Source: Spirochaetia bacterium
GTDB taxonomy: Bacteria; Spirochaetota; UBA4802; UBA5550
Direction: 5' to 3'
NCBI GenBank assembly: GCA_009885955.1
Contig: VFJS01000056.1
Location: 15,941-79,940, forward strand
Length of the DNA stretch: 64,000 bases
Part shown: positions 1 through 64,000 of the stretch, piece by piece
Position numbering within the stretch: the first letter of the stretch is position 1
Layout: every line of letters starts with the position of its first letter
The notes under the pieces: model-generated
What the model saw: the letters and a program-made list of their open reading frames with translations, nothing else
The model's database searches: none
What the model was told of the DNA's origin: nothing
Position numbers and translations under genes: made by a program

Positions 1-871
1 ATACAGGCTGCATGACCTGGCAATGCACCGGGGCACATCCCTTGATGACACTACTGAAAAGCTCTGGGAGCTTTCATGGTCCGGACAGGTGTCATGCGAC
101 AGTTTCACCCCTGTCAGGAGATGCATCATACAGGGGTTTGCACCTCTGCATGGTGACAGCGGCATAAAGGCCGCAGGCGGAAGGTTAACCGGGAGGTGGA
201 AATCGCCAGGTGAGCCTGCCGGGAACTGGTATATCCTTCCCGGACCCGGCGGCAATGGCCCCCTTGAGGCAGAGGAGCGCCTGAGGCAGCGCGTGCGCCA
301 GCTGTTCAGAAGATACGGGATTTTATTCCGGGAAATCCTTCAGCTTGAGAATTCCGGCACGGGCTGGCCGTTAATTTTCCGCGCCCTCAGGCTCATGGAA
401 CTTTCGGGTGAAATATTGTCGGGGCACTTTTTCAGCGGTATCAGCGGGCTTCAGTTCATGTCCCATGAAGGGTTCAGGTCTCTGAATGAATTGGAAATAC
501 ATGATAGAATTTTCTGGATCAACGCCGCTGATCCGGCGTCGCTCTGCGGAACCGGTATTGATGGTTTTAAGGGCATCCTCCCTGCAAGGGTCCCGTCAAC
601 ATTTATAGTTTTTAAGGGGACAGGCCTGGTCCTTACCGCCAGGCGCATGGGGAGGAAACTCGATTTTATGGTTGGCAATGATGACCCGGATATAAAAAAA
701 TATCTTCTTTTTTTCAGGCATCTTCAGAAGAGGGATTTCAATCCTGCGGGAACCGTGGTAATTGAGGAGATCAATGGCATGCCTGCATCTGAGAGCCCCT
801 ATGCCGGTCAGCTTATGGAATTCGGTTTTATAAAAAACTACAGGGAACTCCATCTGTTTAAGACTTACTGA
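1..871 (+). CDS. C-terminal portion of a larger protein whose start lies upstream of the window; possibly the C-terminal region of an Lhr-like helicase (weak)
   Basis: Reading frame is open back to window position 2 with no stop, so the Met at 23 is unlikely to be the real start. No diagnostic catalytic motif recognised. Confidence 0.3.
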   Translation, partial: YRLHDLAMHRGTSLDDTTEKLWELSWSGQVSCDSFTPVRRCIIQGFAPLHGDSGIKAAGGRLTGRWKSPGEPAGNWYILPGPGGNGPLEAEERLRQRVRQLFRRYGILFREILQLENSGTGWPLIFRALRLMELSGEILSGHFFSGISGLQFMSHEGFRSLNELEIHDRIFWINAADPASLCGTGIDGFKGILPARVPSTFIVFKGTGLVLTARRMGRKLDFMVGNDDPDIKKYLLFFRHLQKRDFNPAGTVVIEEINGMPASESPYAGQLMEFGFIKNYRELHLFKTY

Positions 872-1055
872 CCCTGGGCCCGAAATTATAACCGGTCATC
901 GGGAAAGGGAAAGTCCGGCATGATAAAAAAAATTCGTTTTCAGCTGACAGGTACAGATGCAGGTATTGGTAAAGTTATTGACTAAGGAACGGTCTCATTG
1001 CGCCATGTATTGATTCTCCTGATTTGGGGAATAATATGTTTTTTCCGGGTAACGT

Positions 1056-1367
1056 ATGATGAAAACAACAAAGTCCAGGCCGATACTTCAAATAAAACCT
1101 GCCTCCACCGATGATCCCGAATCTTTGAGGTTATACATGATGGTATGCCAGTCAGTGGAGAGGCTGAACAATTATGTTGCGGATTTTTATGAATCGATAC
1201 AAATACTTTCAGAAAACAGGAATGCCTGCCTGTTCAGGAACGACCGTCCAGGTGCTGAAGAGATCTCCGGTTCAATTGATTTCATGGAGTCCAAAATAGA
1301 TGAAGTTTCAAAATCTATGGAGGCAATTGCCCATGCCATGCCGGAGCTTGTGGTGTATCAGGGATGA
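1056..1367 (+). CDS. hypothetical small protein
   Basis: 103-aa ORF whose stop overlaps the start of the next gene (ATGA), suggesting translational coupling. No recognisable domain. Confidence 0.35.
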   Translation: MMKTTKSRPILQIKPASTDDPESLRLYMMVCQSVERLNNYVADFYESIQILSENRNACLFRNDRPGAEEISGSIDFMESKIDEVSKSMEAIAHAMPELVVYQG

Positions 1368-2137
1368 AAAAAATAACTGCCCTTACTGCATCCCTCTCTT
1401 TTATCCTGGCCGCGTCACACCTCTATTCAATAGAAGATATTGATTACCAGGCCGGCCGCTGCACAGGCGACTGCAAAAGCGGCCCTGGTCAGATGGTCTA
1501 CGGCATTTTCGGAAGGACTATCACCTATGACGGCGAATGGAAGGACGATAAGCCCCATGGCGACGGGAGGATCATATCCTCCGACGGCAGGGAATTCAGG
1601 GGAAAGTTCATGAACGGGAAGCCCCATGGAGAAGGGGTGAGCATGACATGGATCAAGACAAGCGTACTGGAGTCAAAATATACCGGGAACTGGAACCGGG
1701 GCAAGAGGCATGGATACGGAACTGCCCTGAAATATTATGAGAACGGCGCGTTGAGGCAGCAGTACGCCGGAAACTGGAACATGGGGAAAAGGGATGGACA
1801 GGGAGCCCTGACCAGCTATTACAGCAGTGGCCATGATAAATCAAAATATGAAGGGAAATTCGCAAGCGGTTTAATCGAGGGGAACGGCGTTCTGTCTGAA
1901 TTTCTGGAAAGCGGGAAGGCCGATTCCAGGTATGAAGGCGGGTTCATAAAAGGGCTGAGGCATGGGAAGGGGACGTACATACGATACCGTGAAGACGGCT
2001 CCATCATGCATACATACAGCGGCCTCTGGGAGAGCAACTACATGAACGGGCCGGGCGAATTGCTGAAATATAACAGTGAAGGCGAGCTGACTGAGAAGAA
2101 GACAGGTAATTTTCAGAGGGATGAATTTATTGATTGA
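1364..2137 (+). CDS. MORN-repeat protein with N-terminal signal peptide
   Basis: Hydrophobic N-terminus. Multiple Y-x-G-x-W/F-x-x-G-K-x-H-G-x-G repeats (YDGEWKDDKPHGDG, FRGKFMNGKPHGEG, YTGNWNRGKRHGYG and others). Confidence 0.8.
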   Translation: MKKITALTASLSFILAASHLYSIEDIDYQAGRCTGDCKSGPGQMVYGIFGRTITYDGEWKDDKPHGDGRIISSDGREFRGKFMNGKPHGEGVSMTWIKTSVLESKYTGNWNRGKRHGYGTALKYYENGALRQQYAGNWNMGKRDGQGALTSYYSSGHDKSKYEGKFASGLIEGNGVLSEFLESGKADSRYEGGFIKGLRHGKGTYIRYREDGSIMHTYSGLWESNYMNGPGELLKYNSEGELTEKKTGNFQRDEFID

Positions 2138-2146
2138 TTGACTTTA

Positions 2147-2551
2147 TCACATGAAGCATTTGGGTACAATTTTGTTATAGTTGGAATGTTTCATGATGGC
2201 ATTTTCCCATCTTTCCGGGCCAATCTCTTTTAATATACACAGGTTGATAATACGAAAATAGCTTATTTCTTCAGGAAAAAATCCATGTTCAGAATTCAGC
2301 AGGGAGCAGGGAAATCTTTCACATTCGTGGCAGAATTGAACCTCTCTTTCCTGTGAGCACTGGAAAATTCTGCAGTATTTTGTTTCACTCTCATCAGTAT
2401 CATTACAGGTATTCATGACGATGCAGCCTTCGCATGGGACATCTTCAACTGGAATATTCCTGGATACAGAAATTTCAATCTGCATGTCCATATCATCTTG
2501 CGCAAGGAACCTTTTGCAAGTGGTGCAGTGCATGCCGCATGGTGAAATCAT
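2147..2551 (-). CDS. DUF3795-like cysteine-rich protein
   Basis: Starts CGMHCTTCKR; further CEGC, CHECERFPC motifs typical of DUF3795 proteins of anaerobes. Confidence 0.5.
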   Translation of the reverse strand: MISPCGMHCTTCKRFLAQDDMDMQIEISVSRNIPVEDVPCEGCIVMNTCNDTDESETKYCRIFQCSQEREVQFCHECERFPCSLLNSEHGFFPEEISYFRIINLCILKEIGPERWENAIMKHSNYNKIVPKCFM

Positions 2552-2628
2552 TATTTGCTCCTTGATTTAATTACACCTTTATTGTTTAAAATGCGGTTGA
2601 GTTTTAATAAATTTAGCCGGGTAAAACT

Positions 2629-2955
2629 TTAATGTGCATCGACGAATTTTTTCAGATGGGTCCTGGCATCTTTATTTAAATCAGTGAATTGTATTCCTGT
2701 GATATATTTCCCCTTTACTAAATCCGATCTAACCGTTAATCCATCACAGGTTATTTTGTAACTGCCGTTTTTCCCGGGTAACTCAAACATGATATAAAGT
2801 TTTGAATGGGGCTCAATGTATTCATCGCATTCACAGAGGATCCCGCCTTCACTTACATTGGCTCCGGATACGGGAACATAGTTTTCTTTCCCGTACATGA
2901 TGTTTATCATCTGGTTGATAATAATTCTTTTATATTTTCTTTTATCTTTTTCCAT
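2629..2955 (-). CDS. PilZ-domain protein (putative c-di-GMP receptor)
   Basis: About 100 aa. N-terminal KRKYKR-type arginine/lysine motif followed by a beta-rich body with D-x-S-x-G-G, consistent with PilZ. Confidence 0.5.
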   Translation of the reverse strand: MEKDKRKYKRIIINQMINIMYGKENYVPVSGANVSEGGILCECDEYIEPHSKLYIMFELPGKNGSYKITCDGLTVRSDLVKGKYITGIQFTDLNKDARTHLKKFVDAH

Positions 2956-3095
2956 TGCTTCTACTGTTTGTATATACCGGTATTAAATATAAAAAGGTAA
3001 TTTTTTATATTTTTTTAATTATTATTTTTAATACTATTACTTTAGAATAGGGTATTTTACCAATAAAATCAAGTTAAAATTTGAATTATGCTCTA

Positions 3096-3722
3096 TTATT
3101 TCCCGGTATGTATATCTGCTCCGCATATTGCTGCCATTTTAACCAGGTCGGGAAGTGATTTCGCCTTCATCCTGCTCATTATTTTTTTCCTGTGGATTTC
3201 TACTGTCCTGTGGCTTATGTTTATTTTTTCCCCAATCTCTTTATTGGAGTATCCAGAAACAATCAGATGCATTATTTCTTTCAGCCTGCCGGTAAGGTTA
3301 TTATACAGGGCTTCAATTTCTGATTTTTCACCATCAGATTTCCTGGTACCCAAATCCCTTGCAATGGCTGTCTGGATGAGTTCCATAAGAACCTGGGTCC
3401 TGAAGGGTTTTTCAAGGAAATCAACAGCACCGGCCTTCAGGGCCTGGACTGATTTTGGGACGTCGCCGTATCCTGTTATGAAAATAATGGGGATTTTGAT
3501 TTTTCTTTCAATGAGAATCTGTTGAAGTTCAAGGCCGTTTGTACCCGGCATGTCGATGTCCAGAACAAGGCAGCATGGATTCCCGGTATTATAGTTTTTG
3601 AGGAACTCGTCTGCCGAGGGATAATGTTCAACATCCATGCCCGTTGATTGTAAAAGCTGCGCAAGGCCTTCCCTGAAGGTATCTTCATTATCCACAATAT
3701 ATATTACTGATCTGTTTTCCAT
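3096..3722 (-). CDS. response regulator, REC plus LuxR/FixJ-type HTH
   Basis: N-terminal receiver domain (IYIVDNEDTF ... LDIDMPGTNGLEL) and C-terminal LuxR HTH (ISHRTVEIHRKKIMSRM). Confidence 0.9.
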   Translation of the reverse strand: MENRSVIYIVDNEDTFREGLAQLLQSTGMDVEHYPSADEFLKNYNTGNPCCLVLDIDMPGTNGLELQQILIERKIKIPIIFITGYGDVPKSVQALKAGAVDFLEKPFRTQVLMELIQTAIARDLGTRKSDGEKSEIEALYNNLTGRLKEIMHLIVSGYSNKEIGEKINISHRTVEIHRKKIMSRMKAKSLPDLVKMAAICGADIHTGK

Positions 3723-3929
3723 AATAACTCTTAAAATTAATTTATTTGATATATCAGTATTTACCCTTAATCAAGCTAATATGTCAATTAAATTTTATTG
3801 CCGGTAAATTATTTTTGTTCAGTTAAAGATTGACATATAATATATTCAAATATTGATATACAAAGAAATAAAAGAAATAATCATATATACAGATTTCCAT
3901 GGCCACTGGTATTTTTAAGATTAATACAT

Positions 3930-6900
3930 ATGATAAGAAGCAATCTCAAAGATTATTATAAATATGTAATTTTTGCAGTTTTTCTCCTGCTGCTGAGCAT
4001 CATTATACTCTTCAATCATAATTATGACCAGGGAATAAATTTTTTAAAAAAAGAATTCATGAAACAGCAGATGCTCATTGCAAGGCAGACTTCCGTCGGG
4101 ATTGAGGAAAACATCAAGTCACTGTCAAGGGTTCTTGCTAACATGGCAAAAAACCGGGCAGTGGCATCATCCGGTAAGCGGGCAATGGATTATTTTTTCA
4201 GGGAACAAGCAGAAGAATTGAAGAATTTTGATATTACCGATATCCTGGTAATTAATAACCGGGGGGTTGTATCCTATGTGCTAAATGCTGCTAACCTTTC
4301 CGGAAGGGGTTTCAGTTCGAGGAAATTTTTTACCGAAAGCTCTCATTTAAAGACCAATACCCCTGTGTATGATTTTTCCACCTATGGCGATATTGGAGAT
4401 CCCGGCAAGGATATAATTGTAGCAATGCCCCTTTTTTCTGAACTGAAAAATTTTAGCGGGGCTATTGTATGCGTTGTAAGGTCTGAAGAATTATTTAAAA
4501 AATTCATACCCGGGGATTCAGACGAAACTGTTTTCAATGTGATGGACAGGGACCTCAATGTTCTTTTCCATCATGGAGAAGAGGGCGGGTTTTCATCAAA
4601 ATTCGTGCTTCAGGATGAAGAGCATCAGAAGTCTTACAGGGAATTTATCAGGCAGCTGAAGAATGGTGACTCTTTCCAGATGGAATACTCCGCGCCTGAC
4701 GGGACCGGCAAAATTTCATCGGTTGCCGCAATTTCCCTGAATGGCTCCTCCATATCAATTGTTGTCACTACACCGGTAAGCTCTGTCTTAAACAGGCTCG
4801 ATCATATAACCGCAGAATTTATGACCTCGGCTGTTGCAGCCATAGTGGTGCTTTTCCTCTGTGCCGTGATTGTGATATTCTTTCTGGGCAGGTTCAATAG
4901 CAGGCTCATGAATGAAATCGGGAGCCGTGAGGAGGCAGAGACGGTACTACGGGAGGGTGAAGAGAGGTTCAGGGCGCTCTTTGACAAGGCATCGGACTGC
5001 ATATTTATGCTTGAGATCGATGAAACAGCCGGTCCAATGATAAAGGACATGAACATTGCCGCTTGTGAAGTTCACGGGTACAGGCGGGATGAAATAGCCG
5101 GTAAGCCTGTTAAATTTATCGCGCATCAGGATACGGTTAAAAGCTATTTCGCCAGTTTCATGAATCCGGTAAGCGGCGACGGGATCCGGTTTGAGGGGGA
5201 GCATCTCAGAATGGACGGTTCAGCTTTTCCGGTGGAAATATCAGCGCAGAGAATAAAACTCGGGGATAAACAGTATGCGATAGTAAGCTGCAGGGATTTA
5301 ACAAAGCAGAGAAGTGATGATATCATGATGAAAAGGTATCACGATGAACTTGAGCTCAGGGTCAGGGAGAGGACCAGTGAGCTGAGGGAGGCAAACAACC
5401 TGCTCCTCATGGAAATTATTGAAAGGAACAAAACTGAAGAGCTCCTGGTAAACCAGAACGAGCTTATAAAAAATACCCTTGAGGCCATTACTCATCCCTT
5501 TTATGTTGTTGATGTCAGGGATTACTCAGTCGTGATAGCTAATTCTGCAGCAAACAGCACTACTCTTAAACAGAAGTGGAAATGTTATGAACTGGTAAAG
5601 AAATTGAAAGAGCCCTGCTGCGGGGAGGACAATCCATGCCCCATCCTTGAAATTCAGAGGACAAAAAAGCAGGTGACCTATGAGCATATCCAGTATTCCC
5701 ATGATGAGAATGCGAAGTTCTACGAAGTGCACGGCTATCCCATTTTTGACCTGAAAGGGGAAGTCGTCCGGATAATTGAGTACATGATCGATATCACAGA
5801 TAGGAAACGCCTTGAGGACCAGCTCAACCAGTCGCAGAAGATCGAATCCATCGGGAGGCTTGCGGGAGGTATTGCCCATGATTTCAACAACCTTCTCTCG
5901 GTCATCCTGACCTACTGCGACCTGGCCGTGATAAAGATGGAAAAGACCCATCCTGCCATGGAGAGCATCAGGACCATCATGACCGCTGCGGAGAAAGCGG
6001 CGCAGCTTCCGAAACAGCTCCTTGCCTTCAGCAGAAAGCAGATGCTCAAGATGAGGGTCATCAGCCTTAACCTGGTAATTGACAGGATGATAACCATACT
6101 TGAGAGGATGATAGGCGGGGATATCCTCATAGAATTCCACCGAACCGGAGATCTGAGGAATGTAAAGGCCGATACAGGCCAGATAGAACAGATTCTGATG
6201 AACCTCGCGGTCAACGCAAGGGATGCAATGCCCCTCGGCGGGAAACTCCTGATTGAGACCGGCAATGCAGAAATTGACTCTTCCTATTCAAGAAAGCATG
6301 ATGGTGTATTCCCGGGTAATTATGCGTTGATATCGGTTACCGATACCGGGATCGGCATGAGCAGGAAAGTTCAGAAGAGGATATTTGAACCTTTTTTTAC
6401 AACAAAAAATGACATGGGTACCGGCCTTGGCCTGGCCACTGTTCATGGAATCGTCAAGCAGCATAGCGGGCATATCTCGGTCTACAGTGAGCCCGGTATA
6501 GGCACAACATTCAAGATATATTTACCAGCCACCACTGAGCCGGCTGAGGCAGTGATGCAGCAGGTTGAGAGCGCGGTGGAAAAAGGGAATGAGACAATCC
6601 TAATCGTCGATGATGATGCCTCTATCAGGAGTCTTGCCATAGACTCACTCAAACCCCTGGGCTACAACATACTCACAGCCTCCTCGGGGGAAGCGGCTGT
6701 AAAAAAATGTGAAGATGCCGGCCTGAGCATTCAGCTCCTACTCACCGATGTGATAATGCCGGGAATGAACGGCGGGGACCTTTCGGAAAATATCAGGAAA
6801 ATCATACCTTCCATAAAAATCATATTTACCTCGGGATATTCCAGCGACATCATATCCTCAAGGATACATATGGATGACGACAGGAATTTTATCCAGAAAC

Positions 6901-6953
6901 CTCTGACGCCGGGGAAGCTTGCAAGAAAAATACGGGAAGTCCTTGACACATGA
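3930..6953 (+). CDS. hybrid sensor histidine kinase (TM, periplasmic Cache-like, TM, PAS, HisKA, HATPase, REC)
   Basis: Two TM segments flank a roughly 270-aa periplasmic domain. PAS-like regions. H-box IAHDFNNLLSVI. G-boxes DTGIGM and GTGLGL. C-terminal receiver (ILIVDDDASIRS ... DVIMPGMNG). Divergent from the response regulator. Confidence 0.9.
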   Translation: MIRSNLKDYYKYVIFAVFLLLLSIIILFNHNYDQGINFLKKEFMKQQMLIARQTSVGIEENIKSLSRVLANMAKNRAVASSGKRAMDYFFREQAEELKNFDITDILVINNRGVVSYVLNAANLSGRGFSSRKFFTESSHLKTNTPVYDFSTYGDIGDPGKDIIVAMPLFSELKNFSGAIVCVVRSEELFKKFIPGDSDETVFNVMDRDLNVLFHHGEEGGFSSKFVLQDEEHQKSYREFIRQLKNGDSFQMEYSAPDGTGKISSVAAISLNGSSISIVVTTPVSSVLNRLDHITAEFMTSAVAAIVVLFLCAVIVIFFLGRFNSRLMNEIGSREEAETVLREGEERFRALFDKASDCIFMLEIDETAGPMIKDMNIAACEVHGYRRDEIAGKPVKFIAHQDTVKSYFASFMNPVSGDGIRFEGEHLRMDGSAFPVEISAQRIKLGDKQYAIVSCRDLTKQRSDDIMMKRYHDELELRVRERTSELREANNLLLMEIIERNKTEELLVNQNELIKNTLEAITHPFYVVDVRDYSVVIANSAANSTTLKQKWKCYELVKKLKEPCCGEDNPCPILEIQRTKKQVTYEHIQYSHDENAKFYEVHGYPIFDLKGEVVRIIEYMIDITDRKRLEDQLNQSQKIESIGRLAGGIAHDFNNLLSVILTYCDLAVIKMEKTHPAMESIRTIMTAAEKAAQLPKQLLAFSRKQMLKMRVISLNLVIDRMITILERMIGGDILIEFHRTGDLRNVKADTGQIEQILMNLAVNARDAMPLGGKLLIETGNAEIDSSYSRKHDGVFPGNYALISVTDTGIGMSRKVQKRIFEPFFTTKNDMGTGLGLATVHGIVKQHSGHISVYSEPGIGTTFKIYLPATTEPAEAVMQQVESAVEKGNETILIVDDDASIRSLAIDSLKPLGYNILTASSGEAAVKKCEDAGLSIQLLLTDVIMPGMNGGDLSENIRKIIPSIKIIFTSGYSSDIISSRIHMDDDRNFIQKPLTPGKLARKIREVLDT

Positions 6954-6993
6954 AATGGCTGGCCTAACATCTGATTATGAAGGGAATGTTTAA

Positions 6994-8010
6994 ATGAAAA
7001 AAGCGGAACATCTGTCAAAAAAAGATCTCCTGTCATGCATAGAACTGGGCAAGGCGATTGTCTCTGATCTGGATTCGGGCCGGCTCTTTGATATAATTTT
7101 GGGCAGATTGACAGAACTTATCCCAGCCGACAACTGGTCACTTATGCTCATAGATCATGAGACCGGGGAGCTCTGCTTCAACCTCTGCGCGGGAATAAAT
7201 ACCGAGGAGCTGAAAAATACAAGGCTGAAGCCCGGGGAGGGGATAGCTGGCAGGGTTGCCCTTGAACAGAAACCGGTTATTATTGAAGATGTGGCTGCAT
7301 GCGGATTTTTTTCAAACAGGATTGATGTGATTTCGGGATTCAGGACATCATCAGTCATATGCGTCCCTCTCATCATGCGCGGGGTCACGGTAGGTGTCCT
7401 GGAGGCGATCAATCCCTCAAGCCTTGCCGGCAGGGTCATTCTCCTCCTGAAACATATTGCTGACTACACGGCAATTGCCGTTGAAAACATGAGGCTCTTT
7501 CACAGCCTGGAAGTATTGGTTGATCATGACAATCTGACAGGTTTTTATAATACACGGTTTATGTACCGTGACCTTACTGAGAGGATTGAAATATGCAGGA
7601 AGGGTAACGGCAATTTTTCCCTTATTTTCATGGATATTGATAATTTCAAAAAAGTTGTTGAGCAGTACGGGCACATAAATGCAAGCAGGGCCATCAGGGA
7701 TGTGGCAGCGGCCGTCGCCGATATGCTCATGCCCCGGGAGTACTGTGTCAGTTATGCGGGGGATGAGTTTGTTATTGTAATACCGGATGCCGGCGGCGAT
7801 AAAGCCATGGCCCGGGCCGATGAGATGAGGCAGCGCCTGAGCGAAAAATCATTTATTGTGAAAACCGGTGTTTCGATAAAATTGAGCGCAAGTTTCGGCA
7901 TTGCCACATTTCCTCATGATGGCGATACCCTGGCCACACTTCTTTCAAGGGCGGACATCGCAATGTTTAATGCAAAGGATGCGGGGAAAAACAGCGTCAA
8001 ATCGTGTTGA
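6994..8010 (+). CDS. GAF-GGDEF protein (diguanylate cyclase-like, A-site reads AGDEF)
   Basis: N-terminal GAF domain. C-terminal GGDEF fold with motif YAGDEF in place of the canonical GG(D/E)EF. Confidence 0.85.
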   Translation: MKKAEHLSKKDLLSCIELGKAIVSDLDSGRLFDIILGRLTELIPADNWSLMLIDHETGELCFNLCAGINTEELKNTRLKPGEGIAGRVALEQKPVIIEDVAACGFFSNRIDVISGFRTSSVICVPLIMRGVTVGVLEAINPSSLAGRVILLLKHIADYTAIAVENMRLFHSLEVLVDHDNLTGFYNTRFMYRDLTERIEICRKGNGNFSLIFMDIDNFKKVVEQYGHINASRAIRDVAAAVADMLMPREYCVSYAGDEFVIVIPDAGGDKAMARADEMRQRLSEKSFIVKTGVSIKLSASFGIATFPHDGDTLATLLSRADIAMFNAKDAGKNSVKSC

Positions 8011-8016
8011 AGGGTA

Positions 8017-9081
8017 TTATTTTTTCCCCCATCTTTCCATCCACTTCTTCCGTATTTCAGGATTTACCGCGTAAGGCGGCCATTTTCCCTCAAGGGCATA
8101 GACTGCCTGTTCCATGGCCCTGTGCCAGAATGCCTTTTCCGAATCGGCCGTGGCTGAGAACCATCCGCTGTGCCCGGTCAGTATGACCCCCGGTACATTA
8201 AGTATCGGGGCGCCGGCAGGAACCGGGTCATTCTCGGTTACGTCAAGACCGGCGCCTGAAATCACATTGCCCGTAATGGCATTGATCAGATCCGGTTCAT
8301 TGATGATTTCGCCCCTTGCCGTATTTATGATATATGCAGTAGGCTTCATTTTCTTCAGCGTATGCATGTCAAACCTGTTCCTCGTGCTCCCGTTCAGGGA
8401 TGAGTGGATCGACAGGTAATCTGATCTCGCGAGGAGTTCTTCAAAATCAACCGGCTCAATTCCGCAGCTCTCTATCACTTCATCAAGGACATGGGGGTCA
8501 TGGGCAATGACAGTCATGCCAAGCCCCTTTGCCTTCATGGCTGCGGCCCTGCCTATCTTCCCGAATCCGAAGATCCCCGCTGTCTGGTCACTCAAGCGGA
8601 ACATGGGGCTGAGAATTTCGGTAACGTTTTTTCTGGCAGGCGGAACAAAATTGACATTTTTCTCCCTCACTGCCCGGTCGCACTGAAAAAGTTTTCTCCC
8701 CAGGGCAAGCATGAGGGCTATGGCCTGGGCCGAAACCTCATCGATACAGTAAGCAGGGATATTTGTAACGGCAATGGCTGAATCTGCTGCTGCATCCAGA
8801 TCAATCCTGTCATATCCAACTCCGAGGCTGGCAATGATACGGCATTTGGCCAGGGATTTTATTACCCTTCCGGTCCATGGCTGAACAGGGCCTGAACATA
8901 TGACCGCATCTGCATCGGCAGCATTGGCTATGATCTCATCCTCTGTTCTGCCCATTGCGTTGACCAGAGTGGAACCGGTCCCGGCCAGGAGTTTTTCTCC
9001 GAAATCCATGCCCGGAAGGTGGATGGTGTTGACAACTTTGAAACCCATAAATGATCTCCTTGCGGCTGAAGAGAAATGCAC
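8017..9081 (-). CDS. D-isomer-specific 2-hydroxyacid dehydrogenase family (phosphoglycerate dehydrogenase/glyoxylate reductase-like)
   Basis: NAD-binding GFGKIGRAAAMKAKGLGMTV and the catalytic R/E/H arrangement typical of the family. The true start is probably the internal Met in MGFKVVN. Confidence 0.85.
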   Translation of the reverse strand: MHFSSAARRSFMGFKVVNTIHLPGMDFGEKLLAGTGSTLVNAMGRTEDEIIANAADADAVICSGPVQPWTGRVIKSLAKCRIIASLGVGYDRIDLDAAADSAIAVTNIPAYCIDEVSAQAIALMLALGRKLFQCDRAVREKNVNFVPPARKNVTEILSPMFRLSDQTAGIFGFGKIGRAAAMKAKGLGMTVIAHDPHVLDEVIESCGIEPVDFEELLARSDYLSIHSSLNGSTRNRFDMHTLKKMKPTAYIINTARGEIINEPDLINAITGNVISGAGLDVTENDPVPAGAPILNVPGVILTGHSGWFSATADSEKAFWHRAMEQAVYALEGKWPPYAVNPEIRKKWMERWGKK

Positions 9082-9429
9082 ATGAAAAAAAGTCTCAAAA
9101 ACCGTAATTGTTTAATATTCAGGGATGAAAAGATGTTTTATATTCATGCCCCTGATATACAGTGGAAAATTATTATTTTCGTTACCCTGATTCAATACTC
9201 TACGGGAAAAATTTTTTGTCAATGAGTAAAATCAGAGGTTTTTTCTACATAAAGGAACGGAGATTCCTTTAAAATATTATTATTGACAAATAATATGAAA
9301 AATTATAAAAGTAAATCAAATTCATGATGTTAATGGATTTTCAGGCTTTGATATCATAACTTTTCAATATAATCATGTTCTTTATCATAACTCTCAAGGA
9401 ACTTATCAATGTCATTCAGTTTTATGCCC

Positions 9430-9730
9430 AAGGAAGTGAAATTTTTCGAATTGATTGAGCAGTCGGTCAAGTACCAAGCTCTGGCCCGTGGACGGATTTT
9501 GCGCTGAATCGGGCGCTGCCATCACCCTGTTCATCGCTTCCGGATTCGGTATCCCGGTAAGCACGACACATACCATAACCGGGGCTATCATGGGAATCGG
9601 GACACTGAGAAGGTTTACCGCTGTGAAATGGGGTATAGCAGGTCAGATTGTCTGGGCATGGGTACTTACCATTCCATGCGCTGGAATAATTTCAGCCATA
9701 ACCTGTCTTGCGATAATCAAAATTAAGTAG
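9430..9730 (+). pseudogene. deletion scar fusing the first ~16 codons of a DUF47 (Pit accessory protein) gene to the last ~85 codons of a PitA/PiT phosphate transporter, in different frames
   Basis: Frame A reads MPKEVKFFELIEQSVKYQALARGRILR then stop (DUF47 N-terminus). The overlapping frame gives a PiT C-terminus (GIPVSTTHTITGAIMGIG ... IVWAWVLTIP) with no N-terminal transporter body. Confidence 0.55.
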
Positions 9731-9935
9731 AATAGGAACACATTGTTCTTTTGATAAGAAAATTCCTGTATCATGATAACCCGGTTGCTTTTATCATTCA
9801 TCGATGATTAACCGGGATATCTGCAGAAAAAGTCCCAGTCACTCTCCTGAGATGGCAATTGATTGGACATATATATTTCACCATGTATCATTCCGGTTAT
9901 TAAAATGATGAAAATGAGATATAATGAGGAAAGCC

Positions 9936-10073
9936 ATGAGCGGATACCGGGTACTGTTTCTCTGCATTCATAATTCATCAAGAAGCCAGATGGCAGAGGC
10001 TTCCCGGATTCATTTTCTTTCAGCGGGAGCGATGAAGATAAGCTTGAAAAAACAAGAAAGGTCAGGGATATGA
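9936..10073 (+). pseudogene. possible remnant of an ArsC/LMW-PTP-family gene (N-terminal 45 codons only)
   Basis: MSGYRVLFLCIHNSSRSQMAEA resembles the ArsC P-loop (CTGNSCRSQMAEG, a C-x5-R motif). The frame stops after 45 aa with no continuation. Confidence 0.3.
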
Positions 10074-10146
10074 TAAAAAATAGAATTGAGGGCTGGATGA
10101 GGGATCTCAGATGACAATAGAAAATATCAGCGGGAATCTGTAGAGC

Positions 10147-10437
10147 ATGGGTTCCGTGGGGAAAAAGGATAATATGGAAATGTATGATCCGTGTTTTAAG
10201 GAATACAGGCGGCTGGGCGGGATCCATGATGAAGATGAGTTTATGCGGTACATAGACATATTGTCAGGGATTATAAAAGTTTACCAGGAAGTAAGGCATC
10301 AGTGCAATGCTGAATCCATTTTTTCCGAGTTAATCTCTTCCAGTGATCTTTTTCAGAAATGGGTAAATTATACAGGATCAATTAAGGAAGCAAAGATTTA
10401 TATAAAGTCTCTCTGGAAAATTTTCCCATCTGGATAA
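10147..10437 (+). CDS. hypothetical small protein (uncertain)
   Basis: 96-aa ORF in an otherwise degraded AT-rich stretch. No domain recognised. Confidence 0.25.
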   Translation: MGSVGKKDNMEMYDPCFKEYRRLGGIHDEDEFMRYIDILSGIIKVYQEVRHQCNAESIFSELISSSDLFQKWVNYTGSIKEAKIYIKSLWKIFPSG

Positions 10438-10440
10438 TGC

Positions 10441-11376
10441 CTATTTAGCTTTTTTTTGATTAAGGACCGCCTGAATTTCAAGGTGATTGCTTTTCTGCAC
10501 AAAATTAATTATTCTTTCATCATCAATTTCAGCAAGCTCAAGGTATTCTTTCATATCAAGGGTAACAAGCTGCATCTTGTCAAAGGTAAAGTCGAAGATC
10601 TTGCTGAATTTCTCCCTTACTGCCGGATCTTGTTCAGCCTTGAGGGCCTTCACACAGCAGGCTATTACTCTGACAAAAATTTTTGGATTCAAAACAGCGG
10701 TATTAACCAGGAGGAGCTTTTCAAGAGGTGTATTTTTCAGTATTTCCGTCATTTTCTCGTCGCTGAATTTATATTGCTCAATCATCTGGTTTATTTCCCT
10801 GATTCTTTCTACACTGCTCGATTCAAGGAGTTTTACAACATATTCCGTCTTGTCTTTCGGGAGCATCATCTTGGTCTGGACATCCTCGCTGTTGCTCGTG
10901 GCCTCAATATAATCTGAAATTCTTTTATCATCGATTTCGGCAAGTTCAAGGAATTCCTCCTTGCCGAAGTTTATCATATGCAGCCTTTCGCATGCAATAT
11001 CCAGTATTCTACGGCATTTGTATTTAAGCTTTTCATCACTGCTTTTTTTAATGACATTTACGCAGCTGGCAATTATCCTTACAACCGCCTTGGGCCGTAT
11101 AATACTCAGGTTTATGCTGAGTATGCCGTTGATGGGGGCAAGTTTTATGATTTCGCCGAGGTTCATGCTGCTGAACTTGTAGGTCTCCATCAGCGCGTTT
11201 ATCTTTATTGTGCTTTCATCACTGCCTGATTTTATCAGCTCAACAACTTCATTAATTTTATCGTCGGGCAGCGGCGGCCTGACGGTTGCAGCAGTATATT
11301 TTTCTGTGCTGGTAGGTTTGAACATATCTCCTCCCGTTTTATATTCATGCCTGAATTCATGGCTTACTACAGCCAT
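10441..11376 (-). CDS. hypothetical protein made of two tandem ~140-aa internal repeats
   Basis: Repeat 1 (..YKFSSMNLGEIIKLAPINGILSINLSIIRPKAVVRIIASCVNVIKK .. EEFLELAEIDDKRISDYIEA) aligns with repeat 2 (..YKFSDEKMTEILKNTPLEKLLLVNTAVLNPKIFVRVIACCVKALKAE .. KEYLELAEIDDERIINFVQK). Confidence 0.5.
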   Translation of the reverse strand: MAVVSHEFRHEYKTGGDMFKPTSTEKYTAATVRPPLPDDKINEVVELIKSGSDESTIKINALMETYKFSSMNLGEIIKLAPINGILSINLSIIRPKAVVRIIASCVNVIKKSSDEKLKYKCRRILDIACERLHMINFGKEEFLELAEIDDKRISDYIEATSNSEDVQTKMMLPKDKTEYVVKLLESSSVERIREINQMIEQYKFSDEKMTEILKNTPLEKLLLVNTAVLNPKIFVRVIACCVKALKAEQDPAVREKFSKIFDFTFDKMQLVTLDMKEYLELAEIDDERIINFVQKSNHLEIQAVLNQKKAK

Positions 11377-11464
11377 GAATATATATAAGACAAAAAATCA
11401 CTTATTTTCCGGCTACAAATTAATATAAAGTGCAATAAAAGTACACAATAATTTTTCTGCAGAC

Positions 11465-13132
11465 CTATTTTTTTATTTTTTCCAGTTCCATTGCCCTCAG
11501 TTCCCTTCTCAGTATTTTTCCAATGTTACTCTTGGGGAGTGAGGATATGAATTCAACCACTCTCGGGACTTTATACTTTGCCAGCTGTCCGCTGCAGTAT
11601 TCAATCACTTCACCGGCAGTCATGGTTTCACCCTCTTTCAGGACAATAAATACCTTTACGGTCTCACCCCGGTAATCATCGGGAATTCCAATGGCGCATG
11701 CTTCAAGGATTTTCGGGTGCTCAAAGAGTATTTCATCTATGTCCCTTGGATAAATGTTGAAACCGCCGGCTATTATCATATCTTTTTTCCGGTCAACGAT
11801 ATACAGGTAGCCTTCGTCATCAAATTTTCCAATGTCGCCGGTGTAGAGCCATCCGTCTTTGAGCACCATGGCCGATTCGTCGGGCATCTTGTAATAGCCT
11901 TCTGTGACCTGATGGCCCTTGATTATCACCTCACCGCTTTCACCGTTCGGCAGCTCCCTGGAACCGTCCTCCAGATCTACAATTTTTATGTCAGTATCGA
12001 AAATGGGGAGCCCCACTGAGCCGGGCTTGGTTATTCCGCCAAGGGGATTTATTGTCACAACAGGGCCGGTTTCAGAAAGGCCGTAGCCCTCGCATATCTG
12101 CGAACCTGTCTTGCCTTCGAACTCCTTTATCACCTCCACTGGCAGCGGCGCAGCGCCTGAAAAGCATCCTTCTATCGATGATATGTCGTACTTTGAAAGC
12201 CCGGGGTAGTTGAGTAAACCGATGTAAATTGTTGGTACAGCAGGAAAGAAGTTGATTCTATACTTCTGGATTGCCTCCAGGATTGTTTTTGTTTCCGGCC
12301 GGGGGATCATGATAATTGTGGAACCGTGCCACAGGCAGTAGTTCATGACGCATGTCAGGCCGAAGGAATGAAAGAACGGTAGCACACCCAGCATTGTCAT
12401 TTCACCCCTATTGTATTGTGGAAACCATTGTAACAGGTGCTGTATATTATAAGAAAAATTTTTATGTGACATCATGACACCCTTGCTCACGCCGGTGGTG
12501 CCGCCGGTATATTGAAGATTGGCCAGGGAATTGATATCAGGCCTTATCCCCGGGTTAGTTGACGGATATTTTTTTAAAAGGCCCATCCATTCGTAGACGT
12601 CCTTCTGGGGCGGGATCTCCCTGTGCTTGCTTTTTGCAACAATAGGCAGCAGCTGTTTTTTCGGGAATTTCAGGTGGTCCCGTATATGTGCAATGATGAT
12701 TTTCTCCACCCCGGTTTTTTTTCTGAGGGCAATCATCCTCGGCCCGAGAAGGTCAATTGTCACAAGTACTTTTGTCCCGGAATTATTCAGCTGATATTCC
12801 AGTTCATGGTCGGTATAGAGCGGGTTGTTCATGACAACTACGGCGCCTGCCTTCCATGCTCCATAGGTGGCTATGACAATCTGGGGCATATTCGGCATCA
12901 GCATTGCCACCCTGTCCCCAGGTTTTACCCCGAGGTCTATGAGGGCATTGGCGAAGCTGTTGACCATATCATTTAATTTAGCATAGGTTATAGCGCTGTC
13001 AAGAAAGATGAGAGCAGATTTCTCAGGGAATTCCTTTACGCTTAAAGAAAAAGCTTCAATAAGCGTAGTATCCTTGTAATTCAGGCTTTTCGGTATGCCC
13101 GGCGCATAGGATCCATGCCACAATTTTTCCAT
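11465..13132 (-). CDS. long-chain-fatty-acid--CoA ligase / AMP-dependent acyl-CoA synthetase
   Basis: AMP-binding motif YTGGTTGVSKGVMMSHKN. Adenylate-forming core (GYGLSETG), C-terminal lid. Confidence 0.9.
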   Translation of the reverse strand: MEKLWHGSYAPGIPKSLNYKDTTLIEAFSLSVKEFPEKSALIFLDSAITYAKLNDMVNSFANALIDLGVKPGDRVAMLMPNMPQIVIATYGAWKAGAVVVMNNPLYTDHELEYQLNNSGTKVLVTIDLLGPRMIALRKKTGVEKIIIAHIRDHLKFPKKQLLPIVAKSKHREIPPQKDVYEWMGLLKKYPSTNPGIRPDINSLANLQYTGGTTGVSKGVMMSHKNFSYNIQHLLQWFPQYNRGEMTMLGVLPFFHSFGLTCVMNYCLWHGSTIIMIPRPETKTILEAIQKYRINFFPAVPTIYIGLLNYPGLSKYDISSIEGCFSGAAPLPVEVIKEFEGKTGSQICEGYGLSETGPVVTINPLGGITKPGSVGLPIFDTDIKIVDLEDGSRELPNGESGEVIIKGHQVTEGYYKMPDESAMVLKDGWLYTGDIGKFDDEGYLYIVDRKKDMIIAGGFNIYPRDIDEILFEHPKILEACAIGIPDDYRGETVKVFIVLKEGETMTAGEVIEYCSGQLAKYKVPRVVEFISSLPKSNIGKILRRELRAMELEKIKK

Positions 13133-13472
13133 ATTCCATCTCCCTGCAGTAAATTTGATAAAAAACTATACAATTACAATGAAATACTCTATCAGGGTAA
13201 GCACAATTGTTTATATTATAAAACATAGATAAAAAAATTGTCAACAAGTATATGAGCATTAAATGGCGCTATAAAGATTTACCTGAATATTTTATAAAAT
13301 TATCATTTATAAGTATATTTACTTATTGACTTTTATTAGTTATTCATAAATTGTACCCTGTCTGAATGCTATAAAATTTATATAGTACAGCTTTTATATG
13401 GATTCAATGATCATTTCAATATTCTAAAGTCATAATTATTTTTAAAGAAACAATTTTCAAGATTTTGATATT

Positions 13473-14813
13473 TTGAGGTATAAAATTGTGGAATGTCAGC
13501 GCAATATCATAAGAATATTAAGGTTACTGATTTTTTATTCTCTGTTTACCATCATTAATCCGGGGCAAGGCGAGGCTGCATCTAATTACAGCGGCTCTCT
13601 GGAGACTGCAGCATATACCTACAGTACAATGAAAAAAGATCTCAGCGGCACAGAGACAAATTACAGGCTCTATGAAAATGTTCTGTTCGATTTTAAATTT
13701 AATGACAGGGTGAGTTTCAGTACCAATAACAGGGTTATATACAGGGGCCTTGAAACCAGGAAAGATGCAAATGAGGATCCTCAAAGGCTGGACCTCAACA
13801 ACTACTATACATATTTTGACTTTAAAATCAGCGATTCTTTCAGCAGTCAGGTCGGGCGTATCATGGATGTGAACAACCTTGTTTTTTCCTACTATGACGG
13901 AATCAATGTCATCTATAAAAAGAAGTTCGGGGAGTACAGGCTCGGATTAAACATATATGGCGGCCTCCTGGTAGATGATGATTATCTTGAGGATGATAAC
14001 AGGGTATATGGATATAACAGCTTCGATGTACGAAATTTTTATATAGAACAGAGAAAGGGTGATTACATAAGCGGCGCTAAATTAAATCTTGCATCGAATA
14101 AAATCGGCGTCTTTACCCTGGATTACCAGACCACCATGAATGACAAGGCCATGGCTGAAAATTACGTCTCCATTGACTTTGACACCATGTTTTCAAAGCT
14201 GTTCAAAGCCTACGGCTACGGGACCTACGACATTGTTGACAAGAAATTATCCAATGGGCTTGGCGGGATGAGGCTATCACCGGGGAATCTTATTTCACTA
14301 TCGGCTGAGTATCAATATTACAGGCCCGTCTTTATTAAGGACAGTTTTTTCTGGGTCTACTTCACGCCGTACGGCCACCATGCGGTAACCGGTTCGCTGC
14401 TCCTCTTCTTTACACCAATTATAACATTTGATGTTAAATATTCCAGGCTGATTTTTGAAGGGGCCAATGAAACAGGCGATGAATTTTCAGCATCACTGGA
14501 AGACCGGAGCATCCTGGGATTCGGAATATTGATAACCGGCAGCGGCCTTAAAAGTCCCCTCGGAGACAAATACACCGGCCTGTGCACAATCAAAAGGCGC
14601 TTTTTTAATATTCTGGACATCAGCGTCGGCGGAGGTGCTGTATATTTTGATGAAACTCCTGAATCAACTATCCTGTCCAAGGCCTATGTGGGAAGAGCCG
14701 GTATCGGTCTCAGGATGGGCAATCTTATTATATCAGGAGACGCGGAATATTTTAACAATCCCAAATATAAGTATGATACCAGGGCCATCGTATCAGCTAA
14801 ATTTATATTTTAA
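13473..14813 (+). CDS. putative outer-membrane beta-barrel (porin-like) protein
   Basis: Signal-like N-terminus. Alternating aromatic/hydrophilic amphipathic beta pattern throughout, rich in Y/G/N/D. Ends with a C-terminal Phe (..AKFIF). Its stop is 16 bp before the multiheme cytochrome gene. Confidence 0.55.
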   Translation: MRYKIVECQRNIIRILRLLIFYSLFTIINPGQGEAASNYSGSLETAAYTYSTMKKDLSGTETNYRLYENVLFDFKFNDRVSFSTNNRVIYRGLETRKDANEDPQRLDLNNYYTYFDFKISDSFSSQVGRIMDVNNLVFSYYDGINVIYKKKFGEYRLGLNIYGGLLVDDDYLEDDNRVYGYNSFDVRNFYIEQRKGDYISGAKLNLASNKIGVFTLDYQTTMNDKAMAENYVSIDFDTMFSKLFKAYGYGTYDIVDKKLSNGLGGMRLSPGNLISLSAEYQYYRPVFIKDSFFWVYFTPYGHHAVTGSLLLFFTPIITFDVKYSRLIFEGANETGDEFSASLEDRSILGFGILITGSGLKSPLGDKYTGLCTIKRRFFNILDISVGGGAVYFDETPESTILSKAYVGRAGIGLRMGNLIISGDAEYFNNPKYKYDTRAIVSAKFIF

Positions 14814-14828
14814 CACAGGATAGAACTT

Positions 14829-16439
14829 ATGAAAAGATTTCACAGATATCTGTTTTCCATACTATTGATAATCGGCATATCCGCCACACTCCTTTTTTCC
14901 CAGAAGGAGAAAATTTTTCCTCATAAGACCCATAAAGACAACGGCGTGGACTGCGTGACCTGCCATCCCAATGCCAAAAAAAGTGTAAAGGCCGCCGATG
15001 ACCTTCTCCCGAAAGATGACGGTGTCTGTTCAAAGGAGTGCCATGACAAGGGCTTTTTGAGAAAGACAAAAATGTTCCGGTCAAAACCTGAATACGGCCT
15101 CAAATTTAATCACCAGGTCCATGTGGAGCAGGATCTGAAATGCATAAAATGCCACAAGGGGGTTGATGAAGCCGCATTCAAGACCGGTACAGCATTTCCA
15201 GGCATGAAGCTCTGTTTTGAATGCCATGATGATAAGAATGCCCCGAAGACATGCACCCTGTGTCATGTTGATAAAGTCCCGTTTGTTCACAAAGCCCATG
15301 CTGAAAAGAAAATTGACTGCAAAGTATGCCATAAGAAAGTTGATAAAAGCACCAAAACAAAAGACAATAACCTCCCCGATCCGGGGCTTTGCCTTGAAAA
15401 ATGCCATAAGCGGGATACCCTTGCTGTTACAAAGATGACCCTTTTCCCTGAAAAATCAAAGATAATTTTCAACCACCAGGTACATCTCGACCAGGATATT
15501 AAATGTATTCTCTGCCATGATGGCCTGGAAAAAGCTGCCTACAAAACCGGTACGGCATTTCCGAAAATGTCAGTCTGCTTTAAGTGCCATAACAACAAGG
15601 ATGCTCCGAAAAAATGTACCCTTTGCCACAGTGAGCCTGAGCAGTTCCCCCACGTTACCCATATCAAGAATGGACTTGACTGCGCAGGATGCCACAAGAC
15701 TATAAAAGTAAGCACAACAACCACCGGGGGGAGGGACATCCCGAAAAAAGAAATATGCAATGAGTGCCATGAAGCAAAGGACAAATATTCCGACGTGGTA
15801 TCGTTGCCTTATAAGCAGACATACCATTTCAACCACAAGGTGCATGTCACCGGCCAGTCGCTTGACTGCAAAGAGTGCCACAAGGTATTGTATGAGAAGA
15901 ACAGGTTTAGCCAGGCTGAAAACTTACCGAAAATGGAGTATTGTTTCGGATGCCACGACAATTCAACGGCCACACAGTACTGCATGCTTTGCCACCTGAA
16001 TCCGACCAAACCAAAGGACCATTATTTCGACTGGGGTACTATACATAAAGCAAAGGGAAACAGCGATCTGAAAGATTGTATATCGTGCCACATGAGTAAA
16101 AATTTCTGCATTTCCTGCCACAAGGGGATAAAGAAACCTGAAAATACTCATAATTCAAATTTTGAGATTACCCACAAGTTCGAAGCCAGGTCAAGTTTAA
16201 AAAACTGCTTCTCATGCCATACGGAGAGGCAGTGCAGGAACTGCCATATATCCAATAAGATCAGCATGAGCAGTTCGGAGCAGTATAAAAATCCCCATCC
16301 CTCAGGGTGGATAGACAGGACCAGCCCGAATTTTCATAAGAAACAGGCAAAGATGAATCTCAGGTCCTGCACCGCATGCCATACGAAAAATGACTGCGGA
16401 TTCTGCCATATCCCCCTGGGGCCTATAAAGAAGCGGTAA
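14829..16439 (+). CDS. multiheme cytochrome c (about 19 CxxCH plus 2 CxxxCH motifs)
   Basis: Sec signal peptide. Reiterated modules of paired heme-binding sites (CVTCH, CIKCH, CFECH, CTLCH, CKVCH, CILCH, CFKCH, CAGCH, CNECH, CKECH, CFGCH, CMLCH, CISCH x2, CFSCH, CRNCH, CTACH, CGFCH, and others). Confidence 0.9.
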   Translation: MKRFHRYLFSILLIIGISATLLFSQKEKIFPHKTHKDNGVDCVTCHPNAKKSVKAADDLLPKDDGVCSKECHDKGFLRKTKMFRSKPEYGLKFNHQVHVEQDLKCIKCHKGVDEAAFKTGTAFPGMKLCFECHDDKNAPKTCTLCHVDKVPFVHKAHAEKKIDCKVCHKKVDKSTKTKDNNLPDPGLCLEKCHKRDTLAVTKMTLFPEKSKIIFNHQVHLDQDIKCILCHDGLEKAAYKTGTAFPKMSVCFKCHNNKDAPKKCTLCHSEPEQFPHVTHIKNGLDCAGCHKTIKVSTTTTGGRDIPKKEICNECHEAKDKYSDVVSLPYKQTYHFNHKVHVTGQSLDCKECHKVLYEKNRFSQAENLPKMEYCFGCHDNSTATQYCMLCHLNPTKPKDHYFDWGTIHKAKGNSDLKDCISCHMSKNFCISCHKGIKKPENTHNSNFEITHKFEARSSLKNCFSCHTERQCRNCHISNKISMSSSEQYKNPHPSGWIDRTSPNFHKKQAKMNLRSCTACHTKNDCGFCHIPLGPIKKR

Positions 16440-16539
16440 TGTCGTGATGATGTATTAAAATTTAATCGTTCTGTTTTTTTTCTCTTGACTTGCGGATTAT
16501 GATAATTATTTTGATTTTCTAAATTTCAATTATTAATAC

Positions 16540-17277
16540 GTGAAAGAGGCTTTTATGATCAAGATTCAAAAAAGGGTGATATTTATATCCGCTATTATTT
16601 TCAGTTCTGTTCTGGCTTTTTCAGGAACCATCTATGCTTTGAAAGTCGTCATGAACGGGACTCCGCAAAAAAATGGTTTCAGGGACGACGTATTTACAAA
16701 TCTTAAAAGGGCTCAATGTGAGACATGCCACGGTGCTTCCCTGGCTGACAGGCACCATCAGCTCAAATCCGGGGCATCAAAAAATTGCAGCGGGTGCCAC
16801 GCAATCAATAACAAGTCCGGTGAAATGGGGGTAAATTTAAAGAAAGAATGTTCAGATTGTCATAAAGTCAGCCCTCACCACAAGACAAAAGCCGCTGTTG
16901 AAAAAAAATGCAGGGAGTGCCATGAATCATCAGGGGTAAGCGAATTCAAAATGCAGGGCCCGGAATATAAATTTTCAAAAATTACCCCGACCGTTAATTC
17001 CTGTTCTAAATGCCACAGGGCCGGTGATGTCGGCGGAGGCAGGGTTTATGGAATGAAGGATACCCATCACGGGACTCAGATCCAGGACTGCAATATGTGC
17101 CATGATGAAAACAAATCCAACACGAGCATCAGGGTGTGTGAAAGATGTCATGACGTTAAGGCTTTACATGCTGTAGAGGGCCACATCAAGAGCGAAAACT
17201 GCGCGCATTGCCATGATATGGAGGAGAAACAGCCAAATTCAAAATATGATGAACCGGTAAAAGAGTTAAAACAATAG
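16540..17277 (+). CDS. octaheme cytochrome c
   Basis: Signal peptide plus 8 CxxCH motifs (CETCH, CSGCH, CSDCH, CRECH, CSKCH, CNMCH, CERCH, CAHCH). Confidence 0.85.
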   Translation: MKEAFMIKIQKRVIFISAIIFSSVLAFSGTIYALKVVMNGTPQKNGFRDDVFTNLKRAQCETCHGASLADRHHQLKSGASKNCSGCHAINNKSGEMGVNLKKECSDCHKVSPHHKTKAAVEKKCRECHESSGVSEFKMQGPEYKFSKITPTVNSCSKCHRAGDVGGGRVYGMKDTHHGTQIQDCNMCHDENKSNTSIRVCERCHDVKALHAVEGHIKSENCAHCHDMEEKQPNSKYDEPVKELKQ

Positions 17278-17304
17278 CATACTTTTTTTAGAGACAATGA
17301 TACA

Positions 17305-17337
17305 AGCCCTCCATTGGAAAATGGAGGGCTTTTTTTG
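17305..17337 (+). terminator. rho-independent terminator after the cytochrome operon
   Basis: Perfect hairpin AGCCCTCCATT-GGAAA-ATGGAGGGCT followed by TTTTTTT. Confidence 0.6.
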
Positions 17338-17466
17338 TTAATTAAATCATTGACTTTGCAGGAATATGTTTGAACACTATCAATTGGATATCAATATACA
17401 TTATAAAAGGGTATTTTTAGTGACGGATATTTCAAAAACAGCCATAAAAAAAATGAGGGGTTCACC

Positions 17467-18303
17467 ATGAGAATTACAATTGAATCACTTTTAGAAAAGA
17501 AGAAATCCAGCCGGAAGATCTCAATGCTTACAGCCTACGATTATTCCTTTTCTTCAATTGTTGACAAGGCAGGCATAGATATCATCCTTGTCGGCGATTC
17601 CATGGCCAATGTAATACTCGGCATGGAATCAACAACAGAGATTTCCCTTGATGAAATGATAAACCATACAAAGGCTGTTGTCAGGGGGTCGTCAAGGGCG
17701 CTGGTCGTGGGAGATATGCCCTTCTGTTCATATCAGCATACAGGGGTATCGGCTGTAGAGAGCGCCTGGAGATTCATAAAGGAAGGGGGGTGCCAGGCGG
17801 TGAAGCTGGAGTGGTTTGATGATATTATTCCGGTCACGAGAAAACTTGTCGACTCGGGAATTCCTGTAATGGGCCATATTGGATTTACGCCGCAGACTGC
17901 GGATAAACTCGGCGGCTCGGTAGTGCAGGGGAGGGACCTGGAAACTGCGAAAAAGCTTATAAAGCAGGCGCATATGCTCCAGGATGCAGGATGTTTCAGC
18001 ATGGTGCTGGAGTGCGTGCCCTGGCAGATAGCCAGGATTATCAGCGAAAAGCTTACGATTTTCACTATCGGCATTGGCGCCGGGAAGTACTGCGACGGCC
18101 AGGTGCTTGTGATAAATGATCTCCTGGGGCTCTTCAAAAGGTTTATCCCCAAATTTGTCAGGGTCTATGATGATATATTCCAGAGCTCAGTTGATGCAAT
18201 AGTGAGATATAGAAATGATGTGGAGAATGGGGATTTCCCTTCCATTAAAGAAAGCTTTACCATGAAGGAGGAGGATTTTGAAAAGCTGAAAGGCGAGCTG
18301 TGA
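17467..18303 (+). CDS. panB: 3-methyl-2-oxobutanoate hydroxymethyltransferase
   Basis: Family-typical N-terminus (..ISMLTAYDYSFSSIVDKAGIDIILVGDSMANVILG..) and length (278 aa). Confidence 0.9.
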   Translation: MRITIESLLEKKKSSRKISMLTAYDYSFSSIVDKAGIDIILVGDSMANVILGMESTTEISLDEMINHTKAVVRGSSRALVVGDMPFCSYQHTGVSAVESAWRFIKEGGCQAVKLEWFDDIIPVTRKLVDSGIPVMGHIGFTPQTADKLGGSVVQGRDLETAKKLIKQAHMLQDAGCFSMVLECVPWQIARIISEKLTIFTIGIGAGKYCDGQVLVINDLLGLFKRFIPKFVRVYDDIFQSSVDAIVRYRNDVENGDFPSIKESFTMKEEDFEKLKGEL

Positions 18304-18320
18304 TTAATCACGTTAGCTTT

Positions 18321-19475
18321 TCAAATATGGAGAAAGCATCTTTCAAGCGTTGCAAGGAGAGAAATGTTATGCTCGTTTGCAGCTTCAATGACCCCGGCAT
18401 CATTGAGCGAACCGGCAGGCCATACAATGGCTGTTATGCCGTGGGCCGCCACGGTGTCTATACAGTCCCTCTGCGGAAAGAAGGCATCCGATGACATAAC
18501 AGCTCCTTTGAGGTCATGGCCTTTTTTTATTGCCTTGTCAAGAGCCTTCTCAACAGCTCCGATCCTCTCCTGTTCGCCGGTACCCACTGCTACTGATGCT
18601 CCGTTTTTAACGAATACGATGCCGTTTGACCGTACATTGATATTGAGATACCATGCCGTAAGGCAGTCATCGAGCTCAATCATGGACGGCATTCTCCCTG
18701 CAACGAAATCCCTCCCTCCGTTTTTGCCCGGGTCGCTGTTCGGTATCATCGGATCGGTAATAAAATCCGCCGAGCTCCGGATCCTTGTGAGGTATGGCAC
18801 CTCAAATGTCAATGACCCGTCAACAAGATTCCTGATATTGAAATAGCCGGTTATGTCATCGCCGATATATTTTGGAACTTTCCCCATGTTTCCGGATTTT
18901 ATCACCCTGATTGAGTTGTTTAATTTTTTCGTCCCTTCATTCTTTTTTAGAACTTCAATTGCATCATCATCATATTCCGGCGCCAGTATTCCCTCAACAA
19001 AGCTTTCCATGACTGCACCGGCGGTATCAGCATCGACCTTTCTGTTAAAGCCTACAATAGAACCGAAAGCGCTCCTTTCATCACAGCCTCGGGCGATTTT
19101 ATAAATTTCATGGAGCTTTTCCCCCTTTGTTTCAATTTTGAAACCGCAGGGATTAACATGTTTCATCACTGTACATGCAGGCCTTGAAAAATATTTCAGA
19201 ATATTAATCGCCTGACTTATATCCTGAAGATTAGTAAGTGAAAGCCCCTCCTTACCCCCTTTAATGATATCCAATCCGCCAACGGAGAGATTTCCGCTCC
19301 CCGAGGGCGCAAAGGCTTTGAAGGGCTGGTGGGGATTGGTCCCGTATCTCAAGGCATAACTTACCGCTTTAAACCTGTATTCCTTGTCTCCAAGTTTAAG
19401 AACGGCATCATCTGGAAATTCTCCCTGGATGGCTTTTTTATAGGCATTTTTAAATGATGATACATCTGTTGGCAT
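18321..19475 (-). CDS. AICAR transformylase-domain protein (PurH C-terminal domain only, no IMP cyclohydrolase/MGS domain)
   Basis: LRYGTNPHQ motif. C-terminal SDAFFPQRDCIDTVAAHGITAIVWPAGS..HNISLL matches the C-terminus of bifunctional PurH. Only 384 aa. Confidence 0.7.
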   Translation of the reverse strand: MPTDVSSFKNAYKKAIQGEFPDDAVLKLGDKEYRFKAVSYALRYGTNPHQPFKAFAPSGSGNLSVGGLDIIKGGKEGLSLTNLQDISQAINILKYFSRPACTVMKHVNPCGFKIETKGEKLHEIYKIARGCDERSAFGSIVGFNRKVDADTAGAVMESFVEGILAPEYDDDAIEVLKKNEGTKKLNNSIRVIKSGNMGKVPKYIGDDITGYFNIRNLVDGSLTFEVPYLTRIRSSADFITDPMIPNSDPGKNGGRDFVAGRMPSMIELDDCLTAWYLNINVRSNGIVFVKNGASVAVGTGEQERIGAVEKALDKAIKKGHDLKGAVMSSDAFFPQRDCIDTVAAHGITAIVWPAGSLNDAGVIEAANEHNISLLATLERCFLHI

Positions 19476-19513
19476 ATGAGTTTCTCCACCGGAATTTATT
19501 GTTTAACCTGTAT

Positions 19514-19876
19514 TCAGGATAGCGGCCTTATTATTTCTACCGAAGCAAAATCGGCGTTTTTTGCAGCCAGTGCGCCCCTCTTTCTTATCCTGACCATGAT
19601 TCTGTCAATACTGAACCGGCCCAGGATTTCATCAGCAATAGATTCTGCAAGTGATTCAATAAGGTTATAATGGCGTTTATTTACAACAGTATCAAGGGCA
19701 TCATGAATTTTTACATAATCAACACTGTTATGTATATCATCGCTCCTCCCTGCCTTTTCAGTGCTCAGGTAAAGTTCAATATCGGCTTCAATCTCCTGAC
19801 TGTGTAATTTCTCTGCATCAAGTATCCCGACTGAACAGGCAAACCGGGCATTTTGTATTGTTATCTTATCCATCAT
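19514..19876 (-). CDS. folB: dihydroneopterin aldolase
   Basis: 120 aa. ITIQNARFACSVGILDAEK .. VDYVKIHD pattern of the FolB family. Adjacent to folE. Confidence 0.8.
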   Translation of the reverse strand: MMDKITIQNARFACSVGILDAEKLHSQEIEADIELYLSTEKAGRSDDIHNSVDYVKIHDALDTVVNKRHYNLIESLAESIADEILGRFSIDRIMVRIRKRGALAAKNADFASVEIIRPLS

Positions 19877-20457
19877 CCTATTAATTTCAGAAATTCCTCT
19901 CTGGTTTTGATATCATTCCGGAAAATTCCACGAACAACCGAAGTAATGGTCTCTGCCCCTGATTTTTTTATGCCCCTCATCTCCATGCAGAGGTGCCTTG
20001 CTTTTACAACAACGGCCGCGCCTTTTGGCTGGAGGCTGTTCATTATCACCTCTGCAATTTCAGTGGAAAGCCGTTCCTGGACCTGGAGTTTTTTACTGAG
20101 GGTTTCCACTACCCTGACTATTTTGCTGATGCCGACGATCTTTTTGTCCTTGGGGACATATCCCACGTGACAGTTTCCGAAGAAGGGGACCATGTGGTGC
20201 TCGCACATTGAGTAAAAAGGGATGTCCTTGATAATGACCATTTCATCGTGCTCAAGTTCGTGGGTTGTAAGCAGCAGTTTTTCTGCAAGCTTGCTGCTGC
20301 CGGAATAGATTTCTTCAAACATATTGGCCACCCTTTTAGGCGTGTCTCTCAGCCCGTCCCTGGCGGGATCTTCACCGATGGCCAGTAGTATTTCCACTAT
20401 TGCCTTTCTGATTCTTTCCTTATCCAAGTCCTTCCTCCAGCGTATCTCTTGTAACAT
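19873..20457 (-). CDS. folE: GTP cyclohydrolase I
   Basis: YSMCEHHMVPFFG, the family active-site motif. 194 aa. Confidence 0.9.
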   Translation of the reverse strand: MLQEIRWRKDLDKERIRKAIVEILLAIGEDPARDGLRDTPKRVANMFEEIYSGSSKLAEKLLLTTHELEHDEMVIIKDIPFYSMCEHHMVPFFGNCHVGYVPKDKKIVGISKIVRVVETLSKKLQVQERLSTEIAEVIMNSLQPKGAAVVVKARHLCMEMRGIKKSGAETITSVVRGIFRNDIKTREEFLKLIG

Positions 20458-20779
20458 TGATCTTAACCTGGTATGTAAGATATCAGGTTAAATACGGTCA
20501 TCCAGGTTTCCCGTAGTTTATTTATCATTCCTGTAAAATACAATCAAATATTTATAAAATACCTGAAAAAAAATATTATTTTTTCATACATGGTATGGGT
20601 GTGAATGATTATCAGTGTACTCTTGCCGTATATTTTGATATACATCTGAACATATATTTCTTGACAAAAACAAATAATTCAATAAATTAATCCCATATTC
20701 AGTTATAGGAATTTTTAAAAATAATTTTATTTTACCTGTTACCCGGGCAAATATAAGGATTTACTTAGTATTAAAGCAT

Positions 20780-21967
20780 ATGAAGATAGTCTATTTTTCG
20801 GATCAATACTGGCCTGTCATCAGCGGAGTATCCGTATCTATTGATTCATTTAAAAATGAACTTGCCGGGAAAGGGAACGACGTATACCTTTTTACTACAG
20901 ATTATCCTGGTGCAAGAGAGTTTGATGAAAAGGTCAGGAACAGGAATATTCTACGGTTCAAATCACACAGACTTTTTTTTAATGAAGAAAACCGCCTTGT
21001 AAACCGTTCTGAGAAACGGGAGGTCTTCAGCGCGCTGGATAAAATAAGGCCCGATGTTATCCATGTGCATACTGAATTCAACATGTTCAGGATAGCGGTA
21101 AAATACGCCAGGAGAAATAAAGTTCCACTGGTTGTTACAGCCCATACCAATTGGGAACAACTCGTCAACCATTATATAAAATTCATGCCTGGCTGGATTG
21201 GCAAAATGTACTGCCGGTTCAAGCTCAGGTATACCTACAATAAAGCCGACCTGGTCATAGTCCCCACATCGCTTATGGAAGTTCTTCTTCAGTCCTATTT
21301 TATTTTCAGGCCGATTCATGTTATCCCGACTGGTATTGACAAATCAGAATTTAAAAGGGACGGGAGAACAGTTCATGATTACCGGCAGGCCCTCATCAGG
21401 GAATATCCCGCGCTTGAAGGAAGGAGAATTCTTTTTTCACTGGGCAGGCTGGGAATGGAGAAGAATATTACCCTCCTTATCGATGTGGTTAAAAACATAC
21501 TGAAAAGCAGGGATGATATTATGCTTGTCATTGCCGGGGACGGGCCTGCCAGGCAGGAACTGATGAAGTATGCCGCGGAACAGGACCTGGACAGGCATGT
21601 TATTTTCACCGGTTATGTTCCAAGGACCAGGATAAAGGATTATTTTTCCGCAGCAGATGTTTTCGTATTTGCATCAATGGTTGAGAGCCAGGGTATGGTA
21701 GTCCTGGAGGCCATGAGCTGCGGGATTCCCGTTGTTGCAGTCGGGAAAATGGGGACACGGGAAGTCATGGGCGGAGACTTCGGAGGATTTATGGTGGATG
21801 ATGATCCTGAACAGTTTGAGAAAAAAATTTTACTCCTCCTGGATGACAGTGAACTGCATGCTGAAAAATGTGTTGAGGCCATTGAACACGCGGCCAAATG
21901 GGGGATATCCCCGCTTGCAGAAAAATTGCTGAAGGTATATGAATCTCTTGTCCAGGATAGAAACTGA
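20780..21967 (+). CDS. glycosyltransferase family 4 (GT-B fold)
   Basis: N-terminal Glyco_trans_4-like region and C-terminal Glycos_transf_1 (E-x7-E-like EAMSCGIPVVA). Confidence 0.85.
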   Translation: MKIVYFSDQYWPVISGVSVSIDSFKNELAGKGNDVYLFTTDYPGAREFDEKVRNRNILRFKSHRLFFNEENRLVNRSEKREVFSALDKIRPDVIHVHTEFNMFRIAVKYARRNKVPLVVTAHTNWEQLVNHYIKFMPGWIGKMYCRFKLRYTYNKADLVIVPTSLMEVLLQSYFIFRPIHVIPTGIDKSEFKRDGRTVHDYRQALIREYPALEGRRILFSLGRLGMEKNITLLIDVVKNILKSRDDIMLVIAGDGPARQELMKYAAEQDLDRHVIFTGYVPRTRIKDYFSAADVFVFASMVESQGMVVLEAMSCGIPVVAVGKMGTREVMGGDFGGFMVDDDPEQFEKKILLLLDDSELHAEKCVEAIEHAAKWGISPLAEKLLKVYESLVQDRN

Positions 21968-21976
21968 TTTACCATT

Positions 21977-22687
21977 TCAGAATAAATCATGGAGGAGAAC
22001 CGGTTTATATCCATTTCTCAACAGGCCCTGTGCCGCTGACTTGAAGAGCTCCATTGACGATGGAATTTCAATATCGCACCGGTGAATTGCTATTCGCACA
22101 CCTTTTCCCCTGATCAAAACTGAAATCAGATACACGAGCCTTCCCAGTTTTCTTAGAAAAAAGAGTTCCAAAAGGACCGGGCTTCCCAGTGAGATAACAG
22201 GAGAAAAAAATTTCCTGTCACCATAGCTGATTGTAAGGAGTGATTCAACAAAGAGTGGTTTCAGACTCTTGAAAAAGCGCACGTTGTTTTTATGGGCCAG
22301 CCAGCACGGGGGGCATATGCCTGCGCGTATTCCAAAGAGAGACTGTATTTTTCCAAAGGCCGTCCCGGTATTGCGTCGAAGCTCGTCACCGTCATCCAGG
22401 TATTCAGCCTGATATTTGTGATAGAATGACAGGAGGCGGTGATTTTTTTTTAAGCAGGCGTGGGTAAGGCCGTGAAAAACCAGTTCTATCCTTTTATCAT
22501 CAATCCTTTTTTTAAGATAGGCATAGAGAGGGGTGCCCCTGTGTATCATCCCGTCAAAAATAAGATGTACAGAGAGGGGATGGGGAAAATTTTCCAGTAA
22601 GCTGTCAATGATTCTGATAGTATCATCAGGGTTTGAAACCCTCAGGTCATGTATTGAGATTGATAATTTTTTTTGGCGAAGGGTCAT
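21977..22687 (-). CDS. hypothetical protein, possibly DUF2334/polysaccharide-deacetylase-like
   Basis: His-rich motifs (FHGLTHAC); weak resemblance only. Confidence 0.35.
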   Translation of the reverse strand: MTLRQKKLSISIHDLRVSNPDDTIRIIDSLLENFPHPLSVHLIFDGMIHRGTPLYAYLKKRIDDKRIELVFHGLTHACLKKNHRLLSFYHKYQAEYLDDGDELRRNTGTAFGKIQSLFGIRAGICPPCWLAHKNNVRFFKSLKPLFVESLLTISYGDRKFFSPVISLGSPVLLELFFLRKLGRLVYLISVLIRGKGVRIAIHRCDIEIPSSMELFKSAAQGLLRNGYKPVLLHDLF

Positions 22688-23430
22688 TTTTTCGGATTAA
22701 CAAGTTCATTTGATGTCCACTTCCCGTTATCGTCCATCTCTTCATATTTCACAAACCTGTGGGGCGGCGCTGAATCGAAGTAGAAAATGAATTTCCCCTT
22801 GACAAATACCGATATCAATCCCGTTACCGTGAGCTCAAGCCTGTAGCAGTCAAATGTCCCTGCCGGCACGGTAACGTTCTGCCTGGATATGCTGGAGAGC
22901 TTCATTGTCATATCGCCGTTGGTTTCGTACATGTATGTCTTAAAAACAGCGAATGATGAAAATTGAAAGGGGAACCCCCTGAAAGCAACAAAATAGGCAT
23001 ACCTGGAATAGATGTTGCTGTCACTCACGGTGAAATATTTATCGATTTTTTTGTCCCTGTTGAAAAGATATGCCCTGCCTGCGCCGTCGTAGCTGTACGC
23101 TTCCAGCAGGGCGTTTGTTTTTGCATCATACCTTTTTTCCGATATTGTTGTCAGATCATCATGATTGATTTCAACATCATTTATATAAAGGTTGCCTTCG
23201 CGGACTACCACATGATAATATTTTATTCCATCCCTGTTTTTAAGATTTATTGATGCCTTTGCAGTAACATAGCCCACGTCACTGCTGATAAAATCGGTTA
23301 TTTCGAAATATTCTGATGCGGGGATGCCGGGATTCCTGAAAACCGGCCCGGCCAGGATGATATGCTGGAATACGATTAGTATCATCAGCACTGCCGGAGG
23401 TATTTTTAATATTTTCCAGTTTTTTATCAT
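22684..23430 (-). CDS. hypothetical secreted protein
   Basis: N-terminal signal peptide, beta-rich composition. Overlaps the downstream gene by 4 bp. Confidence 0.4.
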   Translation of the reverse strand: MIKNWKILKIPPAVLMILIVFQHIILAGPVFRNPGIPASEYFEITDFISSDVGYVTAKASINLKNRDGIKYYHVVVREGNLYINDVEINHDDLTTISEKRYDAKTNALLEAYSYDGAGRAYLFNRDKKIDKYFTVSDSNIYSRYAYFVAFRGFPFQFSSFAVFKTYMYETNGDMTMKLSSISRQNVTVPAGTFDCYRLELTVTGLISVFVKGKFIFYFDSAPPHRFVKYEEMDDNGKWTSNELVNPKK

Positions 23431-23477
23431 TTCTCATATTACTCCACTTTTTAGTTGTCATTAATTAAAAAATATTT

Positions 23478-23509
23478 GTTCACGGATTCACAGGGATAGT
23501 TACGGTATA
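23478..23509. promoter_or_regulatory. TCACGGATTCA-family motif, site a
   Basis: TTCACGGATTCACAGGGATAGTTACGGTATAC in the divergent intergenic region upstream of the RACo-like gene. Confidence 0.3.
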
Positions 23510-23753
23510 CATCATTTCATTTCTGATTAATATGTTCATTATTACCGGGTAGAATCCGGCCGGGAATATTTTTGTCAAGCTGATTATTCCGTATTTCAGC
23601 ATGCCTGAACTGTTTTTGAAAAGGATGACTTTTTCACGGGAACTGAATTTATTGTTGAAATAAATTCATTGTTTTACATATTATTGAAATGTAAATATTC
23701 GCGGCTGATGAACCCTTGACAGGGGTTTGATATACAGGCGCTGCCGATAAAAT

Positions 23754-26042
23754 TTGCCGCGGCCTGCTGGAAATAGTACATTAATAAAACCAGGGAAATT
23801 ATTCAGCAGATTGATATCATACAATCAGCCCGTTAAAAAGGAGAATGTATTAATGGACCCAGTATGCTACAAGGACAAGAATGTAACGGCCAGTTACTAC
23901 TGCGCAAAATACAGCAGGTACCTTTGTGAGAACTGCCTTGCCTGCCAGGATCCGACAATATACTGCAAATTCCGCAAGATGTGTATGATATGGGAAGTCA
24001 TAAGATTCGGCACTCCGGAGATGCAGGAAAAGGCTGTTTCAAACCTGTTAAAGGATAAACCAAATCTTGCCGCAGATGTAAAGCCCGCGGCTGAAATAAA
24101 AGGGGCTGATAAGGCTGAATCAGCTGAAATAGTATTTCTTCCCAATAACAGGGGCTTCAAGGTGGAATCGGGTAAAACTATTCTTGAAGCCGCAAGGGAC
24201 AATGAAATTTATATAAATGCCAGGTGCGGGGGGAAAGGGGTCTGCGGCAGCTGCAGGGTAAAGATCCTGGAGGGCAGGGCTGATATCAAGGGCACAACCC
24301 ATCTGACTAAAGAAGACATTGACATGGGTTACGTCCTTGCCTGCACTACAAAAATTACGGGCAGCATTACAGCCGAGGTCCCTGAAGAAAACAAGGCCAG
24401 GGCGCTTAAAATTGTTGAGGAAGGATTTAAGATCAGGGAAAAGCTCCTTGCCGGGAAAACGGCTACACCCTTTGTTTCGGTATATCACCTGGAATTGCCT
24501 GCTCCCACTCTGGACGACCCGTCAAGTGATCTTGACAGGGTAAACAAGGTTTTAAAAATCCATGGCGTAGACTGCGACGCAAACTGCATAAGCCTTCCGG
24601 CTCTTGCGGAACTGTCATCGGACTTGAGAAGATATAACTGGAAGGTCAATATCACACTCCTTGACAGGGGATACTCCAGGGAGATAATCAGGACAACACC
24701 TTATGATACCGAAAGGAAGCATTACGGCCTTGCAGTGGACATGGGTACAACCTCTGTTGTGGCCTATCTTGTTGATCTCACGAATGCCGAAGTGGCCGGC
24801 GTAGCATCGACCCAGAACAGGCAGGTGGTCTTCGGTGAGGATGTCATATCCAGGATTATAAGCGCAAAGGGGGCCGAGGGGCTTGAGAGGCTCCATGGGT
24901 ATGCGATGAAAACCATTAATGGCCTTATCAACGAACTGGTCACCGTGGGGAAGATACACAGAAGGGACATCCTCTCCTTTGTTGTCGCGGGAAATACCGT
25001 AATGACCCAGTCGGTCCTTAAGCTCGACCCGAGCAGCATAAGGACCGAGCCCTATGTCCCGGTTGCAGTCAGGTTCCCCATATGGCAGGCCAGGGACATT
25101 GGCCTGGACATTCACCCCCATGGCGGCGTTTTCGTTGTGCCGGGAAATGCCGCCTATGTCGGGGGGGACATCACAGCCGGCATCATTGCCTCGGGCCTTA
25201 ATACGAAGGAAAACATAACCCTTTTCATCGATGTGGGGACAAACGGCGAGATGGTACTGGGCACCAAAAACTGGATGATGACGGCCTCCTGTTCCGCGGG
25301 ACCCGCGTTTGAAGGGGGCGGAATCCGTCACGGGATGAGGGCGCTTCCGGGAGCCATTGACGATGTTACCATTGATCCCGTGTCGCTTGAGCCGTCAATC
25401 AGCGTAATCGACGGCTTCCCTCCCGCGGGAATCTGCGGCAGCGGCATGATTTCCCTCATAGGCTCGCTTTATCTTGCCGGGATACTCGATTCCTCGGGGA
25501 AATTCAACGAAAATCTCATGACTGACAGGGTGGCCTCTGATGAATACGGCAAGAGGTACATCATTGCCAGGGAGAAGGACTCGGGAATCGAAGAGGACAT
25601 CTTCCTGGCAGAAAGCGATATCGCAATCCTGATCCAGAGCAAGGCCGCCATATACAGCGGATTCATGACCCTCCTTAAAAGCGCAGGTGTGACAATCAAT
25701 GAGGTGAACGAGTTCCTCATCGCCGGGGGTTTCGGGAGATATATTAATTTTAAAATGGCCATACTGATGGGGCTCCTCCCAGATATTGATCTGGAAAAAT
25801 TTAAATATCTTGGAAACAGCTCAATAGCCGGGGCCTATCTTGCCCTGGTCTCGGCGGATATCAGGAAAGAGCTCTGCGAGATATCGAAAAAAATGACCTA
25901 TGTCGATTTTTCATCATCAACGCTATTTTATGACGAGTACAGGCAGGCCATGTTTCTTCCGCATACCGATGTTAAAAGTTTTCCCAGCGTCATGGAGATA
26001 GTCAATGATAATAAGAAACTTCAGAAGAAGCGGCAGGTATAA
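23754..26042 (+). CDS. RACo-like reductive activase of corrinoid proteins (2Fe-2S ferredoxin plus ASKHA ATPase/DUF4445), with an extra N-terminal Cys-rich segment
   Basis: Plant-type ferredoxin motif CGGKGVCGSCRVK. ASKHA nucleotide-binding segments (GLAVDMGTTS, IDVGTNGE, GGFG). The real start may be the internal MDPVCYKDKN. Confidence 0.75.
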   Translation: MPRPAGNSTLIKPGKLFSRLISYNQPVKKENVLMDPVCYKDKNVTASYYCAKYSRYLCENCLACQDPTIYCKFRKMCMIWEVIRFGTPEMQEKAVSNLLKDKPNLAADVKPAAEIKGADKAESAEIVFLPNNRGFKVESGKTILEAARDNEIYINARCGGKGVCGSCRVKILEGRADIKGTTHLTKEDIDMGYVLACTTKITGSITAEVPEENKARALKIVEEGFKIREKLLAGKTATPFVSVYHLELPAPTLDDPSSDLDRVNKVLKIHGVDCDANCISLPALAELSSDLRRYNWKVNITLLDRGYSREIIRTTPYDTERKHYGLAVDMGTTSVVAYLVDLTNAEVAGVASTQNRQVVFGEDVISRIISAKGAEGLERLHGYAMKTINGLINELVTVGKIHRRDILSFVVAGNTVMTQSVLKLDPSSIRTEPYVPVAVRFPIWQARDIGLDIHPHGGVFVVPGNAAYVGGDITAGIIASGLNTKENITLFIDVGTNGEMVLGTKNWMMTASCSAGPAFEGGGIRHGMRALPGAIDDVTIDPVSLEPSISVIDGFPPAGICGSGMISLIGSLYLAGILDSSGKFNENLMTDRVASDEYGKRYIIAREKDSGIEEDIFLAESDIAILIQSKAAIYSGFMTLLKSAGVTINEVNEFLIAGGFGRYINFKMAILMGLLPDIDLEKFKYLGNSSIAGAYLALVSADIRKELCEISKKMTYVDFSSSTLFYDEYRQAMFLPHTDVKSFPSVMEIVNDNKKLQKKRQV

Positions 26043-26043
26043 T

Positions 26044-27201
26044 TTATTTTCCCTTTAATATATCAGAAAGTTGTTTTGTAAATTCCATGACTTTCACGCT
26101 TAGCGGGATGCTCAGTGAACCTGCGCCGCAGCTCGGCGTGATAATGGACTGGGACAGAACCATGTCCTCACTGAAACCCTTTTTTGCGCATGCTTTTAAG
26201 ACCGCCCGGAAATTTTTTTCCACTTCCGCGATGGATAGGCTCTCTATTTTTTCAGCAAGGGTGGGGACAATGCCCCAGGCAATAGCCTTTCCCTTTTCAA
26301 GGTACTCCCCCAGATTCGATGAATTAATGAATTTATCTGTGATAACATCGTCAGATGCGTCAAAATTTATTATCTCCAGGTCAAGGCCGAGCAGTTCCTC
26401 CCAGTCGGCATTGCCGCAGCAGTGCATTCCGGGGATGCCACCGGCATCAATGATTCCCTTAATGATCTCCCTGAAGGAATCCATGGCTGTATCCTTTTCA
26501 ATGGAATAAAATCCTGAACCGATAATGGACAGTGACGGCTCATCAATGAATATGACAACATCGGGATGGAGTTCCTTCAGCTTTTGTATCTGCCACCTGG
26601 CTGTCATGATTCCGTTTTTTATAATTGCATCGAATAGTTCCGGCTTGTAGATTGCCAGTTTCCCGTCGGCCCTGTCAGTGATAACTCCGTGGGTCATGGG
26701 GCCGACTATCTGCCCCTTTACCGCAAAAGCATTTTTCATGTCTTTTGACTGAGCATTTTTCATGAAGGCATAAAACCCTGAACCGGAATTTTCATCGATA
26801 CCGAAATATTCAATATCATCATTTATTATTTTCGTATAGAATTTATCAAGCTCCATGGGAAGGTCACCGGTGGTGTCGAATCCCGATTTTTTATTTTGAG
26901 GATCAATATAAAATGTGGGGAGTTTTTTGCTGAACTGGTTGTTGAACTCTTCGTATATGCTCATTTTTGGAAGTTGGGGCCATGCAGGCAGACGGGGTAT
27001 GGTTTCAAATATAATTCTGCATGCCTCATCCGGATCGGTATGGGGGAGGCTGCCAATGGCTGATGCAATTGCTTCCGGTTTTTTTTTCATTTCTTTCACC
27101 TTTTTTATAAATAAGCCATGATGCATTCTATGAAACAATTTAATTTTTTGACAGGGTGTCCACTCCTGCCGAAACCTGTGATGATGAATATAATTTAGCA
27201 A
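26044..27201 (-). CDS. UroD/MetE-like methyltransferase-family protein (cobalamin-independent methionine-synthase-like or corrinoid methyltransferase-like)
   Basis: IGSLPHTDP and LPAWPQLP N-terminal region typical of the MetE-like/UROD TIM-barrel family. Start probably at the internal MKKKPEAIASAIG. Convergent with the RACo gene. Confidence 0.45.
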   Translation of the reverse strand: MLNYIHHHRFRQEWTPCQKIKLFHRMHHGLFIKKVKEMKKKPEAIASAIGSLPHTDPDEACRIIFETIPRLPAWPQLPKMSIYEEFNNQFSKKLPTFYIDPQNKKSGFDTTGDLPMELDKFYTKIINDDIEYFGIDENSGSGFYAFMKNAQSKDMKNAFAVKGQIVGPMTHGVITDRADGKLAIYKPELFDAIIKNGIMTARWQIQKLKELHPDVVIFIDEPSLSIIGSGFYSIEKDTAMDSFREIIKGIIDAGGIPGMHCCGNADWEELLGLDLEIINFDASDDVITDKFINSSNLGEYLEKGKAIAWGIVPTLAEKIESLSIAEVEKNFRAVLKACAKKGFSEDMVLSQSIITPSCGAGSLSIPLSVKVMEFTKQLSDILKGK

Positions 27202-27472
27202 ATAGCCCCTTTCATGTCCAATGAAAATATACCCGCAGTTAAATTTTTCGCATCTTTTTAACAGGTAAATATAACAAGTATCATTGAACCGCCTGTTTTA
27301 ATAATTCGGATTTCCCTTGATTCCATTTTTATATTATTCTATTATGCAAAATATAATCATTATAAATGGTTATTTACTTGACAGAAATTTTTCACTTTTC
27401 AATATAAAGTCAATGATTTGCAATTTTTTAATATTTTTCGCTCTGTTCAATGTATGCGATGAGGTTTGATTT

Positions 27473-28084
27473 ATGAATATTGATCTTATTGTCCACAGGC
27501 AGATTAATGCCAGGGATATTCTGGTCAGTGGCGATAAGTGGAAGGAGTTGTATGATTTTTTCCAGGAAGGCGTAAAGAAGTACGGTATATATTTTTATAA
27601 CTATAAAGACAGCCCCATGCCGTTCTACATCGGCAAGTGTACAGCCAAATCCTTCAACATCCTCGGGAAAGTTTGGGACGAACTTGACGACTGCGAAAGG
27701 GGCTCCACGTGGCTCGGAAGGGATATTTCGCTTTTACAGGAGTATGAGCCCTTTAATGAGGATGATGAAGAAGGCAATTCCCTGAATCCATGGAAGAAAC
27801 TTACCGGAAAAAATCTGAAGAACCGCATAAAAAGGTTCATGAACTATATCACAGTCACCTTTACCTTTGTCAACATGAATGAGGAGGCCAGGGTGGTGGA
27901 TAAAATTCTCACCGACCTGGAGGTTGTTTTGCAGGAGCGTATGATCGAGAGAAATGTCCTGAATGTCAAATGGGTGAATGCATCCAACCTGAACAATATC
28001 GAAATTGCAAAGGATTATACGGTCACCATGAAATACAACATCGACGGGAATTATATTATAATTGATCCATCCCTTTTTATCTGA
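27473..28084 (+). CDS. hypothetical protein with a GIY-YIG-like motif, AT-rich
   Basis: KKYGIYFYNY-x8-FYIGKC resembles the GIY-x(10-11)-YIG spacing. No downstream conserved Arg/Glu confirmed. Lone plus-strand gene between minus-strand neighbours. Confidence 0.35.
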   Translation: MNIDLIVHRQINARDILVSGDKWKELYDFFQEGVKKYGIYFYNYKDSPMPFYIGKCTAKSFNILGKVWDELDDCERGSTWLGRDISLLQEYEPFNEDDEEGNSLNPWKKLTGKNLKNRIKRFMNYITVTFTFVNMNEEARVVDKILTDLEVVLQERMIERNVLNVKWVNASNLNNIEIAKDYTVTMKYNIDGNYIIIDPSLFI

Positions 28085-28103
28085 TCCGATCCTTTTTCAG
28101 CAG

Positions 28104-29000
28104 TCATCCCCTGAGCTTTCCCGTTAAGGCTGCGAGTTTTTCCCATTTCATGTCGGTTTCAATCTGAATCTTTTTAATGTCCCTTTTTTTTAAATGTGAA
28201 AAGCGGCCCTGCATGTTCAGGTATGATTCAACAGGCAATCCTGCCGGTTTAACAGTCAAATGATATTCCTCTCCGTTTACTATTTCAAAAAGGGGAAAAA
28301 TTTTTGTATCCGTGGCAAGCCTGGCTGCCTTGATGGAATGTTCCGACGGCATCTTCCATCCCGCAGGGCACGGGGAGAGGAGGTGGATAAAGCGAAGGCC
28401 TCTGAGTTTTTTTGCCTTCTCAAGCTTGGTAATATAATCGTCGGGAAATGCTATATTGGCTGTTGCTATGTAGGGTATGCCGTGGGCAGCCATGATCGCG
28501 GTAATATTTTTTTTTGGCCCCTCCTTGGGGTGGTTTGACGGAGTGGTTGTTGTCCATGCCATTTCGGGCGTTGCCGAGCTTCTCTGGATTCCGGTGTTCA
28601 TGTAGGCTTCATTGTCGTAACAGATATACAGGAAGTTCTCATTCCGTTCAGCTGCCCCGGAGAGAGCCTGGAGCCCGATATCCATGGTGCCTCCGTCGCC
28701 GGCCCATGCCAGTACGGTTGTATCCCTTCTCCCCCGGATCTCAAGCGCGGCGGATACTCCCGATGCAGCAGAGGCTGCGGTTTCAAAGGCGGTATGGAGC
28801 ACAGGGACATTGATCGACGTCTGGGGATAGGGCCCGCATATGACCGATGAGCAGCATGCCGGCAGTACCAGGATTGTTTTCGGCCCCAGTACATTCAGGG
28901 CCATCCTGAGGCCCACCGATGCCCCGCAGCCCTGGCATGCCAGGTGGCCCGGAGTTATCATCTCATCATTGGTTAAAAAACGCTCCCTGGTGTTCATCAT
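28104..29000 (-). CDS. porB: pyruvate/2-oxoacid:ferredoxin oxidoreductase beta subunit (TPP-binding)
   Basis: HLACQGCG .. LPACC Fe-S/TPP region and GDG TPP-binding motif (WAGDGGTMDIG). Confidence 0.9.
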   Translation of the reverse strand: MMNTRERFLTNDEMITPGHLACQGCGASVGLRMALNVLGPKTILVLPACCSSVICGPYPQTSINVPVLHTAFETAASAASGVSAALEIRGRRDTTVLAWAGDGGTMDIGLQALSGAAERNENFLYICYDNEAYMNTGIQRSSATPEMAWTTTTPSNHPKEGPKKNITAIMAAHGIPYIATANIAFPDDYITKLEKAKKLRGLRFIHLLSPCPAGWKMPSEHSIKAARLATDTKIFPLFEIVNGEEYHLTVKPAGLPVESYLNMQGRFSHLKKRDIKKIQIETDMKWEKLAALTGKLRG

Positions 29001-30163
29001 GCACCTCCGCCTTTATTAAGCCCCTTCCATATGATGGATTTGCCGGAGCGTGAATCTGATTCAGAGTCAATGATGATTGATTTTATCAACTCCGGAGTGA
29101 CATCCCTGCCGCCCAGGCCCGCGATGATCCCGATGACATCCGGGGGATTCGGGGCTGAATAGAGCGCGCTTTTCACCTCCTGCGCGAAGATGCCTCCCAG
29201 TCCCGGAGAGAGGTTTCTGTCTATCACTATGGCAAGTTTTTTTCCGTCCAGAGCCCTCCGTATCTCCTCTGCCGGGAACGGGCGGAAGAGCCTTATTTTC
29301 AGGAGGCCCACGCGTTCACCATCCTTTCTCATGGCGTCAATGACGGATCGCACTGTCCCTGCCATGGTACTTGCGCAGATTATCACTTTCCCGGCATCGT
29401 GGAGCATGTATGTTTCAATGATGCCGTAACCTCTTCCGAATATTTCATTGTATTCACCGGCTGATCCGGTGAATACTTCTTCAACTTTTTCCATGGCACA
29501 CTGCTGGTCATGGCGCATCTCCATGAAGTATTTCGGTGAAGCCATGCTTCCCAGGGCCGCGGGATGTTTTATGTCCAGGAATACACCGGGGCTGTATGCC
29601 GGGAGAAAGGAGTCAACTTCACCCTGTTCCGGGATGTCCACGGGTTCCGATGTATGGGAGAGGTAGAAGGCATCATAGGCAATCATTACGGGGAGCATGA
29701 CCGTTTCGGCAATGCGGTATGCCATGACGGTCAGGTCAAAGATCTCCTGCCCGGTCTCGCAGTAGACCTGGATCCAGCCGGTGTCGCGCTGCGACAGGGA
29801 ATCGGTCTGGTCGGCCCAGATGTTCCACGACGGCGCAAGGGCCCTGTTGACGTTTACCATGACAACGGGAAGCCGCGCGCCCGATGTCCAGTGGAGGAGC
29901 TCATGCATGAGCGCAAGCCCCTGGGACGATGTGGCAGTGAAGGTCCGTGCCCCGGCTGATGAGGCCCCGATGAGGCTTGCCAGGGCAGAATGTTCTGATT
30001 CCACCTTGAGAAATCGGGCTTTCAAATCCCCACTGCCGCAAAGTTCCGAGAGGAATTCCACAATCTGGGTCTGCGGGGTTATAGGATATGCGGATATCAC
30101 CTCCACCCTTGAACGGAGCACGGCATAGGATGCTGAATAATTTCCAATGATAACTTTTTTCAC
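28997..30163 (-). CDS. porA: pyruvate/2-oxoacid:ferredoxin oxidoreductase alpha subunit
   Basis: GNYSASYAVLRSRVEVISAYPITPQT N-terminus characteristic of the OFOR alpha family. Overlaps porB by 4 bp. Confidence 0.9.
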   Translation of the reverse strand: MKKVIIGNYSASYAVLRSRVEVISAYPITPQTQIVEFLSELCGSGDLKARFLKVESEHSALASLIGASSAGARTFTATSSQGLALMHELLHWTSGARLPVVMVNVNRALAPSWNIWADQTDSLSQRDTGWIQVYCETGQEIFDLTVMAYRIAETVMLPVMIAYDAFYLSHTSEPVDIPEQGEVDSFLPAYSPGVFLDIKHPAALGSMASPKYFMEMRHDQQCAMEKVEEVFTGSAGEYNEIFGRGYGIIETYMLHDAGKVIICASTMAGTVRSVIDAMRKDGERVGLLKIRLFRPFPAEEIRRALDGKKLAIVIDRNLSPGLGGIFAQEVKSALYSAPNPPDVIGIIAGLGGRDVTPELIKSIIIDSESDSRSGKSIIWKGLNKGGGA

Positions 30164-31917
30164 CGGTCACCCTCCATATCCATCCGTATGAATCCGCCCG
30201 GGCACTCCTCGGCGCAAATTCCGCACCCCTTGCAGTGGTCATAGTCAATTACAATGCCGGTGCCGTCCTTCTGTTTCGTTATGGAATAATCCGGGCAGAA
30301 GAGGATGCAGTTTCTGCACAGTGTGCATTTACCGCACTGGAAACACCGCATTGCCTCGGAAACGGCGCTCTCGTTATCCAGCCCTGATTTGATCTCTTTA
30401 AAGTTTGTTTTTCTCGCTTCCGGGTTCAGCTTATGTCCGGCTTTCCTGACGCCACGTCTATAATAGGCATGGTTTATTTTTATTTCAGCGCATGATGCCT
30501 GTGCCTGTATGCCTCTTGTATCAGCCGGTTTTTTTATGAGGTCAAGGTATCGCATAAAGGAGTGGCCTCCGCTGCAGATGGATGTTTTATCAAATACTTC
30601 ATCCAAGTTCAGCCGGTTGATATGCGCATCCATGAATATGGCAGCCTTTTTTCCCGATGCAAGGGCGTTCACCACGAGCCGTGGATGGGGCAGGATGTCG
30701 CCCCCGGCAAATATGCCTGCCATGGATGTCCTCCCGAACCTGTCAGTAATGATGCCTGAAGAATCATGGGCGATGAAATCTTCCCCCCACGGGATGCCGG
30801 CTGCCTCCCCGATCGCTGAAATAACATCATCGGCCCTGAGTGAAAACTCCGACCCCTTTAATTCTGACAATATCCCTTTCCTTTTTTTTCCGCTATTGCC
30901 CGGCGACACCCTGACGCATGTAACACCTGTTATTTTACCTTTTTTTGTTATGATTTCCCTGGCAATAGAGCCGGTGATTATCTCAACACCTTCTTCAATA
31001 GCATCCTCCACCTCATTCCTGAATGCAGGCATATCATCCAATTCTCTTCGATAAAGGATAAGCGGTTTTTTTCCGGCCCGGAGGAGGCTCCGCGCAGTGT
31101 CTATGGCAGTGTTTCCTCCACCGATTATTATCACATTGTCCCCGAAGGTCCCGGCTATTTCCCTTCCGGTCATCGCAAGGACTTCTTTCCCAGGCCTCAC
31201 AAGAGAATTATCCCCTGATATGCCTTCAGGTTTAATGGAATTACCTGCGCCGGTTCCAAGGAAGATGTATTGATATTTTTTCAGATCACCGAATGTAAAG
31301 TCTTTTCCCAGGGATTGTCCCGGGATAATTTCAGGCTTCAAAGCAAGAAGATCTTTCAGCGAGGAATCGAGGATTTTTTCCGGGAGCCGGTATTCCGGTA
31401 TTCCATACCTGAGGATTCCGCCGATTTTGCGGCCAGCATCGAAGATGGTAACCCTGTGCCCCAGGAGGAGAAGATAATATGCGGCAGCAATGCCCGAAGG
31501 GCCACCGCCTATAACGGCAATTTTTTTACCTGCAGCCTTCCTGATCCTATGGGGTCCCGGTGACGGTTCATCGCCAGAAATCCTCTCCAGCGCATGGATT
31601 GCAATGGCCTCATCGAAATCCTTCCTGGAACAGCTCGATTCGCAGGGGTGCGGGCATACCCTCCCGCATATGGAGGGCAGGGGGTTTTCCCACCGGGCCA
31701 GGGCTGCCGCTTTTTTCATCCTCCCGCTGCCGATTTCCTTTATGATAGAGGACACCGGCACCGCAAGGGGGCAGGCTGCTTCGCATGGCGAAATCCTTGA
31801 TGCCGCTTCAGGAAAGACATATCCCCAGTTTCCCGTGTAATTATTTTTCATGGATATGTTTGATACAGATACCATGGGTATCACAGGGCTGTTGGAACTA
31901 TTTTTTTTTATTGTCAT
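30160..31917 (-). CDS. GltD-like NAD(P)H-dependent FAD oxidoreductase fused to a C-terminal 2x[4Fe-4S] ferredoxin (delta-subunit-like) domain
   Basis: N-terminal Cys cluster (CEAACP .. CGRVCPHPCESSC). Two dinucleotide-binding motifs (IAVIGGGPSGIAAA and IIIGGGNTAIDTA). C-terminal CFQCGKCTLCRNCILFCP and CKGCGICAEECP. Overlaps porA by 4 bp. Confidence 0.8.
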   Translation of the reverse strand: MTIKKNSSNSPVIPMVSVSNISMKNNYTGNWGYVFPEAASRISPCEAACPLAVPVSSIIKEIGSGRMKKAAALARWENPLPSICGRVCPHPCESSCSRKDFDEAIAIHALERISGDEPSPGPHRIRKAAGKKIAVIGGGPSGIAAAYYLLLLGHRVTIFDAGRKIGGILRYGIPEYRLPEKILDSSLKDLLALKPEIIPGQSLGKDFTFGDLKKYQYIFLGTGAGNSIKPEGISGDNSLVRPGKEVLAMTGREIAGTFGDNVIIIGGGNTAIDTARSLLRAGKKPLILYRRELDDMPAFRNEVEDAIEEGVEIITGSIAREIITKKGKITGVTCVRVSPGNSGKKRKGILSELKGSEFSLRADDVISAIGEAAGIPWGEDFIAHDSSGIITDRFGRTSMAGIFAGGDILPHPRLVVNALASGKKAAIFMDAHINRLNLDEVFDKTSICSGGHSFMRYLDLIKKPADTRGIQAQASCAEIKINHAYYRRGVRKAGHKLNPEARKTNFKEIKSGLDNESAVSEAMRCFQCGKCTLCRNCILFCPDYSITKQKDGTGIVIDYDHCKGCGICAEECPGGFIRMDMEGDR

Positions 31918-31963
31918 GGGTTTATTATTTCAAGTTATGGCAACTATTTAGTTAATAATATTT

Positions 31964-31977
31964 ACTCACGGATTCAA
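31964..31977. promoter_or_regulatory. TCACGGATTCA-family motif, site b
   Basis: TTACTCACGGATTCAAAG about 50 bp upstream of the GltD-ferredoxin fusion gene start, immediately followed by REP copy 1. Confidence 0.3.
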
Positions 31978-31989
31978 AGATCTATTCAT

Positions 31990-32029
31990 GCCCTCACCCC
32001 CGTCCCCTCTCCCGAAGTAGGGCGAGGGG
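31990..32029 (+). repeat. REP-like GC-rich palindromic element, copy 1 (solo)
   Basis: GCCCTCACCCCCGTCCCCTCTCCCGAAGTAGGGCGAGGGG. Lies inside the por cluster between the gamma gene and the GltD-fusion gene. Confidence 0.8.
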
Positions 32030-32049
32030 TGTCTGTTTCCAGTTTTGTA

Positions 32050-32610
32050 TCACCCTTTTGAATAGAGTGCGACTGTGTCAAAGGCCTCCCGTGCGGCCAA
32101 TGCATTTTCCTTCTGCTTGAACGGGACCTCCTGGTGTATGGCCTCTTCTATGGAATCGAATTTCAGCATCCCGGTAAAAGATGCAAAGGCCCCGGCAATG
32201 GCGGTATTGATGATGGGGGATGTTGCGGTCCCGAGCCCGTGTTTCAGAGCTATTGACGTTGCATCCACATAGCCGGTTCTGAATCTGCCAAAATCCATAC
32301 CGGCGATCCTCTTTTCGCCTGCATTGATAAGGATGGTCCCCTTTTCACCGAGCCCCTCGCAGACATTTACGGCCTCAACAAGGGTATGGTCCAGTACAAT
32401 GATATGCCCGGGGGTATAGACTTCAGACCTGAGATTGATGGGCACGGTGTCGATACGGACAAAGGCGCAGATGGGCGCGCCCCTTCGCTCAACCCCGAAA
32501 GCAGGAAAGGACTGGACCTGGAACCCTTCAATGTAAAAGGAGACAGCGAGGATTTTTGAAGCTATAACAGCCCCCTGCCCCCCGCGCCCATGGATCCTTA
32601 TCTCAATCAC
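32050..32610 (-). CDS. porG: pyruvate/2-oxoacid:ferredoxin oxidoreductase gamma subunit
   Basis: IEIRIHGRGGQGAVIASKILA N-terminus typical of OFOR gamma. 186 aa. Confidence 0.9.
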   Translation of the reverse strand: MIEIRIHGRGGQGAVIASKILAVSFYIEGFQVQSFPAFGVERRGAPICAFVRIDTVPINLRSEVYTPGHIIVLDHTLVEAVNVCEGLGEKGTILINAGEKRIAGMDFGRFRTGYVDATSIALKHGLGTATSPIINTAIAGAFASFTGMLKFDSIEEAIHQEVPFKQKENALAAREAFDTVALYSKG

Positions 32611-32658
32611 ATTTAGAAATCCTTTGGTAAAATAAAAAACATTATTCAGTATTAATAA

Positions 32659-32692
32659 TTGCTCACGGATTCAATGGGATGTTCACGGATTA
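32659..32692. promoter_or_regulatory. TCACGGATTCA-family motif, site c (direct repeat)
   Basis: TTGCTCACGGATTCAATGGGATGTTCACGGATTA about 50 bp upstream of the porG start. Confidence 0.3.
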
Positions 32693-32713
32693 TTTTTTTC
32701 CCTTCAAAACTGT

Positions 32714-32758
32714 GCCCTCACCCGCGCTCTGCGCGCCCTCTCCCAGTAGGGCGAGGGC
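32714..32758 (+). repeat. REP-like element, copy 2
   Basis: GCCCTCACCC-GCGCTCTGCGCG-CCCTCTCCCAGTAGGGCGAGGGC. Confidence 0.8.
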
Positions 32759-32787
32759 TTCTTAAATATAATTTTTAATAACCACTA

Positions 32788-32889
32788 CCCCCCTCTCCCT
32801 ATTCCGGGAGAGGCGACAAGCAGGATGCTTTAGTGTCGAGCGCGGACACGGATGTCCAAAAAAGCGCTCGACGAGACGGGGGTGAGGGC
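32788..32889 (-). repeat. REP-like element, copy 3 (inverted partner of copy 2; carries a ~60-bp insert with its own palindrome)
   Basis: CCCCCCTCTCCCTATTCCGGGAGAGG .. GTCGAGCGCGGACACGGATGTCCAAAAAAGCGCTCGAC .. GGGGGTGAGGGC. Confidence 0.7.
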
Positions 32890-32899
32890 ATTTTCATAG

Positions 32900-34099
32900 T
32901 TATGCTTTCAAGGCAAAGTTTTTCCCGTATTCAAAGCATTTTGCCGCAGTATCGCCGTCGGGGTTCCACTGGGACCTTAGCCCTTCATCTGACACCTCAA
33001 ATCCCGACTCTGCCAGGAGCCCGTTCAATAGCTTTACCGATTCACCGCTCCACCCGTAGGTGCCGAAACTTCCCCCTTTTTTACCCTTAAATCCCAGGCC
33101 CTTTATCTCTTCCATGATCCCGGCAACGCCGCTCAGTATCCCCCTGTTTACCGTGGGAGACCCGACGATGAGACCCTTTGATTTAAAGACCTCGGTTATA
33201 ATGTCATTCTTGTCTCCGGTGGATATCTTGAGCATTTTCACCACAACCCCGGGGTCGCCCTCGCGGATCCCCCTGACGATATTCTCGGCCATGATCCTTG
33301 TGCCGTTCCACATGGAATCGTAGATGACGGTTATCTGGTTTTCTTTATAAGAATCGGCCCATTCCATATACTTTTTAATGATCTGCGCAGGGTCCTTTCT
33401 CCACATGACGCCGTGGCTCGGGCAGATGATGTCCAGGGGGAGGTTCATGGCAGTGACGTCCTGGATTTTTTTCGTCACCATCTTATTGAAGGGAGTGAGG
33501 ATGTTGGCATAGTACTTGATACATTCATGAAGGAGCTCGTACTGGTCCACCAGGTCATTATACATCAGCTCCGACGCATAGTGGTGGCCGAAGGCATCGC
33601 TGCTGAAGAGGATGTTGTCGCCTGTCAGGTAGGAGAACATGGTGTCGGGCCAGTGGAGCATTGCCGCTTCAACAAAGACAAGGTCCTTTGAGCCAAGGTT
33701 CAGCCTGTCCCCGGTTTTAACAGTTTTATAATTCCACTCTTTATGGTACTGCCCCTTGAGAGATTTTACCCCGTTTGCAGTGCAGTAAATGGGTGTTTCA
33801 GGGATGAGCCTCATGAGCTCGGGCAGAGAACCGCTGTGGTCCACTTCACCGTGGTTCACGATGATGTAATCTATCTTCTTCAGATCCACGGTTTCGGAAA
33901 GCCTGCTGATAAATTCTCCTGAAAACGGCTCCCATACCGTGTCTATGAGGGCGGTTTTATCCTCCGTAATCAGGTATGAATTGTAGGATGACCCTTTGTG
34001 CGTGGAATATTCGTCGCCGTGAAATTTTTTCAGTTCCCAGTCGATTTTCCCCACCCAGTGTACATTGTTTTTTATATTGAAACTCATTATTTTCTCCAT
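32900..34099 (-). CDS. flavodiiron protein (class A FDP / rubredoxin:oxygen oxidoreductase-like)
   Basis: Metallo-beta-lactamase-like diiron site H-x-E-x-D-H (VNHGEVDHSG) followed by a C-terminal flavodoxin-like domain. 399 aa. Confidence 0.9.
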   Translation of the reverse strand: MEKIMSFNIKNNVHWVGKIDWELKKFHGDEYSTHKGSSYNSYLITEDKTALIDTVWEPFSGEFISRLSETVDLKKIDYIIVNHGEVDHSGSLPELMRLIPETPIYCTANGVKSLKGQYHKEWNYKTVKTGDRLNLGSKDLVFVEAAMLHWPDTMFSYLTGDNILFSSDAFGHHYASELMYNDLVDQYELLHECIKYYANILTPFNKMVTKKIQDVTAMNLPLDIICPSHGVMWRKDPAQIIKKYMEWADSYKENQITVIYDSMWNGTRIMAENIVRGIREGDPGVVVKMLKISTGDKNDIITEVFKSKGLIVGSPTVNRGILSGVAGIMEEIKGLGFKGKKGGSFGTYGWSGESVKLLNGLLAESGFEVSDEGLRSQWNPDGDTAAKCFEYGKNFALKA

Positions 34100-34215
34100 G
34101 GATTTATAGCATTAATTTCAAAATAGCAGGATAAAAAGATATGTCAATTAAATATTTAAATAATTGTATCTTGAAATGTAGCAATACTATATAATTTGTT
34201 TCTCCTCTACTTAAT

Positions 34216-34255
34216 GCCCTCACCCCCGTCCCCTCTCCCGGAATAGGGAGAGGGG
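34216..34255 (+). repeat. REP-like element, copy 4
   Basis: GCCCTCACCCCCGTCCCCTCTCCCGGAATAGGGAGAGGGG. Confidence 0.8.
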
Positions 34256-34415
34256 TGCCTTTTTCATGTTTTTGTATTAAAGCAAAGAATAATTTATATC
34301 TATTTCAATTTTATACTCAATCCGTAATAATAATCAATAGAGGTAGTTAATTCATATTGTGGTGTAATTTTTTAATATCGGAAATTATTTTTTATTATGC
34401 AGTTCATGCCTCAGT

Positions 34416-34465
34416 GCCCTTCTCCCTACCGGGAGAGGGGCGCGCCAGCAGGCGGGGGTGAGGGC
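34416..34465 (-). repeat. REP-like element, copy 5 (inverted partner of copy 4)
   Basis: GCCCTTCTCCCTACCGGGAGAGGGG-CGCGCCAGCAGGC-GGGGGTGAGGGC. Confidence 0.8.
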
Positions 34466-34479
34466 ACGGGGTTCATTTT

Positions 34480-35208
34480 TCACTTAAATTTCCCAGTCAG
34501 GATTTTGAACAGCACCGGCCCATAGTTCTTCCTGTGGCTTTCTATGGATCCAATGGGGAGTTCAAAGGTGATGAGGTGGATATTGTTCTCCTCTGCCCAT
34601 GTGCCGAAGGAACCGGGGGTTGCATATCCGATGCTCCCCACAAGGGGAAGGCCGGTCTCTCCTGAGAGCCAATTGCCTCGAACGGACAGGCGTGGGTCGT
34701 CTATGCAACCCAGGGGGGCATGGATTGATATGATGATCTCAGGTGAAATCTCTTCAACAAGTTTTATGATTGCCGGGGTTTCCGGTTCCGATCCGGGAGA
34801 GGTCCCCGGGCTCAGTACCGTGTCCATGGGTTCGTCGCTGAACCAGTTGTGGCATACGGGCTCAGGGGACCAGTTTGCCGTGGGAAAGTTCCTGTTCAGG
34901 TCAACTCCGGCACTGTTGCCCCTGGTGCCACGTGCTATGCCGTCGGGATTGAGCGATGTAACTGCAGATGCTGCCAGCCTGTTCCGGGGAATCATCCGGA
35001 GCACTGAAGAGAGGAGTACCGTGCCTTCGGGCTCGGTGCCGTGCTGGCCGGCTACTACAAGGCACCGGGGCTGCCCGGCGCCGGGCCCGAATACCTCCAG
35101 CGGGGCCCCCATCCTGCTCCTGCCGAAATTTCTCACGGCATGGTCTATGCTCCCCCGTTTCTGCCTGGGAAGGTGCCGGATATCAATTATTTTAATATTA
35201 TCAGCCAT
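34480..35208 (-). CDS. M14-like zinc carboxypeptidase / succinylglutamate desuccinylase-aspartoacylase family protein (GC-rich gene)
   Basis: HGTEPEG (H-x-x-E metal site) and a later SIHAPLG His. Local GC clearly above window average, which also creates a long spurious antisense ORF. Confidence 0.45.
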   Translation of the reverse strand: MADNIKIIDIRHLPRQKRGSIDHAVRNFGRSRMGAPLEVFGPGAGQPRCLVVAGQHGTEPEGTVLLSSVLRMIPRNRLAASAVTSLNPDGIARGTRGNSAGVDLNRNFPTANWSPEPVCHNWFSDEPMDTVLSPGTSPGSEPETPAIIKLVEEISPEIIISIHAPLGCIDDPRLSVRGNWLSGETGLPLVGSIGYATPGSFGTWAEENNIHLITFELPIGSIESHRKNYGPVLFKILTGKFK

Positions 35209-35404
35209 AATAATCAGCCTGTATTATTGATTTATTCATTGGCAATACTTTTATAGGTCATGAAATACGCCATTTACCGTAAGTCAATAGAATATAACAT
35301 GATATATTGTTGTAATTGTTTTCCTGTATATAAAAAAAATTTGACAAACCTGGAATTATCGGTATATTGAATTATGAGAAAAATTTGAAATCAGGAGGTT
35401 TTAC

Positions 35405-35827
35405 ATGTCAGATGTACAAAGACCAACATTATTAACAATATTGGGGGTTCTTGCAATAATCGGCGGTGTCTTGAGTATTATTGGTGGGATTGTCTTCCTC
35501 ATAGCTGCATTCGGCGCATTTACACTCAGCGTAATCTGGGGTCTTCTCGCCTTGATTGTTGCTGCTCTTACCCTGGGCGGCGGGGTTATCGGACTCATGG
35601 CAGGCATCAAGATCATGGGCAATAAACCCAAAGGTGTCAGCCAGCTGAAACTTTACACCTATATCGGTATCGGGTCTTCCATTCTGTGGCAGATAATTTC
35701 CGCGGGCGCATTGAAACAGCCTTTTTCCGTGGGCGATTTATTCAAAAATCTGATAATACCGGTAATAATTTTAGTTCTGCTCTTCACCCAGCAGTCTGTT
35801 AAGGATTATGAGCAGAAAGTAGGGTAG
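35405..35827 (+). CDS. small integral membrane protein (DUF4064-like?)
   Basis: Four predicted TM helices rich in G/I/L/A. RBS GGAGG 8 bp upstream of the ATG. Confidence 0.45.
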   Translation: MSDVQRPTLLTILGVLAIIGGVLSIIGGIVFLIAAFGAFTLSVIWGLLALIVAALTLGGGVIGLMAGIKIMGNKPKGVSQLKLYTYIGIGSSILWQIISAGALKQPFSVGDLFKNLIIPVIILVLLFTQQSVKDYEQKVG

Positions 35828-35838
35828 GTTCTGCTCAT

Positions 35839-35878
35839 GCCCTCACCCCCGGCCCCTCTCCCGAAATAGGGAGAGGGG
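35839..35878 (+). repeat. REP-like element, copy 6
   Basis: GCCCTCACCCCCGGCCCCTCTCCCGAAATAGGGAGAGGGG. Confidence 0.8.
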
Positions 35879-35983
35879 TGTTAGTTTTACCTATAATTCC
35901 TTAAAAATAAATAATTGTCATTACTATTTATATAGGAAATAATTTAAAGATTTTAATTGAAAATATTTAAAACATGTATAATA

Positions 35984-36028
35984 GCCCTCGCCCTACTGGG
36001 AGAGGGTGCGCAGAGCGCGGGTGAGGGC
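35984..36028 (-). repeat. REP-like element, copy 7 (inverted partner of copy 6)
   Basis: GCCCTCGCCCTACTGGGAGAGGG-TGCGCAGAGCGC-GGGTGAGGGC. Confidence 0.8.
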
Positions 36029-36040
36029 ATTAGTTTTATC

Positions 36041-38467
36041 CTACCCCTTAATCCTATACCTCTTCAAACTCAGGGAATTCGTCACAACCGATACCGAACT
36101 GAAGGCCATGGCTGCACCTGCAATAATCGGGTTGAGAAGCCCCATGGCAGCAAAGGGTATTCCAATGACATTATAGAAGAAGGCCCAGAAGAGGTTCTGC
36201 TTTATCTTCCTCATGGTCTTTTTTGACAGGAGTATGGCCGATACAGCGTTCTTCAAGCTGCTCCCTGCAAGGGTGATGTCGCCCGATTCTATGGCAATGT
36301 CGCTCCCGGTCCCCATGGCCATGCCGATGTCCGCGGTGGCAAGGGCAGGGGCGTCATTGATCCCGTCTCCCACCATGGCCACAACCATCCCCTTATTCTG
36401 GAGCTTTTTAATTTCGGCAGCCTTGTTCTCGGGAAGCACCTGGGAGATTATATGGCTGCTCTCTATGCCGGCCTGGGCCCCGATGGCGGCGGCGGTTCTT
36501 GCATTGTCTCCGGTCATCATGTAGACCTGTATGTTCATTGCCTGTAATTTTCCGATGGCCTCTGCCGAGTCTTCCCGTATGGTGTCTGCAACGGCGATGA
36601 TACCCATGAGCTTTCCGTCAGCGGCAATATAAATTGCGGTTTTCCCCTCTCCCTCGAGCCGATGAGAAATGGAATCTTCCGTAGTTATGGAGATATTATC
36701 CTCGGCCATGAGCGACCTTGTGCCTGCAAGGATGGAAAGGCCTTTGTACTGCGCCTTCACCCCCTTTCCCGGTATGGCAATGAAGTTTTCGGGGTCGTCG
36801 ATGCTGCCGGTCCTAACCTTTCCCATGGCATAGATGGCCCTCCCCAGGGGGTGTTCCGATTTTTTTTCCGCTACAGAAGCATATTCAATAAGGAGCCCTT
36901 CGTCTGTCCCGCCAAGGGGGATGATGTCGGTCACCGACGGTTCGCCCCTGGTTATGGTGCCGGTCTTGTCCAGGACCACGGCATGTATCTTCAGCGCCAG
37001 CTCCAGGCTCTCCACGTTTTTAATGAGAATGCCGTGTTCCGCACCAAGGCCTGTGCCCACCATGATGGCCGTGGGCGTTGCAAGCCCCAGGGCGCAGGGG
37101 CAGGCGATGACGAGCACCGAGACTGCTGCGATGATCCCCATGGAGGTATTCCCGAAAACAAGGCTCCAGAGGGCAAAGGTGATGATGGCGATGAGGAGCA
37201 CTGCAGGCACAAAGACCCCGGCAACTTTGTCTGCCAGTTTCTGTATGGGGGCCTTTGACCCCTGGGCCTCCTCCACTACTTTTATTATCCTTGCAAGTAC
37301 GGTATCCTTCCCGATCCTTGTGGCTTTAAAAGTAATGGACCCGTTCCGGTTTATGGTGCCGCCGATGATTCTATCTCCTTCCTTTTTGTCCACGGGCATG
37401 CTCTCGCCGGTAATCATGCTCTCGTCAACTGCTGAGAAGCCGCTCACCACCGTGCCGTCCACGGGGATCCTCTCGCCGGGCCGCACTGATATGATATCGC
37501 CGGTGATTACGCGTTCAATGGGGATCTCGGTTTCTTTCCCGTCCCTGATTACCGTTGCCGTTTTCGGCTGGAGCCCCATGAGCTTTTTTATGGCCTCGGA
37601 AGTCTTTCCCTTGGCCCCGGCTTCGAGATATTTTCCCAGGAGGACAAGGGTGATGATGAGCGCCGATGCCTCAAAGTAGAGGTCGCCTTTCACTCCCGCT
37701 GGAAGTTCCTTGAAAAATCCATTGTAAATGCTGAAAAAATATGCAGCGCTTGTGCCCATGGCTACCAGGAGGTCCATTCCGGGGCTCAGCGACTTCAGGC
37801 TTTTCCACCCGTTCCGGTAAAATCTCCACCCGATGAAAAACTGGACTGGAGATGCCACAATAAGCTGGAATAAGGGGTGGTGTAGGATATCGATATGGAA
37901 ATTGATGATCTCCAGGGTCATGGCAAGGATGAGAGGGGAACTGAGGACAATTGACAGTATGAGCCTCAGCCTGAGCCCGCGGATCTCTTTTTCACGGGCT
38001 TCTTTTTCATGGTCCCTGGAATCATGGCTTATCTCTTCGGCTTTGTACCCTGCGGTTTCAACAGCTTTTATCATTTCAGTTACAGAAGAGTTCAGGGGAT
38101 CATATTCCACAGTTGCCCGTTCCGTGGCCAGGTTTACTGAGGCATTTGTTACCCCGGGCACGCCTTTCAGGGCCTTTTCAACCCTGGCGGAACAGGAGGC
38201 GCAGGTCATGCCGAAAATGGCAATCTCAGCAGCGGCAGGACCTTCGACTGGCCTCTCCTTTTCTATAACTCCGAAGCCCAGGCCCCTGATTTTATCCATA
38301 ATTGCGGGTTCATCTATGACAGTATCGTCATATTCAACAGCAGCCCGTTCCATTGCGAGGTTTACGGCCACGCTTTTTATTCCGTCCTGTCCACCCAGTG
38401 TTTTCTCAATCCTGAGGGCGCACGAGGCGCAGGACATTCCGGTTATTCCAATGACATCTTTTTTCAT
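36041..38467 (-). CDS. copA: copper-translocating P1B-type ATPase with two N-terminal HMA domains
   Basis: GMSCASC and GMTCASC metal-binding motifs, CPC ([11 protein letters not shown]), DKTGT phosphorylation site, and GDGINDAP. 808 aa. Confidence 0.95.
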
Positions 38468-38602
38468 ATGGTTATTTCACTCCAGAAGGCATATACTCAT
38501 ACTCCCTAGGAGTATATATAGTAATTTGTACACCTGAAGTCAAGCTTTTAATTGTGAAATAGTGTTTAAAATTAGGAACATCCCGGTATTTTCCAGTTGC
38601 GG

Positions 38603-38737
38603 AGACATTACTCTGAGCTGGTGGTAAACGGGTAGGGTTTGCTCTGAGCCAGAGGCGTTACTCTGAGCATGGCTAGTTGGTTAAGGTTTTGCTCTGAGCA
38701 AGGCTAAGTAATTGAGACATTAGACATTACTCTGAGC
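38603..38737. promoter_or_regulatory. array of five (T/G)(A/G)CTCTGAGC motifs in the copA/thiS-like divergent intergenic region
   Basis: Motif starts at 38610, 38640, 38659, 38690 and 38728 (spacings 30, 19, 31, 38 bp). Two copies are preceded by GACAT. A TTGACA/TTGACT promoter-like region follows at 38778-38826. Confidence 0.4.
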
Positions 38738-38875
38738 ATCATTTCTAAAAAAATTCCATTTTTCTAAAAATTTTTCCTTGACAAAAAAAGGCAATACTTG
38801 ACTATTCTTATCAAGTTAGTAGGATTGTTTGTTTCAATCATTTATTGACCCTAAATTATATTACACGAGGCTGGT

Positions 38876-39094
38876 ATGAAAATAATAATTAATGGAAAAG
38901 AAGATTCAATAACTCCTTTGGATGGGAAGATAAATATTAACGAACTTCTTGCAATAAAAAATGTTGAAATGCCGGATATGGTATCGGTAGAACTGAATGA
39001 AGTTATATTGAACAGGGCCGATTTCGTTAATACCTTTATAAATCATGGTGATAGGGTGGAATTCCTCTATTTCATGGGCGGAGGGGCTGCCTGA
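38876..39094 (+). CDS. ThiS/MoaD-family sulfur carrier protein with a C-terminal extension after Gly-Gly (..FMGGGAA)
   Basis: 72-aa beta-grasp-sized protein. Ends in GG followed by extra residues (G)AA, as in CysO/HcyS-type carriers that need JAMM processing. Confidence 0.7.
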   Translation: MKIIINGKEDSITPLDGKININELLAIKNVEMPDMVSVELNEVILNRADFVNTFINHGDRVEFLYFMGGGAA

Positions 39095-39134
39095 GATTAA
39101 CCCCTGGTTTAGGGTAAAACTATGGAGGCTGAGT

Positions 39135-39962
39135 ATGGATTTTACAGAAGAACAGGTTGAGAGGTACAGCAGAAACATCCTTCTTGATGATGTGGGCGGC
39201 ACAGGCCAGAGGAAGCTCCTCGATTCCAGCGTCCTGATAATAGGCGCCGGCGGGCTTGGATCTCCGGCTGCGCTTTATCTGGCAGCTGCCGGCGTGGGCA
39301 CTATCGGAATTGTTGATGATGACCATGTTGAGCTCTCAAATCTGCAGAGGCAGGTAATCCACTTTACTTCGGATATCAGCAGGCCCAAGGCCGAATCGGC
39401 AGCGGAAAAGATGAGGCTCCTCAATCCCGGTGTAACAGTCATCCCTGTCATGGAGAGGCTCATGGCCGGGAACATAGTATCAGTCATAAAGGATTATGAC
39501 TTCATCATCGACGGCACCGATAATTTTCCTTCCAAGTTCCTCATTAACGATGCCTGCGTGCTTGGAGGAAAACCATTTTCCCATGGCGGCATCCTGAGGT
39601 TCTACGGGCAGACCCTGACCTATGTGCCGGGGTCAGCATGCTACCGGTGCCTCTTTCAGACTCTGCCGCCCAGGGGGACTGTCCCTTCATGCGGTGAAGC
39701 CGGCATACTTGGCGTGGTGGCCGGTATCCTCGGGATGATCCAGGCATCGGAAGCGCTCCGGTACATCCTGGGCATCGGGGAGCTCCTCACCAACAGGCTC
39801 CTGTATATGGACCAGCTTACCGTGGAGTTCAGGAAACTGAATACAAAGCCCAACCCCAACTGCCCGGTGTGCGGCGAAAACCGCACCATTCTTGAGCCAG
39901 TGGACTATGAACAGCCGGCCTGCAGTTTGAAAGAGGGGCCTGCCGCAAAGGTAAACCTTTGA
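39135..39962 (+). CDS. ThiF/MoeB-family E1-like adenylyltransferase (no rhodanese domain)
   Basis: RBS GGAGG then ATG at 39135. Nucleotide-binding GAGGLGSPAALYLAAAGVG. Zinc motif CYRC .. CPVC. Confidence 0.85.
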   Translation: MDFTEEQVERYSRNILLDDVGGTGQRKLLDSSVLIIGAGGLGSPAALYLAAAGVGTIGIVDDDHVELSNLQRQVIHFTSDISRPKAESAAEKMRLLNPGVTVIPVMERLMAGNIVSVIKDYDFIIDGTDNFPSKFLINDACVLGGKPFSHGGILRFYGQTLTYVPGSACYRCLFQTLPPRGTVPSCGEAGILGVVAGILGMIQASEALRYILGIGELLTNRLLYMDQLTVEFRKLNTKPNPNCPVCGENRTILEPVDYEQPACSLKEGPAAKVNL

Positions 39963-39990
39963 TGATGATCATAAGAAGAGGAGCATAAAG

Positions 39991-42702
39991 GTGGCAATGA
40001 GAATAAAGAGCAGTATAATCGCCGGGATGATAAGACACGCTGAAAATGATGCCCCCCTGGAAGCCTGCGGATACCTTGCCGGCAGAGGCAATCATGCGGT
40101 AAAAATGTACGCCATGGCCAACATGGATGGCAGCCCTGAGCACTATACCTTCAGCCCGGAAGAACAGTTCCGCGTGATAAAGGATGCAAGGAAAGAGGGG
40201 CTGGATATTGTCGCGGTTTATCACAGCCACCCCCGGTCGCCTTCTGTAATGTCTGCAGAGGACATGAAGCTTGCCTTTGATAAATCCATAAGCTATGTTA
40301 TCATCTCCCTGGAAAAGGGGACGGCGGACCTGAAATCCTACAAGTTTACAAAAGGGACTGTTGAACAGGAGGACATTGAAGAAGTGAAACTGAATTTTTA
40401 TGAAATACCTGAATTGTACATACACGAGCTCGATGCCTTTGAGAAAGTGACGAAGGACTTCATAGAAGGGTCTCTCGCCCAGGTGGAATACAGGGCCCAC
40501 AGGGTCAGTTTCGGGATCTATGAGCAGAGGACAAACGGCACCTACATGGTTCGTATCCGCTGCACGGCCGGCGGCATGACCCCTGCCCAGCTCGCCGTTA
40601 CCGCTGATCTCGCCGGCCGATACGGTTCAGGCAGGATCCATGTGACAACGAGGCAGGAGGTCCAGATTCATGACGTGAAGGTTGACGGGCTGGGCCCGGT
40701 ATTGAGGGAGCTTTTAACCATCGGCCTTTCCACGCGGGGGGGCGGCGGTAATACTGTGCGGAATATTACGGTTCCGGAGGATTCAGGCATCAGTGAAGAC
40801 GAAATTTTTGATGTGACACCCCATTCAGTTGCTCTAACCTCCAGGCTCATCAGGGACCAGGATTCATGGAACCTGCCGAGGAAATTCAAGATCGGTTTTG
40901 CTTCAGCCCCGGGGCACCGGGAGAGAATTATCGTGCAGGACCTGGGATTTGAAGCAGTGATCAGGGACGGGAGAAGGGGCTTCAGGGTATTCGGAGCAGG
41001 CGGGATGGGCGCGAAGCCCATGATGGCAGAACTTATACATGACTTCATCGAAGAGAAGGATATATACCGCGTCTCAACGGCAATGAAACGGCTTTTTGAC
41101 AAACATGGGAACAGGAGGAACAGGTATGCTGCAAGGCTCAGGTTTGTCTGGAAAAATCTTGGAAGGAAGGAATTCCTCAGGCTCTACAACGGGGAGCTGG
41201 ATCAGCTTGATAAGGATGATATGGGTCTGTTGTTCAATGAAATAATAAATGAAGGGACATCGACGGCGCTGGAATCCGTGAACGGAGAGGGACCTGAATT
41301 CGAATTATGGAAAAGCAGATATGTACTGGGTCAGAAGCAGGCCGGGCTTACATCGGTCCTTATCCCCCTTAGCCTGGGTGATATAAGCTCAGTGGATGCT
41401 CTGGAACTTGCGCGTTTTCTTGAACCCTTCGGGGAGAATGTACTACGCTTTTCCCAGGCGCAGAATATAGTCCTGAGAAATATACCGGAAGGGCTCCTGG
41501 GGAATGTCAGCCGGCATGTGGCAAAGCGCTATCCCCTTGCATCGGGGCCGTCGCTTTCAGGAAATGCCGTGTCATGCGCAGGCGCGGACACATGCAGGCT
41601 GGGCCTGTGCCTCTCCAGAAATCTCCTCTCCGCCGTTTACTCTGAGCTTGGAAAGACCGGTGTGGATCTGGATGGATTGAAGGATGTGAAAGTCCGGATT
41701 TCCGGATGCCCCAATGCCTGCGGCCAGCACCACGGCGCAGACATAGGCTTTTTCGGAAAAGTTTCGCGGAAGGATGACAGGTCTTATCCTGCATATTATA
41801 TTGTCGCGGGCCAGGGGCTGAACAGCGGTACTCCTGTTTTTGCCGAAAGGCTGGGTGAGATAAGCGCAAGGAATGTACCATTATTTTTACGCGAGATTCT
41901 TGAAGCCTATGCGGCTGCGGGAGGCGCGGAAACAGGTTTCAGTGGATTTATTGAATCCGGAAGGAATGGTAAGATCAGGACAATCCTGGACAAATACAGC
42001 CAGGTCCCGGGTTTTGATGAAGATAAAAATTACTATTTTGACTGGGGGGCCGATGAGGCCTTCTCCATCGCGGGCATGGGAAGGGGGGAATGCGCTGCCG
42101 GGCTCTTTGACATCATAGACCACGACGCCGACCTGATCAGGAAAAATATTGAAGGCCTCAGCTCTGAAAGGGATGAGGATAAAATCAGAACGTCCCTGGC
42201 GGATATTGTCTTTTCATCATCAAGGATGCTCCTTGTGACAAAGGGGATTGAGCCTCGTGGCAGGGCCGAAGTTTTCAGCCAATTCATTGGTTCATTCATT
42301 AAAAAAGGATTGGTTGAAGAAAAATATTCAGGCATTGTGGAGATGGCCGGTGACGGAGATCTGGACGGCCTTCTAAAAGAGAGGGATCTGGTTGTTGAAC
42401 TTTCACAGGCAGTAACCGCCCTTTATAATTCCATGGATAATTCACTCAGGTTCCCCGGGGAGGGGGAGTTAAAAACCCCTGCGGCAAAATTCAAGGACCT
42501 GAGAGGGGTGAAGTGCCCTTTGAACTTTGTCAAGGTAAAGCTCATCCTTGAAACCATGAAGGGCGGTGAGACACTTGAGATATTCCTGGACAACGGGGAG
42601 CCTATAGAAAATGTCCCCAGGTCGATTCAGAATCAGGGCGATGAGATTGTTAGCCGGAAAAGGAACGGGGATTACTGGTCAGTGACAATTAAGAAATCAT
42701 GA
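39991..42702 (+). CDS. tri-domain fusion: JAMM/MPN+ metalloprotease, siroheme-[4Fe-4S] sulfite(/nitrite) reductase hemoprotein, and TusA-like sulfur-relay domain
   Basis: JAMM motif E .. HSHPRSPSVMSAED (H-x-H-x7-S-x2-D). Sulfite reductase ferredoxin-like half-domains (GTYMVRIRCTAGGMTPAQL .. RIHVTTRQ) and the siroheme/Fe-S Cys motif CAGADTCRLGLC .. SGCPNACGQH. C-terminal TusA-like LRGVKCPLNF .. GETLEIFLDNGEPIENVP. The start is GTG 39991 or ATG 39997. Confidence 0.85.
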   Translation: MAMRIKSSIIAGMIRHAENDAPLEACGYLAGRGNHAVKMYAMANMDGSPEHYTFSPEEQFRVIKDARKEGLDIVAVYHSHPRSPSVMSAEDMKLAFDKSISYVIISLEKGTADLKSYKFTKGTVEQEDIEEVKLNFYEIPELYIHELDAFEKVTKDFIEGSLAQVEYRAHRVSFGIYEQRTNGTYMVRIRCTAGGMTPAQLAVTADLAGRYGSGRIHVTTRQEVQIHDVKVDGLGPVLRELLTIGLSTRGGGGNTVRNITVPEDSGISEDEIFDVTPHSVALTSRLIRDQDSWNLPRKFKIGFASAPGHRERIIVQDLGFEAVIRDGRRGFRVFGAGGMGAKPMMAELIHDFIEEKDIYRVSTAMKRLFDKHGNRRNRYAARLRFVWKNLGRKEFLRLYNGELDQLDKDDMGLLFNEIINEGTSTALESVNGEGPEFELWKSRYVLGQKQAGLTSVLIPLSLGDISSVDALELARFLEPFGENVLRFSQAQNIVLRNIPEGLLGNVSRHVAKRYPLASGPSLSGNAVSCAGADTCRLGLCLSRNLLSAVYSELGKTGVDLDGLKDVKVRISGCPNACGQHHGADIGFFGKVSRKDDRSYPAYYIVAGQGLNSGTPVFAERLGEISARNVPLFLREILEAYAAAGGAETGFSGFIESGRNGKIRTILDKYSQVPGFDEDKNYYFDWGADEAFSIAGMGRGECAAGLFDIIDHDADLIRKNIEGLSSERDEDKIRTSLADIVFSSSRMLLVTKGIEPRGRAEVFSQFIGSFIKKGLVEEKYSGIVEMAGDGDLDGLLKERDLVVELSQAVTALYNSMDNSLRFPGEGELKTPAAKFKDLRGVKCPLNFVKVKLILETMKGGETLEIFLDNGEPIENVPRSIQNQGDEIVSRKRNGDYWSVTIKKS

Positions 42703-42735
42703 AAATAAAAATAAAATCGTAAAAAGGCGGATTCA

Positions 42736-42963
42736 ATGGTTGAACAGCGCTGCAGAAGCATAGTCAAAACTCTATCGTGGAGAATAACAGGTACGATAGC
42801 TACCACACTGATATCCTTCCTGATAACCGGGAGCTTTGCCTTTGCATTATCAATAGGAACCTTTGAGTTTATCGCAAAAATGTTCCTCTACTATTTTCAT
42901 GAAAGGCTCTGGAACAGGATTAACCTGGGAAGGACTGCTCCGAAGAATGACTATCAGATATGA
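42736..42963 (+). CDS. DUF2061-like small membrane protein
   Basis: 75 aa, two TM helices. TLSWRITGT .. FLITGS pattern. Confidence 0.4.
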   Translation: MVEQRCRSIVKTLSWRITGTIATTLISFLITGSFAFALSIGTFEFIAKMFLYYFHERLWNRINLGRTAPKNDYQI

Positions 42964-43065
42964 TCATTTTAGAAAAAATACAATTTGCCACAGAGGCTCA
43001 GAGACACAGAGAAATGGTAATGGATTTAATAAAGGCTGGAATAAGTCAGTCATGAAGAAAGAAAT

Positions 43066-43088
43066 TACTCACGGATTTGCACGGATAA
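43066..43088. promoter_or_regulatory. TCACGGATTCA-family motif, site d
   Basis: TACTCACGGATTTGCACGGATAA about 120 bp upstream of cysH. Confidence 0.3.
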
Positions 43089-43134
43089 ACATGGATAAAA
43101 TTGAATATGAATGATATCAATATTTGGAAAAAAA

Positions 43135-43168
43135 AATCCGTGAAAATCTGTGTGAATCCGTGAGCAAA
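43135..43168. promoter_or_regulatory. TCACGGATTCA-family motif, site e (inverted relative to site d)
   Basis: Reverse complement reads TTGCTCACGGATTCACACAGATTTTCACGGATT. About 40 bp upstream of cysH. Confidence 0.3.
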
Positions 43169-43203
43169 TATCAAAAACTGAAAAGTTCAATTGGATAAAG
43201 ATT

Positions 43204-43944
43204 ATGATAATGCCTGAAGATTTGAAATCATTGCAGAGAGAGTTTTCCGGTGCAAAGCCCCGGGAGCTGCTTGAACACTTCATGAAGATACACGGTTCCC
43301 GGATAGCCCTTGCATCGAGCCTGGGGGCTGAAGACCAGGCCCTGACACACATGATGCTGGGGATAGACCCCGGGGCAGTGATATTCTTCATCGATACCGG
43401 TAGGCTCCATCAGGAAACCTATGATACTGCTGCGAAGACCATGAAAAGATACGGCATGAGATACCAGGTCTTTTTTCCTGACAACAAGAGGGTCGAGGAG
43501 ATGACCGGCGCCCACGGGCCAAATTTATTTTATGAGTCCGTGGCGCTGAGGGAGACATGCTGCCAGGTAAGAAAAGTTGAACCCCTGGAAAGGGCCCTCT
43601 CGAATATGGATGCATGGGTCACTGGCCTGCGCAGGGAACAGTCCCCTGCAAGGGCCGGACTGGAAGTCATTGAGTGGGACCCGGCGCGGAAGATGGTAAA
43701 GCTGAACCCCCTGGCATCATGGAGCAATGAGGAGCTCTGGAGCTACATCAGGGAACATGCGGTACCGTACAACAGCCTCCATGACCGCAACTTCCCCAGC
43801 ATAGGATGTGCGCCCTGCACCCGGGCAATAGGGGAAGGCGAAGATACACGGGCAGGGAGATGGTGGTGGGAGGATTCAGGGGAAAAAGAATGCGGCCTCC
43901 ATGTAAAGAGTCAAGAAACAGATGACAGGGGGGGATCGATATGA
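43204..43944 (+). CDS. cysH: adenylyl-sulfate (APS) reductase, thioredoxin-dependent, Fe-S type (CysH family)
   Basis: PP-loop SLGAEDQAL. Cys pair CC (ETCCQVRK) plus CAPC for a [4Fe-4S] cluster. C-terminal KECGLH catalytic motif. Confidence 0.85.
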
Positions 43945-44822
43945 TAATTCTTGATGAGCTGGAAAGCCAGAGTATCTATATTCTGAGAGAGGCCTACAGG
44001 GAATTTAAAAGCCTCTGCATGCTCTGGTCAATAGGAAAGGACAGCACGGTGTTATTATACCTGGCGCGGAAAGCCTTTTTCGGCCATGTTCCCATGCCGC
44101 TGGTACATATCGACACCAGGTATAAGATACCGGAGATGATAGAGTACAGGGACAACCTGGTGAAGGAATGGAAACTGAACCTCATATACGGCATGAACCG
44201 GAAAGCCATTGATGAAAAGAGGACCTTTCCAGACGGCAATGTTGACCGTTTAACCTGCTGTAAAAGTCTGAAGAGCGACGCACTGAGGCAGACGCTGAAC
44301 GGGGAGGGGGAGAGGTTCATCTTCAGTCATTCGGCCGGGAAATACATCCCCGATACCTCGCGCGAGGCCTATACCGGGGTCATCGTGGGAGTACGGGCGG
44401 ATGAGGAGGGGAGCCGTTCCAAAGAGCGCTATTTCTCTCCAAGGGACAGTGAGAGCGACTGGCGCATCGAGGACCAGCCGCCGGAATTCTGGAACCAGTA
44501 TAAGACTGACTTTTCCTCCGGCACCCACGTGAGGATCCACCCCCTCCTCGACTGGACCGAACTGAACATATGGGAATATATCGAAAGGGAGAACATCGGT
44601 GTCGTGTCACTCTATTTCGACAAAGGGGAAGGGATCCGGTACCGGTCACTGGGGTGCTACCCGTGCACGAAACCTGTGGAGTCCAAATCGAAAAATGTCC
44701 CGGAAATAATCGAAGAACTCAGGAGCGGCAGGTTCTCCAATATAGCCGAGAGGTCGGGAAGGGAGCAGGATAAAGACGGGGGCGGGACCCTGGAGACATT
44801 GAGGCGTGAGGGATATATGTAA
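43941..44822 (+). CDS. cysD: sulfate adenylyltransferase subunit 2
   Basis: PAPS-reductase-like fold with SIGKDS PP-loop. 293 aa. Its stop overlaps the cysN start (TAATG). Confidence 0.9.
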
Positions 44823-46654
44823 TGGAACAGATGGAACAGATAAAACAGACAAAACAGATAAAACAGATAGATCAGATGAATATCGTGGTGATAGGCCACG
44901 TGGACCACGGCAAGAGCACGGTGATCGGCAGGCTCCTCTCGGACACGGGCTCCCTGCCCGAAGGCAAACTGGAACAGGTGAAGATGCAGTGCCGTAAAAG
45001 CTCCAGGCCCTTTGAGTACGCCTTTCTCCTTGATGCCCTGAAGGACGAGCAGTCACAGGGGATAACCATCGATTCGGCCAGGTGCTTCTTTAAAACAGCA
45101 AAGAGGAATTATATCATCATAGACGCTCCGGGGCACATAGAATTTTTGAAGAACATGATAACCGGAGCATCCAGGGCAGAGGCCGCGCTCCTTGTCATTG
45201 ACGCGAATGAAGGGGTCCAGGAGAATTCACGGAGGCACGGTTTCATGGCTTCCCTCCTGGGGATCAAACAGCTCGTTGTCCTGGTGAACAAGCTCGATAT
45301 TTCAGGATACAGCGAGTCTGTGTATAACGGGATCAGGTCCGAGTTCACCATGTTTCTTGATAGCATAGAGGTGAGCCCTCTGGAATTTATTCCCATATCG
45401 GCGCGGGAGGGGGAAAACATCGCGGTGAAGTCGGATAAGATGCCCTGGTACAGGGGGATGACCGTGATCCAGCGGCTCGATGAATTCAAAAAGGAAAAGC
45501 CCCTTTTTCATAAGCCCTTCAGGATGCCTGTGCAGGACATATACAAGTTCACCATGTACGGCGACGACAGGAGGATAGTGGCTGGTACCGTATCCTCAGG
45601 GAAAATAAGCGCCGGCGATGAAGTTGTATTCCTCCCTTCGGGAAAAAAATCAGAAATAAATTCGGTAGAGGCTTTTAACTCTCCTGTTGAGGTCTCCGTT
45701 TCGGCAGGCAGGGCCGCTGGATTCACCCTGAAGACCCAGATATACATCCACCCCGGGGAGATCATGTGCAGGACTGGCGATGAGCTTCCATTCACCTCAA
45801 CGGCCTTCAGGGCGAACCTCTTCTGGGTCGGGAAGAGCCCCATGATACCGGGAAAGAAGTACAAGCTCAAGGCCGGAACCATGAAGGCCTCGGTGTACCT
45901 CAAGGAAATAATCAATATCATCGATGCCTCATCCCTTGACGAGGGCGCAAGCAGATCGGAGATCCTCAGGCACGACGTTTCGGAGTGTATTTTACAGACT
46001 CTGAAACCCGTATCCTTTGACCGTTTCAGCGACAATGAGCTCACGGGAAGGTTTGTTATCGTGGACGGATATGAAATTGCCGGCGGCGGGATAATCATGG
46101 AGCCCGTACAGGAATCCCTTTCCTATCTCGCGGAACATGCGGTGCGCAGGGACTACCGTTGGGTCAAGGGGAATGTGGCTATGGCCGCGAGGCACACACG
46201 GTTCAGCCAGAAGCCCCGGATCATCGTGTTCACCGGCGAAGAAACATTGGAATGGGAGGGTCTGGCGCAGGCCCTGGAACAGGACCTCTGGAGGGAGGGG
46301 CGGAATGTCTATTACCTGGGGCTTTCGAACATTTTGAGAGCCATTGACAATGACGGGCCCCGGGCATCCATAGACAGGGAGGAGGAGATATGCCGCCTCG
46401 GGGAATCGGCCCACCTCCTTGCCGATGCAGGCCTCATTGTCATAACCACCATTTCGGGACTGGATAATTACGAGTACGGCATGCTGAAGCTCATCTGCGA
46501 GCCCCATGAGATCCTTCTTATCAATGCAGGGATCGTTTCAGCTGACACCATTGACGCTCTGTCCATTGACAGCGGCCTGGAAGCCGGTGAGGCCCTTTCA
46601 AAGATAAAAACCTCTCTCAGGGATAGGGATATCATCCCCGACTTCCAGATTTGA
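44822..46654 (+). CDS. cysN: sulfate adenylyltransferase subunit 1 (GTPase) fused to a degenerate APS-kinase-like C-terminal domain
   Basis: G1 box [19 protein letters not shown]-terminal ~190 aa aligns with CysC, but the P-loop is replaced (GLSGSGKST becomes GEETLEWEG) and the DGD motif is lost. N-terminal [18 protein letters not shown] is encoded by a 9-bp-unit microsatellite. Confidence 0.85.
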
Positions 46655-46800
46655 AATGTTTTATTTCTGCCATCCAGCTGAGCCATGGGCCCGGTGGGTA
46701 TATGCCGAAGGCGATTCCGAAGAGGCATATGACACATGTTACCCTGACCCACCGGTGTCTGAACCAGCCCCGGCTTGTCCATATTGAATATATGTTCGCA

Positions 46801-46827
46801 GTGAAATCCGAGTAAATCCGTGAACCG
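46801..46827. promoter_or_regulatory. TCACGGATTCA-family motif, site f
   Basis: Reverse complement reads CGGTTCACGGATTTACTCGGATTTCAC. About 170 bp upstream of the LarE-like gene. Confidence 0.3.
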
Positions 46828-46985
46828 ATATTTATATTCCCGGATAGAGCGAAAAAATCCCAAAATTTTTTTCTTGTAAAAAATAATCAATTATTACAAT
46901 TGTAACTGGTTTATCAGTCACGATATGCCGGCCTGAAGTTTATTATCGGCATAGAGTAATTCATGTTGCGCAGACAGATGAAGCA

Positions 46986-47864
46986 TTGGAGAATTCAATG
47001 AAACGCATAGATTCCCTTAGATTCGATGACCGGGAACTGAATAAAAAAATTGACGGCCTTGCCGCTATCCTCAGGGATATGAAGAGCCTCGTCGTGGCCT
47101 TTTCCGGCGGCGTGGACAGCACATTTCTCCTGAAAGCGGCATGGGATATTTTAGGCGGAAATGTCCTGGCAGTTATTGCCAGGTCCGAGACCTATCCCGA
47201 AGGTGAATACCGGGACGCCCTTGCCTTTGCCGCGGAAATTGACGCCCCCTTCCTTGTCATAGATACCGGGGAGCTGAAAAACGAAAACTTTTCATCAAAC
47301 CCCCCTGACCGGTGTTATTACTGCAAAAGCGAGCTTTTCTGCAAGCTTACTGAAATAGCCCGGGAAAGGGGCCTGGCTTTTGTTGCCGACGGCTCGAACC
47401 TTGATGACACTGAAGATTTCAGGCCCGGTACAAGGGCATCCAGGGAGATTGGCGTGAGGAGCCCTTTAAAGGAGGCCGGGTTCACCAAGGATGACATCCG
47501 CCGCGTTTCCAGGGAACTGGGCCTCTCCTCCTGGGACAAACCCTCGCAGGCATGCCTCTCGTCTCGGTTTCCCTACGGTACGGAAATTACGCAGGAGAGG
47601 CTCGACATGATTTCCCTTGCCGAGGAATTTCTTGCAGGCCTGGGCCTCAGGTGCTGCAGGGTAAGGTATCACGGCGACATAGCGCGCATAGAAGTGCCGG
47701 CTGCGGATATGCAGATGTTTATCGACCCTGAACTGGCCGGCAGGATATACGGCAGGTTCAATGAAATCGGTTTTACCTATGTCACACTGGACATCAAAGG
47801 CTACAGGACCGGAAGCATGAATGAGGTCCTTCCGGATTCAGTAAAAGATATCAGGTCAGCATGA
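46986..47864 (+). CDS. LarE-like PP-loop ATP pyrophosphatase (sulfur transferase family, TIGR00268-like)
   Basis: PP-loop VAFSGGVDS. Cys motif CYYC .. C (PDRCYYCKSELF .. SQACLSS), suggestive of the Fe-S-dependent LarE subgroup. The start may be the internal MKRIDSL. Confidence 0.7.
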   Translation: MENSMKRIDSLRFDDRELNKKIDGLAAILRDMKSLVVAFSGGVDSTFLLKAAWDILGGNVLAVIARSETYPEGEYRDALAFAAEIDAPFLVIDTGELKNENFSSNPPDRCYYCKSELFCKLTEIARERGLAFVADGSNLDDTEDFRPGTRASREIGVRSPLKEAGFTKDDIRRVSRELGLSSWDKPSQACLSSRFPYGTEITQERLDMISLAEEFLAGLGLRCCRVRYHGDIARIEVPAADMQMFIDPELAGRIYGRFNEIGFTYVTLDIKGYRTGSMNEVLPDSVKDIRSA

Positions 47865-48274
47865 TTTCAGTTTCATCAAAGGGGATCTACGGGCTTGCGG
47901 CGCTCTTTATTCTGGCCCGGAACTACGAGAGCGGGCCCCTCCGCATAAAAGATATCTCCTCGGGCGAGGGAATACCCAGGCAGTACCTGGAGCAGCTGCT
48001 TATAAAGCTCAAGAAAAGCGGGCTGGTAAAGAGCTACAGGGGCAAGGACGGGGGGTATTCGTTGAAAAAAAGGCCTTCCGAGATTACCGTGTACGAGGCG
48101 CTGGTCTGCCTTGAAGGGCCAATGGAGCTTGCTTCATCAACCACCAGAACCGGCACTCTCCATTTTTTCTGGCAAAGGGCGCAGCAGGAAATCATAGAAA
48201 TTTTCGACATCACCCTCGAAGACCTCATCATGGAGCATGACAGGCTCAACAACCAGGTTGTTTATGATATATGA
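47861..48274 (+). CDS. Rrf2-family transcriptional regulator without the Fe-S Cys triad (CymR-like)
   Basis: wHTH (SSGEGIPRQYLEQLLIKLKKSGLVKSYRGKDGGYSL). Only one Cys in the region where IscR-type proteins have three. 4-bp overlap with the LarE-like gene. Confidence 0.85.
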   Translation: MISVSSKGIYGLAALFILARNYESGPLRIKDISSGEGIPRQYLEQLLIKLKKSGLVKSYRGKDGGYSLKKRPSEITVYEALVCLEGPMELASSTTRTGTLHFFWQRAQQEIIEIFDITLEDLIMEHDRLNNQVVYDI

Positions 48275-48334
48275 TTATTTAATAATGCATGTCGGGAAAT
48301 GTAGTTATTTAAGTAATTATATTTTACAAAAAAT

Positions 48335-48374
48335 GCCCTCACCCCTGACCCCTCTCCCGAAATAGGGAGAGGGG
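48335..48374 (+). repeat. REP-like element, copy 8
   Basis: GCCCTCACCCCTGACCCCTCTCCCGAAATAGGGAGAGGGG. Confidence 0.8.
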
Positions 48375-48398
48375 TAGTAGTGACATTTTAAAATGAAA

Positions 48399-48442
48399 CC
48401 CTCGCCCTACCGGGAGAGGGTGCGCGGAGCGCGGGTGAGGGC
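48399..48442 (-). repeat. REP-like element, copy 9 (inverted partner of copy 8)
   Basis: CCCTCGCCCTACCGGGAGAGGG-TGCGCGGAGCGC-GGGTGAGGGC. Confidence 0.8.
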
Positions 48443-48538
48443 ATAGTTTTTAAGTCAGCATGTTATTGTGTCTTTCAGGTATTTCGGAATGGACCAAATT
48501 TGCCAGTAATCAATTTTAAAGATGGGAAAAAGGAGTTC

Positions 48539-49924
48539 ATGAAAAGTAAAACTATTTTTATCAGAATACTTACTGTGGTAATGCTTATTGCAATAACTGC
48601 GCTCCATGCCGGCAGCAGGGAGAGCAGTGACAATGTGAAAGCCCTCATGGAGGCGAGCGGCATCACCTCCGGTGATATCAGCTCTTCTGAGGGGAGGAAG
48701 GAGCTGAACCTCTTTAATGTATTTGCCATGGCAGTGGGCCACAGCAACCGGCTCATCATAAAGAAAGAGGATATCAACAGGTCAGAGGCCAAAAAAGACC
48801 AGGCCTTCGGCGCATTTCTTCCCAGGATCTATGCCAGGGGCCAGATTATTTACCCGGAGAACAACACCTACACCGGCGTGAAGACCGGGTTGAGCCTGAA
48901 CCTGCGCCAGCCGATCATGACCGGCCTCGATGAAATTTCCGCCTACAAGGGGTACAAATCAGAAATTTTAATGAAAAAATATGACCTCCTCCACTCCATC
49001 AACCTTCTCCTTTCCGATGTGAGCGGTTACTTTTACCGGGCATCATCCATTGAAACTGACTTGAAGAGCAAGAGGCATGTCCTCTCCCTCTATTCCAATG
49101 TCCTCAGAGAGCTGGAGAGGAGGGTAGCCCTGGGAAGGAGCAGGAGGAGCGAGGTCCTCAGGATTAATTCGGAGATATACTCGCTCCAGTCTGCCATAAA
49201 GTCATCGGAGAACGACCTGGCCAGCGCCATGCTGAACCTTTCGAGCCTCACGGGAATTCCTGTCAATGCCGGGCTTCTAAACAGCCATACATTCCCGGAC
49301 CCCGATGACCCTGAAAAGAACATAACCTCCATTATCGAAAACAGGTGGGATGTGAAATCTGCGCGCGAGGCGGTAAAGGTTGCCGAAACCAGGCTCCTTG
49401 CGGCAAAGGGGCTCCATCTTCCCTCCTTGTACCTTGAAGGCGCCTACATGCTCTATACAAAAGACAAAAAGGATAGGGACTATTATGGTTCTATAGGAAT
49501 CGATATCCCCATATTCAGCGGCGGCATGGTCATGGCCAGGATCAGGGAGGAGGAGTCCTCGAAAAAACAGGCCGACGTTAACCTTGCCGAAACATTGCGC
49601 AATGCAAGGAATAATATAACCGACGCTTTTCAGACATGGAAAAATTCCCGGGAAGAAGTGGAAGCCTTCAGGCTTGCCCATGCCTCATCGGAGAACAACT
49701 ATAACGTGGTATTGAATGAATTCAGGCTCAACCTGGTGACCATTATTGATCTTTTCAATTCCCTGACCATTCTGCAGAACGCAAAGCAGAACTATGAGAA
49801 TACGCTTTTAAGATTCAGCTATAACAGGGTGAGGGTGAGCATTGAAGTGAACGGGATTACCGGGAAAAAAATCGGCCTTTTCAGGGATTCAATGCCCGCG
49901 GAATCGGAAAAAAAGGCCCGGTAG
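48539..49924 (+). CDS. TolC-family outer-membrane efflux protein
   Basis: Signal peptide (start at the internal MKSKTIFIRIL, RBS AAGGAG). Two-repeat architecture with coiled-coil segments typical of OEP/TolC. Confidence 0.65.
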   Translation: MKSKTIFIRILTVVMLIAITALHAGSRESSDNVKALMEASGITSGDISSSEGRKELNLFNVFAMAVGHSNRLIIKKEDINRSEAKKDQAFGAFLPRIYARGQIIYPENNTYTGVKTGLSLNLRQPIMTGLDEISAYKGYKSEILMKKYDLLHSINLLLSDVSGYFYRASSIETDLKSKRHVLSLYSNVLRELERRVALGRSRRSEVLRINSEIYSLQSAIKSSENDLASAMLNLSSLTGIPVNAGLLNSHTFPDPDDPEKNITSIIENRWDVKSAREAVKVAETRLLAAKGLHLPSLYLEGAYMLYTKDKKDRDYYGSIGIDIPIFSGGMVMARIREEESSKKQADVNLAETLRNARNNITDAFQTWKNSREEVEAFRLAHASSENNYNVVLNEFRLNLVTIIDLFNSLTILQNAKQNYENTLLRFSYNRVRVSIEVNGITGKKIGLFRDSMPAESEKKAR

Positions 49925-49966
49925 GCCCCTCTATCAAATAAACCGGTTAACATGCAATGAAGTATC

Positions 49967-50482
49967 TTATTTTCTTTTTCCGGTATGATTTACAAATGTA
50001 TCAATTTCTCTTTCAAAATTATCGGTGAAAATGCCCTGGCCTTTGTTTTGAATGATATCATCCATATCCCAGAACTTCACCGCGTCAATTTCTTCTTTAT
50101 TAAATTCAAAACCGCCTTCATGTTTTCCAAGAAAGGTTGTAACCAGTTCCGATTCTGCAGTTCCGGTAAAAATATATTCATAGAGGTAATCGATATCGCC
50201 GGGGCCTGTTCCCAGTTCCTCCTTCATCTCTCGAATAGCAGCAGCCAGGACCGATTCGCCCGGATTTACATGGCCGCCGACCGAGGAATCCCATTTCCCG
50301 GGCCCGGTGTCTTTTTTGATTGAACGTTTCTGCAGAAGAAGCTCCCCTGCGGAATTGAATATGAGTACGTGGACCGATCTGTGTAAAAGGGCAGGATTGC
50401 CATGTAATTCAGTTCGTCTGGCCTTTCCGGTCACATTGCCGTAGGCGTCCACGGTTTCCAGAATTTCAATGTCCCCTGTCAA
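49967..50482 (-). CDS. NUDIX hydrolase
   Basis: Nudix box GGHVNPGESVLAAAIREMKEELG. Confidence 0.85.
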   Translation of the reverse strand: MTGDIEILETVDAYGNVTGKARRTELHGNPALLHRSVHVLIFNSAGELLLQKRSIKKDTGPGKWDSSVGGHVNPGESVLAAAIREMKEELGTGPGDIDYLYEYIFTGTAESELVTTFLGKHEGGFEFNKEEIDAVKFWDMDDIIQNKGQGIFTDNFEREIDTFVNHTGKRK

Positions 50483-50496
50483 CTGTCCCCCTTCAG

Positions 50497-51177
50497 CTAC
50501 AACTTGGACAGCGGTATGAGAATCTTTGCGTATGTCTTGGACTTGTTGTCCGTAGAAAGTGTTAAATTTTTATGGGAGAGGTTGATATTTTTCAGCAGAA
50601 CAATTATCATTGAGAGCCCGAGCCCCATGCCCTCGGCTTCAGGGTCCGGATTCTCCATGTAGATCTGGGCGATGTTGTCGTATTTTGAGGCCTGTTCGAT
50701 CTTTTCAGTCATCCGGTTGTATTCCTTTTCGGACAGGGGGAGGTTGTTGATTACTTCAACAATCAGATTTTTCGATTTAACCTTGAAGTAAATCCTTGTG
50801 GAGAGTTTTTTGTCCTTGGCCTTTATGCCGTATTCAAGGAGGGAGTTTTTGTTCAGGATCGATCTCACCTTCTGAACCACTTCCATGGGATCGTCAGGAT
50901 TTTTTATCACCCCTTCGTCAATGAGTATTTTTTTTGCGGTGGCCTTTGTGGCATTGGCTATGAGCTCCTTGATGCAGGAAAGTACGGCGGTGAAAATATC
51001 CACCATATTATGTTTTTCAAGAATTTTGGCCAGGGTGAAGACAATTTTTTCCTCCACCTGGTCCAGGGCTGAGTAGGTTATGAATACAATATCCTCCTGG
51101 TTCCTGATGGCTGTAAGGACTATCCGGTGAAAATCTTTGCTGAGGATAGATTCACTTTTTTTAATTTCATCATTCAT
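50497..51177 (-). CDS. GHKL-like (histidine-kinase-like ATPase) domain protein, stand-alone
   Basis: N-box-like IKELIANATKA and G2-like EAEGMGLGLSMI. Paralogous to the N-terminal half of the protein at 59973..61466. Confidence 0.4.
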   Translation of the reverse strand: MNDEIKKSESILSKDFHRIVLTAIRNQEDIVFITYSALDQVEEKIVFTLAKILEKHNMVDIFTAVLSCIKELIANATKATAKKILIDEGVIKNPDDPMEVVQKVRSILNKNSLLEYGIKAKDKKLSTRIYFKVKSKNLIVEVINNLPLSEKEYNRMTEKIEQASKYDNIAQIYMENPDPEAEGMGLGLSMIIVLLKNINLSHKNLTLSTDNKSKTYAKILIPLSKL

Positions 51178-51455
51178 TTTTTTTCCCGTTTTGATATTTC
51201 TCAGGGATACTTAAGCCTGTTGGAGCTTTTCTTAAATAAAAGGCAAATCTATAATTATTTAATGAAATTTCAACTAAAATTAAAGGGGTATTGAAAATTT
51301 GAATATTTTCAAGCCCTATTTAACGATTTGATGCATTAATCAGGTATGATAAGGGCTGGATAATGAATAAAAATTACTTGACTCAGATCCATGGTTTTAT
51401 AAGAATGAGGCAATCATGGAATATTCTGCTGTTAAATGCCTGAGTTGTTATTGAG

Positions 51456-52472
51456 ATGATTGCTGATTATGAAATAACAGGTGTAAAAAAGGCGGCTGCC
51501 CTGCTTATTGCCCTTGGACCTGAAATAGCCTCAGAAATATTCAGTTATCTGGATGAAGATACCATAGAAAAGATTTCAGGGGAAATTGCGAAAACACAGG
51601 GGCTCTATTCCGATGACCGGGAAGAGCTCATCGGTGAATTCATCAACAATCTCAAGAAGTTGAAAAATAACTCCTATGGCGGAGAAGCAAAAGCCAAGGA
51701 TCTCCTGGTTAAGGCCTTCGGGAGAGACAGGGCCGATGATCTTCTTAAAAAGCTGACAATTATTGATGTGGACAGGGAATTCAGCTATTTTAAGAATGCT
51801 GAACCTGAAATTTTAGCGTCCCTCCTTGTGACCGAGCACGAACAGACAACGGCTGTGACCCTTGCCCTTCTGCCTCCGGAAATTTCAGGGAGGATTTTAA
51901 GGATATTCAGTCCGGATCTGGCCAAACGGGTTGCGGTAAAAATGGCAAGAACCGGCAGGATAAATCCAGAGGCTGCGGCGCAAATCGCCAGGAAGCTGAA
52001 GTCCCGGTACAAGGAGATCCTTGCGAAAAGGGAGAATGCCGAATCCTCAGGGGGAGTGGGAACGCTGGCCGACATTCTCAGCTATATGAAAAGCGAGGAT
52101 GAAAGGAAACTGATGAATTTTTTTGATGCATCAATGCCCGGCCTTTCCACGCAGATCAGGAATACGCTTTTCAACTTTGAGAATATTTCCAACCTCACGA
52201 ATATCGAGGTCAGGATCCTGATCGATGAGATAAAGGATGATGACCTCCTGGCCAAGGCGCTGAAAGGGGCCGGGGATGAGGCGAGGTTCAAGATTCTGCG
52301 CAACATGAGCCAGAACAGGGCAACGGATATAATCAATACAATCAATATGACCGGGCCCCTCAAAATTTCTGACGTGGAGAAGTGCAGGGACGAGATTGTT
52401 TTGAAGATGAGGAATTTGAATGACAGGGGCTTGATATCCTTGAAAAAGGACGGAGAGATTTACATCGATTAA
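51456..52472 (+). CDS. fliG: flagellar motor switch protein FliG homologue (orphan)
   Basis: N-terminal KKAAALLIALGPEIASEIFSYLDEDTIEKIS and C-terminal torque-helix region (IRNTLFNFENISNL .. ALKGAGDEARFKILRNMSQNRA) match FliG end to end. No other flagellar gene in the window. Confidence 0.8.
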   Translation: MIADYEITGVKKAAALLIALGPEIASEIFSYLDEDTIEKISGEIAKTQGLYSDDREELIGEFINNLKKLKNNSYGGEAKAKDLLVKAFGRDRADDLLKKLTIIDVDREFSYFKNAEPEILASLLVTEHEQTTAVTLALLPPEISGRILRIFSPDLAKRVAVKMARTGRINPEAAAQIARKLKSRYKEILAKRENAESSGGVGTLADILSYMKSEDERKLMNFFDASMPGLSTQIRNTLFNFENISNLTNIEVRILIDEIKDDDLLAKALKGAGDEARFKILRNMSQNRATDIINTINMTGPLKISDVEKCRDEIVLKMRNLNDRGLISLKKDGEIYID

Positions 52473-52512
52473 AAATAAAATAAAAATAAAATATAAAGCG
52501 AATAAAAAAATT

Positions 52513-54231
52513 ATGAAATTTTCTGAATTTAATCTGGATAAAAAAATATTAAAGGGTACCGATGAGGCCGGTTTCGTTGATTGCCTGGAAGTGCAGGCGG
52601 TAACCATTCCCCATGTACTTAACGGGAAGGATGTACTTGTGCAGTCCCAGACAGGGACAGGCAAAACTGCGGCATTTCTCGTCCCCCTTTTTCAGCGGAT
52701 CATGACCAGCACAACAAAAGGGAAGGCGCTTATCGTTGCCCCTACACGGGAGCTGGCAGTGCAGATCGAAAAAGAGGCGTCAATGCTCGGGAAGCATACC
52801 GGGCTGAAGTTCGGATGTTTTTACGGGGGCGTTGGGTATTCGGCGCAGGAAAAGCTGGTCTCCGACGGCATTGATATCATAATCGGTACACCGGGGAGGC
52901 TTATTGATCTCAACAACAGGAGGACCCTCCCTTTCAAGGATGTGGCCTTTGTCGTGATAGATGAGGCAGACAGGCTTTTTGACATGGGGTTTATGCCCGA
53001 TTTAAGGAAGATACTGAAAAAACTGAAACCCAAGTCGGAAAGGACTACCATGCTTTTCAGCGCCACATTGAGCTTCCAGGTCAAGTCCCTTGCCAGGGAC
53101 TATATGAATGAACCTGTTGAAATAGAGGTGAACCCTGAACAGATGACCGTGGATAAAATAAACCAGGTACTCTACCATGTAGGAAAGAAAGAAAAGATAT
53201 ACCTCCTGCTCGGCCTGCTTAAAAGGGAGAATCCGAAAAACGGCATAATCTTCGTCAACACCAAGAGGGGGGCCTATGAGATTGCCTCCAGGCTTATGCA
53301 TAACGGCTATAAATGCGAATACCTTATGGGCGACCTTGATCAGAAAAAGAGGCTCAAGATCCTGGATGATTTCAAAGCCGAGAAAGTGCCATTCCTTGTC
53401 GCTACCGATGTTGCATCAAGGGGGCTCCATGTGGAAGGCCTGGAGCTTGTTGTCAACTATGATCTTCCCAATGATACGGAGAGCTATGTTCACCGGATCG
53501 GAAGGACTGCCAGGGTGGGCAAATCGGGCAAGGCAATAACCTTTGCCTGCGAGGAGTTTGTCTATAGCCTGAGCGCTATTGAAGATTTTATAAAAATGAA
53601 AATTCCGGTAATCTGGGCAGATGAAGGGCTCTACGCCGAGGATTCAAGCGAGGGCCTTCATTTCAGGCTCAGCAGGGATGGTACCCCGATCAAGAAGGGC
53701 AGGGAAGGGAGAGGAACGAGGGATAGAAAGGACTCAAGGGAGACCAGGGATAGAAAGGATCCAAGAAGTTCAAGAGAAAGGAAGGATCCAAGAGAATCAA
53801 GGGAAAGGAAGGATCCAAGGGAGGCCAGGGAAGGAAGAAAACCGGCTGACAGGATAAAGAAGCTGCCTGAAGAGGAGATGGTTAAATCCGCCCGCCCTGA
53901 AAAAAGCCGAGACCCAAGACCTGACAGGAAAAGAAATCAGAGTCCCGGGAATGACAGGGCCAGGCATAAGGAATCGGCACGTACTGAGAAGTCTCCGGCA
54001 GTTAAAAAGGAATGGAAGGAGAGAGAGCATCATCATGATAGAAAATCCGGCAGTAAAAAGCCTGAGCATAAGAAAAAAGGCAGATCCCTTGATGAGAGGC
54101 TTGAATACTATAAGAGCAAGTACGGCGATAATTTTAAACCCACTGATGAACTCATCCAGGAAGAAAAGAAGCGGAAAGAAAACAGTTCAATTGTCAGGAA
54201 AATCCTTGGATTATTTTCAAAAAAGAAATAA
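52513..54231 (+). CDS. DEAD-box ATP-dependent RNA helicase with a repetitive Arg/Lys/Asp/Glu-rich C-terminal tail
   Basis: Q-motif, Walker A SQTGTGKT, DEAD (VIDEADRLFDMGF), SAT, HRIGRTAR. The tail contains reiterated RKDPRESRE units encoded by ~27-30-bp tandem repeats. Confidence 0.9.
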   Translation: MKFSEFNLDKKILKGTDEAGFVDCLEVQAVTIPHVLNGKDVLVQSQTGTGKTAAFLVPLFQRIMTSTTKGKALIVAPTRELAVQIEKEASMLGKHTGLKFGCFYGGVGYSAQEKLVSDGIDIIIGTPGRLIDLNNRRTLPFKDVAFVVIDEADRLFDMGFMPDLRKILKKLKPKSERTTMLFSATLSFQVKSLARDYMNEPVEIEVNPEQMTVDKINQVLYHVGKKEKIYLLLGLLKRENPKNGIIFVNTKRGAYEIASRLMHNGYKCEYLMGDLDQKKRLKILDDFKAEKVPFLVATDVASRGLHVEGLELVVNYDLPNDTESYVHRIGRTARVGKSGKAITFACEEFVYSLSAIEDFIKMKIPVIWADEGLYAEDSSEGLHFRLSRDGTPIKKGREGRGTRDRKDSRETRDRKDPRSSRERKDPRESRERKDPREAREGRKPADRIKKLPEEEMVKSARPEKSRDPRPDRKRNQSPGNDRARHKESARTEKSPAVKKEWKEREHHHDRKSGSKKPEHKKKGRSLDERLEYYKSKYGDNFKPTDELIQEEKKRKENSSIVRKILGLFSKKK

Positions 54232-54252
54232 TACTATGAGCGGCTTGTCTGC

Positions 54253-54648
54253 ATGAAGTCAATAATCAGGGCTGCATTAATTATTTTGGCAGCTGCATAC
54301 GTCTATGGTATGCCCTTTTCCTTTTCCCAGGATATTGAAAATATCAGTATCAATGAATTGATAAAGAATATTGAAAAATTCAGGAAAAAGAAAATTACTC
54401 TTACGCTGAAACTCAAAGGCATTGACAATATTTTTGAAAAGATCGTTTTTTATGATAAAAAAAAGAGCGAAATTGAGTTTGATATTTCTTCTAAGGATGC
54501 AAAGGGGCGTATCAGCCAGGACATGCTGAACATCCATGAAGGAATGGATTTTAATGTCACGTTTATTGTTAACGGCGTGGGAAACCTGGGATGGATAATA
54601 GCTGATTTAATCTCCTTTAAGCCCGTGGTGCTGGATAAATTGCCCTGA
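54253..54648 (+). CDS. hypothetical secreted protein
   Basis: 131 aa. N-terminal signal peptide (MKSIIRAALIILAAAYVYG). Confidence 0.35.
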   Translation: MKSIIRAALIILAAAYVYGMPFSFSQDIENISINELIKNIEKFRKKKITLTLKLKGIDNIFEKIVFYDKKKSEIEFDISSKDAKGRISQDMLNIHEGMDFNVTFIVNGVGNLGWIIADLISFKPVVLDKLP

Positions 54649-54948
54649 GCAGGGCATCGTAGTTCATAATCAATTTTTTCTGAAATATTTGAAAATTTTG
54701 CCACAGAGGCTCGGAGACACAGAGAAAGGGTATGTGCCCTTTATTTAAAAAGTCCCATTATAAAAAGAAGGCAGGATAGCTGGGCGGCTATTCTGCCTTC
54801 TTAAATTACGTACAGTGCCAAGAAAATAATATGATATTATCGGGAGGGATAACCATATTACTGCTTGATCATTATTATTTATCGGTTTGGGATTCAGGAA
54901 ACTTTAATATTTTTTATCGCTCAGCCAGGGAAAAAATAGGAAAAAAAA

Positions 54949-55014
54949 TTGCTCACGGGTCGGCACGGATAATCACAGATAGAATAAACCGTAAGTAGAC
55001 CTGTGAATCCGGTG
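54949..55014. promoter_or_regulatory. TCACGGATTCA-family motifs, site g (two half-copies)
   Basis: TTGCTCACGGGTCGGCACGGATAATCACAG and, in reverse complement, CCGGATTCACAGG. About 50-100 bp upstream of rsgA. Confidence 0.3.
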
Positions 55015-55054
55015 CGCGAATAGGTTGTCGCAGAGTAAATAATGAAATTTTAAT

Positions 55055-55975
55055 TTGATGAAAGGAAGAATAATAAAAGTTTTTGGACAGATATATACCG
55101 TTGAGTATGACGGTAAAAGCTATAATTGCGTGCTCAGAGGAAAGTTCAGAAGGGATAAAAGGCTGGAGAGTTTTTCGGGCCCTGCGGTGACAGGGGATAT
55201 CGTCGATTTTGATTTTGATGATAATAATGAAGGTATCATAGAGACTGTCCATGAAAGGCGGAATATTTTTTCAAGGAAAGAGCACGGAAGCAGGAAAGAA
55301 GACATTATTGCTTCCAATCTTGACCTCATTGTGGTAATTCAATCCTTTAAGAATCCCAGGCTCAATCTCCGGTTTGTGGACAGGCTCCTCATAAGGGGTG
55401 AAAAGGAGAAAATCCCGGTACTCCTCTGCGCAAATAAGTCTGACCTGGCAGCGAAGAAGGATATTCAGTATGTAGATACATACTATGCGGGAACGGGCAT
55501 TTCAGTAATTAAAACCAGCGTGGTTAAGGGGCGGGGTTTTGATGTTCTGCTTGATTTCCTGGCTGACAGGATATCAATATTTACCGGCAACTCAGGCGTG
55601 GGTAAATCGAGCATCATCAACCTTATAATGCCCGAAACAGGGCTCAGAATAACACCTGTATCTGAAAGCACGGGAAAGGGAAAGCATACCACGACAAATG
55701 TTGAAATGGTGAGCTCCGGCGCAATGAGGATCATTGACACTCCGGGCCTCAGGGAATTCGGGCTTCCCGATATAGACCCCCCGTCACTGGGGTATTATTT
55801 TACAGAATTCCGGAAGTACGCGGAGAGCTGCAATTTCCGCGCATGCACCCATGATCATGAACCTGGATGCGAGGTGAAAAAACAGGTTGAAGCAGGGAAT
55901 ATCAATCACGACAGGTATATATCCTACCTGAATATCTACAATTCTCTGAAGGAAAACCTTGACAATCTCTATTGA
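55055..55975 (+). CDS. rsgA: ribosome small-subunit-dependent GTPase A
   Basis: Circularly permuted GTPase (NKSDL before GNSGVGKSS). C-terminal zinc finger CTHDHEPGCEV. Confidence 0.9.
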   Translation: MMKGRIIKVFGQIYTVEYDGKSYNCVLRGKFRRDKRLESFSGPAVTGDIVDFDFDDNNEGIIETVHERRNIFSRKEHGSRKEDIIASNLDLIVVIQSFKNPRLNLRFVDRLLIRGEKEKIPVLLCANKSDLAAKKDIQYVDTYYAGTGISVIKTSVVKGRGFDVLLDFLADRISIFTGNSGVGKSSIINLIMPETGLRITPVSESTGKGKHTTTNVEMVSSGAMRIIDTPGLREFGLPDIDPPSLGYYFTEFRKYAESCNFRACTHDHEPGCEVKKQVEAGNINHDRYISYLNIYNSLKENLDNLY

Positions 55976-56763
55976 AGAAATGGATACACCCGGCTGCTGA
56001 TAAAATGATAACCATAAAAGATCTCTCCATCTCCTTCGGCGGAAGAAAAGTTATCGATACCGTATCTTTTGAAGTGCCTGCAGGGAGCACTACTGTCCTC
56101 ATGGGCAAGAATGGTTCCGGGAAATCAATAATATTAAAAGCCATAGCAGGCCTGAACAGGGATTACAGCGGAGAAATCTGTATCAACGGCAATGATATAA
56201 GGAATATTGACAGGAACCGGTCCGGACCGGCAAGGCCGGGCCCCGGGGATTTTAAGCTTGCCTATGTATTTCAGAAGGGCGGACTTTTCGATTCCATGGA
56301 TGTCTATTCCAATGTGGCCTTCGGCCTGAACAGGCTGGGCATTGACCCTGAGAGTATACCCGGGAAAATTGCAGAGTCCCTGAGGAAGGTCGGCCTTTCC
56401 GGGAGCGAAGAGAAGCTCCCTTCGCAGCTGTCCGGGGGAATGCAGAAGAGGGCAGGCCTTGCAAGGGCCATATCCCTTGAACCGCAGCTTATACTCTATG
56501 ACGACCCCACGGCCGGGCTTGATCCAATACTATCCGATTCTATTGGAGATCTGATGGTTGAGATTAAAACGGTCCTCAGGTCCACGGCAATTGCCGTCAC
56601 CCATGATATGAATATCGCTGAAAAAATCGGGGATTCCATTATTCTGCTCTATGACGGGAAAATTGTATATTACGGTACCGTTCATGAATTTTTTTCCGGA
56701 ACAAATCCCTATGCAGCCCAGTTCATCAAAGGTGATATAACAGGGCCCATTGATATTTTATGA
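55972..56763 (+). CDS. ABC transporter ATP-binding protein (MlaF-like), with a ~25-aa insertion after Walker A
   Basis: Walker A GKNGSGKS, signature LSGGMQKR, Walker B LILYDDP. Insert RNRSGPARPGPGDF between Walker A and the Q-loop. Confidence 0.85.
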   Translation: MKKWIHPAADKMITIKDLSISFGGRKVIDTVSFEVPAGSTTVLMGKNGSGKSIILKAIAGLNRDYSGEICINGNDIRNIDRNRSGPARPGPGDFKLAYVFQKGGLFDSMDVYSNVAFGLNRLGIDPESIPGKIAESLRKVGLSGSEEKLPSQLSGGMQKRAGLARAISLEPQLILYDDPTAGLDPILSDSIGDLMVEIKTVLRSTAIAVTHDMNIAEKIGDSIILLYDGKIVYYGTVHEFFSGTNPYAAQFIKGDITGPIDIL

Positions 56764-56765
56764 AT

Positions 56766-56811
56766 GCCCTCACCCCGCCTTCGGCGCGCCCTCTCCCGAT
56801 AGGGCGAGGGC
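56766..56811 (+). repeat. REP-like element, copy 10
   Basis: GCCCTCACCCC-GCCTTCGGCGCG-CCCTCTCCCGATAGGGCGAGGGC followed by TTTTTG; terminator-like context after the ABC gene. Confidence 0.8.
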
Positions 56812-56847
56812 TTTTTGAACATAGAATAATTGATGATTTCAATTAAC

Positions 56848-56888
56848 ACCCCTCTCCCTATTTCGGGAGAGGGGACGGGGGTGAGGGC
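56848..56888 (-). repeat. REP-like element, copy 11 (inverted partner of copy 10)
   Basis: CCCCTCTCCCTATTTCGGGAGAGGGG-ACG-GGGGTGAGGGC. Confidence 0.8.
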
Positions 56889-56955
56889 AATGTTGCAAAA
56901 TGTAATTGCAAAGAACTATTTATGTAATACTATTTTTTATCTGGAGAACTTACAT

Positions 56956-57949
56956 GAGTTTAAATGTGAAAAAAAATGCCCTATACGACGTCATGGGGAT
57001 CGGCTCGGCCCTTCTCGATCTCACTATGAGTACCGATGATGCCATGCTTGGCAGGCTCGGATTGAAAAAGGGGGAAATGCATCTCATAGATGCCGGAAGG
57101 AGCAGGGAAATTCTTGAAATGCTCAGCGGTCTGCCTATGGATGTGACTCCCGGCGGCAGTTCGGCGAATGCCATAGCAGGTGTTATGAATTTCGGGGGTT
57201 CTGCCATTTTTAATGGAAAAGTGGGAAGTGACCCCCATGGAGATCTTTACATAAACGAGACCAGGAAAACCGGCGCCCATGAAAGCATAAAAAGAGACAG
57301 TGGTATGACAGGACATGCAATAACTTTTATAACCCCGGACTCTGAGAGAACCTTTGCAACGCATCTCGGCGCTGCGATCCGTTTCAACCGGGACGATGTG
57401 GACCTTGAGTTGCTTAAAAAAAGCCGCATCCTCCACCTTGAAGGCTATCTCTTTGAGCCCCCGGATTTAAAAGAGGCCTGCATGACAGCCATGAAGGCAG
57501 CCGGGGAGAACGGCGTGCTTATATCAATTGACCTGTCGGATCCCGCGCTTATAGGAAGGATTCACGACACATTCACCGAGGTGCTGATGAATTATGCCGA
57601 TATCGTCTTTGTAAACGAAGAGGAAGCGCTGGCATTTACCGGCAAGAAGAGGGAGTCGGCGCTTGATGAACTCTACAGCCTCTGCAGTTTCGCAGTGGTT
57701 AAGCTCGGCAGCGAGGGGAGTATGTTAAAATCAGGCGGCGTCATTCACCGGATACCTGTTTTTAAAACAGACGTGGTCAATACCAATGGAGCAGGTGATA
57801 TGTTCGCCGCAGGCACCCTTTATGGAATATCACATGGCTATGATTCATACAGGTGCGGCCTGCTGGGCAGCTTTGGGGCTTCGCTTGTGGTTTCGGAAAA
57901 GGGGGCCAGGGTCCGGGAAAAAATCGATACGGGAAAAATCATATTATGA
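56956..57949 (+). CDS. PfkB-family carbohydrate/nucleoside kinase (adenosine kinase / ribokinase-like)
   Basis: GG motif near the N-terminus. C-terminal DTNGAGDMFAAG anion hole/catalytic Asp motif. Start taken as the internal MSLNVKK, downstream of the REP elements. Confidence 0.8.
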
Positions 57950-57972
57950 CGGATAGTTAAAAGCGTTTCGGC

Positions 57973-58962
57973 CTATTCTTTTTTGAAGAGCCTCTCCATT
58001 TTTTCCAGGGCCTGCCTGTATGACTCTTCAAATGGGAGTTTGGACTGATAACCGGCGGCATTTTTATGTCCCCCGCCATTGTTTTCTATGGCAATATCTG
58101 CCACGTTGTAGTTCCCCTTTGTCCTCATGCTGACTTTTACCGGGCCCTTCCCGTCGTGCTTCACGAGCAGGCTTGCCACAACCCCCTTAACCGTGAGCGG
58201 GAGGTTGATCGTAGGCTCACCTTCGGCAAATGACGCGCCTGTCTGGTCGATCATATCAGATGTCAGTTTCATGGATATGAGCTTGCCTCCATGGTGGATC
58301 TCCATGGTTGAAAGGATTTCCCTTCTGAGCTTGAAGCTTTCAATTGAATTGTTTTCATAGAGGTACTCGTGTATCAGAGGGGGGTTTACATTCATGTCAA
58401 CGCAGTGGCCTGCGATCCTGTATGTATCGCCCGATGTTTTCGGGTATTTGAATGAGCCGGTGTCAAAGACAAGGCCTGTGTAGATGGCCTGGGCGGCTTT
58501 AAATGAAAGTGGTTTTTTAAAATACTGTATTGCCCCGTAGATAATTTCCGATGTCGATGACGCGTTGGCCATGATAAAGTTGGAATAGAGCTTGCTGTCG
58601 CCGCCTTCGTGGTGATCAATAATAAACAGGTCCCTGACCCTGTCTTTCAGCATCATGTAGGCTATGCCGATGTTGTCATAGTCGTGGGTATCCAGGACAA
58701 ATTGCGCATATTCCTCAATATTATCCGGAATTTTGTATCCATCATTGATTACATTGATCTCTTTATCGATATCAAAGAAAAAAAGCGTATCCGGGGTCGG
58801 ATCCGAGTTGATGATTATCGATTCTTTCCCCAGGGATGTAAGGAGGTCCCTGAATGCGATGCATGACCCGAGCCCGTCTGCATCGGGGCTCTGATGCGTG
58901 GAAAGGACGAACTTGTCGTATTTTTCTATATAGTCGCCGATCAGTTTATATTTTTCATTCAT
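57973..58962 (-). CDS. nrnA: DHH/DHHA1 phosphoesterase (NrnA-like oligoribonuclease / pAp phosphatase)
   Basis: DHH motifs (SPDADGLGS, DHHEGG) and DHHA1 GGGH at the C-terminus. Confidence 0.8.
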   Translation of the reverse strand: MNEKYKLIGDYIEKYDKFVLSTHQSPDADGLGSCIAFRDLLTSLGKESIIINSDPTPDTLFFFDIDKEINVINDGYKIPDNIEEYAQFVLDTHDYDNIGIAYMMLKDRVRDLFIIDHHEGGDSKLYSNFIMANASSTSEIIYGAIQYFKKPLSFKAAQAIYTGLVFDTGSFKYPKTSGDTYRIAGHCVDMNVNPPLIHEYLYENNSIESFKLRREILSTMEIHHGGKLISMKLTSDMIDQTGASFAEGEPTINLPLTVKGVVASLLVKHDGKGPVKVSMRTKGNYNVADIAIENNGGGHKNAAGYQSKLPFEESYRQALEKMERLFKKE

Positions 58963-59856
58963 TTATTTTAATACCGCTGCTTTGCCGAGAAGCGGGAAAC
59001 CCATTTCACGGCGAATCTCAATATATTTTTCAGCGCACCGCCTGGCTATGTTTCTGACCCTGGTAATATATCCCACCCTCTCGGTAACTGAAATTGCGCC
59101 TCTCGCATCAAGCATATTAAATGCGTGGGAGCACTTGAGCACGAAATCGTAAGCCGGAAGGACAACATTGACGGTGCCGTTATCAAGGATTGCATTGCAT
59201 TCCTTTTCAAAAAGATCAAAGAGCTTGAAATACATGTCAGGATTGGAGATATTGAAATTGTAATGGGAAAATTCAAATTCACTTTGAAAATGGATATCCC
59301 GGTAGGTAACATCCTTGTTCCATTTAATATCAAAGACGCTGTTGACCCCCTGGATGTACATGCATATCCTCTCAATTCCGTAGGTAAGTTCTACAGTCAC
59401 CGGATCGAGTTCTATGCTTCCGCACTGCTGGAAATAGGTGAACTGGGTGATCTCCATGCCATCGAGCCAGACCTCCCACCCGAGTCCCGATGCTCCAAGT
59501 GTCGGGGATTCCCAGTCGTCCTCGACAAACCGGACATCATGCTCCTTGAGGTTGATCCCGAGATACCGGAGGGATTCCAGGTATCTGTCCTGAATATCAA
59601 CAGGAGAAGGCTTTAATACGGCCTGATACTGGTAGTAATGCTGCAAACGGTTTGGATTCTCGCCGTACCTTCCGTCTGTAGGCCTCCTTGAAGGCTCCAC
59701 GTATCCGGCATTCCATGGCTCCGGACCGAGGACCCTGAGAAAAGTGGCCGGATTGAAAGTACCGGCCCCAACCTCCAGGTCGTATCCCTGTACAATTACA
59801 CATCCGTTACCGGCCCAGAATTCGTTGAGCTTTGCTATAAGTTCCTGAAAATACAT
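58963..59856 (-). CDS. glyQ: glycine--tRNA ligase alpha subunit
   Basis: [41 protein letters not shown], a family-specific N-terminus. 297 aa. Confidence 0.9.
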
Positions 59857-59972
59857 AATTCCGTCACAGTTTTAATTTTCTTGAAGCGGTCTTTAATAAT
59901 TGTTGTAATATTTTACTTTTTCGTCAAGTATTTTAATGCAGGATTAATAATTAAATATAAAAATTTATGGCG

Positions 59973-61466
59973 CTATGCGTATTCCTTTTGTATTGTCATG
60001 TGCAATGATTCAAAATTATTTTTTTTGCTGATATTGAAAAAATCAAGCACCGAGTCATCTACTATTTCAAATCTGGTTTTGTGTTCTTCAATATCAAGAA
60101 AAACTTCTGCAAGATGGACAATAAATATTAATTGTTTATAATTTTTTGGAGATAACTGGGGCCGGTGATGGAATTCAACAGCCTTGACAAGGGCATCATC
60201 GAATTTCCATCTTTCACATATCATGGCGCCCAGGGAACCGTGGCTTATCCCCAAACTTATCTCTTCCAGCAGATCCGAATTTTCAATCCCCTTGAATCCG
60301 GCAATTTTTTTCAGCTCCTGTATCATATGCTGGTCAATGGAGAGGAAAATAATGCTCCCTATATCTGCCAGAAGCCCGGCCAGGAATGCTGATTCGGTTA
60401 TGTCGGCATAATTATAATGGAGTGCGAGTTTGCGCGAGTAAAAGGCTCTTTTATTTGATCTTTTCCAGAGAATTTCATATTTCCTGTACTTTGCGCTGAT
60501 TATTTTTGTTACACCCGATGCCACCAGCAGCGTGTTAATTCCCTTAATGCCGATAACACCAACGGCTTCATGAATGCTGCTGATTGTATTTGCTGTAACA
60601 TAGCTTCCGGAATTGGACAGTTTTAATATGGACGCGGTCAGCGCCGGGTCATGTACAATTGTTTCGATAATTTGTTCGATAGGAGGCTCCGGGATTAAAC
60701 AGAGCTCCTGGATTTTTTTTATGTTATCAGGCAGTGACGGTATGTCGTTTATCTCATCAAGGAGTTCCTTGGCAATCCTGCTCCTGGTGCCGGCCTTGAT
60801 CATCCTCTTCGGTATTTTTATCGCAGCTGATGTTTCATCTCCGTTTCTTGAAATGGCCAGTGTGGAAGCCGGGAGGCCCGAATTTTTAAAGAGCATCATA
60901 GCCATGATAAGGCCAAGGCCTGCGCCTTCAGTATCGTCAAGGGTATCCTCAAAAGCCTCGGACATGTCCTTGTATTCATAAGCCCGTATGATCCTTGCAT
61001 TGACTTTTTTCAGTTCCCCGTCGAGGATCGGTATATTGTTTATAATATATATTTCTATATGCTCTTCTGTAACATTGAACCTGACTTTTACCGTGAATTC
61101 GGATTTCTGAAGTTTGTCAAATATTGCCGTGTCCTTTGTCTGGTAAGACTCTATTTTGAACGATGCCATCCCCTTTTCATAGTCTTCAGGTGAGAATATA
61201 TCGAGCCCCTTTACCCTGAAATAAAGCCTTTTAAGATTGGCCTTTACGGCATTGTTGACAATTTCCTTTACAATGCTGATCATTGTATTTTTCATGTAGA
61301 GGATGTCATACACTTCAAGATACCGGTGAATTATCTTGGTTAAAACAGTTTCAGTATCGCTTGAGAAAACATGGAAAAGTATATGAAATTCTTTTTTTTC
61401 ATTAATTGCTTTTGTGAAATCGGCAGGTACCGATGTATAATTTTTTTTAATGGTTTGTTTTTTCAT
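59973..61466 (-). CDS. GHKL-like ATPase domain fused to an HDOD domain
   Basis: N-terminal half paralogous to 50497..51177 (EIVNNAVKAN; DTEGAGLGLIMA). C-terminal HDOD (IPSLPDNIKKIQELCLIPEPPIEQIIETIVHDPALTASILKLSNS ..). Confidence 0.55.
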   Translation of the reverse strand: MKKQTIKKNYTSVPADFTKAINEKKEFHILFHVFSSDTETVLTKIIHRYLEVYDILYMKNTMISIVKEIVNNAVKANLKRLYFRVKGLDIFSPEDYEKGMASFKIESYQTKDTAIFDKLQKSEFTVKVRFNVTEEHIEIYIINNIPILDGELKKVNARIIRAYEYKDMSEAFEDTLDDTEGAGLGLIMAMMLFKNSGLPASTLAISRNGDETSAAIKIPKRMIKAGTRSRIAKELLDEINDIPSLPDNIKKIQELCLIPEPPIEQIIETIVHDPALTASILKLSNSGSYVTANTISSIHEAVGVIGIKGINTLLVASGVTKIISAKYRKYEILWKRSNKRAFYSRKLALHYNYADITESAFLAGLLADIGSIIFLSIDQHMIQELKKIAGFKGIENSDLLEEISLGISHGSLGAMICERWKFDDALVKAVEFHHRPQLSPKNYKQLIFIVHLAEVFLDIEEHKTRFEIVDDSVLDFFNISKKNNFESLHMTIQKEYA

Positions 61467-61622
61467 AATTATCCAGAGAACCCTTTTATCATGGGTTCAT
61501 GTATCAATAAAGAACTTTTTTAGTAATTTGTATATTTATTATCGTTTGTTTTACTCAATAATCTTAATCCATCTTTATGAATTTATAGGCATGTGAAGGA
61601 TTTGTGTAATAATTTATTAAAA

Positions 61623-64000
61623 TTACAGATGATTTATCCTGTTTCTACGGTTCTGGAGCATGCTGTCTAAGATAGAGCTGAAGCCCCAATACCACTGCTT
61701 TTCTCCGGGATCCTTGAATCCCCTGGCATATCCGGTGAAAAGAATAAAGTCATAATTATATCCGGCAGTGATTTTCATATTCATTTCTATGCCGGCGCTC
61801 GATTTGAAGTCTCTGAAAAATTCCTTCCGGGAGGTTGAATTTTTTAAGCCGGGATTTTTATCCCACACATCCCCCCATTCAGCAAACATGTTCAGCCAGA
61901 TGTCCCTGAACATGAGGGGAACAGTTTTGATCCCTGAATCCCTCTGTATCAGCGGCGCCCTGTATTCAATGGTCATTATGGCCGAATTGTCGCCGTATTT
62001 TGATCCTGCCGGATAGCCCCTGATTCCCCACTCGGCCTTTTCCATGGGGTCATCGGAACTGTTATTCTTGAATTTTCCCAGGTTGTACCTGGAGAGGTAA
62101 TCCTGGTTGTCCCTGGAATATCCCCCCCTTGCCCTTGCCATGAATATATGGTTCAGATCGAAACCGGGCAGGAATTCGGAATATTCCATCCTCCCTTTTA
62201 TTGTCCTGTTGTCGGATCCTATTTTTGAATGATAATAGTCGGCAAGGAGAAGTACGGTTCTTCCGTTTTCAAGGCCTATTGAATAGGTATAGGTCCTTGC
62301 ATTGTTGAAAATGTAGATCCACTGGACCCTGGGGAACGTGGCTTCGTAGGCGCTGACACCGCTGCCGGGGACAAAAAGGTCAATCCTTGCCTTTTCATAA
62401 ATATAGGAGAGCTGGGAGTACTGCTGATAGTTGAAATGGATGAAGGGGAAGTAGAGGCTTAAAAAGCCGAACCTCCGAAGCTCCCTTTCCAGCTCGTGTC
62501 TGTTTTTATCCTCCCATGGGAATGTGTCTTTGCCGTAAAAGAGCATTTCGTCCTTGTATCCTGTATGTATGTCAGGATAGAGGCCGGAATAGGTGTAGCT
62601 TGCTGTAACTGAGGCCCTTTTCTGGCGCACATGGGCAGCAGCGTCTATGGAGTAGGAATGGTTCATGAACGTATCCATGCCCATGACAATAAATCCCGGG
62701 GTAATATCGTTTTTACCGGGATACATCTCTTCTGTTAAAACATACGGCACCCTGACCGCAGGCATGATGGAATAGATGGGGCTGTAGGTATCAGGTTTCA
62801 GGATTGCCTGCGGTGTTGTGTATTCCTGTTTTTCCTCTGCCGCAAAGAATCCCGGCTCCAGCTTCGATGATGCCATGGCCTCTCCCTTCTGATTTACCGG
62901 CGGGTAGTCCATCAGGGCTATCATGCGGCCCTTCCCCCCGTATGATGCAAAGGCCAGGGTCTTCCCGTCTCCAGATACGTCCGGTGAAAATGCGCCGCCC
63001 AGGAGGTTGGTGATCCGGTACATCGTCCTGTCATCGAGCCTGTATTCGTAAAGATTATATACGCCGTCGCGGTCCGATGAAAAGACAATCCTTTTACCGT
63101 CGGGATGCCACGCCGGATCAATATCATTCTGCGGGTCGTTGGTCAGCCTTGTGTATTCCATGTTGCCGATATTCAAGAGCACAAGGTCGCTCCTCCCATT
63201 GGAATCCCTGACGACGAAGACAATCCCGCTTCCGTCCGGAGATATCCTGGGGTTGCCGATCTGCAAAGGCGAGTCTTTAATCAGAATTTTAATTGTTTTA
63301 AATTGCAGGTCAGTTATTTCCAGTGTGCTGTTTCCAAGCCTGTTTTTCAAAACGAGTGCCCTTTTTCCGTCCGGGAATATGTCCACATGGCTCCCCCTGA
63401 GGCCCGTGGTAATGCGCCGGTATTTTTTATCATACACATGGATGTCATAAAAGGTGGAGAAGGTGTTATAGAACTCGATATCCGAGATATACGCCTCCCC
63501 TGAGGGTGATAGGGAGAGGCTGTTAGGATAATTTACGCGGCTGAGTTTTTCCATTTTCCCTGCGGGGAGTTCGTATTTTATCAGCATGTCGTCAGTGCGC
63601 GGGGAGTTGCTGATAAAATATATGGACTTCCCGTCCCTTGCAAACCTGGGCAGAATTGAGTCATCTTCCGGCGGCGATATGGTCCTGGACTGCGTAACCG
63701 TTTTCAGCCTTATATCTTCTATCTGCCGGTTATATCTCTCCTTTATGGATTTTTCCCACTCCCTCCAGAGTACCGGAAAGGATTTTTTATATACATCCTT
63801 CACATCCTTGTTGAAAAAGTAGGGTATGGGATAAATATTATCGGAAAAGGGGACTATGTTGTCGGAGTTTCTATGGAAGAATTTTTCAATTGAACCAGCG
63901 CCGTATGTCTGTTCCAGGTATCCAATGAACATGCCGCCGTAAAGGTACGGGACATTTCCCCTGGGCCATTCCCTGGGGAAATGGGATGCCTGATCTATGG
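61623..64000 (-). CDS. large TolB-like beta-propeller (PD40-repeat) protein, 5' end beyond the window
   Basis: Repeated PD40-type units (SPDGSGIVFVVRDSNGRSDL, HPDGKRIVFSSDRDGVYNLYEY, SPDVSGDGKTLAFASYG). Reading frame stays open to position 64000. Confidence 0.55.
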   Translation of the reverse strand, partial: IDQASHFPREWPRGNVPYLYGGMFIGYLEQTYGAGSIEKFFHRNSDNIVPFSDNIYPIPYFFNKDVKDVYKKSFPVLWREWEKSIKERYNRQIEDIRLKTVTQSRTISPPEDDSILPRFARDGKSIYFISNSPRTDDMLIKYELPAGKMEKLSRVNYPNSLSLSPSGEAYISDIEFYNTFSTFYDIHVYDKKYRRITTGLRGSHVDIFPDGKRALVLKNRLGNSTLEITDLQFKTIKILIKDSPLQIGNPRISPDGSGIVFVVRDSNGRSDLVLLNIGNMEYTRLTNDPQNDIDPAWHPDGKRIVFSSDRDGVYNLYEYRLDDRTMYRITNLLGGAFSPDVSGDGKTLAFASYGGKGRMIALMDYPPVNQKGEAMASSKLEPGFFAAEEKQEYTTPQAILKPDTYSPIYSIMPAVRVPYVLTEEMYPGKNDITPGFIVMGMDTFMNHSYSIDAAAHVRQKRASVTASYTYSGLYPDIHTGYKDEMLFYGKDTFPWEDKNRHELERELRRFGFLSLYFPFIHFNYQQYSQLSYIYEKARIDLFVPGSGVSAYEATFPRVQWIYIFNNARTYTYSIGLENGRTVLLLADYYHSKIGSDNRTIKGRMEYSEFLPGFDLNHIFMARARGGYSRDNQDYLSRYNLGKFKNNSSDDPMEKAEWGIRGYPAGSKYGDNSAIMTIEYRAPLIQRDSGIKTVPLMFRDIWLNMFAEWGDVWDKNPGLKNSTSRKEFFRDFKSSAGIEMNMKITAGYNYDFILFTGYARGFKDPGEKQWYWGFSSILDSMLQNRRNRINHL

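Follow-up and report, generated by a model that had tools for sequence, protein, structure and literature searches.

Do three adjacent genes of an uncultured spirochaete, known from metagenome-assembled genomes alone, encode a path for electrons across the outer membrane? The genes lie within a 64-kb stretch of DNA (the window, which was analysed as a whole) and were originally predicted to form a candidate porin-cytochrome module. That reading stands, based on a predicted barrel, conserved cytochrome neighbours, and the absence of any catalytic haem motif or reductase family. We estimate a probability of about 0.68 that the three genes constitute a porin-cytochrome electron conduit across the spirochaete outer membrane, with a 22-strand barrel and a 21-haem cytochrome as its core. 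It looks like a new, non-Mtr conduit that has not been described before. The roles of the two cytochromes, however, appear to differ from those first assigned.

Layout of the locus

Three co-directional plus-strand genes make up the operon, with an AT-rich leader ahead of them and a strong terminator at the end. The ORF list places all three genes where the original prediction had them.

13133..13472, unstranded: AT-rich divergent intergenic region, 340 bp, 22% GC vs 46% for the window
13473-14813, plus strand: barrel ORF, 446 aa, C-terminus ...AKFIF
14829-16439, plus strand: 21-haem cytochrome ORF, 536 aa
14919..16013, plus strand: three tandem 5-haem modules, a repeat layout seen in the sequence
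16014..16436, plus strand: conserved C-terminal 6-haem domain, three CxxCH-x5/6-CxxCH pairs
16440..16539, plus strand: AT-rich gap before the third gene, 23% GC
16540-17277, plus strand: octahaem cytochrome ORF, 245 aa
17304..17337, plus strand: intrinsic terminator closing the operon, stem and T-run

Two of the genes probably start slightly 3' of the longest-ORF start. The barrel gene would begin at GTG 13488, with GAGG upstream, to give a 441-aa form identical to database protein P0001, and the octahaem gene at ATG 16555, with AAGAGG upstream, to give a 240-aa form matching database protein P0034. The genes had been described as tightly linked, and the 15 bp between the barrel and 21-haem genes bear this out. 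For the third gene the description is only partly true, since it lies 100-115 bp further on, beyond an AT-rich gap carrying a weak promoter-like site (TTGACT-16-TATTTT at 16485-16512; 9/12 matches, a consensus match only). Judging from this site, the third gene may have a promoter of its own.

The AT-rich leader noted originally is presumed to hold the promoter and leader of the operon, and it also carries the promoter of an acyl-CoA synthetase gene that runs the other way. The minus strand has a perfect TTGACA-18-TATAAT (13244..13215), and the promoter-like sites on the plus strand (13278-13319) are all weak. The leader had no match in Rfam and no conserved sequence in common with the leaders of the related loci L004, L005 and L018. 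The terminator noted originally has a 12-bp stem at 17304-17331 (6 G-C pairs, 4-nt loop) followed by a T-run and an MFE of -21.5 kcal/mol (17296-17345).

Judged by eye, all three proteins have a signal-like N-terminus without a lipobox Cys. The two adjacent cytochrome ORFs contain 29 haem motifs and the barrel contains none; such a number in two neighbouring ORFs cannot be due to chance. No inner-membrane quinol dehydrogenase, cytochrome-maturation gene or surface lipoprotein cytochrome was found in the 64-kb window. Neighbouring genes encode AcsV, a 2-oxoacid:ferredoxin oxidoreductase and a flavodiiron protein, which together indicate an anaerobic host.

A rare barrel and its 21-haem partner

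The barrel protein had no match at E<=1 to Pfam or NCBIfam models, which include those for MtrB/PioB. Its AlphaFold2 (AF2) model, of moderate confidence and built on a 6-sequence alignment (pLDDT 67.6, pTM 0.57), consists of a signal helix and 22 strands. When the model was searched against the PDB with Foldseek, the best 50 of 275 matches at E<=0.001 were all outer-membrane barrels, among them FimD/PapC ushers, MOMP, chitoporin, AlgE and Occ; MtrB was not present in these 50. The protein is taken to be Sec-exported and is modelled with 22 strands, as an outer-membrane barrel rather than a soluble periplasmic protein; an outer-membrane barrel ending in Phe was what was first proposed. A C-terminal Y/F-x-F signature is invariant across the close family. 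There are only two long loops (residues 167-197 and 284-301), in which 50-55% of positions are invariant, compared with 24% in the strands.

The barrel is a member of a new and very rare family: a search of 5.8e9 proteins gave 6 matches and one of 1.84e9 representatives gave 27. All 8 loci found in a scan of species genomes were in Spirochaetota MAGs. In nearly all relatives examined, a non-lipoprotein multihaem cytochrome is encoded directly 3' of the barrel gene. At L004, L005, L010-L015, L017 and L018 this is at once a homologous 11-, 16- or 21-haem cytochrome; at L016, the exception, the barrel gene is near a 32-haem cytochrome and ResB/CcsA, with the cytochrome ~1 kb away. The adjacency is kept from relatives at 57% identity to those at E 1e-4, across differing flanking contexts. 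L036 (E 1.4e-4) encodes a barrel, a 12-haem cytochrome and a 7-haem lipoprotein in Geobacter pcc order, and L037 a barrel and then a 7-haem cytochrome. The third partner varies, and relatives have lipobox cytochromes with 4-32 haems, which fits a conserved core of barrel and inserted cytochrome with a changeable outer component, and many barrel-family loci wholly lack an OmcZ-like gene. Close relatives carry giant lipoprotein cytochromes upstream: L005 has separate lipoprotein multihaem cytochromes there, and at L004 the corresponding position is taken by the C-terminal end of a multihaem cytochrome.

The large cytochrome has 19 CxxCH and 2 CxxxCH motifs, matching the predicted total of about 21 haems, and a signal peptide at residues 1-24. 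It scored 103 bits against Cytochrome_C7 and 68.7 bits against TIGR04257 nanowire_3heme (cutoff 40). Its relatives in the PDB are GSU1996 (3ov0), at E 1.8e-14, and the Alternative Complex III subunit ActA, at E 1e-7 to 1e-10. Since its score against the QrcA model is 75 bits and the cutoff is 180, it is not a QrcA/ActA equivalog. The three 5-haem modules span residues 31-152, 153-273 and 274-395; the first two share 49% identity, and each shares 36-37% with the third. Relatives with 16 and 11 haems have one and two modules fewer, respectively, and the C-terminal 6-haem domain is common to all members. This domain had no solved relative in the PDB at E<=10, save one chance match, and the AF2 model of the whole protein has a pLDDT of 39, too low for its shape or length to be read from it.

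The original prediction had made this protein the outer component. The lack of a lipobox, the periplasmic c7 domains and the ActA-like 5-haem spacing argue against that. In every close locus the gene directly after that of the barrel encodes a homologue of it, and as the invariant partner it suits the part of a periplasmic, barrel-inserted wire better than the octahaem protein does. We can only infer that its 6-haem domain docks in the barrel.

The octahaem cytochrome and where it may act

The third protein has the 8 CxxCH motifs counted originally and 17 His. It had been taken for an OmaB-type periplasmic cytochrome; homology points instead to OmcZ of Geobacter sulfurreducens, whose nanowire entries 7lq5_A and 8d9m_A were matched by phmmer against the PDB at E 2e-19. 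Identity is 36% over 195 columns. Seven of the haem motifs align, as do the distal His residues, and the eighth motif comes after the aligned stretch. On this alignment the protein is a short-form homologue of the OmcZ haem core, with the same number of c-type haems and with motif order and distal His (HH, PHH, THH, LH) conserved. It differs in having only ~215 mature residues, with three OmcZ insertions missing and no C-terminal extension that would match the Ig-like domains of OmcZ. It also has a plain CxxCH in place of the loop that reads as CX14CH in the aligned OmcZ sequence and is placed at the N-terminal interface of the filament (PMC9473688).

One member of the octahaem clade, the L025 homologue (43% identity), continues through a charged linker into a peptidoglycan-binding domain of the OmpA family (PF00691; E 7.5e-25), a fusion that fixes it in the periplasm. 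Most other short-form homologues do not adjoin a barrel-family gene. These two observations leave room for doubt over where the octahaem protein is located and whether it works with the barrel; given the first, it could still be periplasmic.

We therefore weighed a version of the same conduit in which the octahaem protein works in the periplasm, perhaps at the peptidoglycan layer, as a relay that feeds the 21-haem wire. Surface contact would then fall to an exposed tip of the wire, as in PioAB/MtoAB, or to a lipoprotein cytochrome encoded elsewhere. In addition to the L025 fusion, this version is favoured by the absence from the window protein of a lipobox and of the OmcZ extension and loop, by the lack of an OzpA-type subtilisin protease among annotated neighbouring genes, and by the upstream lipoprotein cytochromes of L005, which could take the surface role, together with the partial multihaem cytochrome at the same place in L004. 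Against it, OmcZ, the sole characterised homologue, is extracellular (PMC9473688), the gene occupies the omcB position in the operon, and the window locus has no other candidate outer cytochrome. We consider this version possible, at somewhat less than even odds.

The proposed conduit, its alternatives and known systems

In the conduit that we favour, the 21-haem protein would have its conserved end inside the barrel, much as MtrA lies in MtrB and OmaB in OmbB, and the variable stack of 5-haem modules would reach into the periplasm and collect electrons from a quinol dehydrogenase or soluble carriers. The octahaem protein would be the next relay, either as a surface or filament cytochrome outside the cell, which is slightly favoured, or in the periplasm. 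The giant lipoprotein cytochromes upstream in close relatives would be the classical surface component, which is absent at the window locus. Electrons might leave the cell, with Fe(III)/Mn(IV) minerals, humics, electrodes or partner cells as acceptors, or flow inward.

If flow were inward, Fe(II), Fe(0), a cathode or a syntrophic partner would supply the electrons, and reductive metabolism, for instance Wood-Ljungdahl acetogenesis, would consume them. The architecture of the conduit allows for this, as only the direction differs. Multihaem conduits (Mtr, Pio) are reversible in principle, and PioAB and MtoAB are two-component systems that take up electrons. AcsV, in the window, is a corrinoid activator of the acetyl-CoA pathway, and a RACo-type protein is encoded near L004. 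The sequence itself gives no sign of direction, however; it is for outward transfer that OmcZ and cytochromes of the c7 type are best known, and neither Cyc2-type nor other markers of Fe(II) oxidation were seen in the window. We consider an inward direction rather unlikely.

The barrel might instead be an usher-like pore for secreting and anchoring an OmcZ-type filament, the base of which the 21-haem protein would charge from the periplasmic side. The Foldseek list is headed by the usher barrels FimD and PapC, the octahaem protein is homologous to OmcZ, and most OmcE and OmcS nanowire regions hold large beta-barrel genes, for which porin-mounted filaments have been proposed (bioRxiv 10.1101/2025.10.22.684050, preprint). 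The usher matches have TM-scores of just 0.45-0.5 at ~10% identity, all of the extra usher domains are absent from the barrel, many barrel loci have no OmcZ-like gene, and the loop at the OmcZ filament interface (PMC9473688) is missing. We regard such a pore as very unlikely.

The mapping of roles in the original prediction, with an OmaB-like periplasmic octahaem protein and an extracellular OmcB-like 21-haem protein, agrees with the eight haems of OmaB (PMC4245776) and with the periplasmic homologue at L025. It is hard to reconcile with the missing lipobox and the periplasmic c7, GSU1996 and ActA type of the 21-haem domains, with the separate lipobox cytochromes that relatives have for the surface role, or with the 21-haem family, not the octahaem, being the invariant neighbour of the barrel, and we find it very unlikely too. 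It is extremely improbable that the genes form no conduit and encode periplasmic electron storage or a reductase beside an unrelated diffusion porin: the barrel family has no functionally characterised member and there are weak matches to NrfH, NrfB, QrcA and HmcA, but these fall far below curated cutoffs and are generic haem-motif similarity (NrfH and NrfB being the only catalytic-reductase families matched), all three proteins lack CxxCK and no catalytic subunit is present, so that there is no reductase signature, and the barrel-cytochrome adjacency is conserved over the range of relatives and flanks given above.

Among known systems, Shewanella MtrCAB, MtoAB and PioAB resemble the favoured conduit in having a multihaem wire sheathed by an outer-membrane barrel and a conserved barrel and inserted-cytochrome pair with a variable extracellular partner. 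MtrA is embedded in a 26-strand MtrB (PMC12133095), whereas the window barrel has 22 predicted strands and matches neither MtrB nor PioB models. The window cytochromes score 47 bits against MtrA/DmsE (cutoff 192) and 28 bits against MtrC/OmcA (cutoff 209).

The N-terminal 15 haems of the wire are arranged in c7-type triheme units, with spacing that matches both the dodecahaem GSU1996 and ActA. The repeat unit in the window protein is of 5 haems (2 + 3) and not 3 as in GSU1996, and GSU1996, ActA and QrcA have neither the C-terminal 6-haem domain nor a gene fixed beside that of an outer-membrane barrel. GSU1996 is a periplasmic 12-haem protein of the 'nanowire' type, a polymer of c7 domains, and ActA and QrcA are periplasm-facing (pentahaem and hexahaem subunits, respectively).

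The Geobacter Pcc conduits are similar in several respects. The gene order had been called different; with the roles reassigned, a barrel, a non-lipoprotein multihaem cytochrome and a second cytochrome follow one another as in ombB-omaB-omcB (PMC4589669). The 22 predicted strands fall within the 18-22 reported for Pcc porins (PMC4245776), and relatives of the window locus add OmcB-like lipoprotein multihaem cytochromes. The barrel is unmatched by Pfam/NCBIfam models, and is set apart on these searches rather than on a direct comparison with OmbB. The partner cytochrome has 21 haems, where periplasmic cytochromes of Pcc are reported to have 5-14 (PMC4245776), and a modular c7-type architecture in which haems vary between 11, 16 and 21. 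The window also differs in lacking a lipoprotein cytochrome and in encoding an OmcZ homologue within the operon itself; a point of likeness is that in Geobacter ExtABCD, one of the Ext clusters counted among the Pcc complexes, has been linked by genetic studies to the function of OmcZ on electrodes (PMC12307469). A 2014 survey of Pcc covered six phyla, Spirochaetota not among them (PMC4245776).

The OetABI cassette of syntrophic sulfate reducers consists of a periplasmic cytochrome, a porin and an extracellular cytochrome, and often lies beside putative filament cytochromes with which joint working has been proposed (PMC10553843). Compared by gene content and not by barrel sequence, it resembles the window locus in the make-up of the cassette and in a nearby putative filament-type cytochrome; its hosts are Desulfobacterota, and its filament candidates are OmcS- or OmcX-like rather than OmcZ-like.

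Operon layout and the barrel protein

The three genes form a candidate porin-cytochrome conduit whose layout is closest to that of the Geobacter porin-cytochrome (Pcc) and Ext clusters, and everything reported on this module is sequence inference from MAGs. An ORF listing matched exactly the three co-directional genes of the original prediction, all on the plus strand:

13473-14813, + strand, barrel ORF, 446 aa, C-terminal AKFIF
14829-16439, + strand, 21-haem cytochrome ORF, 536 aa
16540-17277, + strand, octahaem ORF, 245 aa

The haem counts proposed for the two cytochromes were recovered as well, with 19 CxxCH and two CxxxCH motifs (21 in all) in the 536-aa protein and eight CxxCH motifs in the 245-aa protein; by motif count, no CxxCH occurs in the barrel and no CxxCK in any of the three proteins. 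Because of Shine-Dalgarno-like sequences and public gene calls, later starts are favoured for the barrel (GTG at 13488; 441 aa, identical to database protein P0001) and the octahaem (ATG at 16555; 240 aa, matching P0034). The tight linkage that had been claimed applies to the barrel and 21-haem genes, which are separated by 15 bp, but only in part to the octahaem gene, which follows a 100-115 bp AT-rich gap carrying a weak promoter-like site. The clean terminator expected behind the third gene is present at 17304-17331 (12-bp stem, six G-C pairs, T-run, -21.5 kcal/mol), as is a 340-bp AT-rich leader before the barrel gene (GC 22% versus 46% in the window). An Rfam scan of the whole window gave no match and thus no sign of a riboswitch or leader RNA, and alignment of the upstream leaders of the window and its relatives L004, L005 and L018 revealed no conserved element in common.

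A perfect sigma-70 consensus (TTGACA, 18 nt, TATAAT) occurs at 13215-13244 on the minus strand, within the AT-rich intergenic region common to both divergent transcription units, and is directed at the acyl-CoA synthetase gene; no promoter of similar quality was found for the cytochrome operon itself. Approximately 5 kb upstream of the operon (3930-8010, + strand) are genes for a hybrid histidine kinase of 1007 aa, with PAS, HisKA, HATPase and receiver domains, and for a diguanylate cyclase of GAF-GGDEF type, and a LuxR-type response regulator is encoded at 3096-3722 (- strand). All three could be regulators of the module. A 311-aa protein encoded at 10441-11376 (- strand) has no Pfam or NCBIfam match and consists of two internally duplicated halves of ~150 aa each, both ending in ...EYLELAEIDD[KE]RI...; it is kept at the same position in the related loci L001 and L002.

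The barrel protein had no match at E<=1 in Pfam or NCBIfam, and a search of PDB sequences with its profile found nothing. AlphaFold2 modelled it from a six-sequence alignment as a signal helix followed by 22 beta strands (pLDDT 67.6, pTM 0.57), for which the standard barrel-geometry formula gives a C-alpha diameter of ~40 A. When this model was compared with the PDB using Foldseek, outer-membrane barrels made up all of the 50 matches listed of 275 with E<=0.001, including FimD/PapC ushers, MOMP, chitoporin, AlgE and Occ channels, at TM scores of about 0.4-0.5 and about 10% identity. As modelled, the protein is a generic large barrel of no specific family. All close homologues end in [YF]-x-F. 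The sole long loops, residues 167-197 and 284-301, are low-confidence regions of the model and are invariant at 50-55% of positions, versus 24% for the strands. They would lie on the extracellular side under standard OMP topology, and we infer a role in lining the lumen or in partner binding.

The two cytochromes

Behind its signal peptide, the 21-haem protein has three 5-haem modules in tandem and then a C-terminal domain of 141 residues, which contains three CxxCH-x5/6-CxxCH pairs. The modules are laid out as repeats (+ strand):

residues 31-152, first 5-haem module
residues 153-273, second 5-haem module
residues 274-395, third 5-haem module

The signal peptide lacks a lipobox; its Ser24 is invariant, and the surrounding L-[YF]-S is plausibly suited to SPase I cleavage. 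Homologues have 11, 16 or 21 haems, corresponding to one, two or three 5-haem modules, and all of them keep the C-terminal 6-haem domain. Modules 1 and 2 are 49% identical and each is 36-37% identical to module 3; the extra module therefore arose by tandem duplication. Within the modules are c7-type triheme domains (TIGR04257, 68.7 bits where the cutoff is 40, over six stretches; PF14522, 103 bits), which are also found in tandem in GSU1996-like multidomain cytochromes. The best solved relatives are GSU1996 (3ov0_A, E 1.8e-14), reportedly a periplasmic 12-haem Geobacter cytochrome about 12 nm long, and the pentahaem ActA of Alternative Complex III. Models for QrcA, DmsE and HmcA all scored far under their cutoffs on this protein, and the C-terminal 6-haem domain has no solved relative in the PDB, where it gave one chance match only. 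Against its 21 haems the protein offers 41 His, one of them within the signal peptide, so that bis-His ligation is impossible for at least two haems; a candidate ligand is the invariant Met before the fourth haem motif of each 5-haem module. The AF2 model (pLDDT 39, pTM 0.18, from an 11-sequence alignment) is unusable for shape, length or fold search.

The core of the octahaem protein is homologous to the OmcZ nanowire cytochrome, with motif order and putative bis-His ligands conserved. A phmmer search of PDB sequences matched the OmcZ entries 7lq5_A (E 2.2e-19) and 8d9m_A (E 2e-19), with 36% identity over 195 columns. Seven of the eight haem motifs and the distal His (HH, PHH, THH, LH) align in register, the eighth motif directly follows the aligned stretch, and the protein has 17 His for its eight haems. 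Three OmcZ insertions are absent, including the CX14CH loop, which is replaced by a plain C83-S-G-C-H. In OmcZ this non-canonical haem loop is located at the N-terminal interface of the filament (PMC9473688). The octahaem protein also stops ~20 residues past its last haem, without the C-terminal extension of OmcZ. That extension is an Ig-like prodomain, which is removed by the adjacent subtilisin-like protease OzpA; no OzpA-type protease or any other peptidase gene was found among the annotated neighbours of the octahaem gene.

When metagenomes were scanned with the short-form alignment, 14 octahaem loci were recovered. Only in the closest, L022, does the gene follow a repeat cytochrome, and the others are not beside the barrel family; at some of these loci the neighbours are NHL or beta-propeller genes, ResB and further multihaem cytochromes. 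In the short-form locus L025 (3514-4767), a charged acidic linker (~45 residues) joins the octahaem to a peptidoglycan-binding domain of the OmpA family (E 7.5e-25). This octahaem must therefore be periplasmic, an argument for a periplasmic location of at least some of the short-form clade. We found no description of a peptidoglycan-tethered multihaem cytochrome in the literature examined.

The octahaem of the window may be assigned to either side of the outer membrane. It may lie outside the cell, as its homology to OmcZ, its position in the operon and the lack of another outer-cytochrome candidate would suggest. It may instead be placed in the periplasm, a reading favoured by the OmpA fusion of its homologue, by the missing interface loop and prodomain, and by the lipoprotein cytochromes encoded in sister loci.

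Conserved core, variable partners and known conduits

The barrel family is rare. A word-indexed search found six homologues among 5.8 billion proteins, and an exhaustive profile search found 27 relatives among 1.84 billion cluster representatives, 11 of them below 1e-30; cluster look-ups yielded no protein name for any. A scan of species genomes returned eight loci, all in Spirochaetota, Spirochaetes or Leptospirales MAGs. The barrel has an adjacent cytochrome gene in the window and nearly all relatives, and a homologue of the 536-aa cytochrome lies directly 3' of it in the window, L004, L005, L010-L015, L017 and L018. Flanking panB, purH-like, folB and folE genes are common to the window, L004 and L005, and the cluster has therefore been vertically inherited in this lineage. 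L005 is syntenic apart from a group II intron reverse transcriptase (RVT_1 and GIIM) inserted at 12150-13379, between the OmcZ-like gene and panB.

The partners of the barrel and repeat cytochrome vary. A lipoprotein multihaem cytochrome is encoded in the clusters of L005, L010, L012-L015, L017, L018 and L036. In L017 it has 30 haems and lies downstream; in L036, a full-length match at E 1.4e-4, the barrel is followed by a 12-haem non-lipoprotein and then a 7-haem lipoprotein; in the remainder it belongs to one lipobox family (4-32 haems) and lies upstream of the barrel, where L011 also has a partial member. At its contig edge L004 shows the C-terminal end of a multihaem cytochrome, L037 has a 7-haem cytochrome after the barrel, and in L016 the distance between a 576-aa barrel and a 32-haem cytochrome is ~1 kb, and ResB and CcsA are close by. 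In the window, the gene upstream of the barrel encodes an acyl-CoA synthetase on the opposite strand, neither cytochrome has a lipobox, and tblastn with the lipoprotein cytochromes of relatives revealed no remnant of a lost one, matching only the two cytochrome genes. From this distribution, the barrel and the repeat cytochrome constitute the conserved core, to which the surface lipoprotein and OmcZ-like protein are accessory. Mtr systems show the same pattern, with MtrAB, PioAB or MtoAB as the core and a changeable outer cytochrome.

Giant lipoprotein cytochromes (12 to 32 CxxCH, up to 1323 aa) were observed beside the barrel-cytochrome pair in sister spirochaete loci, several of them sharing an N-terminal ...C-[DA]-AS-[DR]-CH straight after the lipobox:

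L005, 2384-7650, giant lipoprotein multihaem cytochromes
L010, 5919-9739, giant lipoprotein multihaem cytochromes
L017, 8599-12276, giant lipoprotein multihaem cytochrome
L016, 8894-12865, giant lipoprotein multihaem cytochrome

Among known conduits, Geobacter-type Pcc porins have 18-22 strands (PMC4245776), a range that includes the 22 predicted here, and likewise have a cytochrome gene adjacent; L036 even has the gene order of Geobacter ombB-omaB-omcB (PMC4589669). Pcc clusters include a lipoprotein multihaem cytochrome, whereas that of the window does not, and their periplasmic cytochromes have 5-14 haems (PMC4245776), compared with 21 in the barrel-adjacent non-lipoprotein here and 11 or 16 in relatives. 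The distinctive features are a barrel family new to Pfam and NCBIfam, this modular 21-haem wire, beyond the Pcc range, an OmcZ homologue inside the operon, and a host phylum in which no conduit was found described. The OmbB/OmaB/OmcB family was defined by BLAST at E<0.01 (PMC4245776).

An MtrCAB- or MtrAB-type conduit was rejected, since neither the barrel nor the cytochromes satisfy the models of that family. The window cytochromes scored 47.4 bits against a cutoff of 192 for the MtrA/DmsE decahaem model TIGR03508 and 28.1 against 209 for the MtrC/OmcA decahaem lipoprotein model TIGR03507, and have 21 and 8 haems and no lipobox. MtrB has 26 strands (PMC12133095), as does the MtrB/PioB family, compared with 22 in the AF2 model, and MtrB (6r2q) is absent among the 50 Foldseek matches listed. 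The cytochrome of a Nitrospiraceae locus, L019, is a distant homologue, but the locus was rejected as a related system on account of its 506-aa upstream protein, which has neither a barrel-profile match nor a C-terminal Phe. A periplasmic reductase (NrfA, HAO, MccA, octahaem tetrathionate reductase etc.), which the original prediction had named as a reading that would count against a conduit, is dismissed, with no CxxCK or other catalytic haem motif and only generic, sub-threshold matches to nitrite/sulfite-type families (NrfH 18.6 bits versus 134; NrfB 16.8 versus 167).

Proposed wiring and genomic context

What the analysis shows for the module is its gene content, the haem counts and homologies, the prediction of a barrel and the conserved linkage; its mechanism is proposed by analogy. 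The barrel-adjacent non-lipoprotein cytochrome would be the inserted wire, its invariant C-terminal 6-haem domain would be the end docked in the barrel, and its variable N-terminal modules would reach into the periplasm. The octahaem may polymerise into extracellular conductive filaments, as OmcZ does. Taken jointly, a length-adjustable wire, a new 22-strand barrel and minimal OmcZ-type filaments would amount to a self-contained spirochaete wiring, a combination that we consider unlikely (roughly 15%). The c7-type cytochrome, with 11, 16 or 21 haems through gain and loss of 5-haem modules, would then cross much of the periplasm, which in spirochaetes is wide and houses the flagella. Its conserved 6-haem tail would insert into the 22-strand barrel and pass electrons directly to the OmcZ-type cytochrome, which would form surface filaments without protease processing. 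If true, the phylum Spirochaetota would thereby have its first example of extracellular electron transfer based on nanowires.

Porin-cytochrome conduits are the known route by which diderm bacteria respire minerals, electrodes and partner cells. The literature searched contains no described conduit, and nothing specific on an OmcZ system, in Spirochaetota. A conduit there would alter the placing of these common anoxic-sediment organisms in syntrophy and in the cycling of iron, sulfur and carbon; the same spirochaete lineage also has an accessory gene of the acetyl-CoA pathway. With one wire occurring in three natural lengths (11, 16 and 21 haems) on one barrel type, the family would provide a ready-made system for studying how the periplasm-spanning distance is covered. 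Work on Geobacter asks how nanowires made of cytochromes connect to outer-membrane conduits or are mounted on them, and an operon in which an OmcZ homologue is encoded with a barrel and a periplasmic wire would make this question directly testable.

No quinol dehydrogenase or ccs genes occur in the window. On gene content, the genomic context is that of an anaerobe, with AcsV, 2-oxoacid:ferredoxin oxidoreductase, a flavodiiron protein and assimilatory sulfate reduction. The AcsV/RACo-type corrinoid activation protein of the acetyl-CoA (Wood-Ljungdahl) pathway is encoded at 23754-26042 (+ strand) in the window and at 9496-10228 in L004, ~6 kb from the cytochrome operon in both, which hints at acetogenic or acetate-oxidising metabolism in this lineage. 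At 39045-42702 (+ strand), continuing to 46654, a ThiF-family E1-like gene (39045-39962) precedes one for a 903-aa fusion, in which a NirA/CysI-type sulfite or nitrite reductase is flanked by a JAMM/desampylase-like N-terminus and a YedF/TusA-like C-terminus; next come two genes with PAPS-reductase domains, along with a CysN/CysC fusion. The cluster couples a ubiquitin-like sulfur-carrier system with the assimilatory reduction of sulfite, an unusual combination. A stand-alone fliG (51456-52472, + strand) was also observed beside a DEAD-box helicase gene, outside any flagellar operon.

Follow-up and report, generated by a model that had tools for sequence, protein, structure and literature searches.

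Repeats of the BoxC, PIT or TM_ECO type belong to a family known since the 1990s, which was described by Bachellier in that decade and by Hoyne & Maher in 2000. REPs co-evolve with the RAYT of their lineage and are said, by Di Nocera in 2013, to end, on one side of the palindrome, in a conserved GTAG or CGTC tag, and the REPIN-RAYT systems were reportedly set out by Nunvar in 2010 and by Bertels & Rainey in 2011. In E. coli the BoxC / PIT / TM_ECO repeat forms an intrastrand triplex in vitro, its function and means of spread being unknown (Holder 2015, PMC4666352). [quoted passage not shown]

We examined a GC-rich repeat in a 64-kb stretch of DNA from a Spirochaetia bacterium (hereafter the window) and found exactly eleven copies, all intergenic, at the positions named in the initial annotation (Table 1). 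Allowing at most one mismatch, the head sequence GCCCTCACCCC occurs 15 times against 1.3 expected, a count reached by none of 100 dinucleotide-preserving shuffles, and CCCCTCTCCC occurs 26 times in the window against 6.5 expected. A search of the 64 kb using nhmmer --max with a profile made from the eleven copies recovered the same set and no degenerate extra copies. Ten of these are arranged, as had been claimed, in five opposite-strand pairs (doublets), whose units are separated by 23-163 nt, while the solo copy does split the por operon. All five pairs are head-out, i.e. with TGCCCTCACCC outermost and the hairpins pointing inward, and each combines a short-linker copy with a type B copy (random-pairing chance 0.13), one of the short-linker members carrying a 62-nt arm.

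Table 1. Repeat units of the window and the genes beside the solo copy
Feature	Position	Strand	Details and context
GltD-like gene (Fer4_20/Pyr_redox_2)	30160-31917		Neighbour of the solo copy
Type A unit, solo, Y-strand mismatch (GGGCGAGGGG arm)	31990..32030	+	Between POR-gamma and GltD-like genes; head GCCCTCACCCC, linker CGT, hairpin CCCCTCTCCC-GAAGTA-GGGCGAGGGG; ssDNA fold -10 kcal/mol
POR-gamma gene	32050-32610		Neighbour of the solo copy
Type B unit, left half of doublet 1	32714..32758	+	Loop 2 GCGCTCTGCGCG, mini-hairpin GCGC-TCT-GCGC
Type A unit with 62-nt structured arm in loop 2, right half of doublet 1	32788..32889	-	Arm GTCGAGCGC...GCGCTCGAC enclosing GGACA-CGGA-TGTCC; head 11 nt from stop codon of flavorubredoxin-like gene; predicted three-way junction, -28 kcal/mol, z about -5
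Type A unit, perfect hairpin, left half of doublet 2	34216..34256	+	Followed by TGCCTTTTTC
Type B-like unit, right half of doublet 2	34416..34465	-	Loop 2 CCGCCTGCTGGCGCGC, stem CGCC/GGCG; head 15 nt from stop codon of M14-peptidase-like gene
Type A unit, left half of doublet 3	35839..35879	+	Starts 12 nt past stop of ORF 35405-35827; terminator-like in + orientation
Type B unit, right half of doublet 3	35984..36028	-	13 nt from stop codon of P-type ATPase gene (36041-38467)
Type A unit, left half of doublet 4	48335..48375	+	Downstream of Rrf2 regulator gene
Type B unit, right half of doublet 4	48399..48442	-	Doublet 4 predicted to fold as a cloverleaf in which the two heads pair as a closing stem of 12 bp
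Type B unit, left half of doublet 5	56766..56810	+	Loop 2 CGCCTTCGGCGCG; starts 3 nt past stop of ABC ATPase gene; followed by CTTTTTG
Type A unit, right half of doublet 5	56848..56888	-	Upstream of PfkB kinase gene

Each unit consists of a 9-10 bp hairpin, CCCTCTCCC/GGGAGAGGG, and a mirror block, GGGTGAGGG, and all eleven copies parse as Y strand, loop 1, R strand, loop 2 and third block, with the ends T-GCCCTCACCC and GGGG-T(G). The linker, initially given as 1-13 nt, in fact defines two subtypes, namely type A, which is 41 nt long, its stems being 10 nt and its linker 2-3 nt, and type B, which is 44-50 nt long with a self-complementary linker (loop 2) of 12-16 nt. Similarly, the 60-bp insert reported for the copy at 32788-32889 is present, with the correction that it occupies this same linker position as a 62-nt loop-2 arm. 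Only one mismatch recurs, and it invariably affects the Y strand (CCCTCGCCC). As the third block mirrors the R strand, two successive fold-backs of the G-rich single strand can produce an intrastrand triplex of the purine motif, and pairing of the R strand with the antiparallel third block yields class II purine-motif triplets (G*G:C, A*A:T, T*A:T) at nine of nine positions in ten copies and at eight of nine in the 32788 copy. By analogy with the E. coli repeat, we propose that the hairpin and third block of the window copies are likely to constitute a candidate intrastrand triplex on the G-rich strand, and that the mismatch copies could switch between two alternative hairpins.

This build closely matches that of BoxC/TM_ECO. 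The E. coli block order of pyrimidine stem, purine stem and mirror purine stem, CCCTCNCCC / GGGNGAGGG / GGGNGAGGG, is present in all eleven window copies, and the three 9-nt blocks CCCTC(T/G)CCC, GGGAGAGGG and GGGTGAGGG are identical, in the same order, in E. coli Table 1 and at locus L213. The Y-strand mismatch variant corresponds to the 'mm' type of E. coli, the location is always intergenic, and the units can abut stop codons, as in the E. coli hrpB-mrcB pair that starts 12 nt past the hrpB stop. Two loop-2 types are combined in all five window pairs, which is the same rule as in E. coli, where the five inverted pairs always combine the two (PMC4666352). In contrast, the stems are 10 nt long in the window as opposed to 9 nt in E. 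coli, because of which the published regular expression returns no matches in the window, and the TM_ECO spacing (9-nt stems with a loop 1 of 3-6 nt and a loop 2 fixed at 3 nt) does not hold there. Type A units, with their 10-nt stems and loop 2 of 2-3 nt, fall within the ITxF limits (loops of 1-6 nt) but outside the TM_ECO spacing, whereas type B units and the copy with the 62-nt arm fall outside both definitions. Further, all five window pairs are head-out as against four of five head-in in E. coli, the density of one copy per 5.8 kb is 35 times that of MG1655 (one per 200 kb), and the host, an uncultured anaerobe of 46% GC, is no proteobacterium of the published list. On their own, the window repeats are ordinary, adding one more lineage with a long-known family; what they add is a set of forms missed by the published definitions, i.e. 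those with 10-nt stems, a covarying loop-2 hairpin and dense head-out pairs, and surveys built on the TM_ECO and ITxF rules would therefore undercount the family. Taking all the evidence together, we consider it probable that the eleven copies form a local population of short interspersed repeats of the BoxC / PIT / TM type, in a distant lineage's version, rather than RAYT-driven REPs, with DUF559 as the candidate mobiliser.

Folding under a nearest-neighbour model, which treats the strands without Hoogsteen pairs, gave -10 to -29 kcal/mol for single units and, for the inverted doublets as single strands, long hairpins or cloverleaves of -38 to -43 kcal/mol with z about -8, supporting the initial view of a real, non-coding, palindromic, interspersed family whose inverted doublets fold as long hairpins. 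Among 25 distinct long loop-2 sequences, 19 can form a mini-hairpin, with twelve different stem sequences in use, whereas only 14% of shuffled sequences can do so. This covariation and the strong folds are evidence for selection acting on single-strand structure, and the former constitutes comparative evidence for selection on the single-stranded fold itself, of which we know no earlier instance for BoxC-type repeats. Strong folds and a covarying loop-2 arm would also be features of conserved structured small-RNA genes or cis-regulatory RNAs, the reading that the initial annotation had set against mobile repeats. We find this extremely improbable: the units match no Rfam family at the gathering score, the sub-threshold matches being only spurious long-hairpin plant miRNA models, no promoter pattern is seen, and as copies lie in both orientations relative to the neighbouring genes either strand would be transcribed. 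Moreover, RNA does not adopt the purine-motif triplex (PMC4666352).

The doublets have terminal inverted repeats of 12-18 nt with 88-100% complementarity. Each pair is a short-loop copy and a type B copy placed in inverted orientation, whose outermost 12-18 nt are these repeats, and we read the window units as non-coding, non-autonomous, MITE/REPIN-like DNA that has colonised gene boundaries. As in MITEs, the doublets are short (108-252 bp), lack an ORF and possess terminal inverted repeats (12-18 nt, up to 45 nt). A longer relative (L257, 649 bp) with the same ends and an ORF occurs in another organism, and none was found in the window. Unlike MITEs, the doublets have internal spacers that differ between copies and no DDE transposase. 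A target-site duplication is not seen: the flanks of the doublets have no more than 'AT' in common, two letters that also lengthen the palindrome (TGCCC...GGGCA), and no longer direct repeat. Homology among the five spacers (23-163 nt) is limited to about 8-12 nt beside each hairpin, and the loss of homology beyond this is not what a recently copied unit would predict.

The placement of the units relative to genes bears on whether they are host-selected punctuation, kept as bidirectional terminators, insulators or 3'-end stabilisers, not currently mobile and lacking a cognate enzyme. At six gene ends a head lies 3-15 nt away from the stop codon, the T-rich tract after each hairpin of the head-out pairs faces the incoming transcript, relatives from metagenomes have GGAGAGGGTTTTC after the hairpin, and four to five of the eleven copies pass a lenient terminator scan. 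However, only 35839(+) and 56766(+) have the canonical terminator layout behind a gene of the same orientation, several copies, the solo one among them, point in the wrong direction, and the family as a whole does not display the pattern of an intrinsic terminator, i.e. a GC hairpin and T-run with a co-oriented gene upstream. The suggestion that several copies act as terminators thus retains these four to five scan-positive copies, two of them downstream of a co-oriented gene, and does not extend to most. Furthermore, the third block and the invariant stem sequence would be superfluous for a terminator, the E. coli PIT elements lack such activity (PMC4666352), and the plasmid and phage copies, the in-frame copies within ORFs and the association with DUF559 would be left unexplained. 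We therefore regard punctuation as an unlikely general explanation, with some of the BoxC-type copies perhaps serving incidentally as hairpins or terminator-like punctuation.

Beyond the window, the motif was detected, among the matches listed, in contigs of 25-73% GC and in hosts that include Cyanobacteria, Chloroflexi, Planctomycetes, CPR bacteria, Ignavibacteria and Proteobacteria, with a stem sequence that is invariant across phyla in these same matches. It is also found on plasmids and in a few phages, and in other loci some copies lie in-frame inside ORFs. Head-out B+A doublets with the very 31-mer of the window occur in metagenome contigs of 44-62% GC.

The initial annotation had filed the repeats as REPs mobilised as REPINs, in which case an IS200-like Y1 transposase, with its gene elsewhere in the genome between copies of the same repeats, would have copied the doublets. 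The geometry is indeed that of REPINs, with short, extragenic, clustered palindromic units in inverted doublets that form long hairpins, and one solo copy beside five doublets. If the link to DUF559 proposed below holds, the two systems would also share the disposition of numerous non-autonomous copies versus a rare repeat-flanked protein gene. Nevertheless, a phmmer search with E. coli RayT, a query of limited sensitivity to distant IS200-like proteins, returned no homologue in the window, in agreement with the initial claim, or in 212 motif-bearing loci (1.8 Mb). The unit itself is a hairpin with a mirror block and has no terminal GTAG/CGTC tag, GTAG being present only inside loop 1 of type B. 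Stem conservation across phyla, among the matches listed, is likewise unlike REPs, as is the fold of the candidate enzyme, a PD-(D/E)XK nuclease and not HUH. Both repeat systems are present in E. coli, where RayT is the transposase named as REP-associated, a BoxC-RAYT link is absent from the literature that could be searched, and the gene actually bracketed by such units encodes DUF559 and not a Y1 transposase. Clustering of ORFs across 250 loci uncovered no recurrent transposase near the motif, the recurrent families being phage structural genes, histidine kinases and ABC transporters, and genes between two units 0.3-3.5 kb apart were ordinary (phage tail proteins, SDR, CRP-like regulator, AOX, Uma2). 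Hence, the trans-acting function for spread is most likely not a RAYT, and we replace the REPIN assignment, which we consider very improbable, with BoxC / PIT / TM_ECO.

The originally recommended search for a repeat-flanked cognate gene proved productive with a different gene from the one foreseen: across phyla, small genes for DUF559, a Vsr-like endonuclease, are flanked by inverted BoxC-type units. When loci were picked by DUF559 similarity alone, an automated finder placed at least one unit within 500 nt in 14 of 21, where about one was expected (P about 2e-14), the background rate of 0.037 per kb being derived from five 50-kb regions picked at loci that already have a unit near the gene. 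The seven loci missed by the finder have shorter-stem variants of the same build, as read by eye. In L257, perfect 38-bp BoxC repeats in head-out orientation form the two ends of an element of 649 bp and enclose a DUF559 ORF, and in L255 too the gene lies between head-out units. In Sphingomonas a DUF559 cassette with one unit on each side sits between sufB and sufC; among the 120 closest homologues of its protein, unit-encoded peptides are N-terminal in 90 and C-terminal in 104. A representative-protein search serves as supporting evidence only, since it is biased by a query whose own C-terminus is unit-encoded. E. coli ycjD, also a DUF559 gene, has TM_ECO no. 9 located 168 nt downstream (chance expectation 0.007). 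In the regions checked, the unit subtype beside the DUF559 gene is the one dispersed elsewhere on the replicon. Both head-in and head-out arrangements flank these genes, which indicates that there is no single rigid architecture. We did not find DUF559 linked to interspersed triplex-type repeats in the published literature searched. DUF559 belongs to the PD-(D/E)XK-fold family of Vsr-like endonucleases (I-Bth0305I, Caulobacter VsrA), and it is this family that is bracketed by units; its published roles, in contrast, are T/G mismatch repair and intron homing, and no member is encoded in the window.

The same association data would fit a reversed relationship, in which the units are targets and not ends: free-standing homing-type DUF559 genes would insert into or beside existing units, which multiply otherwise, e.g. 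through replication or repair errors at non-B structure. DUF559 shares the PD-(D/E)XK group with the homing endonuclease I-Bth0305I, the sphingomonad cassette includes an additional sufB 3' end that has diverged synonymously from the first, as is typical after site-specific invasion, and L261 has a complete doublet upstream of the DUF559 gene instead of one unit per side. On the other hand, most units and doublets are empty, with only one of 23 in E. coli being near ycjD, and we know of no alternative mechanism that would copy the units; the subtype match between gene flanks and dispersed copies fits either reading. We judge it improbable that the units are merely targets.

Based on these associations, we tentatively posit, as a possibility we hold with less than even confidence, that BoxC/PIT-type units are the repeat partner of a second nuclease-repeat system paralleling REP-RAYT. 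The unit-bracketed DUF559 genes would be its autonomous or cognate form, with a stem sequence varying with the DUF559 lineage, and the dispersed singlets and doublets, including the five pairs of the window, would be non-autonomous derivatives or substrates; in E. coli the enzyme would be YcjD. For the source genome, the link to DUF559 is extrapolated from other bacteria, from which a DUF559 endonuclease encoded elsewhere in the genome emerges as a better candidate than RAYT for the trans-acting function. There is no DUF559 ORF or remnant in the window, spacers included, so that its pairs, which resemble the unit-bracketed DUF559 cassettes minus the gene, are best read as non-autonomous, MITE/REPIN-like copies; likewise, none of the 15 metagenome loci with the window's type-B 31-mer has a DUF559 gene. 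The bracketing of DUF559 genes, including E. coli ycjD, thus offers a testable candidate, in a model organism, for what spreads the repeats.

A CACGGAT repeat family was considered as a part of the element and rejected, as it abuts only two of the eleven heads and elsewhere lies upstream of unrelated genes. Assemblies of the source organism break at the BoxC-type repeats, and the flanking flavorubredoxin gene has its nearest homologue at no more than 71% identity.

A reading of 31800-36200 together with a scan of the whole 64-kb window recovered eleven copies of the composite element, and an nhmmer profile built from ten of these and run at maximum sensitivity returned the same 11 matches, with no others within the 64 kb, bearing out the eleven-copy repeat of the initial annotation. 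In the window, GCCCTCACCCC with at most one mismatch occurs 15 times against 1.3 expected and CCCCTCTCCC 26 times against 6.5 expected, counts that were not reached by any shuffle. All 11 copies are intergenic, as had likewise been claimed, and the genes around them belong to the usual housekeeping set of an anaerobe, among them POR gamma, a GltD-like Fer4_20/Pyr_redox_2 protein, a flavorubredoxin-like protein, an M14 peptidase, a P-type ATPase, Rrf2, an outer-membrane efflux protein, an ABC ATPase and PfkB. The window has a G+C content of 46% and its first 32 kb are devoid of units. At six gene ends, 3-15 nt separate the stop codon from the head of a unit.

Read on the G-rich strand, the unit takes the form CCCTCTCCC - loop 1 - GGGAGAGGG - loop 2 - GGGTGAGGG. 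Searching the full-text literature for these blocks pointed to Holder et al. 2015 (PMC4666352). By its sequence the unit is the 'BoxC' repeat known in E. coli since the 1990s, which came to light again as the PIT (potential intrastrand triplex) element and has since received the name TM_ECO (PMC4666352). The third block mirrors the purine strand, so that a single strand is able to form a class II purine-motif triplex; this was demonstrated in vitro for the E. coli unit by CD and NMR, and in vivo DMS footprinting in E. coli did not detect a stable triplex (PMC4666352). MG1655 carries 23 copies, all intergenic, with five inverted pairs that each combine two loop-2 types (PMC4666352); the density there is 1 unit per 200 kb as against 1 per 5.8 kb in the window. 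The window and E. coli BoxC agree fully in all three 9-nt blocks, 9 of 9 purine-motif triplets are possible in ten of the 11 window copies, and the sole recurrent mismatch, CCCTCGCCC on the Y strand, corresponds to the 'mm' variant dominant in E. coli. We also confirmed the E. coli hrpB-mrcB pair directly in sequence.

The window repeats are a variant of this known, still unexplained repeat family and not a RAYT-REPIN system, as which the initial annotation had filed them. What they share with REPIN-RAYT systems is the pair geometry. REPs carry a GTAG/CGTC tag at the palindrome end, and this terminal tag is missing from the window unit. Further, a phmmer search with E. coli RayT found no homologue in the window, in agreement with the earlier observation that it lacks a RAYT gene, nor in 212 motif-bearing loci (1.8 Mb in total), and no connection between BoxC and RAYT was found in the literature, within what could be searched.

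Repeats in the window and in-frame units in viral contigs
Feature	Position	Description
Unit cluster	31990-36028	7 copies within 4 kb
Unit pair	48335-48442	2 copies
Unit pair	56766-56888	2 copies
CACGGAT family	23469-23512, 31953-31988, 32650-32695, 43058-43187, 46806-46833, 54942-55011	
TTTGCCACAGAGGCTCAGAGACACAGAGAAA	42984-43019, 54697-54732	36 nt, two copies, 94% identity
Degenerate tandem repeat	53710-53844	period 27 nt, AGGGA-rich, 5 copies, 67-100% identity
ORFs with in-frame unit, IMG/VR contigs	L035 5479-7065; L009 2214-3317; L004 473-2152	

Each unit consists of a head, (T)GCCCTCACCC(C), followed by a linker and the hairpin CCCTCTCCC-loop-GGG(A/C)GAGGG, and two subtypes occur in the window: type A (41 nt) with 10-nt stems, a linker of 2-3 nt and a 6-nt hairpin loop, and type B (44-50 nt) with a linker of 12-16 nt and a 4-nt loop. 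The copy spanning 32788-32889 belongs to type A and has a 62-nt arm at the linker position. The five opposite-orientation pairs noted previously were recovered, and every one combines a short-linker copy (type A, in one case with the arm) with a type B copy in head-out arrangement, the heads lying outermost; in E. coli the pairs are mostly head-in (4 of 5 by the Table 1 coordinates), and both arrangements are found elsewhere. The two heads of a pair form terminal inverted repeats of 12-18 nt with 88-100% complementarity, and the hairpins point toward an AT-rich spacer of 23-163 nt. Folded computationally as ssDNA, single units reach -10 to -29 kcal/mol and whole doublets -38 to -43 kcal/mol (z about -8), the predicted shape being either a long hairpin that bears a side arm or a cloverleaf closed by both heads. 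Within the 62-nt arm, GGACA-CGGA-TGTCC is nested in GTCGAGCGC...GCGCTCGAC, and the partner of the type B unit on an unrelated metagenome contig (L224/L225) bears at the same position an arm with TGTACA-TCCG-TGTACA nested in CAGCA...TGCTG; the two are of similar two-hairpin build, their homology being uncertain.

The published regular expression (9-nt stems, loop 2 of 3 nt) has no matches in the window because type A stems are 10 nt long and the type B loop 2 is long. When 25 distinct long loop-2 sequences from the window and other contigs were compared, 19 were seen to contain a loop of 3-5 nt closed by a perfect stem of 4 bp or more, as against 14% of shuffled sequences (maximum 40% in 1000 shuffles), and the stems of these loop-2 hairpins comprise 12 distinct sequences. 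This covariation argues that the single-stranded fold is under selection, and the closed loop-2 hairpin would hold the third block beside the main hairpin.

A general search pattern matched IMG/VR contigs (32-73% GC) at least 120 times, and a narrower one, expected to be lineage-specific, yielded at least 89 stretches; the hosts of the latter, among the matches listed, include many Cyanobacteria, Chloroflexi, Gemmataceae, a CPR bacterium, Ignavibacteria, Chromatiales, Myxococcales and a sphingomonad. Between these hosts the stems are invariant, and loops and flanks are lineage-specific. The type B 31-mer of the window recurs on 15 metagenome contigs (44-70% GC), on most of these making up the B half of head-out B+A doublets, as in the window. 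Contigs L001-L003 (Logan assemblies SRR8670877, SRR8670878 and SRR8670873) match window 32862-34537 at 100% identity; public short-read assemblies of this organism break at the repeats, and the shortness of these contigs (1.4-1.7 kb, several ending inside units) is consistent with a high genome-wide unit copy number. Holder et al. found no association with mobile elements but did observe raised local sequence variability around the copies (PMC4666352); the motif's presence on 37 PLSDB plasmids/chromids and a few GenBank phages qualifies the published claim of its absence from mobile replicons. Some phage structural ORFs (portal-like, terminase-like) contain an in-frame triplex unit encoding peptides such as PSPPSPLSQGGEGE, so the unit is able to persist inside coding sequence. 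Neither the recurrent ORF families near the motif nor the genes bracketed by two units include a transposase.

In the plasmid search, a 'DUF559 domain-containing protein' was annotated under the match in two unrelated records. In Sphingomonas parapaucimobilis, a 136-aa DUF559 gene lies between sufB and sufC, with a unit directly 5' of its ATG, CCCCTCCCC-TTCA-GGGGAGGGG-CCG-GGGGTGGGGC, and with last codons that constitute an inverted unit, GCCCCACCCC-AA-CCCCTCCCC-TGAA-GGGGAGGGG. Among its closest 120 homologues the unit-encoded peptides PPLQGRGRGWG (N-terminal) and PHPNPSPEGEG (C-terminal) are found in 90 and 104, respectively. More broadly, in a sample biased by the query's own C-terminus, 68 of 103 diverse DUF559 representatives with a C-terminal extension have a unit-like peptide, compared with 3% after shuffling and with none of 1078 control windows; the family comprises 20,405 clusters at 50% identity. 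DUF559 genes also lie within the conserved operons sufB|sufC, pntAA|pntAB and paaD|paaZ, and occur upstream of dnaG. On L282, a sphingomonad metagenome contig, the DUF559 cassette downstream of sufB has on either side a copy of the final 15 sufB codons (1960-2004 and 2487-2531). The two copies differ at synonymous Ser/Leu codons, a signature of site-specific invasion which suggests that the cassette, on arrival, brought along the 3' end of its target in a foreign version.

We then considered 21 loci picked by DUF559 protein similarity alone, namely two viral-contig families (L257 and L255), 18 plasmid loci from 15 genera and E. coli ycjD. A finder for the generic build (a Y stem, its complementary R stem and a mirror third block) detected one or more units within 500 nt at 14 of them. 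Unit density in five 50-kb regions, themselves chosen from loci with a unit near the gene, was 1.16 per kb near the gene versus 0.037 per kb elsewhere; from this background about one positive locus is expected in 21 (P about 2e-14, or 1e-5 with a fivefold higher background). By eye, the seven loci missed by the finder are built alike with shorter stems, e.g. CCCCCC-AGAATT-GGGGGG-CTA-GGGGGG in Pseudanabaena. L257, an element of 649 bp, is bounded by perfect BoxC terminal inverted repeats of 38 bp, and L255 has long structured loop 2 arms; both are built as head-hairpin, DUF559, hairpin-head, which is the head-out geometry of the window pairs. Downstream of E. coli ycjD, at a distance of 168 nt, is the copy listed in the published table as TM_ECO no. 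9 (chance expectation 0.007). In the regions checked, DUF559-adjacent units and dispersed copies of one replicon are of identical subtype, and in one Sphingomonas strain the DUF559 paralogues differ in unit variant. DUF559 genes and units of the BoxC type show a strong positional association in other genomes, a link not found in the literature searched.

DUF559 is a Vsr-like PD-(D/E)XK nuclease domain grouped with the homing endonuclease I-Bth0305I, and a Caulobacter member was recently proposed to function in very-short-patch (VSP) mismatch repair. We infer that DUF559 may act on the units, perhaps recognizing a triplex or another single-strand fold, and that the window doublets would either derive, as non-autonomous copies, from a DUF559 cassette elsewhere in the genome or serve as its substrates, the window itself having no DUF559 homologue. 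Homing of DUF559 genes into units that were already there could produce the same association equally well. Simple cut-and-paste MITEs do not fit, since target-site duplications are not seen at the doublets and the doublet spacers are non-homologous. The terminator role suggested initially is plausible, as terminator or insulator, for a minority of copies and does not extend to the rest; earlier work found neither promoter nor terminator activity for the E. coli units (cited by PMC4666352). Such a role is compatible with both the DUF559-derivative and the homing readings. Taken alone, the window repeats are of modest interest; the wider interest arises because following them up brought to light a candidate enzyme, open to experimental test, for the entire repeat family.

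A second interspersed family has the core TTGCTCACGGATTCA / CACGGAT and is often arranged in arrays of 10-11 nt spacing; all its occurrences precede gene starts by 40-250 nt, the genes being GltD-like, POR gamma, PAPS reductase, NAD-synthase-like, rsgA and RACo. CACGGAT occurs 14 times in the window against 6.8 expected, at 31990 and at 32714 a copy sits directly against the unit head, and the family looks like a shared regulator-binding or promoter module. The two TTTGCCACAGAGGCTCAGAGACACAGAGAAA copies lie upstream of CACGGAT arrays, the first before a cysH-like operon and the second before rsgA, the latter with about 170 nt inserted between the TTTGCCACAGAGGCTCAGAGACACAGAGAAA and CACGGAT modules. 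The degenerate tandem repeat belongs to a DEAD-box helicase ORF (52513-54231), within whose C-terminal part it probably encodes an R/G/E-rich tail.

Follow-up and report, generated by a model that had tools for sequence, protein, structure and literature searches.

What does a nine-gene sulfur locus in an uncultured anaerobic Spirochaetota bacterium make, and how much of it is new? An earlier note had listed its genes, from a ThiS-like carrier to an Rrf2 regulator, and had read them as thiocarboxylate-linked sulfate assimilation of the CysO/HcyS type. Pfam and NCBIfam searches bore out this parts list: all nine open reading frames are present on the + strand with the domains listed (Table 1; the window is the whole 64 kb stretch of DNA analysed). 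We conclude that the locus is a real sulfate-assimilation operon, whose probable function is to charge a small ubiquitin-like carrier protein with reduced sulfur.

Table 1. Features of the sulfur locus, with positions in the window. Fusion residues are numbered from the GTG at 39991.
Feature	Position	Strand	Evidence or remark
Five direct repeats TT[A/G]CTCTGAGC	38603..38744	.	copA-thiS intergenic region
Promoter-like site TTGACT-16-TAGGAT with overlapping palindrome ACTTGAC-N7-GTCAAGT-like (ACTTGACTATTCTTATCAAGT)	38796..38825	+	
ThiS/HcyS-like sulfur-carrier protein, 72 aa	38876-39094	+	Pfam ThiS E 2e-8; TIGR01683 46 bits vs cutoff 37
E1-like adenylyltransferase, ThiF/MoeB/HcyF type, 275 aa	39135-39962	+	Pfam ThiF E 6e-81
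Fusion open reading frame	39991-42702	+	Prok-JAB, NIR_SIR_ferr/NIR_SIR x2 and TusA in a single frame (Pfam)
JAMM/MPN+ metalloprotease domain, fusion residues 3-132	39997..40386	+	Prok-JAB E 1e-21
Ferredoxin-type (NirA-like) sirohaem-[4Fe-4S] sulfite reductase module (SiR), fusion residues ~146-668	40426..41994	+	
Middle domain (MID), fusion residues ~669-826	41995..42468	+	HEPN-like helical bundle; no existing annotation
TusA/SirA sulfur-relay domain, fusion residues 833-903 and stop codon	42487..42702	+	TusA E 6e-17
DUF2061 small membrane protein, 75 aa	42736-42963	+	Pfam E 3e-22
CysH, Fe-S-type APS reductase	43204-43944	+	TIGR02055 254 bits vs cutoff 235
CysD, sulfate adenylyltransferase small subunit	43941-44822	+	NF003587 345 bits vs cutoff 195
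CysN, sulfate adenylyltransferase GTPase subunit	44822-46654	+	TIGR02034 355 bits vs cutoff 336
LarE-family PP-loop sulfur insertase, tri-cysteine ([4Fe-4S]) type	46986-47864	+	TIGR00268 337 bits vs cutoff 150
Rrf2-family regulator, CymR-like	47861-48274	+	Pfam Rrf2 E 6e-28; overlaps larE by 4 nt

The carrier ends in a conserved YFMGGG followed by a two-residue Ala-Ala extension. The same motif with 0-11 unconserved residues after it is found in most of 62 carriers from related clusters, a variability expected of carriers that are trimmed by a JAMM protease. The neighbouring E1 consists of a ThiF domain alone, with no rhodanese domain detected by Pfam. It carries a GAGGLG motif, a Zn tetracysteine made of two CxxC pairs (C169, C172, C243, C246) and, in a loop, the further cysteine C186. 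Its identity with the E1 of a Sedimentisphaerales cluster is 63%, and none of the curated E1 equivalogs in NCBIfam matches it above cutoff. A ThiS/ThiF system for thiamine was rejected, as Pfam scans of the window's open reading frames found no ThiG, ThiH/ThiO, ThiC or ThiE. The carrier's match to the 'thiS' model TIGR01683 would mislead automatic annotation.

Upstream of the carrier gene, the five exact copies of the repeat TT[A/G]CTCTGAGC fall within 130 bp, and its window-wide count was reached by 0 of 100 shuffles. The motif was not found at the loci of other species; the array is possibly regulatory, and whether it belongs to the sulfur system is uncertain. The palindrome ACTTGACTATTCTTATCAAGT is a candidate operator for the Rrf2 protein, which would act as repressor of the operon. 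A search of the whole window for Rfam families, riboswitches included, found none.

The most unusual product of the locus is a single polypeptide combining protease, reductase and TusA. Counted from the GTG it has 903 aa; public gene calls start it at the ATG at 39997, giving 901 aa. Could this frame be a frameshift or assembly artefact of two adjacent genes? JAMM and SiR-TusA are indeed separate, tightly abutting genes in 74 of 80 related loci. However, two independent read sets assembled to an identical fused protein, and the same four Pfam domains recur at 41-48% identity in 27 further clusters among the best 120 of the family. Profiling across genomes, which the earlier note had proposed, thus places JAMM fusions in 28 of these 120 clusters, with the reading frame conserved and about eight independent origins in several lineages on a rough tree; such repeated fusion argues that the two domains act together. 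The JAMM motif itself is intact (E24, H78, H80, S88, D91) and invariant among the fused relatives, and the nearest solved structure to the domain is 2kks (E 2e-42). We conclude that the fusion is genuine. The companion possibility was a nitrite reductase that has nothing to do with the carrier. Plant nitrite reductases are among its best PDB sequence matches (tobacco NiR, 3b0l), but M. tuberculosis NirA/SirA (1zj8; E ~1e-62), which is a sulfite reductase, matches equally well, and the gene has ThiF on one side and DUF2061-CysH-CysD-CysN on the other, a placement shared by dozens of genomes. Identical assemblies, fused relatives and conserved context effectively refute both forms of this explanation, to which we give next to no credence.

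The cysteines that hold the reductase's cluster and sirohaem (C529, C535, C573, C577) and its anion-binding Arg/Lys residues are all invariant among relatives. The module scores below curated NCBIfam cutoffs: the best model, NF007126 ('NirA family'), gives 211 against 523 bits, CysI 106 against 757 and Sir 75 against 732. NCBIfam has no dedicated model for the SiR-MID-TusA family. The domains that the earlier note assigned to the fusion are all there, but its list was incomplete, as a fourth domain lies between reductase and TusA. This middle domain has a four-helix up-down bundle fold of the HEPN type. The HEPN RNase motif Rx4-6H is absent from it: the invariant R745, in SRMLL[IV]T[RK]G, has no His 4-6 residues downstream. 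Its kinship to HEPN is a similarity of fold only. What stands out instead is Cys701, in the motif GxGEC[SA]AG[LIM][FY]D, which is invariant in all 120 relatives, as is the Cys842-Pro843 motif of TusA. The linker between the two domains (residues 826-832) is of low confidence and predicted to be flexible. The invariant pair C701 and C842 suggests a persulfide relay.

Downstream, DUF2061 is a conserved companion, found at the equivalent position in 29 of the 80 related loci. CysH has the CC...CxxC motif (CC119-120, C202xxC205), CysD is 73% identical to its Sedimentisphaerales orthologue, and CysN ends in a degenerate APS-kinase-like domain, a partial APS_kinase match in which other residues replace the P-loop GxxGxGKS/T.

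Across the 80 genome loci the conserved cluster comprises Rrf2, PALP (CysM-like), ThiS, MetY, ThiF, [TusA], JAMM, SiR-MID-TusA, DUF2061, CysH, CysD, CysN. The cluster occurs in Planctomycetota, Omnitrophota, Acidobacteriota, Bacteroidota, Desulfobacterota, Margulisbacteria, Fibrobacterota, Spirochaetota and Helicobacteraceae, among others. The genes found here share an operon with MetY in 61 of these loci and with a CysM-like PALP enzyme in 34, which strongly supports the proposed pathway and the earlier assignment to the CysO/HcyS type. In a less biased sample, three SiR-TusA proteins picked regardless of JAMM all lie beside ThiS, ThiF, JAMM and sulfhydrylases. The window itself lacks a CysM/MetY-type sulfhydrylase, as the earlier note had said: neither tblastn with the PALP and Cys_Met_Meta_PP proteins of locus L003 (E<=0.01) nor Pfam scanning of the remaining large open reading frames found a homologue of either kind in its 64 kb. 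This lack counts against the thiocarboxylate pathway. Sulfhydrylases are likewise missing from four related loci whose 10-kb flanks are complete (L020, L039, L042, L081).

The missing sulfhydrylases leave room for another acceptor. The adjacent LarE-type enzyme might take sulfur from the carrier thiocarboxylate, as TtuA does from TtuB-COSH, so that the product would be a thiocarboxylated cofactor and not cysteine or homocysteine. Its gene sits between cysN and the cluster's Rrf2 gene, overlapping the latter, and the protein has an SGGVDS motif and the CxxC...C set (C110xxC113, C189) of [4Fe-4S] LarE enzymes, to which sulfide has to be supplied by an external donor (PMC11796402). It shares this tri-Cys set with the Thermotoga maritima type described there and passes the NCBIfam equivalog cutoff; aligned with L. 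plantarum LarE, the CxxC falls at W..A of the latter and the third cysteine one position past Cys176. Against this, a LarE match occurs in 1 of the 80 related loci, as a 67-aa partial open reading frame, and the four loci without sulfhydrylases are also without LarE. Pfam scans of the window's open reading frames found no LarA, LarB or LarC. A 330-bp, AT-rich gap with promoter-like sequence separates larE from cysN, so larE and the Rrf2 gene probably form their own transcription unit. We consider LarE a very improbable acceptor. The earlier note was right that LarE is present, but the gene is only a neighbour here, as related clusters do not conserve it. The Rrf2 gene, in contrast to larE, accompanies 35 of the 80 clusters. 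Its product scores 93 bits with the CymR model, under the cutoff, and is 31.5% identical to the Rrf2 protein of the Sedimentisphaerales cluster; the latter carries a 3-Cys set, whereas the protein here, with only one Cys, lacks a ligand set for an Fe-S cluster.

We think it likely that the operon belongs to the ThiS-ThiF-JAMM-SiR/TusA family, of the HcyS/HcyF/HcyD/Sir type, and converts sulfate to a carrier-protein thiocarboxylate. Given the genes and domains identified, their intact catalytic motifs and the conserved synteny, we infer the following chemical steps. CysD and CysN would convert sulfate to APS, which CysH would reduce to sulfite; PAPS would not be made, because the kinase-like tail of CysN is dead. 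The ferredoxin-type sirohaem module of the 901/903-aa protein would then reduce sulfite, while its JAMM domain would trim Ala-Ala from the carrier to expose ...GGG-COOH. The rhodanese-less E1 would adenylate this carboxylate, and transfer of reduced sulfur would give carrier-COSH. Sulfhydrylases of the MetY or CysM type, which this genome must encode outside the window, would then consume it. The JAMM domain may also hydrolyse the resulting carrier-homocysteine or carrier-cysteine adduct.

For the transfer step, a mechanism that uses both invariant cysteines, that of the HEPN-like bundle (C701) and that of the flexibly tethered TusA (C842), is favoured but unproven. Nascent HS- would open a C701-C842 disulfide to give a TusA persulfide, which would attack the carrier acyl-adenylate; C701 would then resolve the acyl-disulfide, so that the thiocarboxylate is freed and the C701-C842 bond restored. 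Sulfur transfer without free sulfide is plausible. In the ordinary alternative, the reductase frees HS- into the cytoplasm for CysK or MetY encoded elsewhere, free sulfide thiocarboxylates the carrier, and the MID and TusA cysteines are accessory (regulation, sirohaem-site protection or docking) and carry no sulfur. The Wolinella in-vitro system is said to have needed only bisulfide derived from Sir, which loaded the carrier in free form, so a relay is not chemically required. Two loci, L022 and L042, have a SiR-MID-TusA gene with no ThiS, ThiF or JAMM within 10 kb, and the Leptospira literature sees the cluster as a plain sulfate-to-sulfide-to-CysK/MetY pathway (10.1101/2024.09.25.614947). 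However, an accessory role for these cysteines is hard to uphold given their invariance in 120 of 120 relatives, the restriction of the MID-TusA module to this reductase and the tight linkage of that reductase to ThiS, ThiF and JAMM. We regard the free-sulfide account as unlikely.

A further reading of the two-cysteine relay, which we hold tentatively and rate below even chances, is that SiR-HEPN-like-TusA is an assimilatory counterpart of DsrAB/DsrC: C701 and C842 would catch sulfur as a protein persulfide or trisulfide, at the sirohaem or beside it, and hand it straight to the adenylated carrier. If so, sulfate would be assimilated without free sulfide in the hundreds of lineages that bear the module, and the JAMM fusion would mark a physical 'thiocarboxylate synthase' complex. 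DsrAB-DsrC and TusA-DsrEFH-DsrC are the sulfur relays of dissimilatory sulfur metabolism. They likewise pair a sirohaem reductase with a cysteine-bearing, sulfur-carrying partner and use TusA as a relay; here, in contrast, the reductase is an assimilatory NirA-type monomer with covalently fused partner domains, and the trapping of a partly reduced sulfur is hypothetical.

Two known thiocarboxylate pathways also resemble the locus. Krishnamoorthy and Begley reportedly reconstituted the HcyS-Ala/HcyD/HcyF/Sir/MetY homocysteine pathway of Wolinella succinogenes, in JACS in 2011. That system shares with ours a carrier extension past Gly-Gly, the JAMM protease, a rhodanese-less E1, the sirohaem sulfite reductase and sulfate-activation genes in one cluster; here, by contrast, JAMM and the reductase form one protein, the carrier's extension consists of Ala-Ala and MetY is absent from locus and window. 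Helicobacteraceae metagenome-assembled genomes also have JAMM ahead of SiR-MID-TusA (L069, L078, L080). To our knowledge, the 2011 work did not address what the TusA and middle domains do. In M. tuberculosis CysO/MoeZ/Mec+/CysM, the carrier thiocarboxylate is the sulfide donor and the JAMM enzyme Mec+ frees the amino acid from the carrier; thiocarboxylate, JAMM enzyme and NirA-type sulfite reductase are common to both systems. However, MoeZ has its own rhodanese domain, the mycobacterial reductase is unlinked and has no TusA, and CysO has no C-terminal extension. The Acidobacteriota locus L084 joins this CysO/MoeZ type with SiR-MID-TusA, having a rhodanese-bearing E1 beside the reductase.

The gene neighbourhood, too, was already on record, and the earlier note's description of the locus as an undescribed variant is overstated. 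The excerpted text of Iyer, Burroughs and Aravind (2006; PMC1779556, Table 1 row 4e) describes, as class 4e, a ThiS/MoaD-like carrier, JAB, a rhodanese-less E1, SirA (= TusA), sulfite reductase, PAPS reductase, ATP sulfurylase and O-acetylhomoserine sulfhydrylase, and reports ThiS-SiR fusions in actinobacteria. All but the last enzyme of the class are shared here; the sulfhydrylase and the class's sulfate transporter genes are missing from our locus. In the same excerpts SirA is proposed to substitute for rhodanese, with sulfate or sulfite sulfur ending on the ThiS-like protein. TusA is not simply a rhodanese replacement, given the loci without carrier genes (L022, L042) and the rhodanese-bearing E1 of L084. 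Neither a fusion of JAMM with SiR nor the HEPN-like bundle and its invariant cysteine are mentioned in these excerpts. Of the novelty once seen in the fusion, the reductase-TusA part is not special to this window, being the norm in the family (120 of 120 best clusters). Knowledge of this type of system dates from 2006-2011; what sets this locus apart is only the fused protease-reductase-TusA protein, through its uncommon JAMM fusion.

From 38876 to 48274, the + strand carries nine open reading frames in a row, to which Pfam and NCBIfam models gave the identities proposed in the earlier note, which had read them as a sulfate assimilation locus linked to a sulfur carrier protein. The carrier, a ThiS/HcyS-like protein, ends in ...FLYFMGGG-AA. 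In public gene calls, the fusion begins at ATG 39997 (901 aa); we number residues from GTG 39991. In the C-terminal third of CysN (46190-46654), the APS-kinase-like domain has lost its P-loop, and the kinase match of this tail is likewise weak in relatives. The databases label these genes ThiS, MoeB and 'sulfite reductase beta subunit', and NCBIfam lacks a curated family model for the TusA-tailed reductase. As had been claimed, the 64 kb window holds no sulfhydrylase of the PALP (CysK/CysM) or Cys_Met_Meta_PP (MetY) type, as judged by tblastn with the proteins of relatives and by scanning the remaining large ORFs with Pfam.

Genes of the sulfate assimilation locus and its upstream neighbor
Feature	Position	Strand	Details
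Copper P-type ATPase	36041-38467	-	upstream of locus, divergently transcribed
ThiS-like carrier	38876-39094	+	72 aa; TIGR01683 46 bits (cutoff 37)
ThiF-type E1	39135-39962	+	275 aa; ThiF E 6e-81; rhodanese absent
JAMM-SiR-TusA fusion	39991-42702	+	903 aa; Prok-JAB E 1e-21; NIR_SIR_ferr/NIR_SIR repeats x2; C-terminal TusA E 6e-17
DUF2061	42736-42963	+	Pfam E 3e-22
CysH, Fe-S APS reductase	43204-43944	+	TIGR02055 254 bits (cutoff 235); CC119-120, C202xxC205
CysD	43941-44822	+	NF003587 345 bits (cutoff 195)
CysN	44822-46654	+	APS-kinase-like tail without P-loop
LarE	46986-47864	+	TIGR00268 337 bits (cutoff 150)
Rrf2 regulator	47861-48274	+	Pfam E 6e-28

Scanning one genome per species, we found 589 relatives of the fusion, kept the best 80 loci and classed their ORFs with phmmer. 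The conserved order is Rrf2 - PALP (CysM-like) - ThiS - MetY - ThiF - [stand-alone TusA] - JAMM - SiR-MID-TusA - DUF2061 - CysH - CysD - CysN, where SiR is the sirohaem sulfite reductase module and MID a domain between it and TusA. This cluster is found in Planctomycetota, Omnitrophota, Acidobacteriota (including the cultured Telmatobacter bradus DSM 23630), Bacteroidota, Desulfobacterota, Marinamargulisbacteria, Fibrobacterota, Calditrichota, Leptospirales, other Spirochaetota and Helicobacteraceae. SiR-MID-TusA is present in all of these best 80 of 589 loci, accompanied by a separate JAMM gene in 74 (a fused one in 3), ThiF in 71, ThiS in 62, MetY in 61, CysH in 40, Rrf2 in 35, PALP in 34, DUF2061 in 29, an extra stand-alone TusA in 17 and LarE in 1, a sample biased by having the JAMM motif as one of its two search patterns and with many loci cut by contig ends. 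Because of that search pattern, we also examined three SiR-TusA proteins picked by reductase similarity alone, and all three adjoin ThiS, ThiF, JAMM and sulfhydrylases. Fusion of TusA to the reductase is the norm for the family, and the survey supports the TusA-tailed reductase as the signature enzyme of protein-thiocarboxylate sulfur assimilation in many phyla.

Among the carriers of related clusters, 62 in number, most end in YFMGGG followed by 0-11 unconserved residues, a pattern that reads as the signature of trimmed carriers. A full operon with the same triple fusion occurs in a Sedimentisphaerales genome (L003), together with CysM-like, MetY and sulfate ABC transporter genes; sequence identity between the window proteins and the corresponding ones of L003 is 44-73%. 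MetY and CysM are also missing from four relatives with full 10-kb flanks (L020, L039, L042 and L081), so the lack of sulfhydrylases is not unique to the window locus. Two Helicobacteraceae loci (L078, L080) have JAMM and SiR-MID-TusA; their flanks, as far as available, contain neither ThiS nor ThiF. In two further loci (L073, L074), ThiS and MetY share a single ORF of 478-481 aa, a carrier-sulfhydrylase fusion unless it is an artefact of stop-to-stop ORF calling. The small membrane protein DUF2061, which recurs across phyla between the TusA-tailed reductase and CysH, is an uncharacterised partner of sulfate assimilation.

The fusion of JAMM, reductase and TusA in one polypeptide, as described in the earlier note, is real, because two independent read-set assemblies yielded an identical protein and another 27 of the 120 best family clusters have the same four Pfam domains in a conserved reading frame at 41-48% identity. 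It is thus highly improbable that the 903-aa ORF is an assembly artefact, and equally so that the reductase is a nitrite reductase, given the synteny; we rejected both readings as effectively refuted. From the stretch running from reductase to TusA in 120 family members we built a rough neighbour-joining tree, without support values; on it the 28 fused proteins form 8 separate clades, and Fitch parsimony on this rough tree requires at least 8 state changes from an unfused root. In unfused relatives, the JAMM and reductase genes abut, a few bases apart. That JAMM has been fused repeatedly suggests that it and the reductase act together physically.

After the reductase, whose end lies near residue 668, roughly 160 residues precede the start of TusA at 833; they form a fourth domain with no sequence match in Pfam or the PDB. 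An AlphaFold2 model of this region, built on an alignment of 24 C-terminal regions, is a confident helical bundle (mean pLDDT 86.9, with block means of ~87-98 over the bundle), and fold comparison alone matched it to HEPN domains. The HEPN Rx4-6H motif is absent, so the likeness is one of fold only. At the start of the domain's first long helix is the motif GxGEC[SA]AG[LIM][FY]D, which contains C701. This cysteine, C842 of TusA and the four sirohaem/cluster cysteines are each invariant in 120 of 120 family members. Segment 826-832, which joins the bundle to TusA, has a pLDDT below 50 in a full-length model with a mean of 82.9, and fits a flexible tether. A profile of the middle region searched against 1.84 billion representative proteins returned 260 clusters at E<=1e-30; among the 150 matches listed, the match reaches the protein's C-terminus or nearly so, in proteins of ~760-900 aa or in shorter ones, taken to be N-truncated fragments, that match at their C-terminal end. 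The module therefore appears specific to this reductase family.

From gene and domain identities, intact catalytic motifs and conserved synteny, we infer each chemical step of the following scheme. Sulfate would be converted to APS by CysDN and APS to sulfite by CysH; with the kinase domain of CysN degenerate, the route would run via APS and PAPS would not be made. The ferredoxin-type sirohaem module would then reduce sulfite, JAMM would trim Ala-Ala from the carrier, E1 would adenylate the exposed carboxylate, and sulfur transfer would produce the carrier thiocarboxylate. For this last step we tentatively favour a two-cysteine relay, possible rather than probable: a disulfide between C701 and C842 would react with HS- to leave a persulfide on TusA, this persulfide would attack the acyl-adenylate of the carrier, and C701 would resolve the resulting acyl-disulfide, freeing carrier-COSH and regenerating the disulfide in a cycle that would be redox-neutral. 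Acyl-disulfide chemistry is known for ThiF/ThiI and MOCS3, and the proposed relay would parallel it. Such a relay would account for the invariance of both cysteines and for an E1 that needs no rhodanese. Another version of the step would be a DsrC-like capture of partly reduced sulfur at the sirohaem. The thiocarboxylate would presumably go to sulfhydrylases whose genes lie elsewhere, and JAMM would also release the product.

Alternatively, the reductase may simply release free sulfide, with the invariant cysteines accessory, as the reported Wolinella in-vitro result and SiR-MID-TusA genes without nearby carrier genes (L022, L042) would suggest; the invariance of the cysteines and the restriction of the module to this reductase family argue against this reading, which we consider rather unlikely.

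Between cysN and larE lies an AT-rich gap of 330 bp, and larE overlaps the Rrf2 gene at the 3' end of the locus by 4 nt; given this gap, larE-rrf2 is probably a transcription unit of its own. The gap contains a 12-bp palindrome, TTACAATTGTAA (~46893-46904). LarE has a tri-cysteine set (C110xxC113 and C189), and because a CxxC together with one further Cys identifies the [4Fe-4S] catalytic type (PMC11796402), we assign it by motif to this type and not to the sacrificial Cys176 type. No LarA, LarB or LarC is encoded within the 64 kb window. With no sulfhydrylase present, the carrier in this lineage could instead feed the adjoining LarE in the manner of TtuA/TtuB, but LarE is no conserved part of the cluster, and we regard this as improbable. 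Rrf2 has one cysteine, hence no Fe-S ligand set, and its closest likeness, with a score under the cutoff, is CymR.

Five direct copies of TT[A/G]CTCTGAGC lie between copA and thiS (38603-38744; starts 38608, 38639, 38658, 38689 and 38727), a count that none of 100 shuffles reached, and may be binding sites for a regulator. This 11-nt repeat was not found in the related loci of other species and is thus uninformative on the family. A perfect palindrome with 6-bp arms, ACTTGA-N9-TCAAGT (38796-38816), spans the best -35 hexamer upstream of thiS and shows no enrichment elsewhere in the window; it is a candidate operator for an Rrf2 repressor. An Rfam scan of the whole window found no riboswitch or other RNA family, and thus no SAM or other leader. 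Directly upstream of the copper ATPase gene, an inverted repeat, ATATACTCATA / TAGGAGTATAT (38491-38517), looks like a metal-regulator operator. This ATPase and, downstream of the locus, an outer-membrane efflux protein and a NUDIX hydrolase have no relation to sulfur amino acids.

For the GlyQ encoded in the window, the best named homologues, all from Spirochaetota MAGs, are 80-85% identical. A 2-oxoacid:ferredoxin oxidoreductase, a flavodiiron protein, multihaem cytochromes c, a RACo corrinoid activator and FliG are also encoded, as markers of an anaerobic, motile bacterium. The large cytochromes (13473-17277; 536 and 245 aa, with c7/c3/MtrC-like domains) are preceded by a 446-aa ORF without a Pfam match; their cluster, unusual among Spirochaetota genomes, points to electron transfer outside the cell or in the periplasm. 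The RACo-type reductive activator of corrinoid enzymes (23754-26042, 762 aa) has an N-terminal 2Fe-2S ferredoxin domain, and no corrinoid methyltransferase was evident among the scanned ORFs neighbouring it.

For the window itself, the outcome is mostly correct annotation and less a discovery, in a pathway class that is known yet poorly annotated. Taken together, the TusA-tailed signature reductase, the HEPN-like domain and the repeated JAMM fusion make it testable with two point mutants whether sulfur is passed on as a protein-bound persulfide or as free, toxic sulfide; it is the invariant cysteine of the HEPN-like domain that turns the 'no free sulfide' idea into such an experiment.

Krishnamoorthy and Begley (JACS 2011) reportedly reconstituted the Wolinella succinogenes system, in which HcyD (JAMM) is said to remove the C-terminal Ala of HcyS, HcyF to adenylate it, Sir-derived bisulfide to yield HcyS-COSH, MetY to condense this with O-acetylhomoserine, and HcyD to release homocysteine. 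The neighbourhood was described in 2006 by Iyer, Burroughs and Aravind (PMC1779556, Table 1, row 4e), who noted an E1 always without rhodanese and SirA (= TusA) always present, with W. succinogenes among the genomes listed; SirA was predicted there to take the rhodanese role, with sulfur ending on the ThiS-like protein. Given that description and the Wolinella system, we conclude that the window locus belongs to a known kind of system, and the earlier note's assignment to thiocarboxylate-linked sulfate assimilation stands, on the conserved cluster and the 2006 account. Its further claim of an undescribed variant holds in part: publications already cover the pathway, its link to TusA and the gene neighbourhood, but no description could be found of the HEPN-like domain and its invariant cysteine, and the literature searched had nothing relevant on JAMM fused to SiR or TusA fused to an assimilatory SiR. 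What varies locally is the fusion of JAMM, the absence of sulfhydrylases and the way LarE and Rrf2 are arranged. In three Acidobacteriota loci (L084, 12340-15284; L021; L024), SiR-MID-TusA adjoins a set of the mycobacterial type, with a CysM-like PALP, JAB, a 94-aa ThiS/CysO-like carrier and a ThiF-rhodanese (MoeZ-like) E1, so the TusA-tailed reductase partners rhodanese-bearing E1 enzymes as well.
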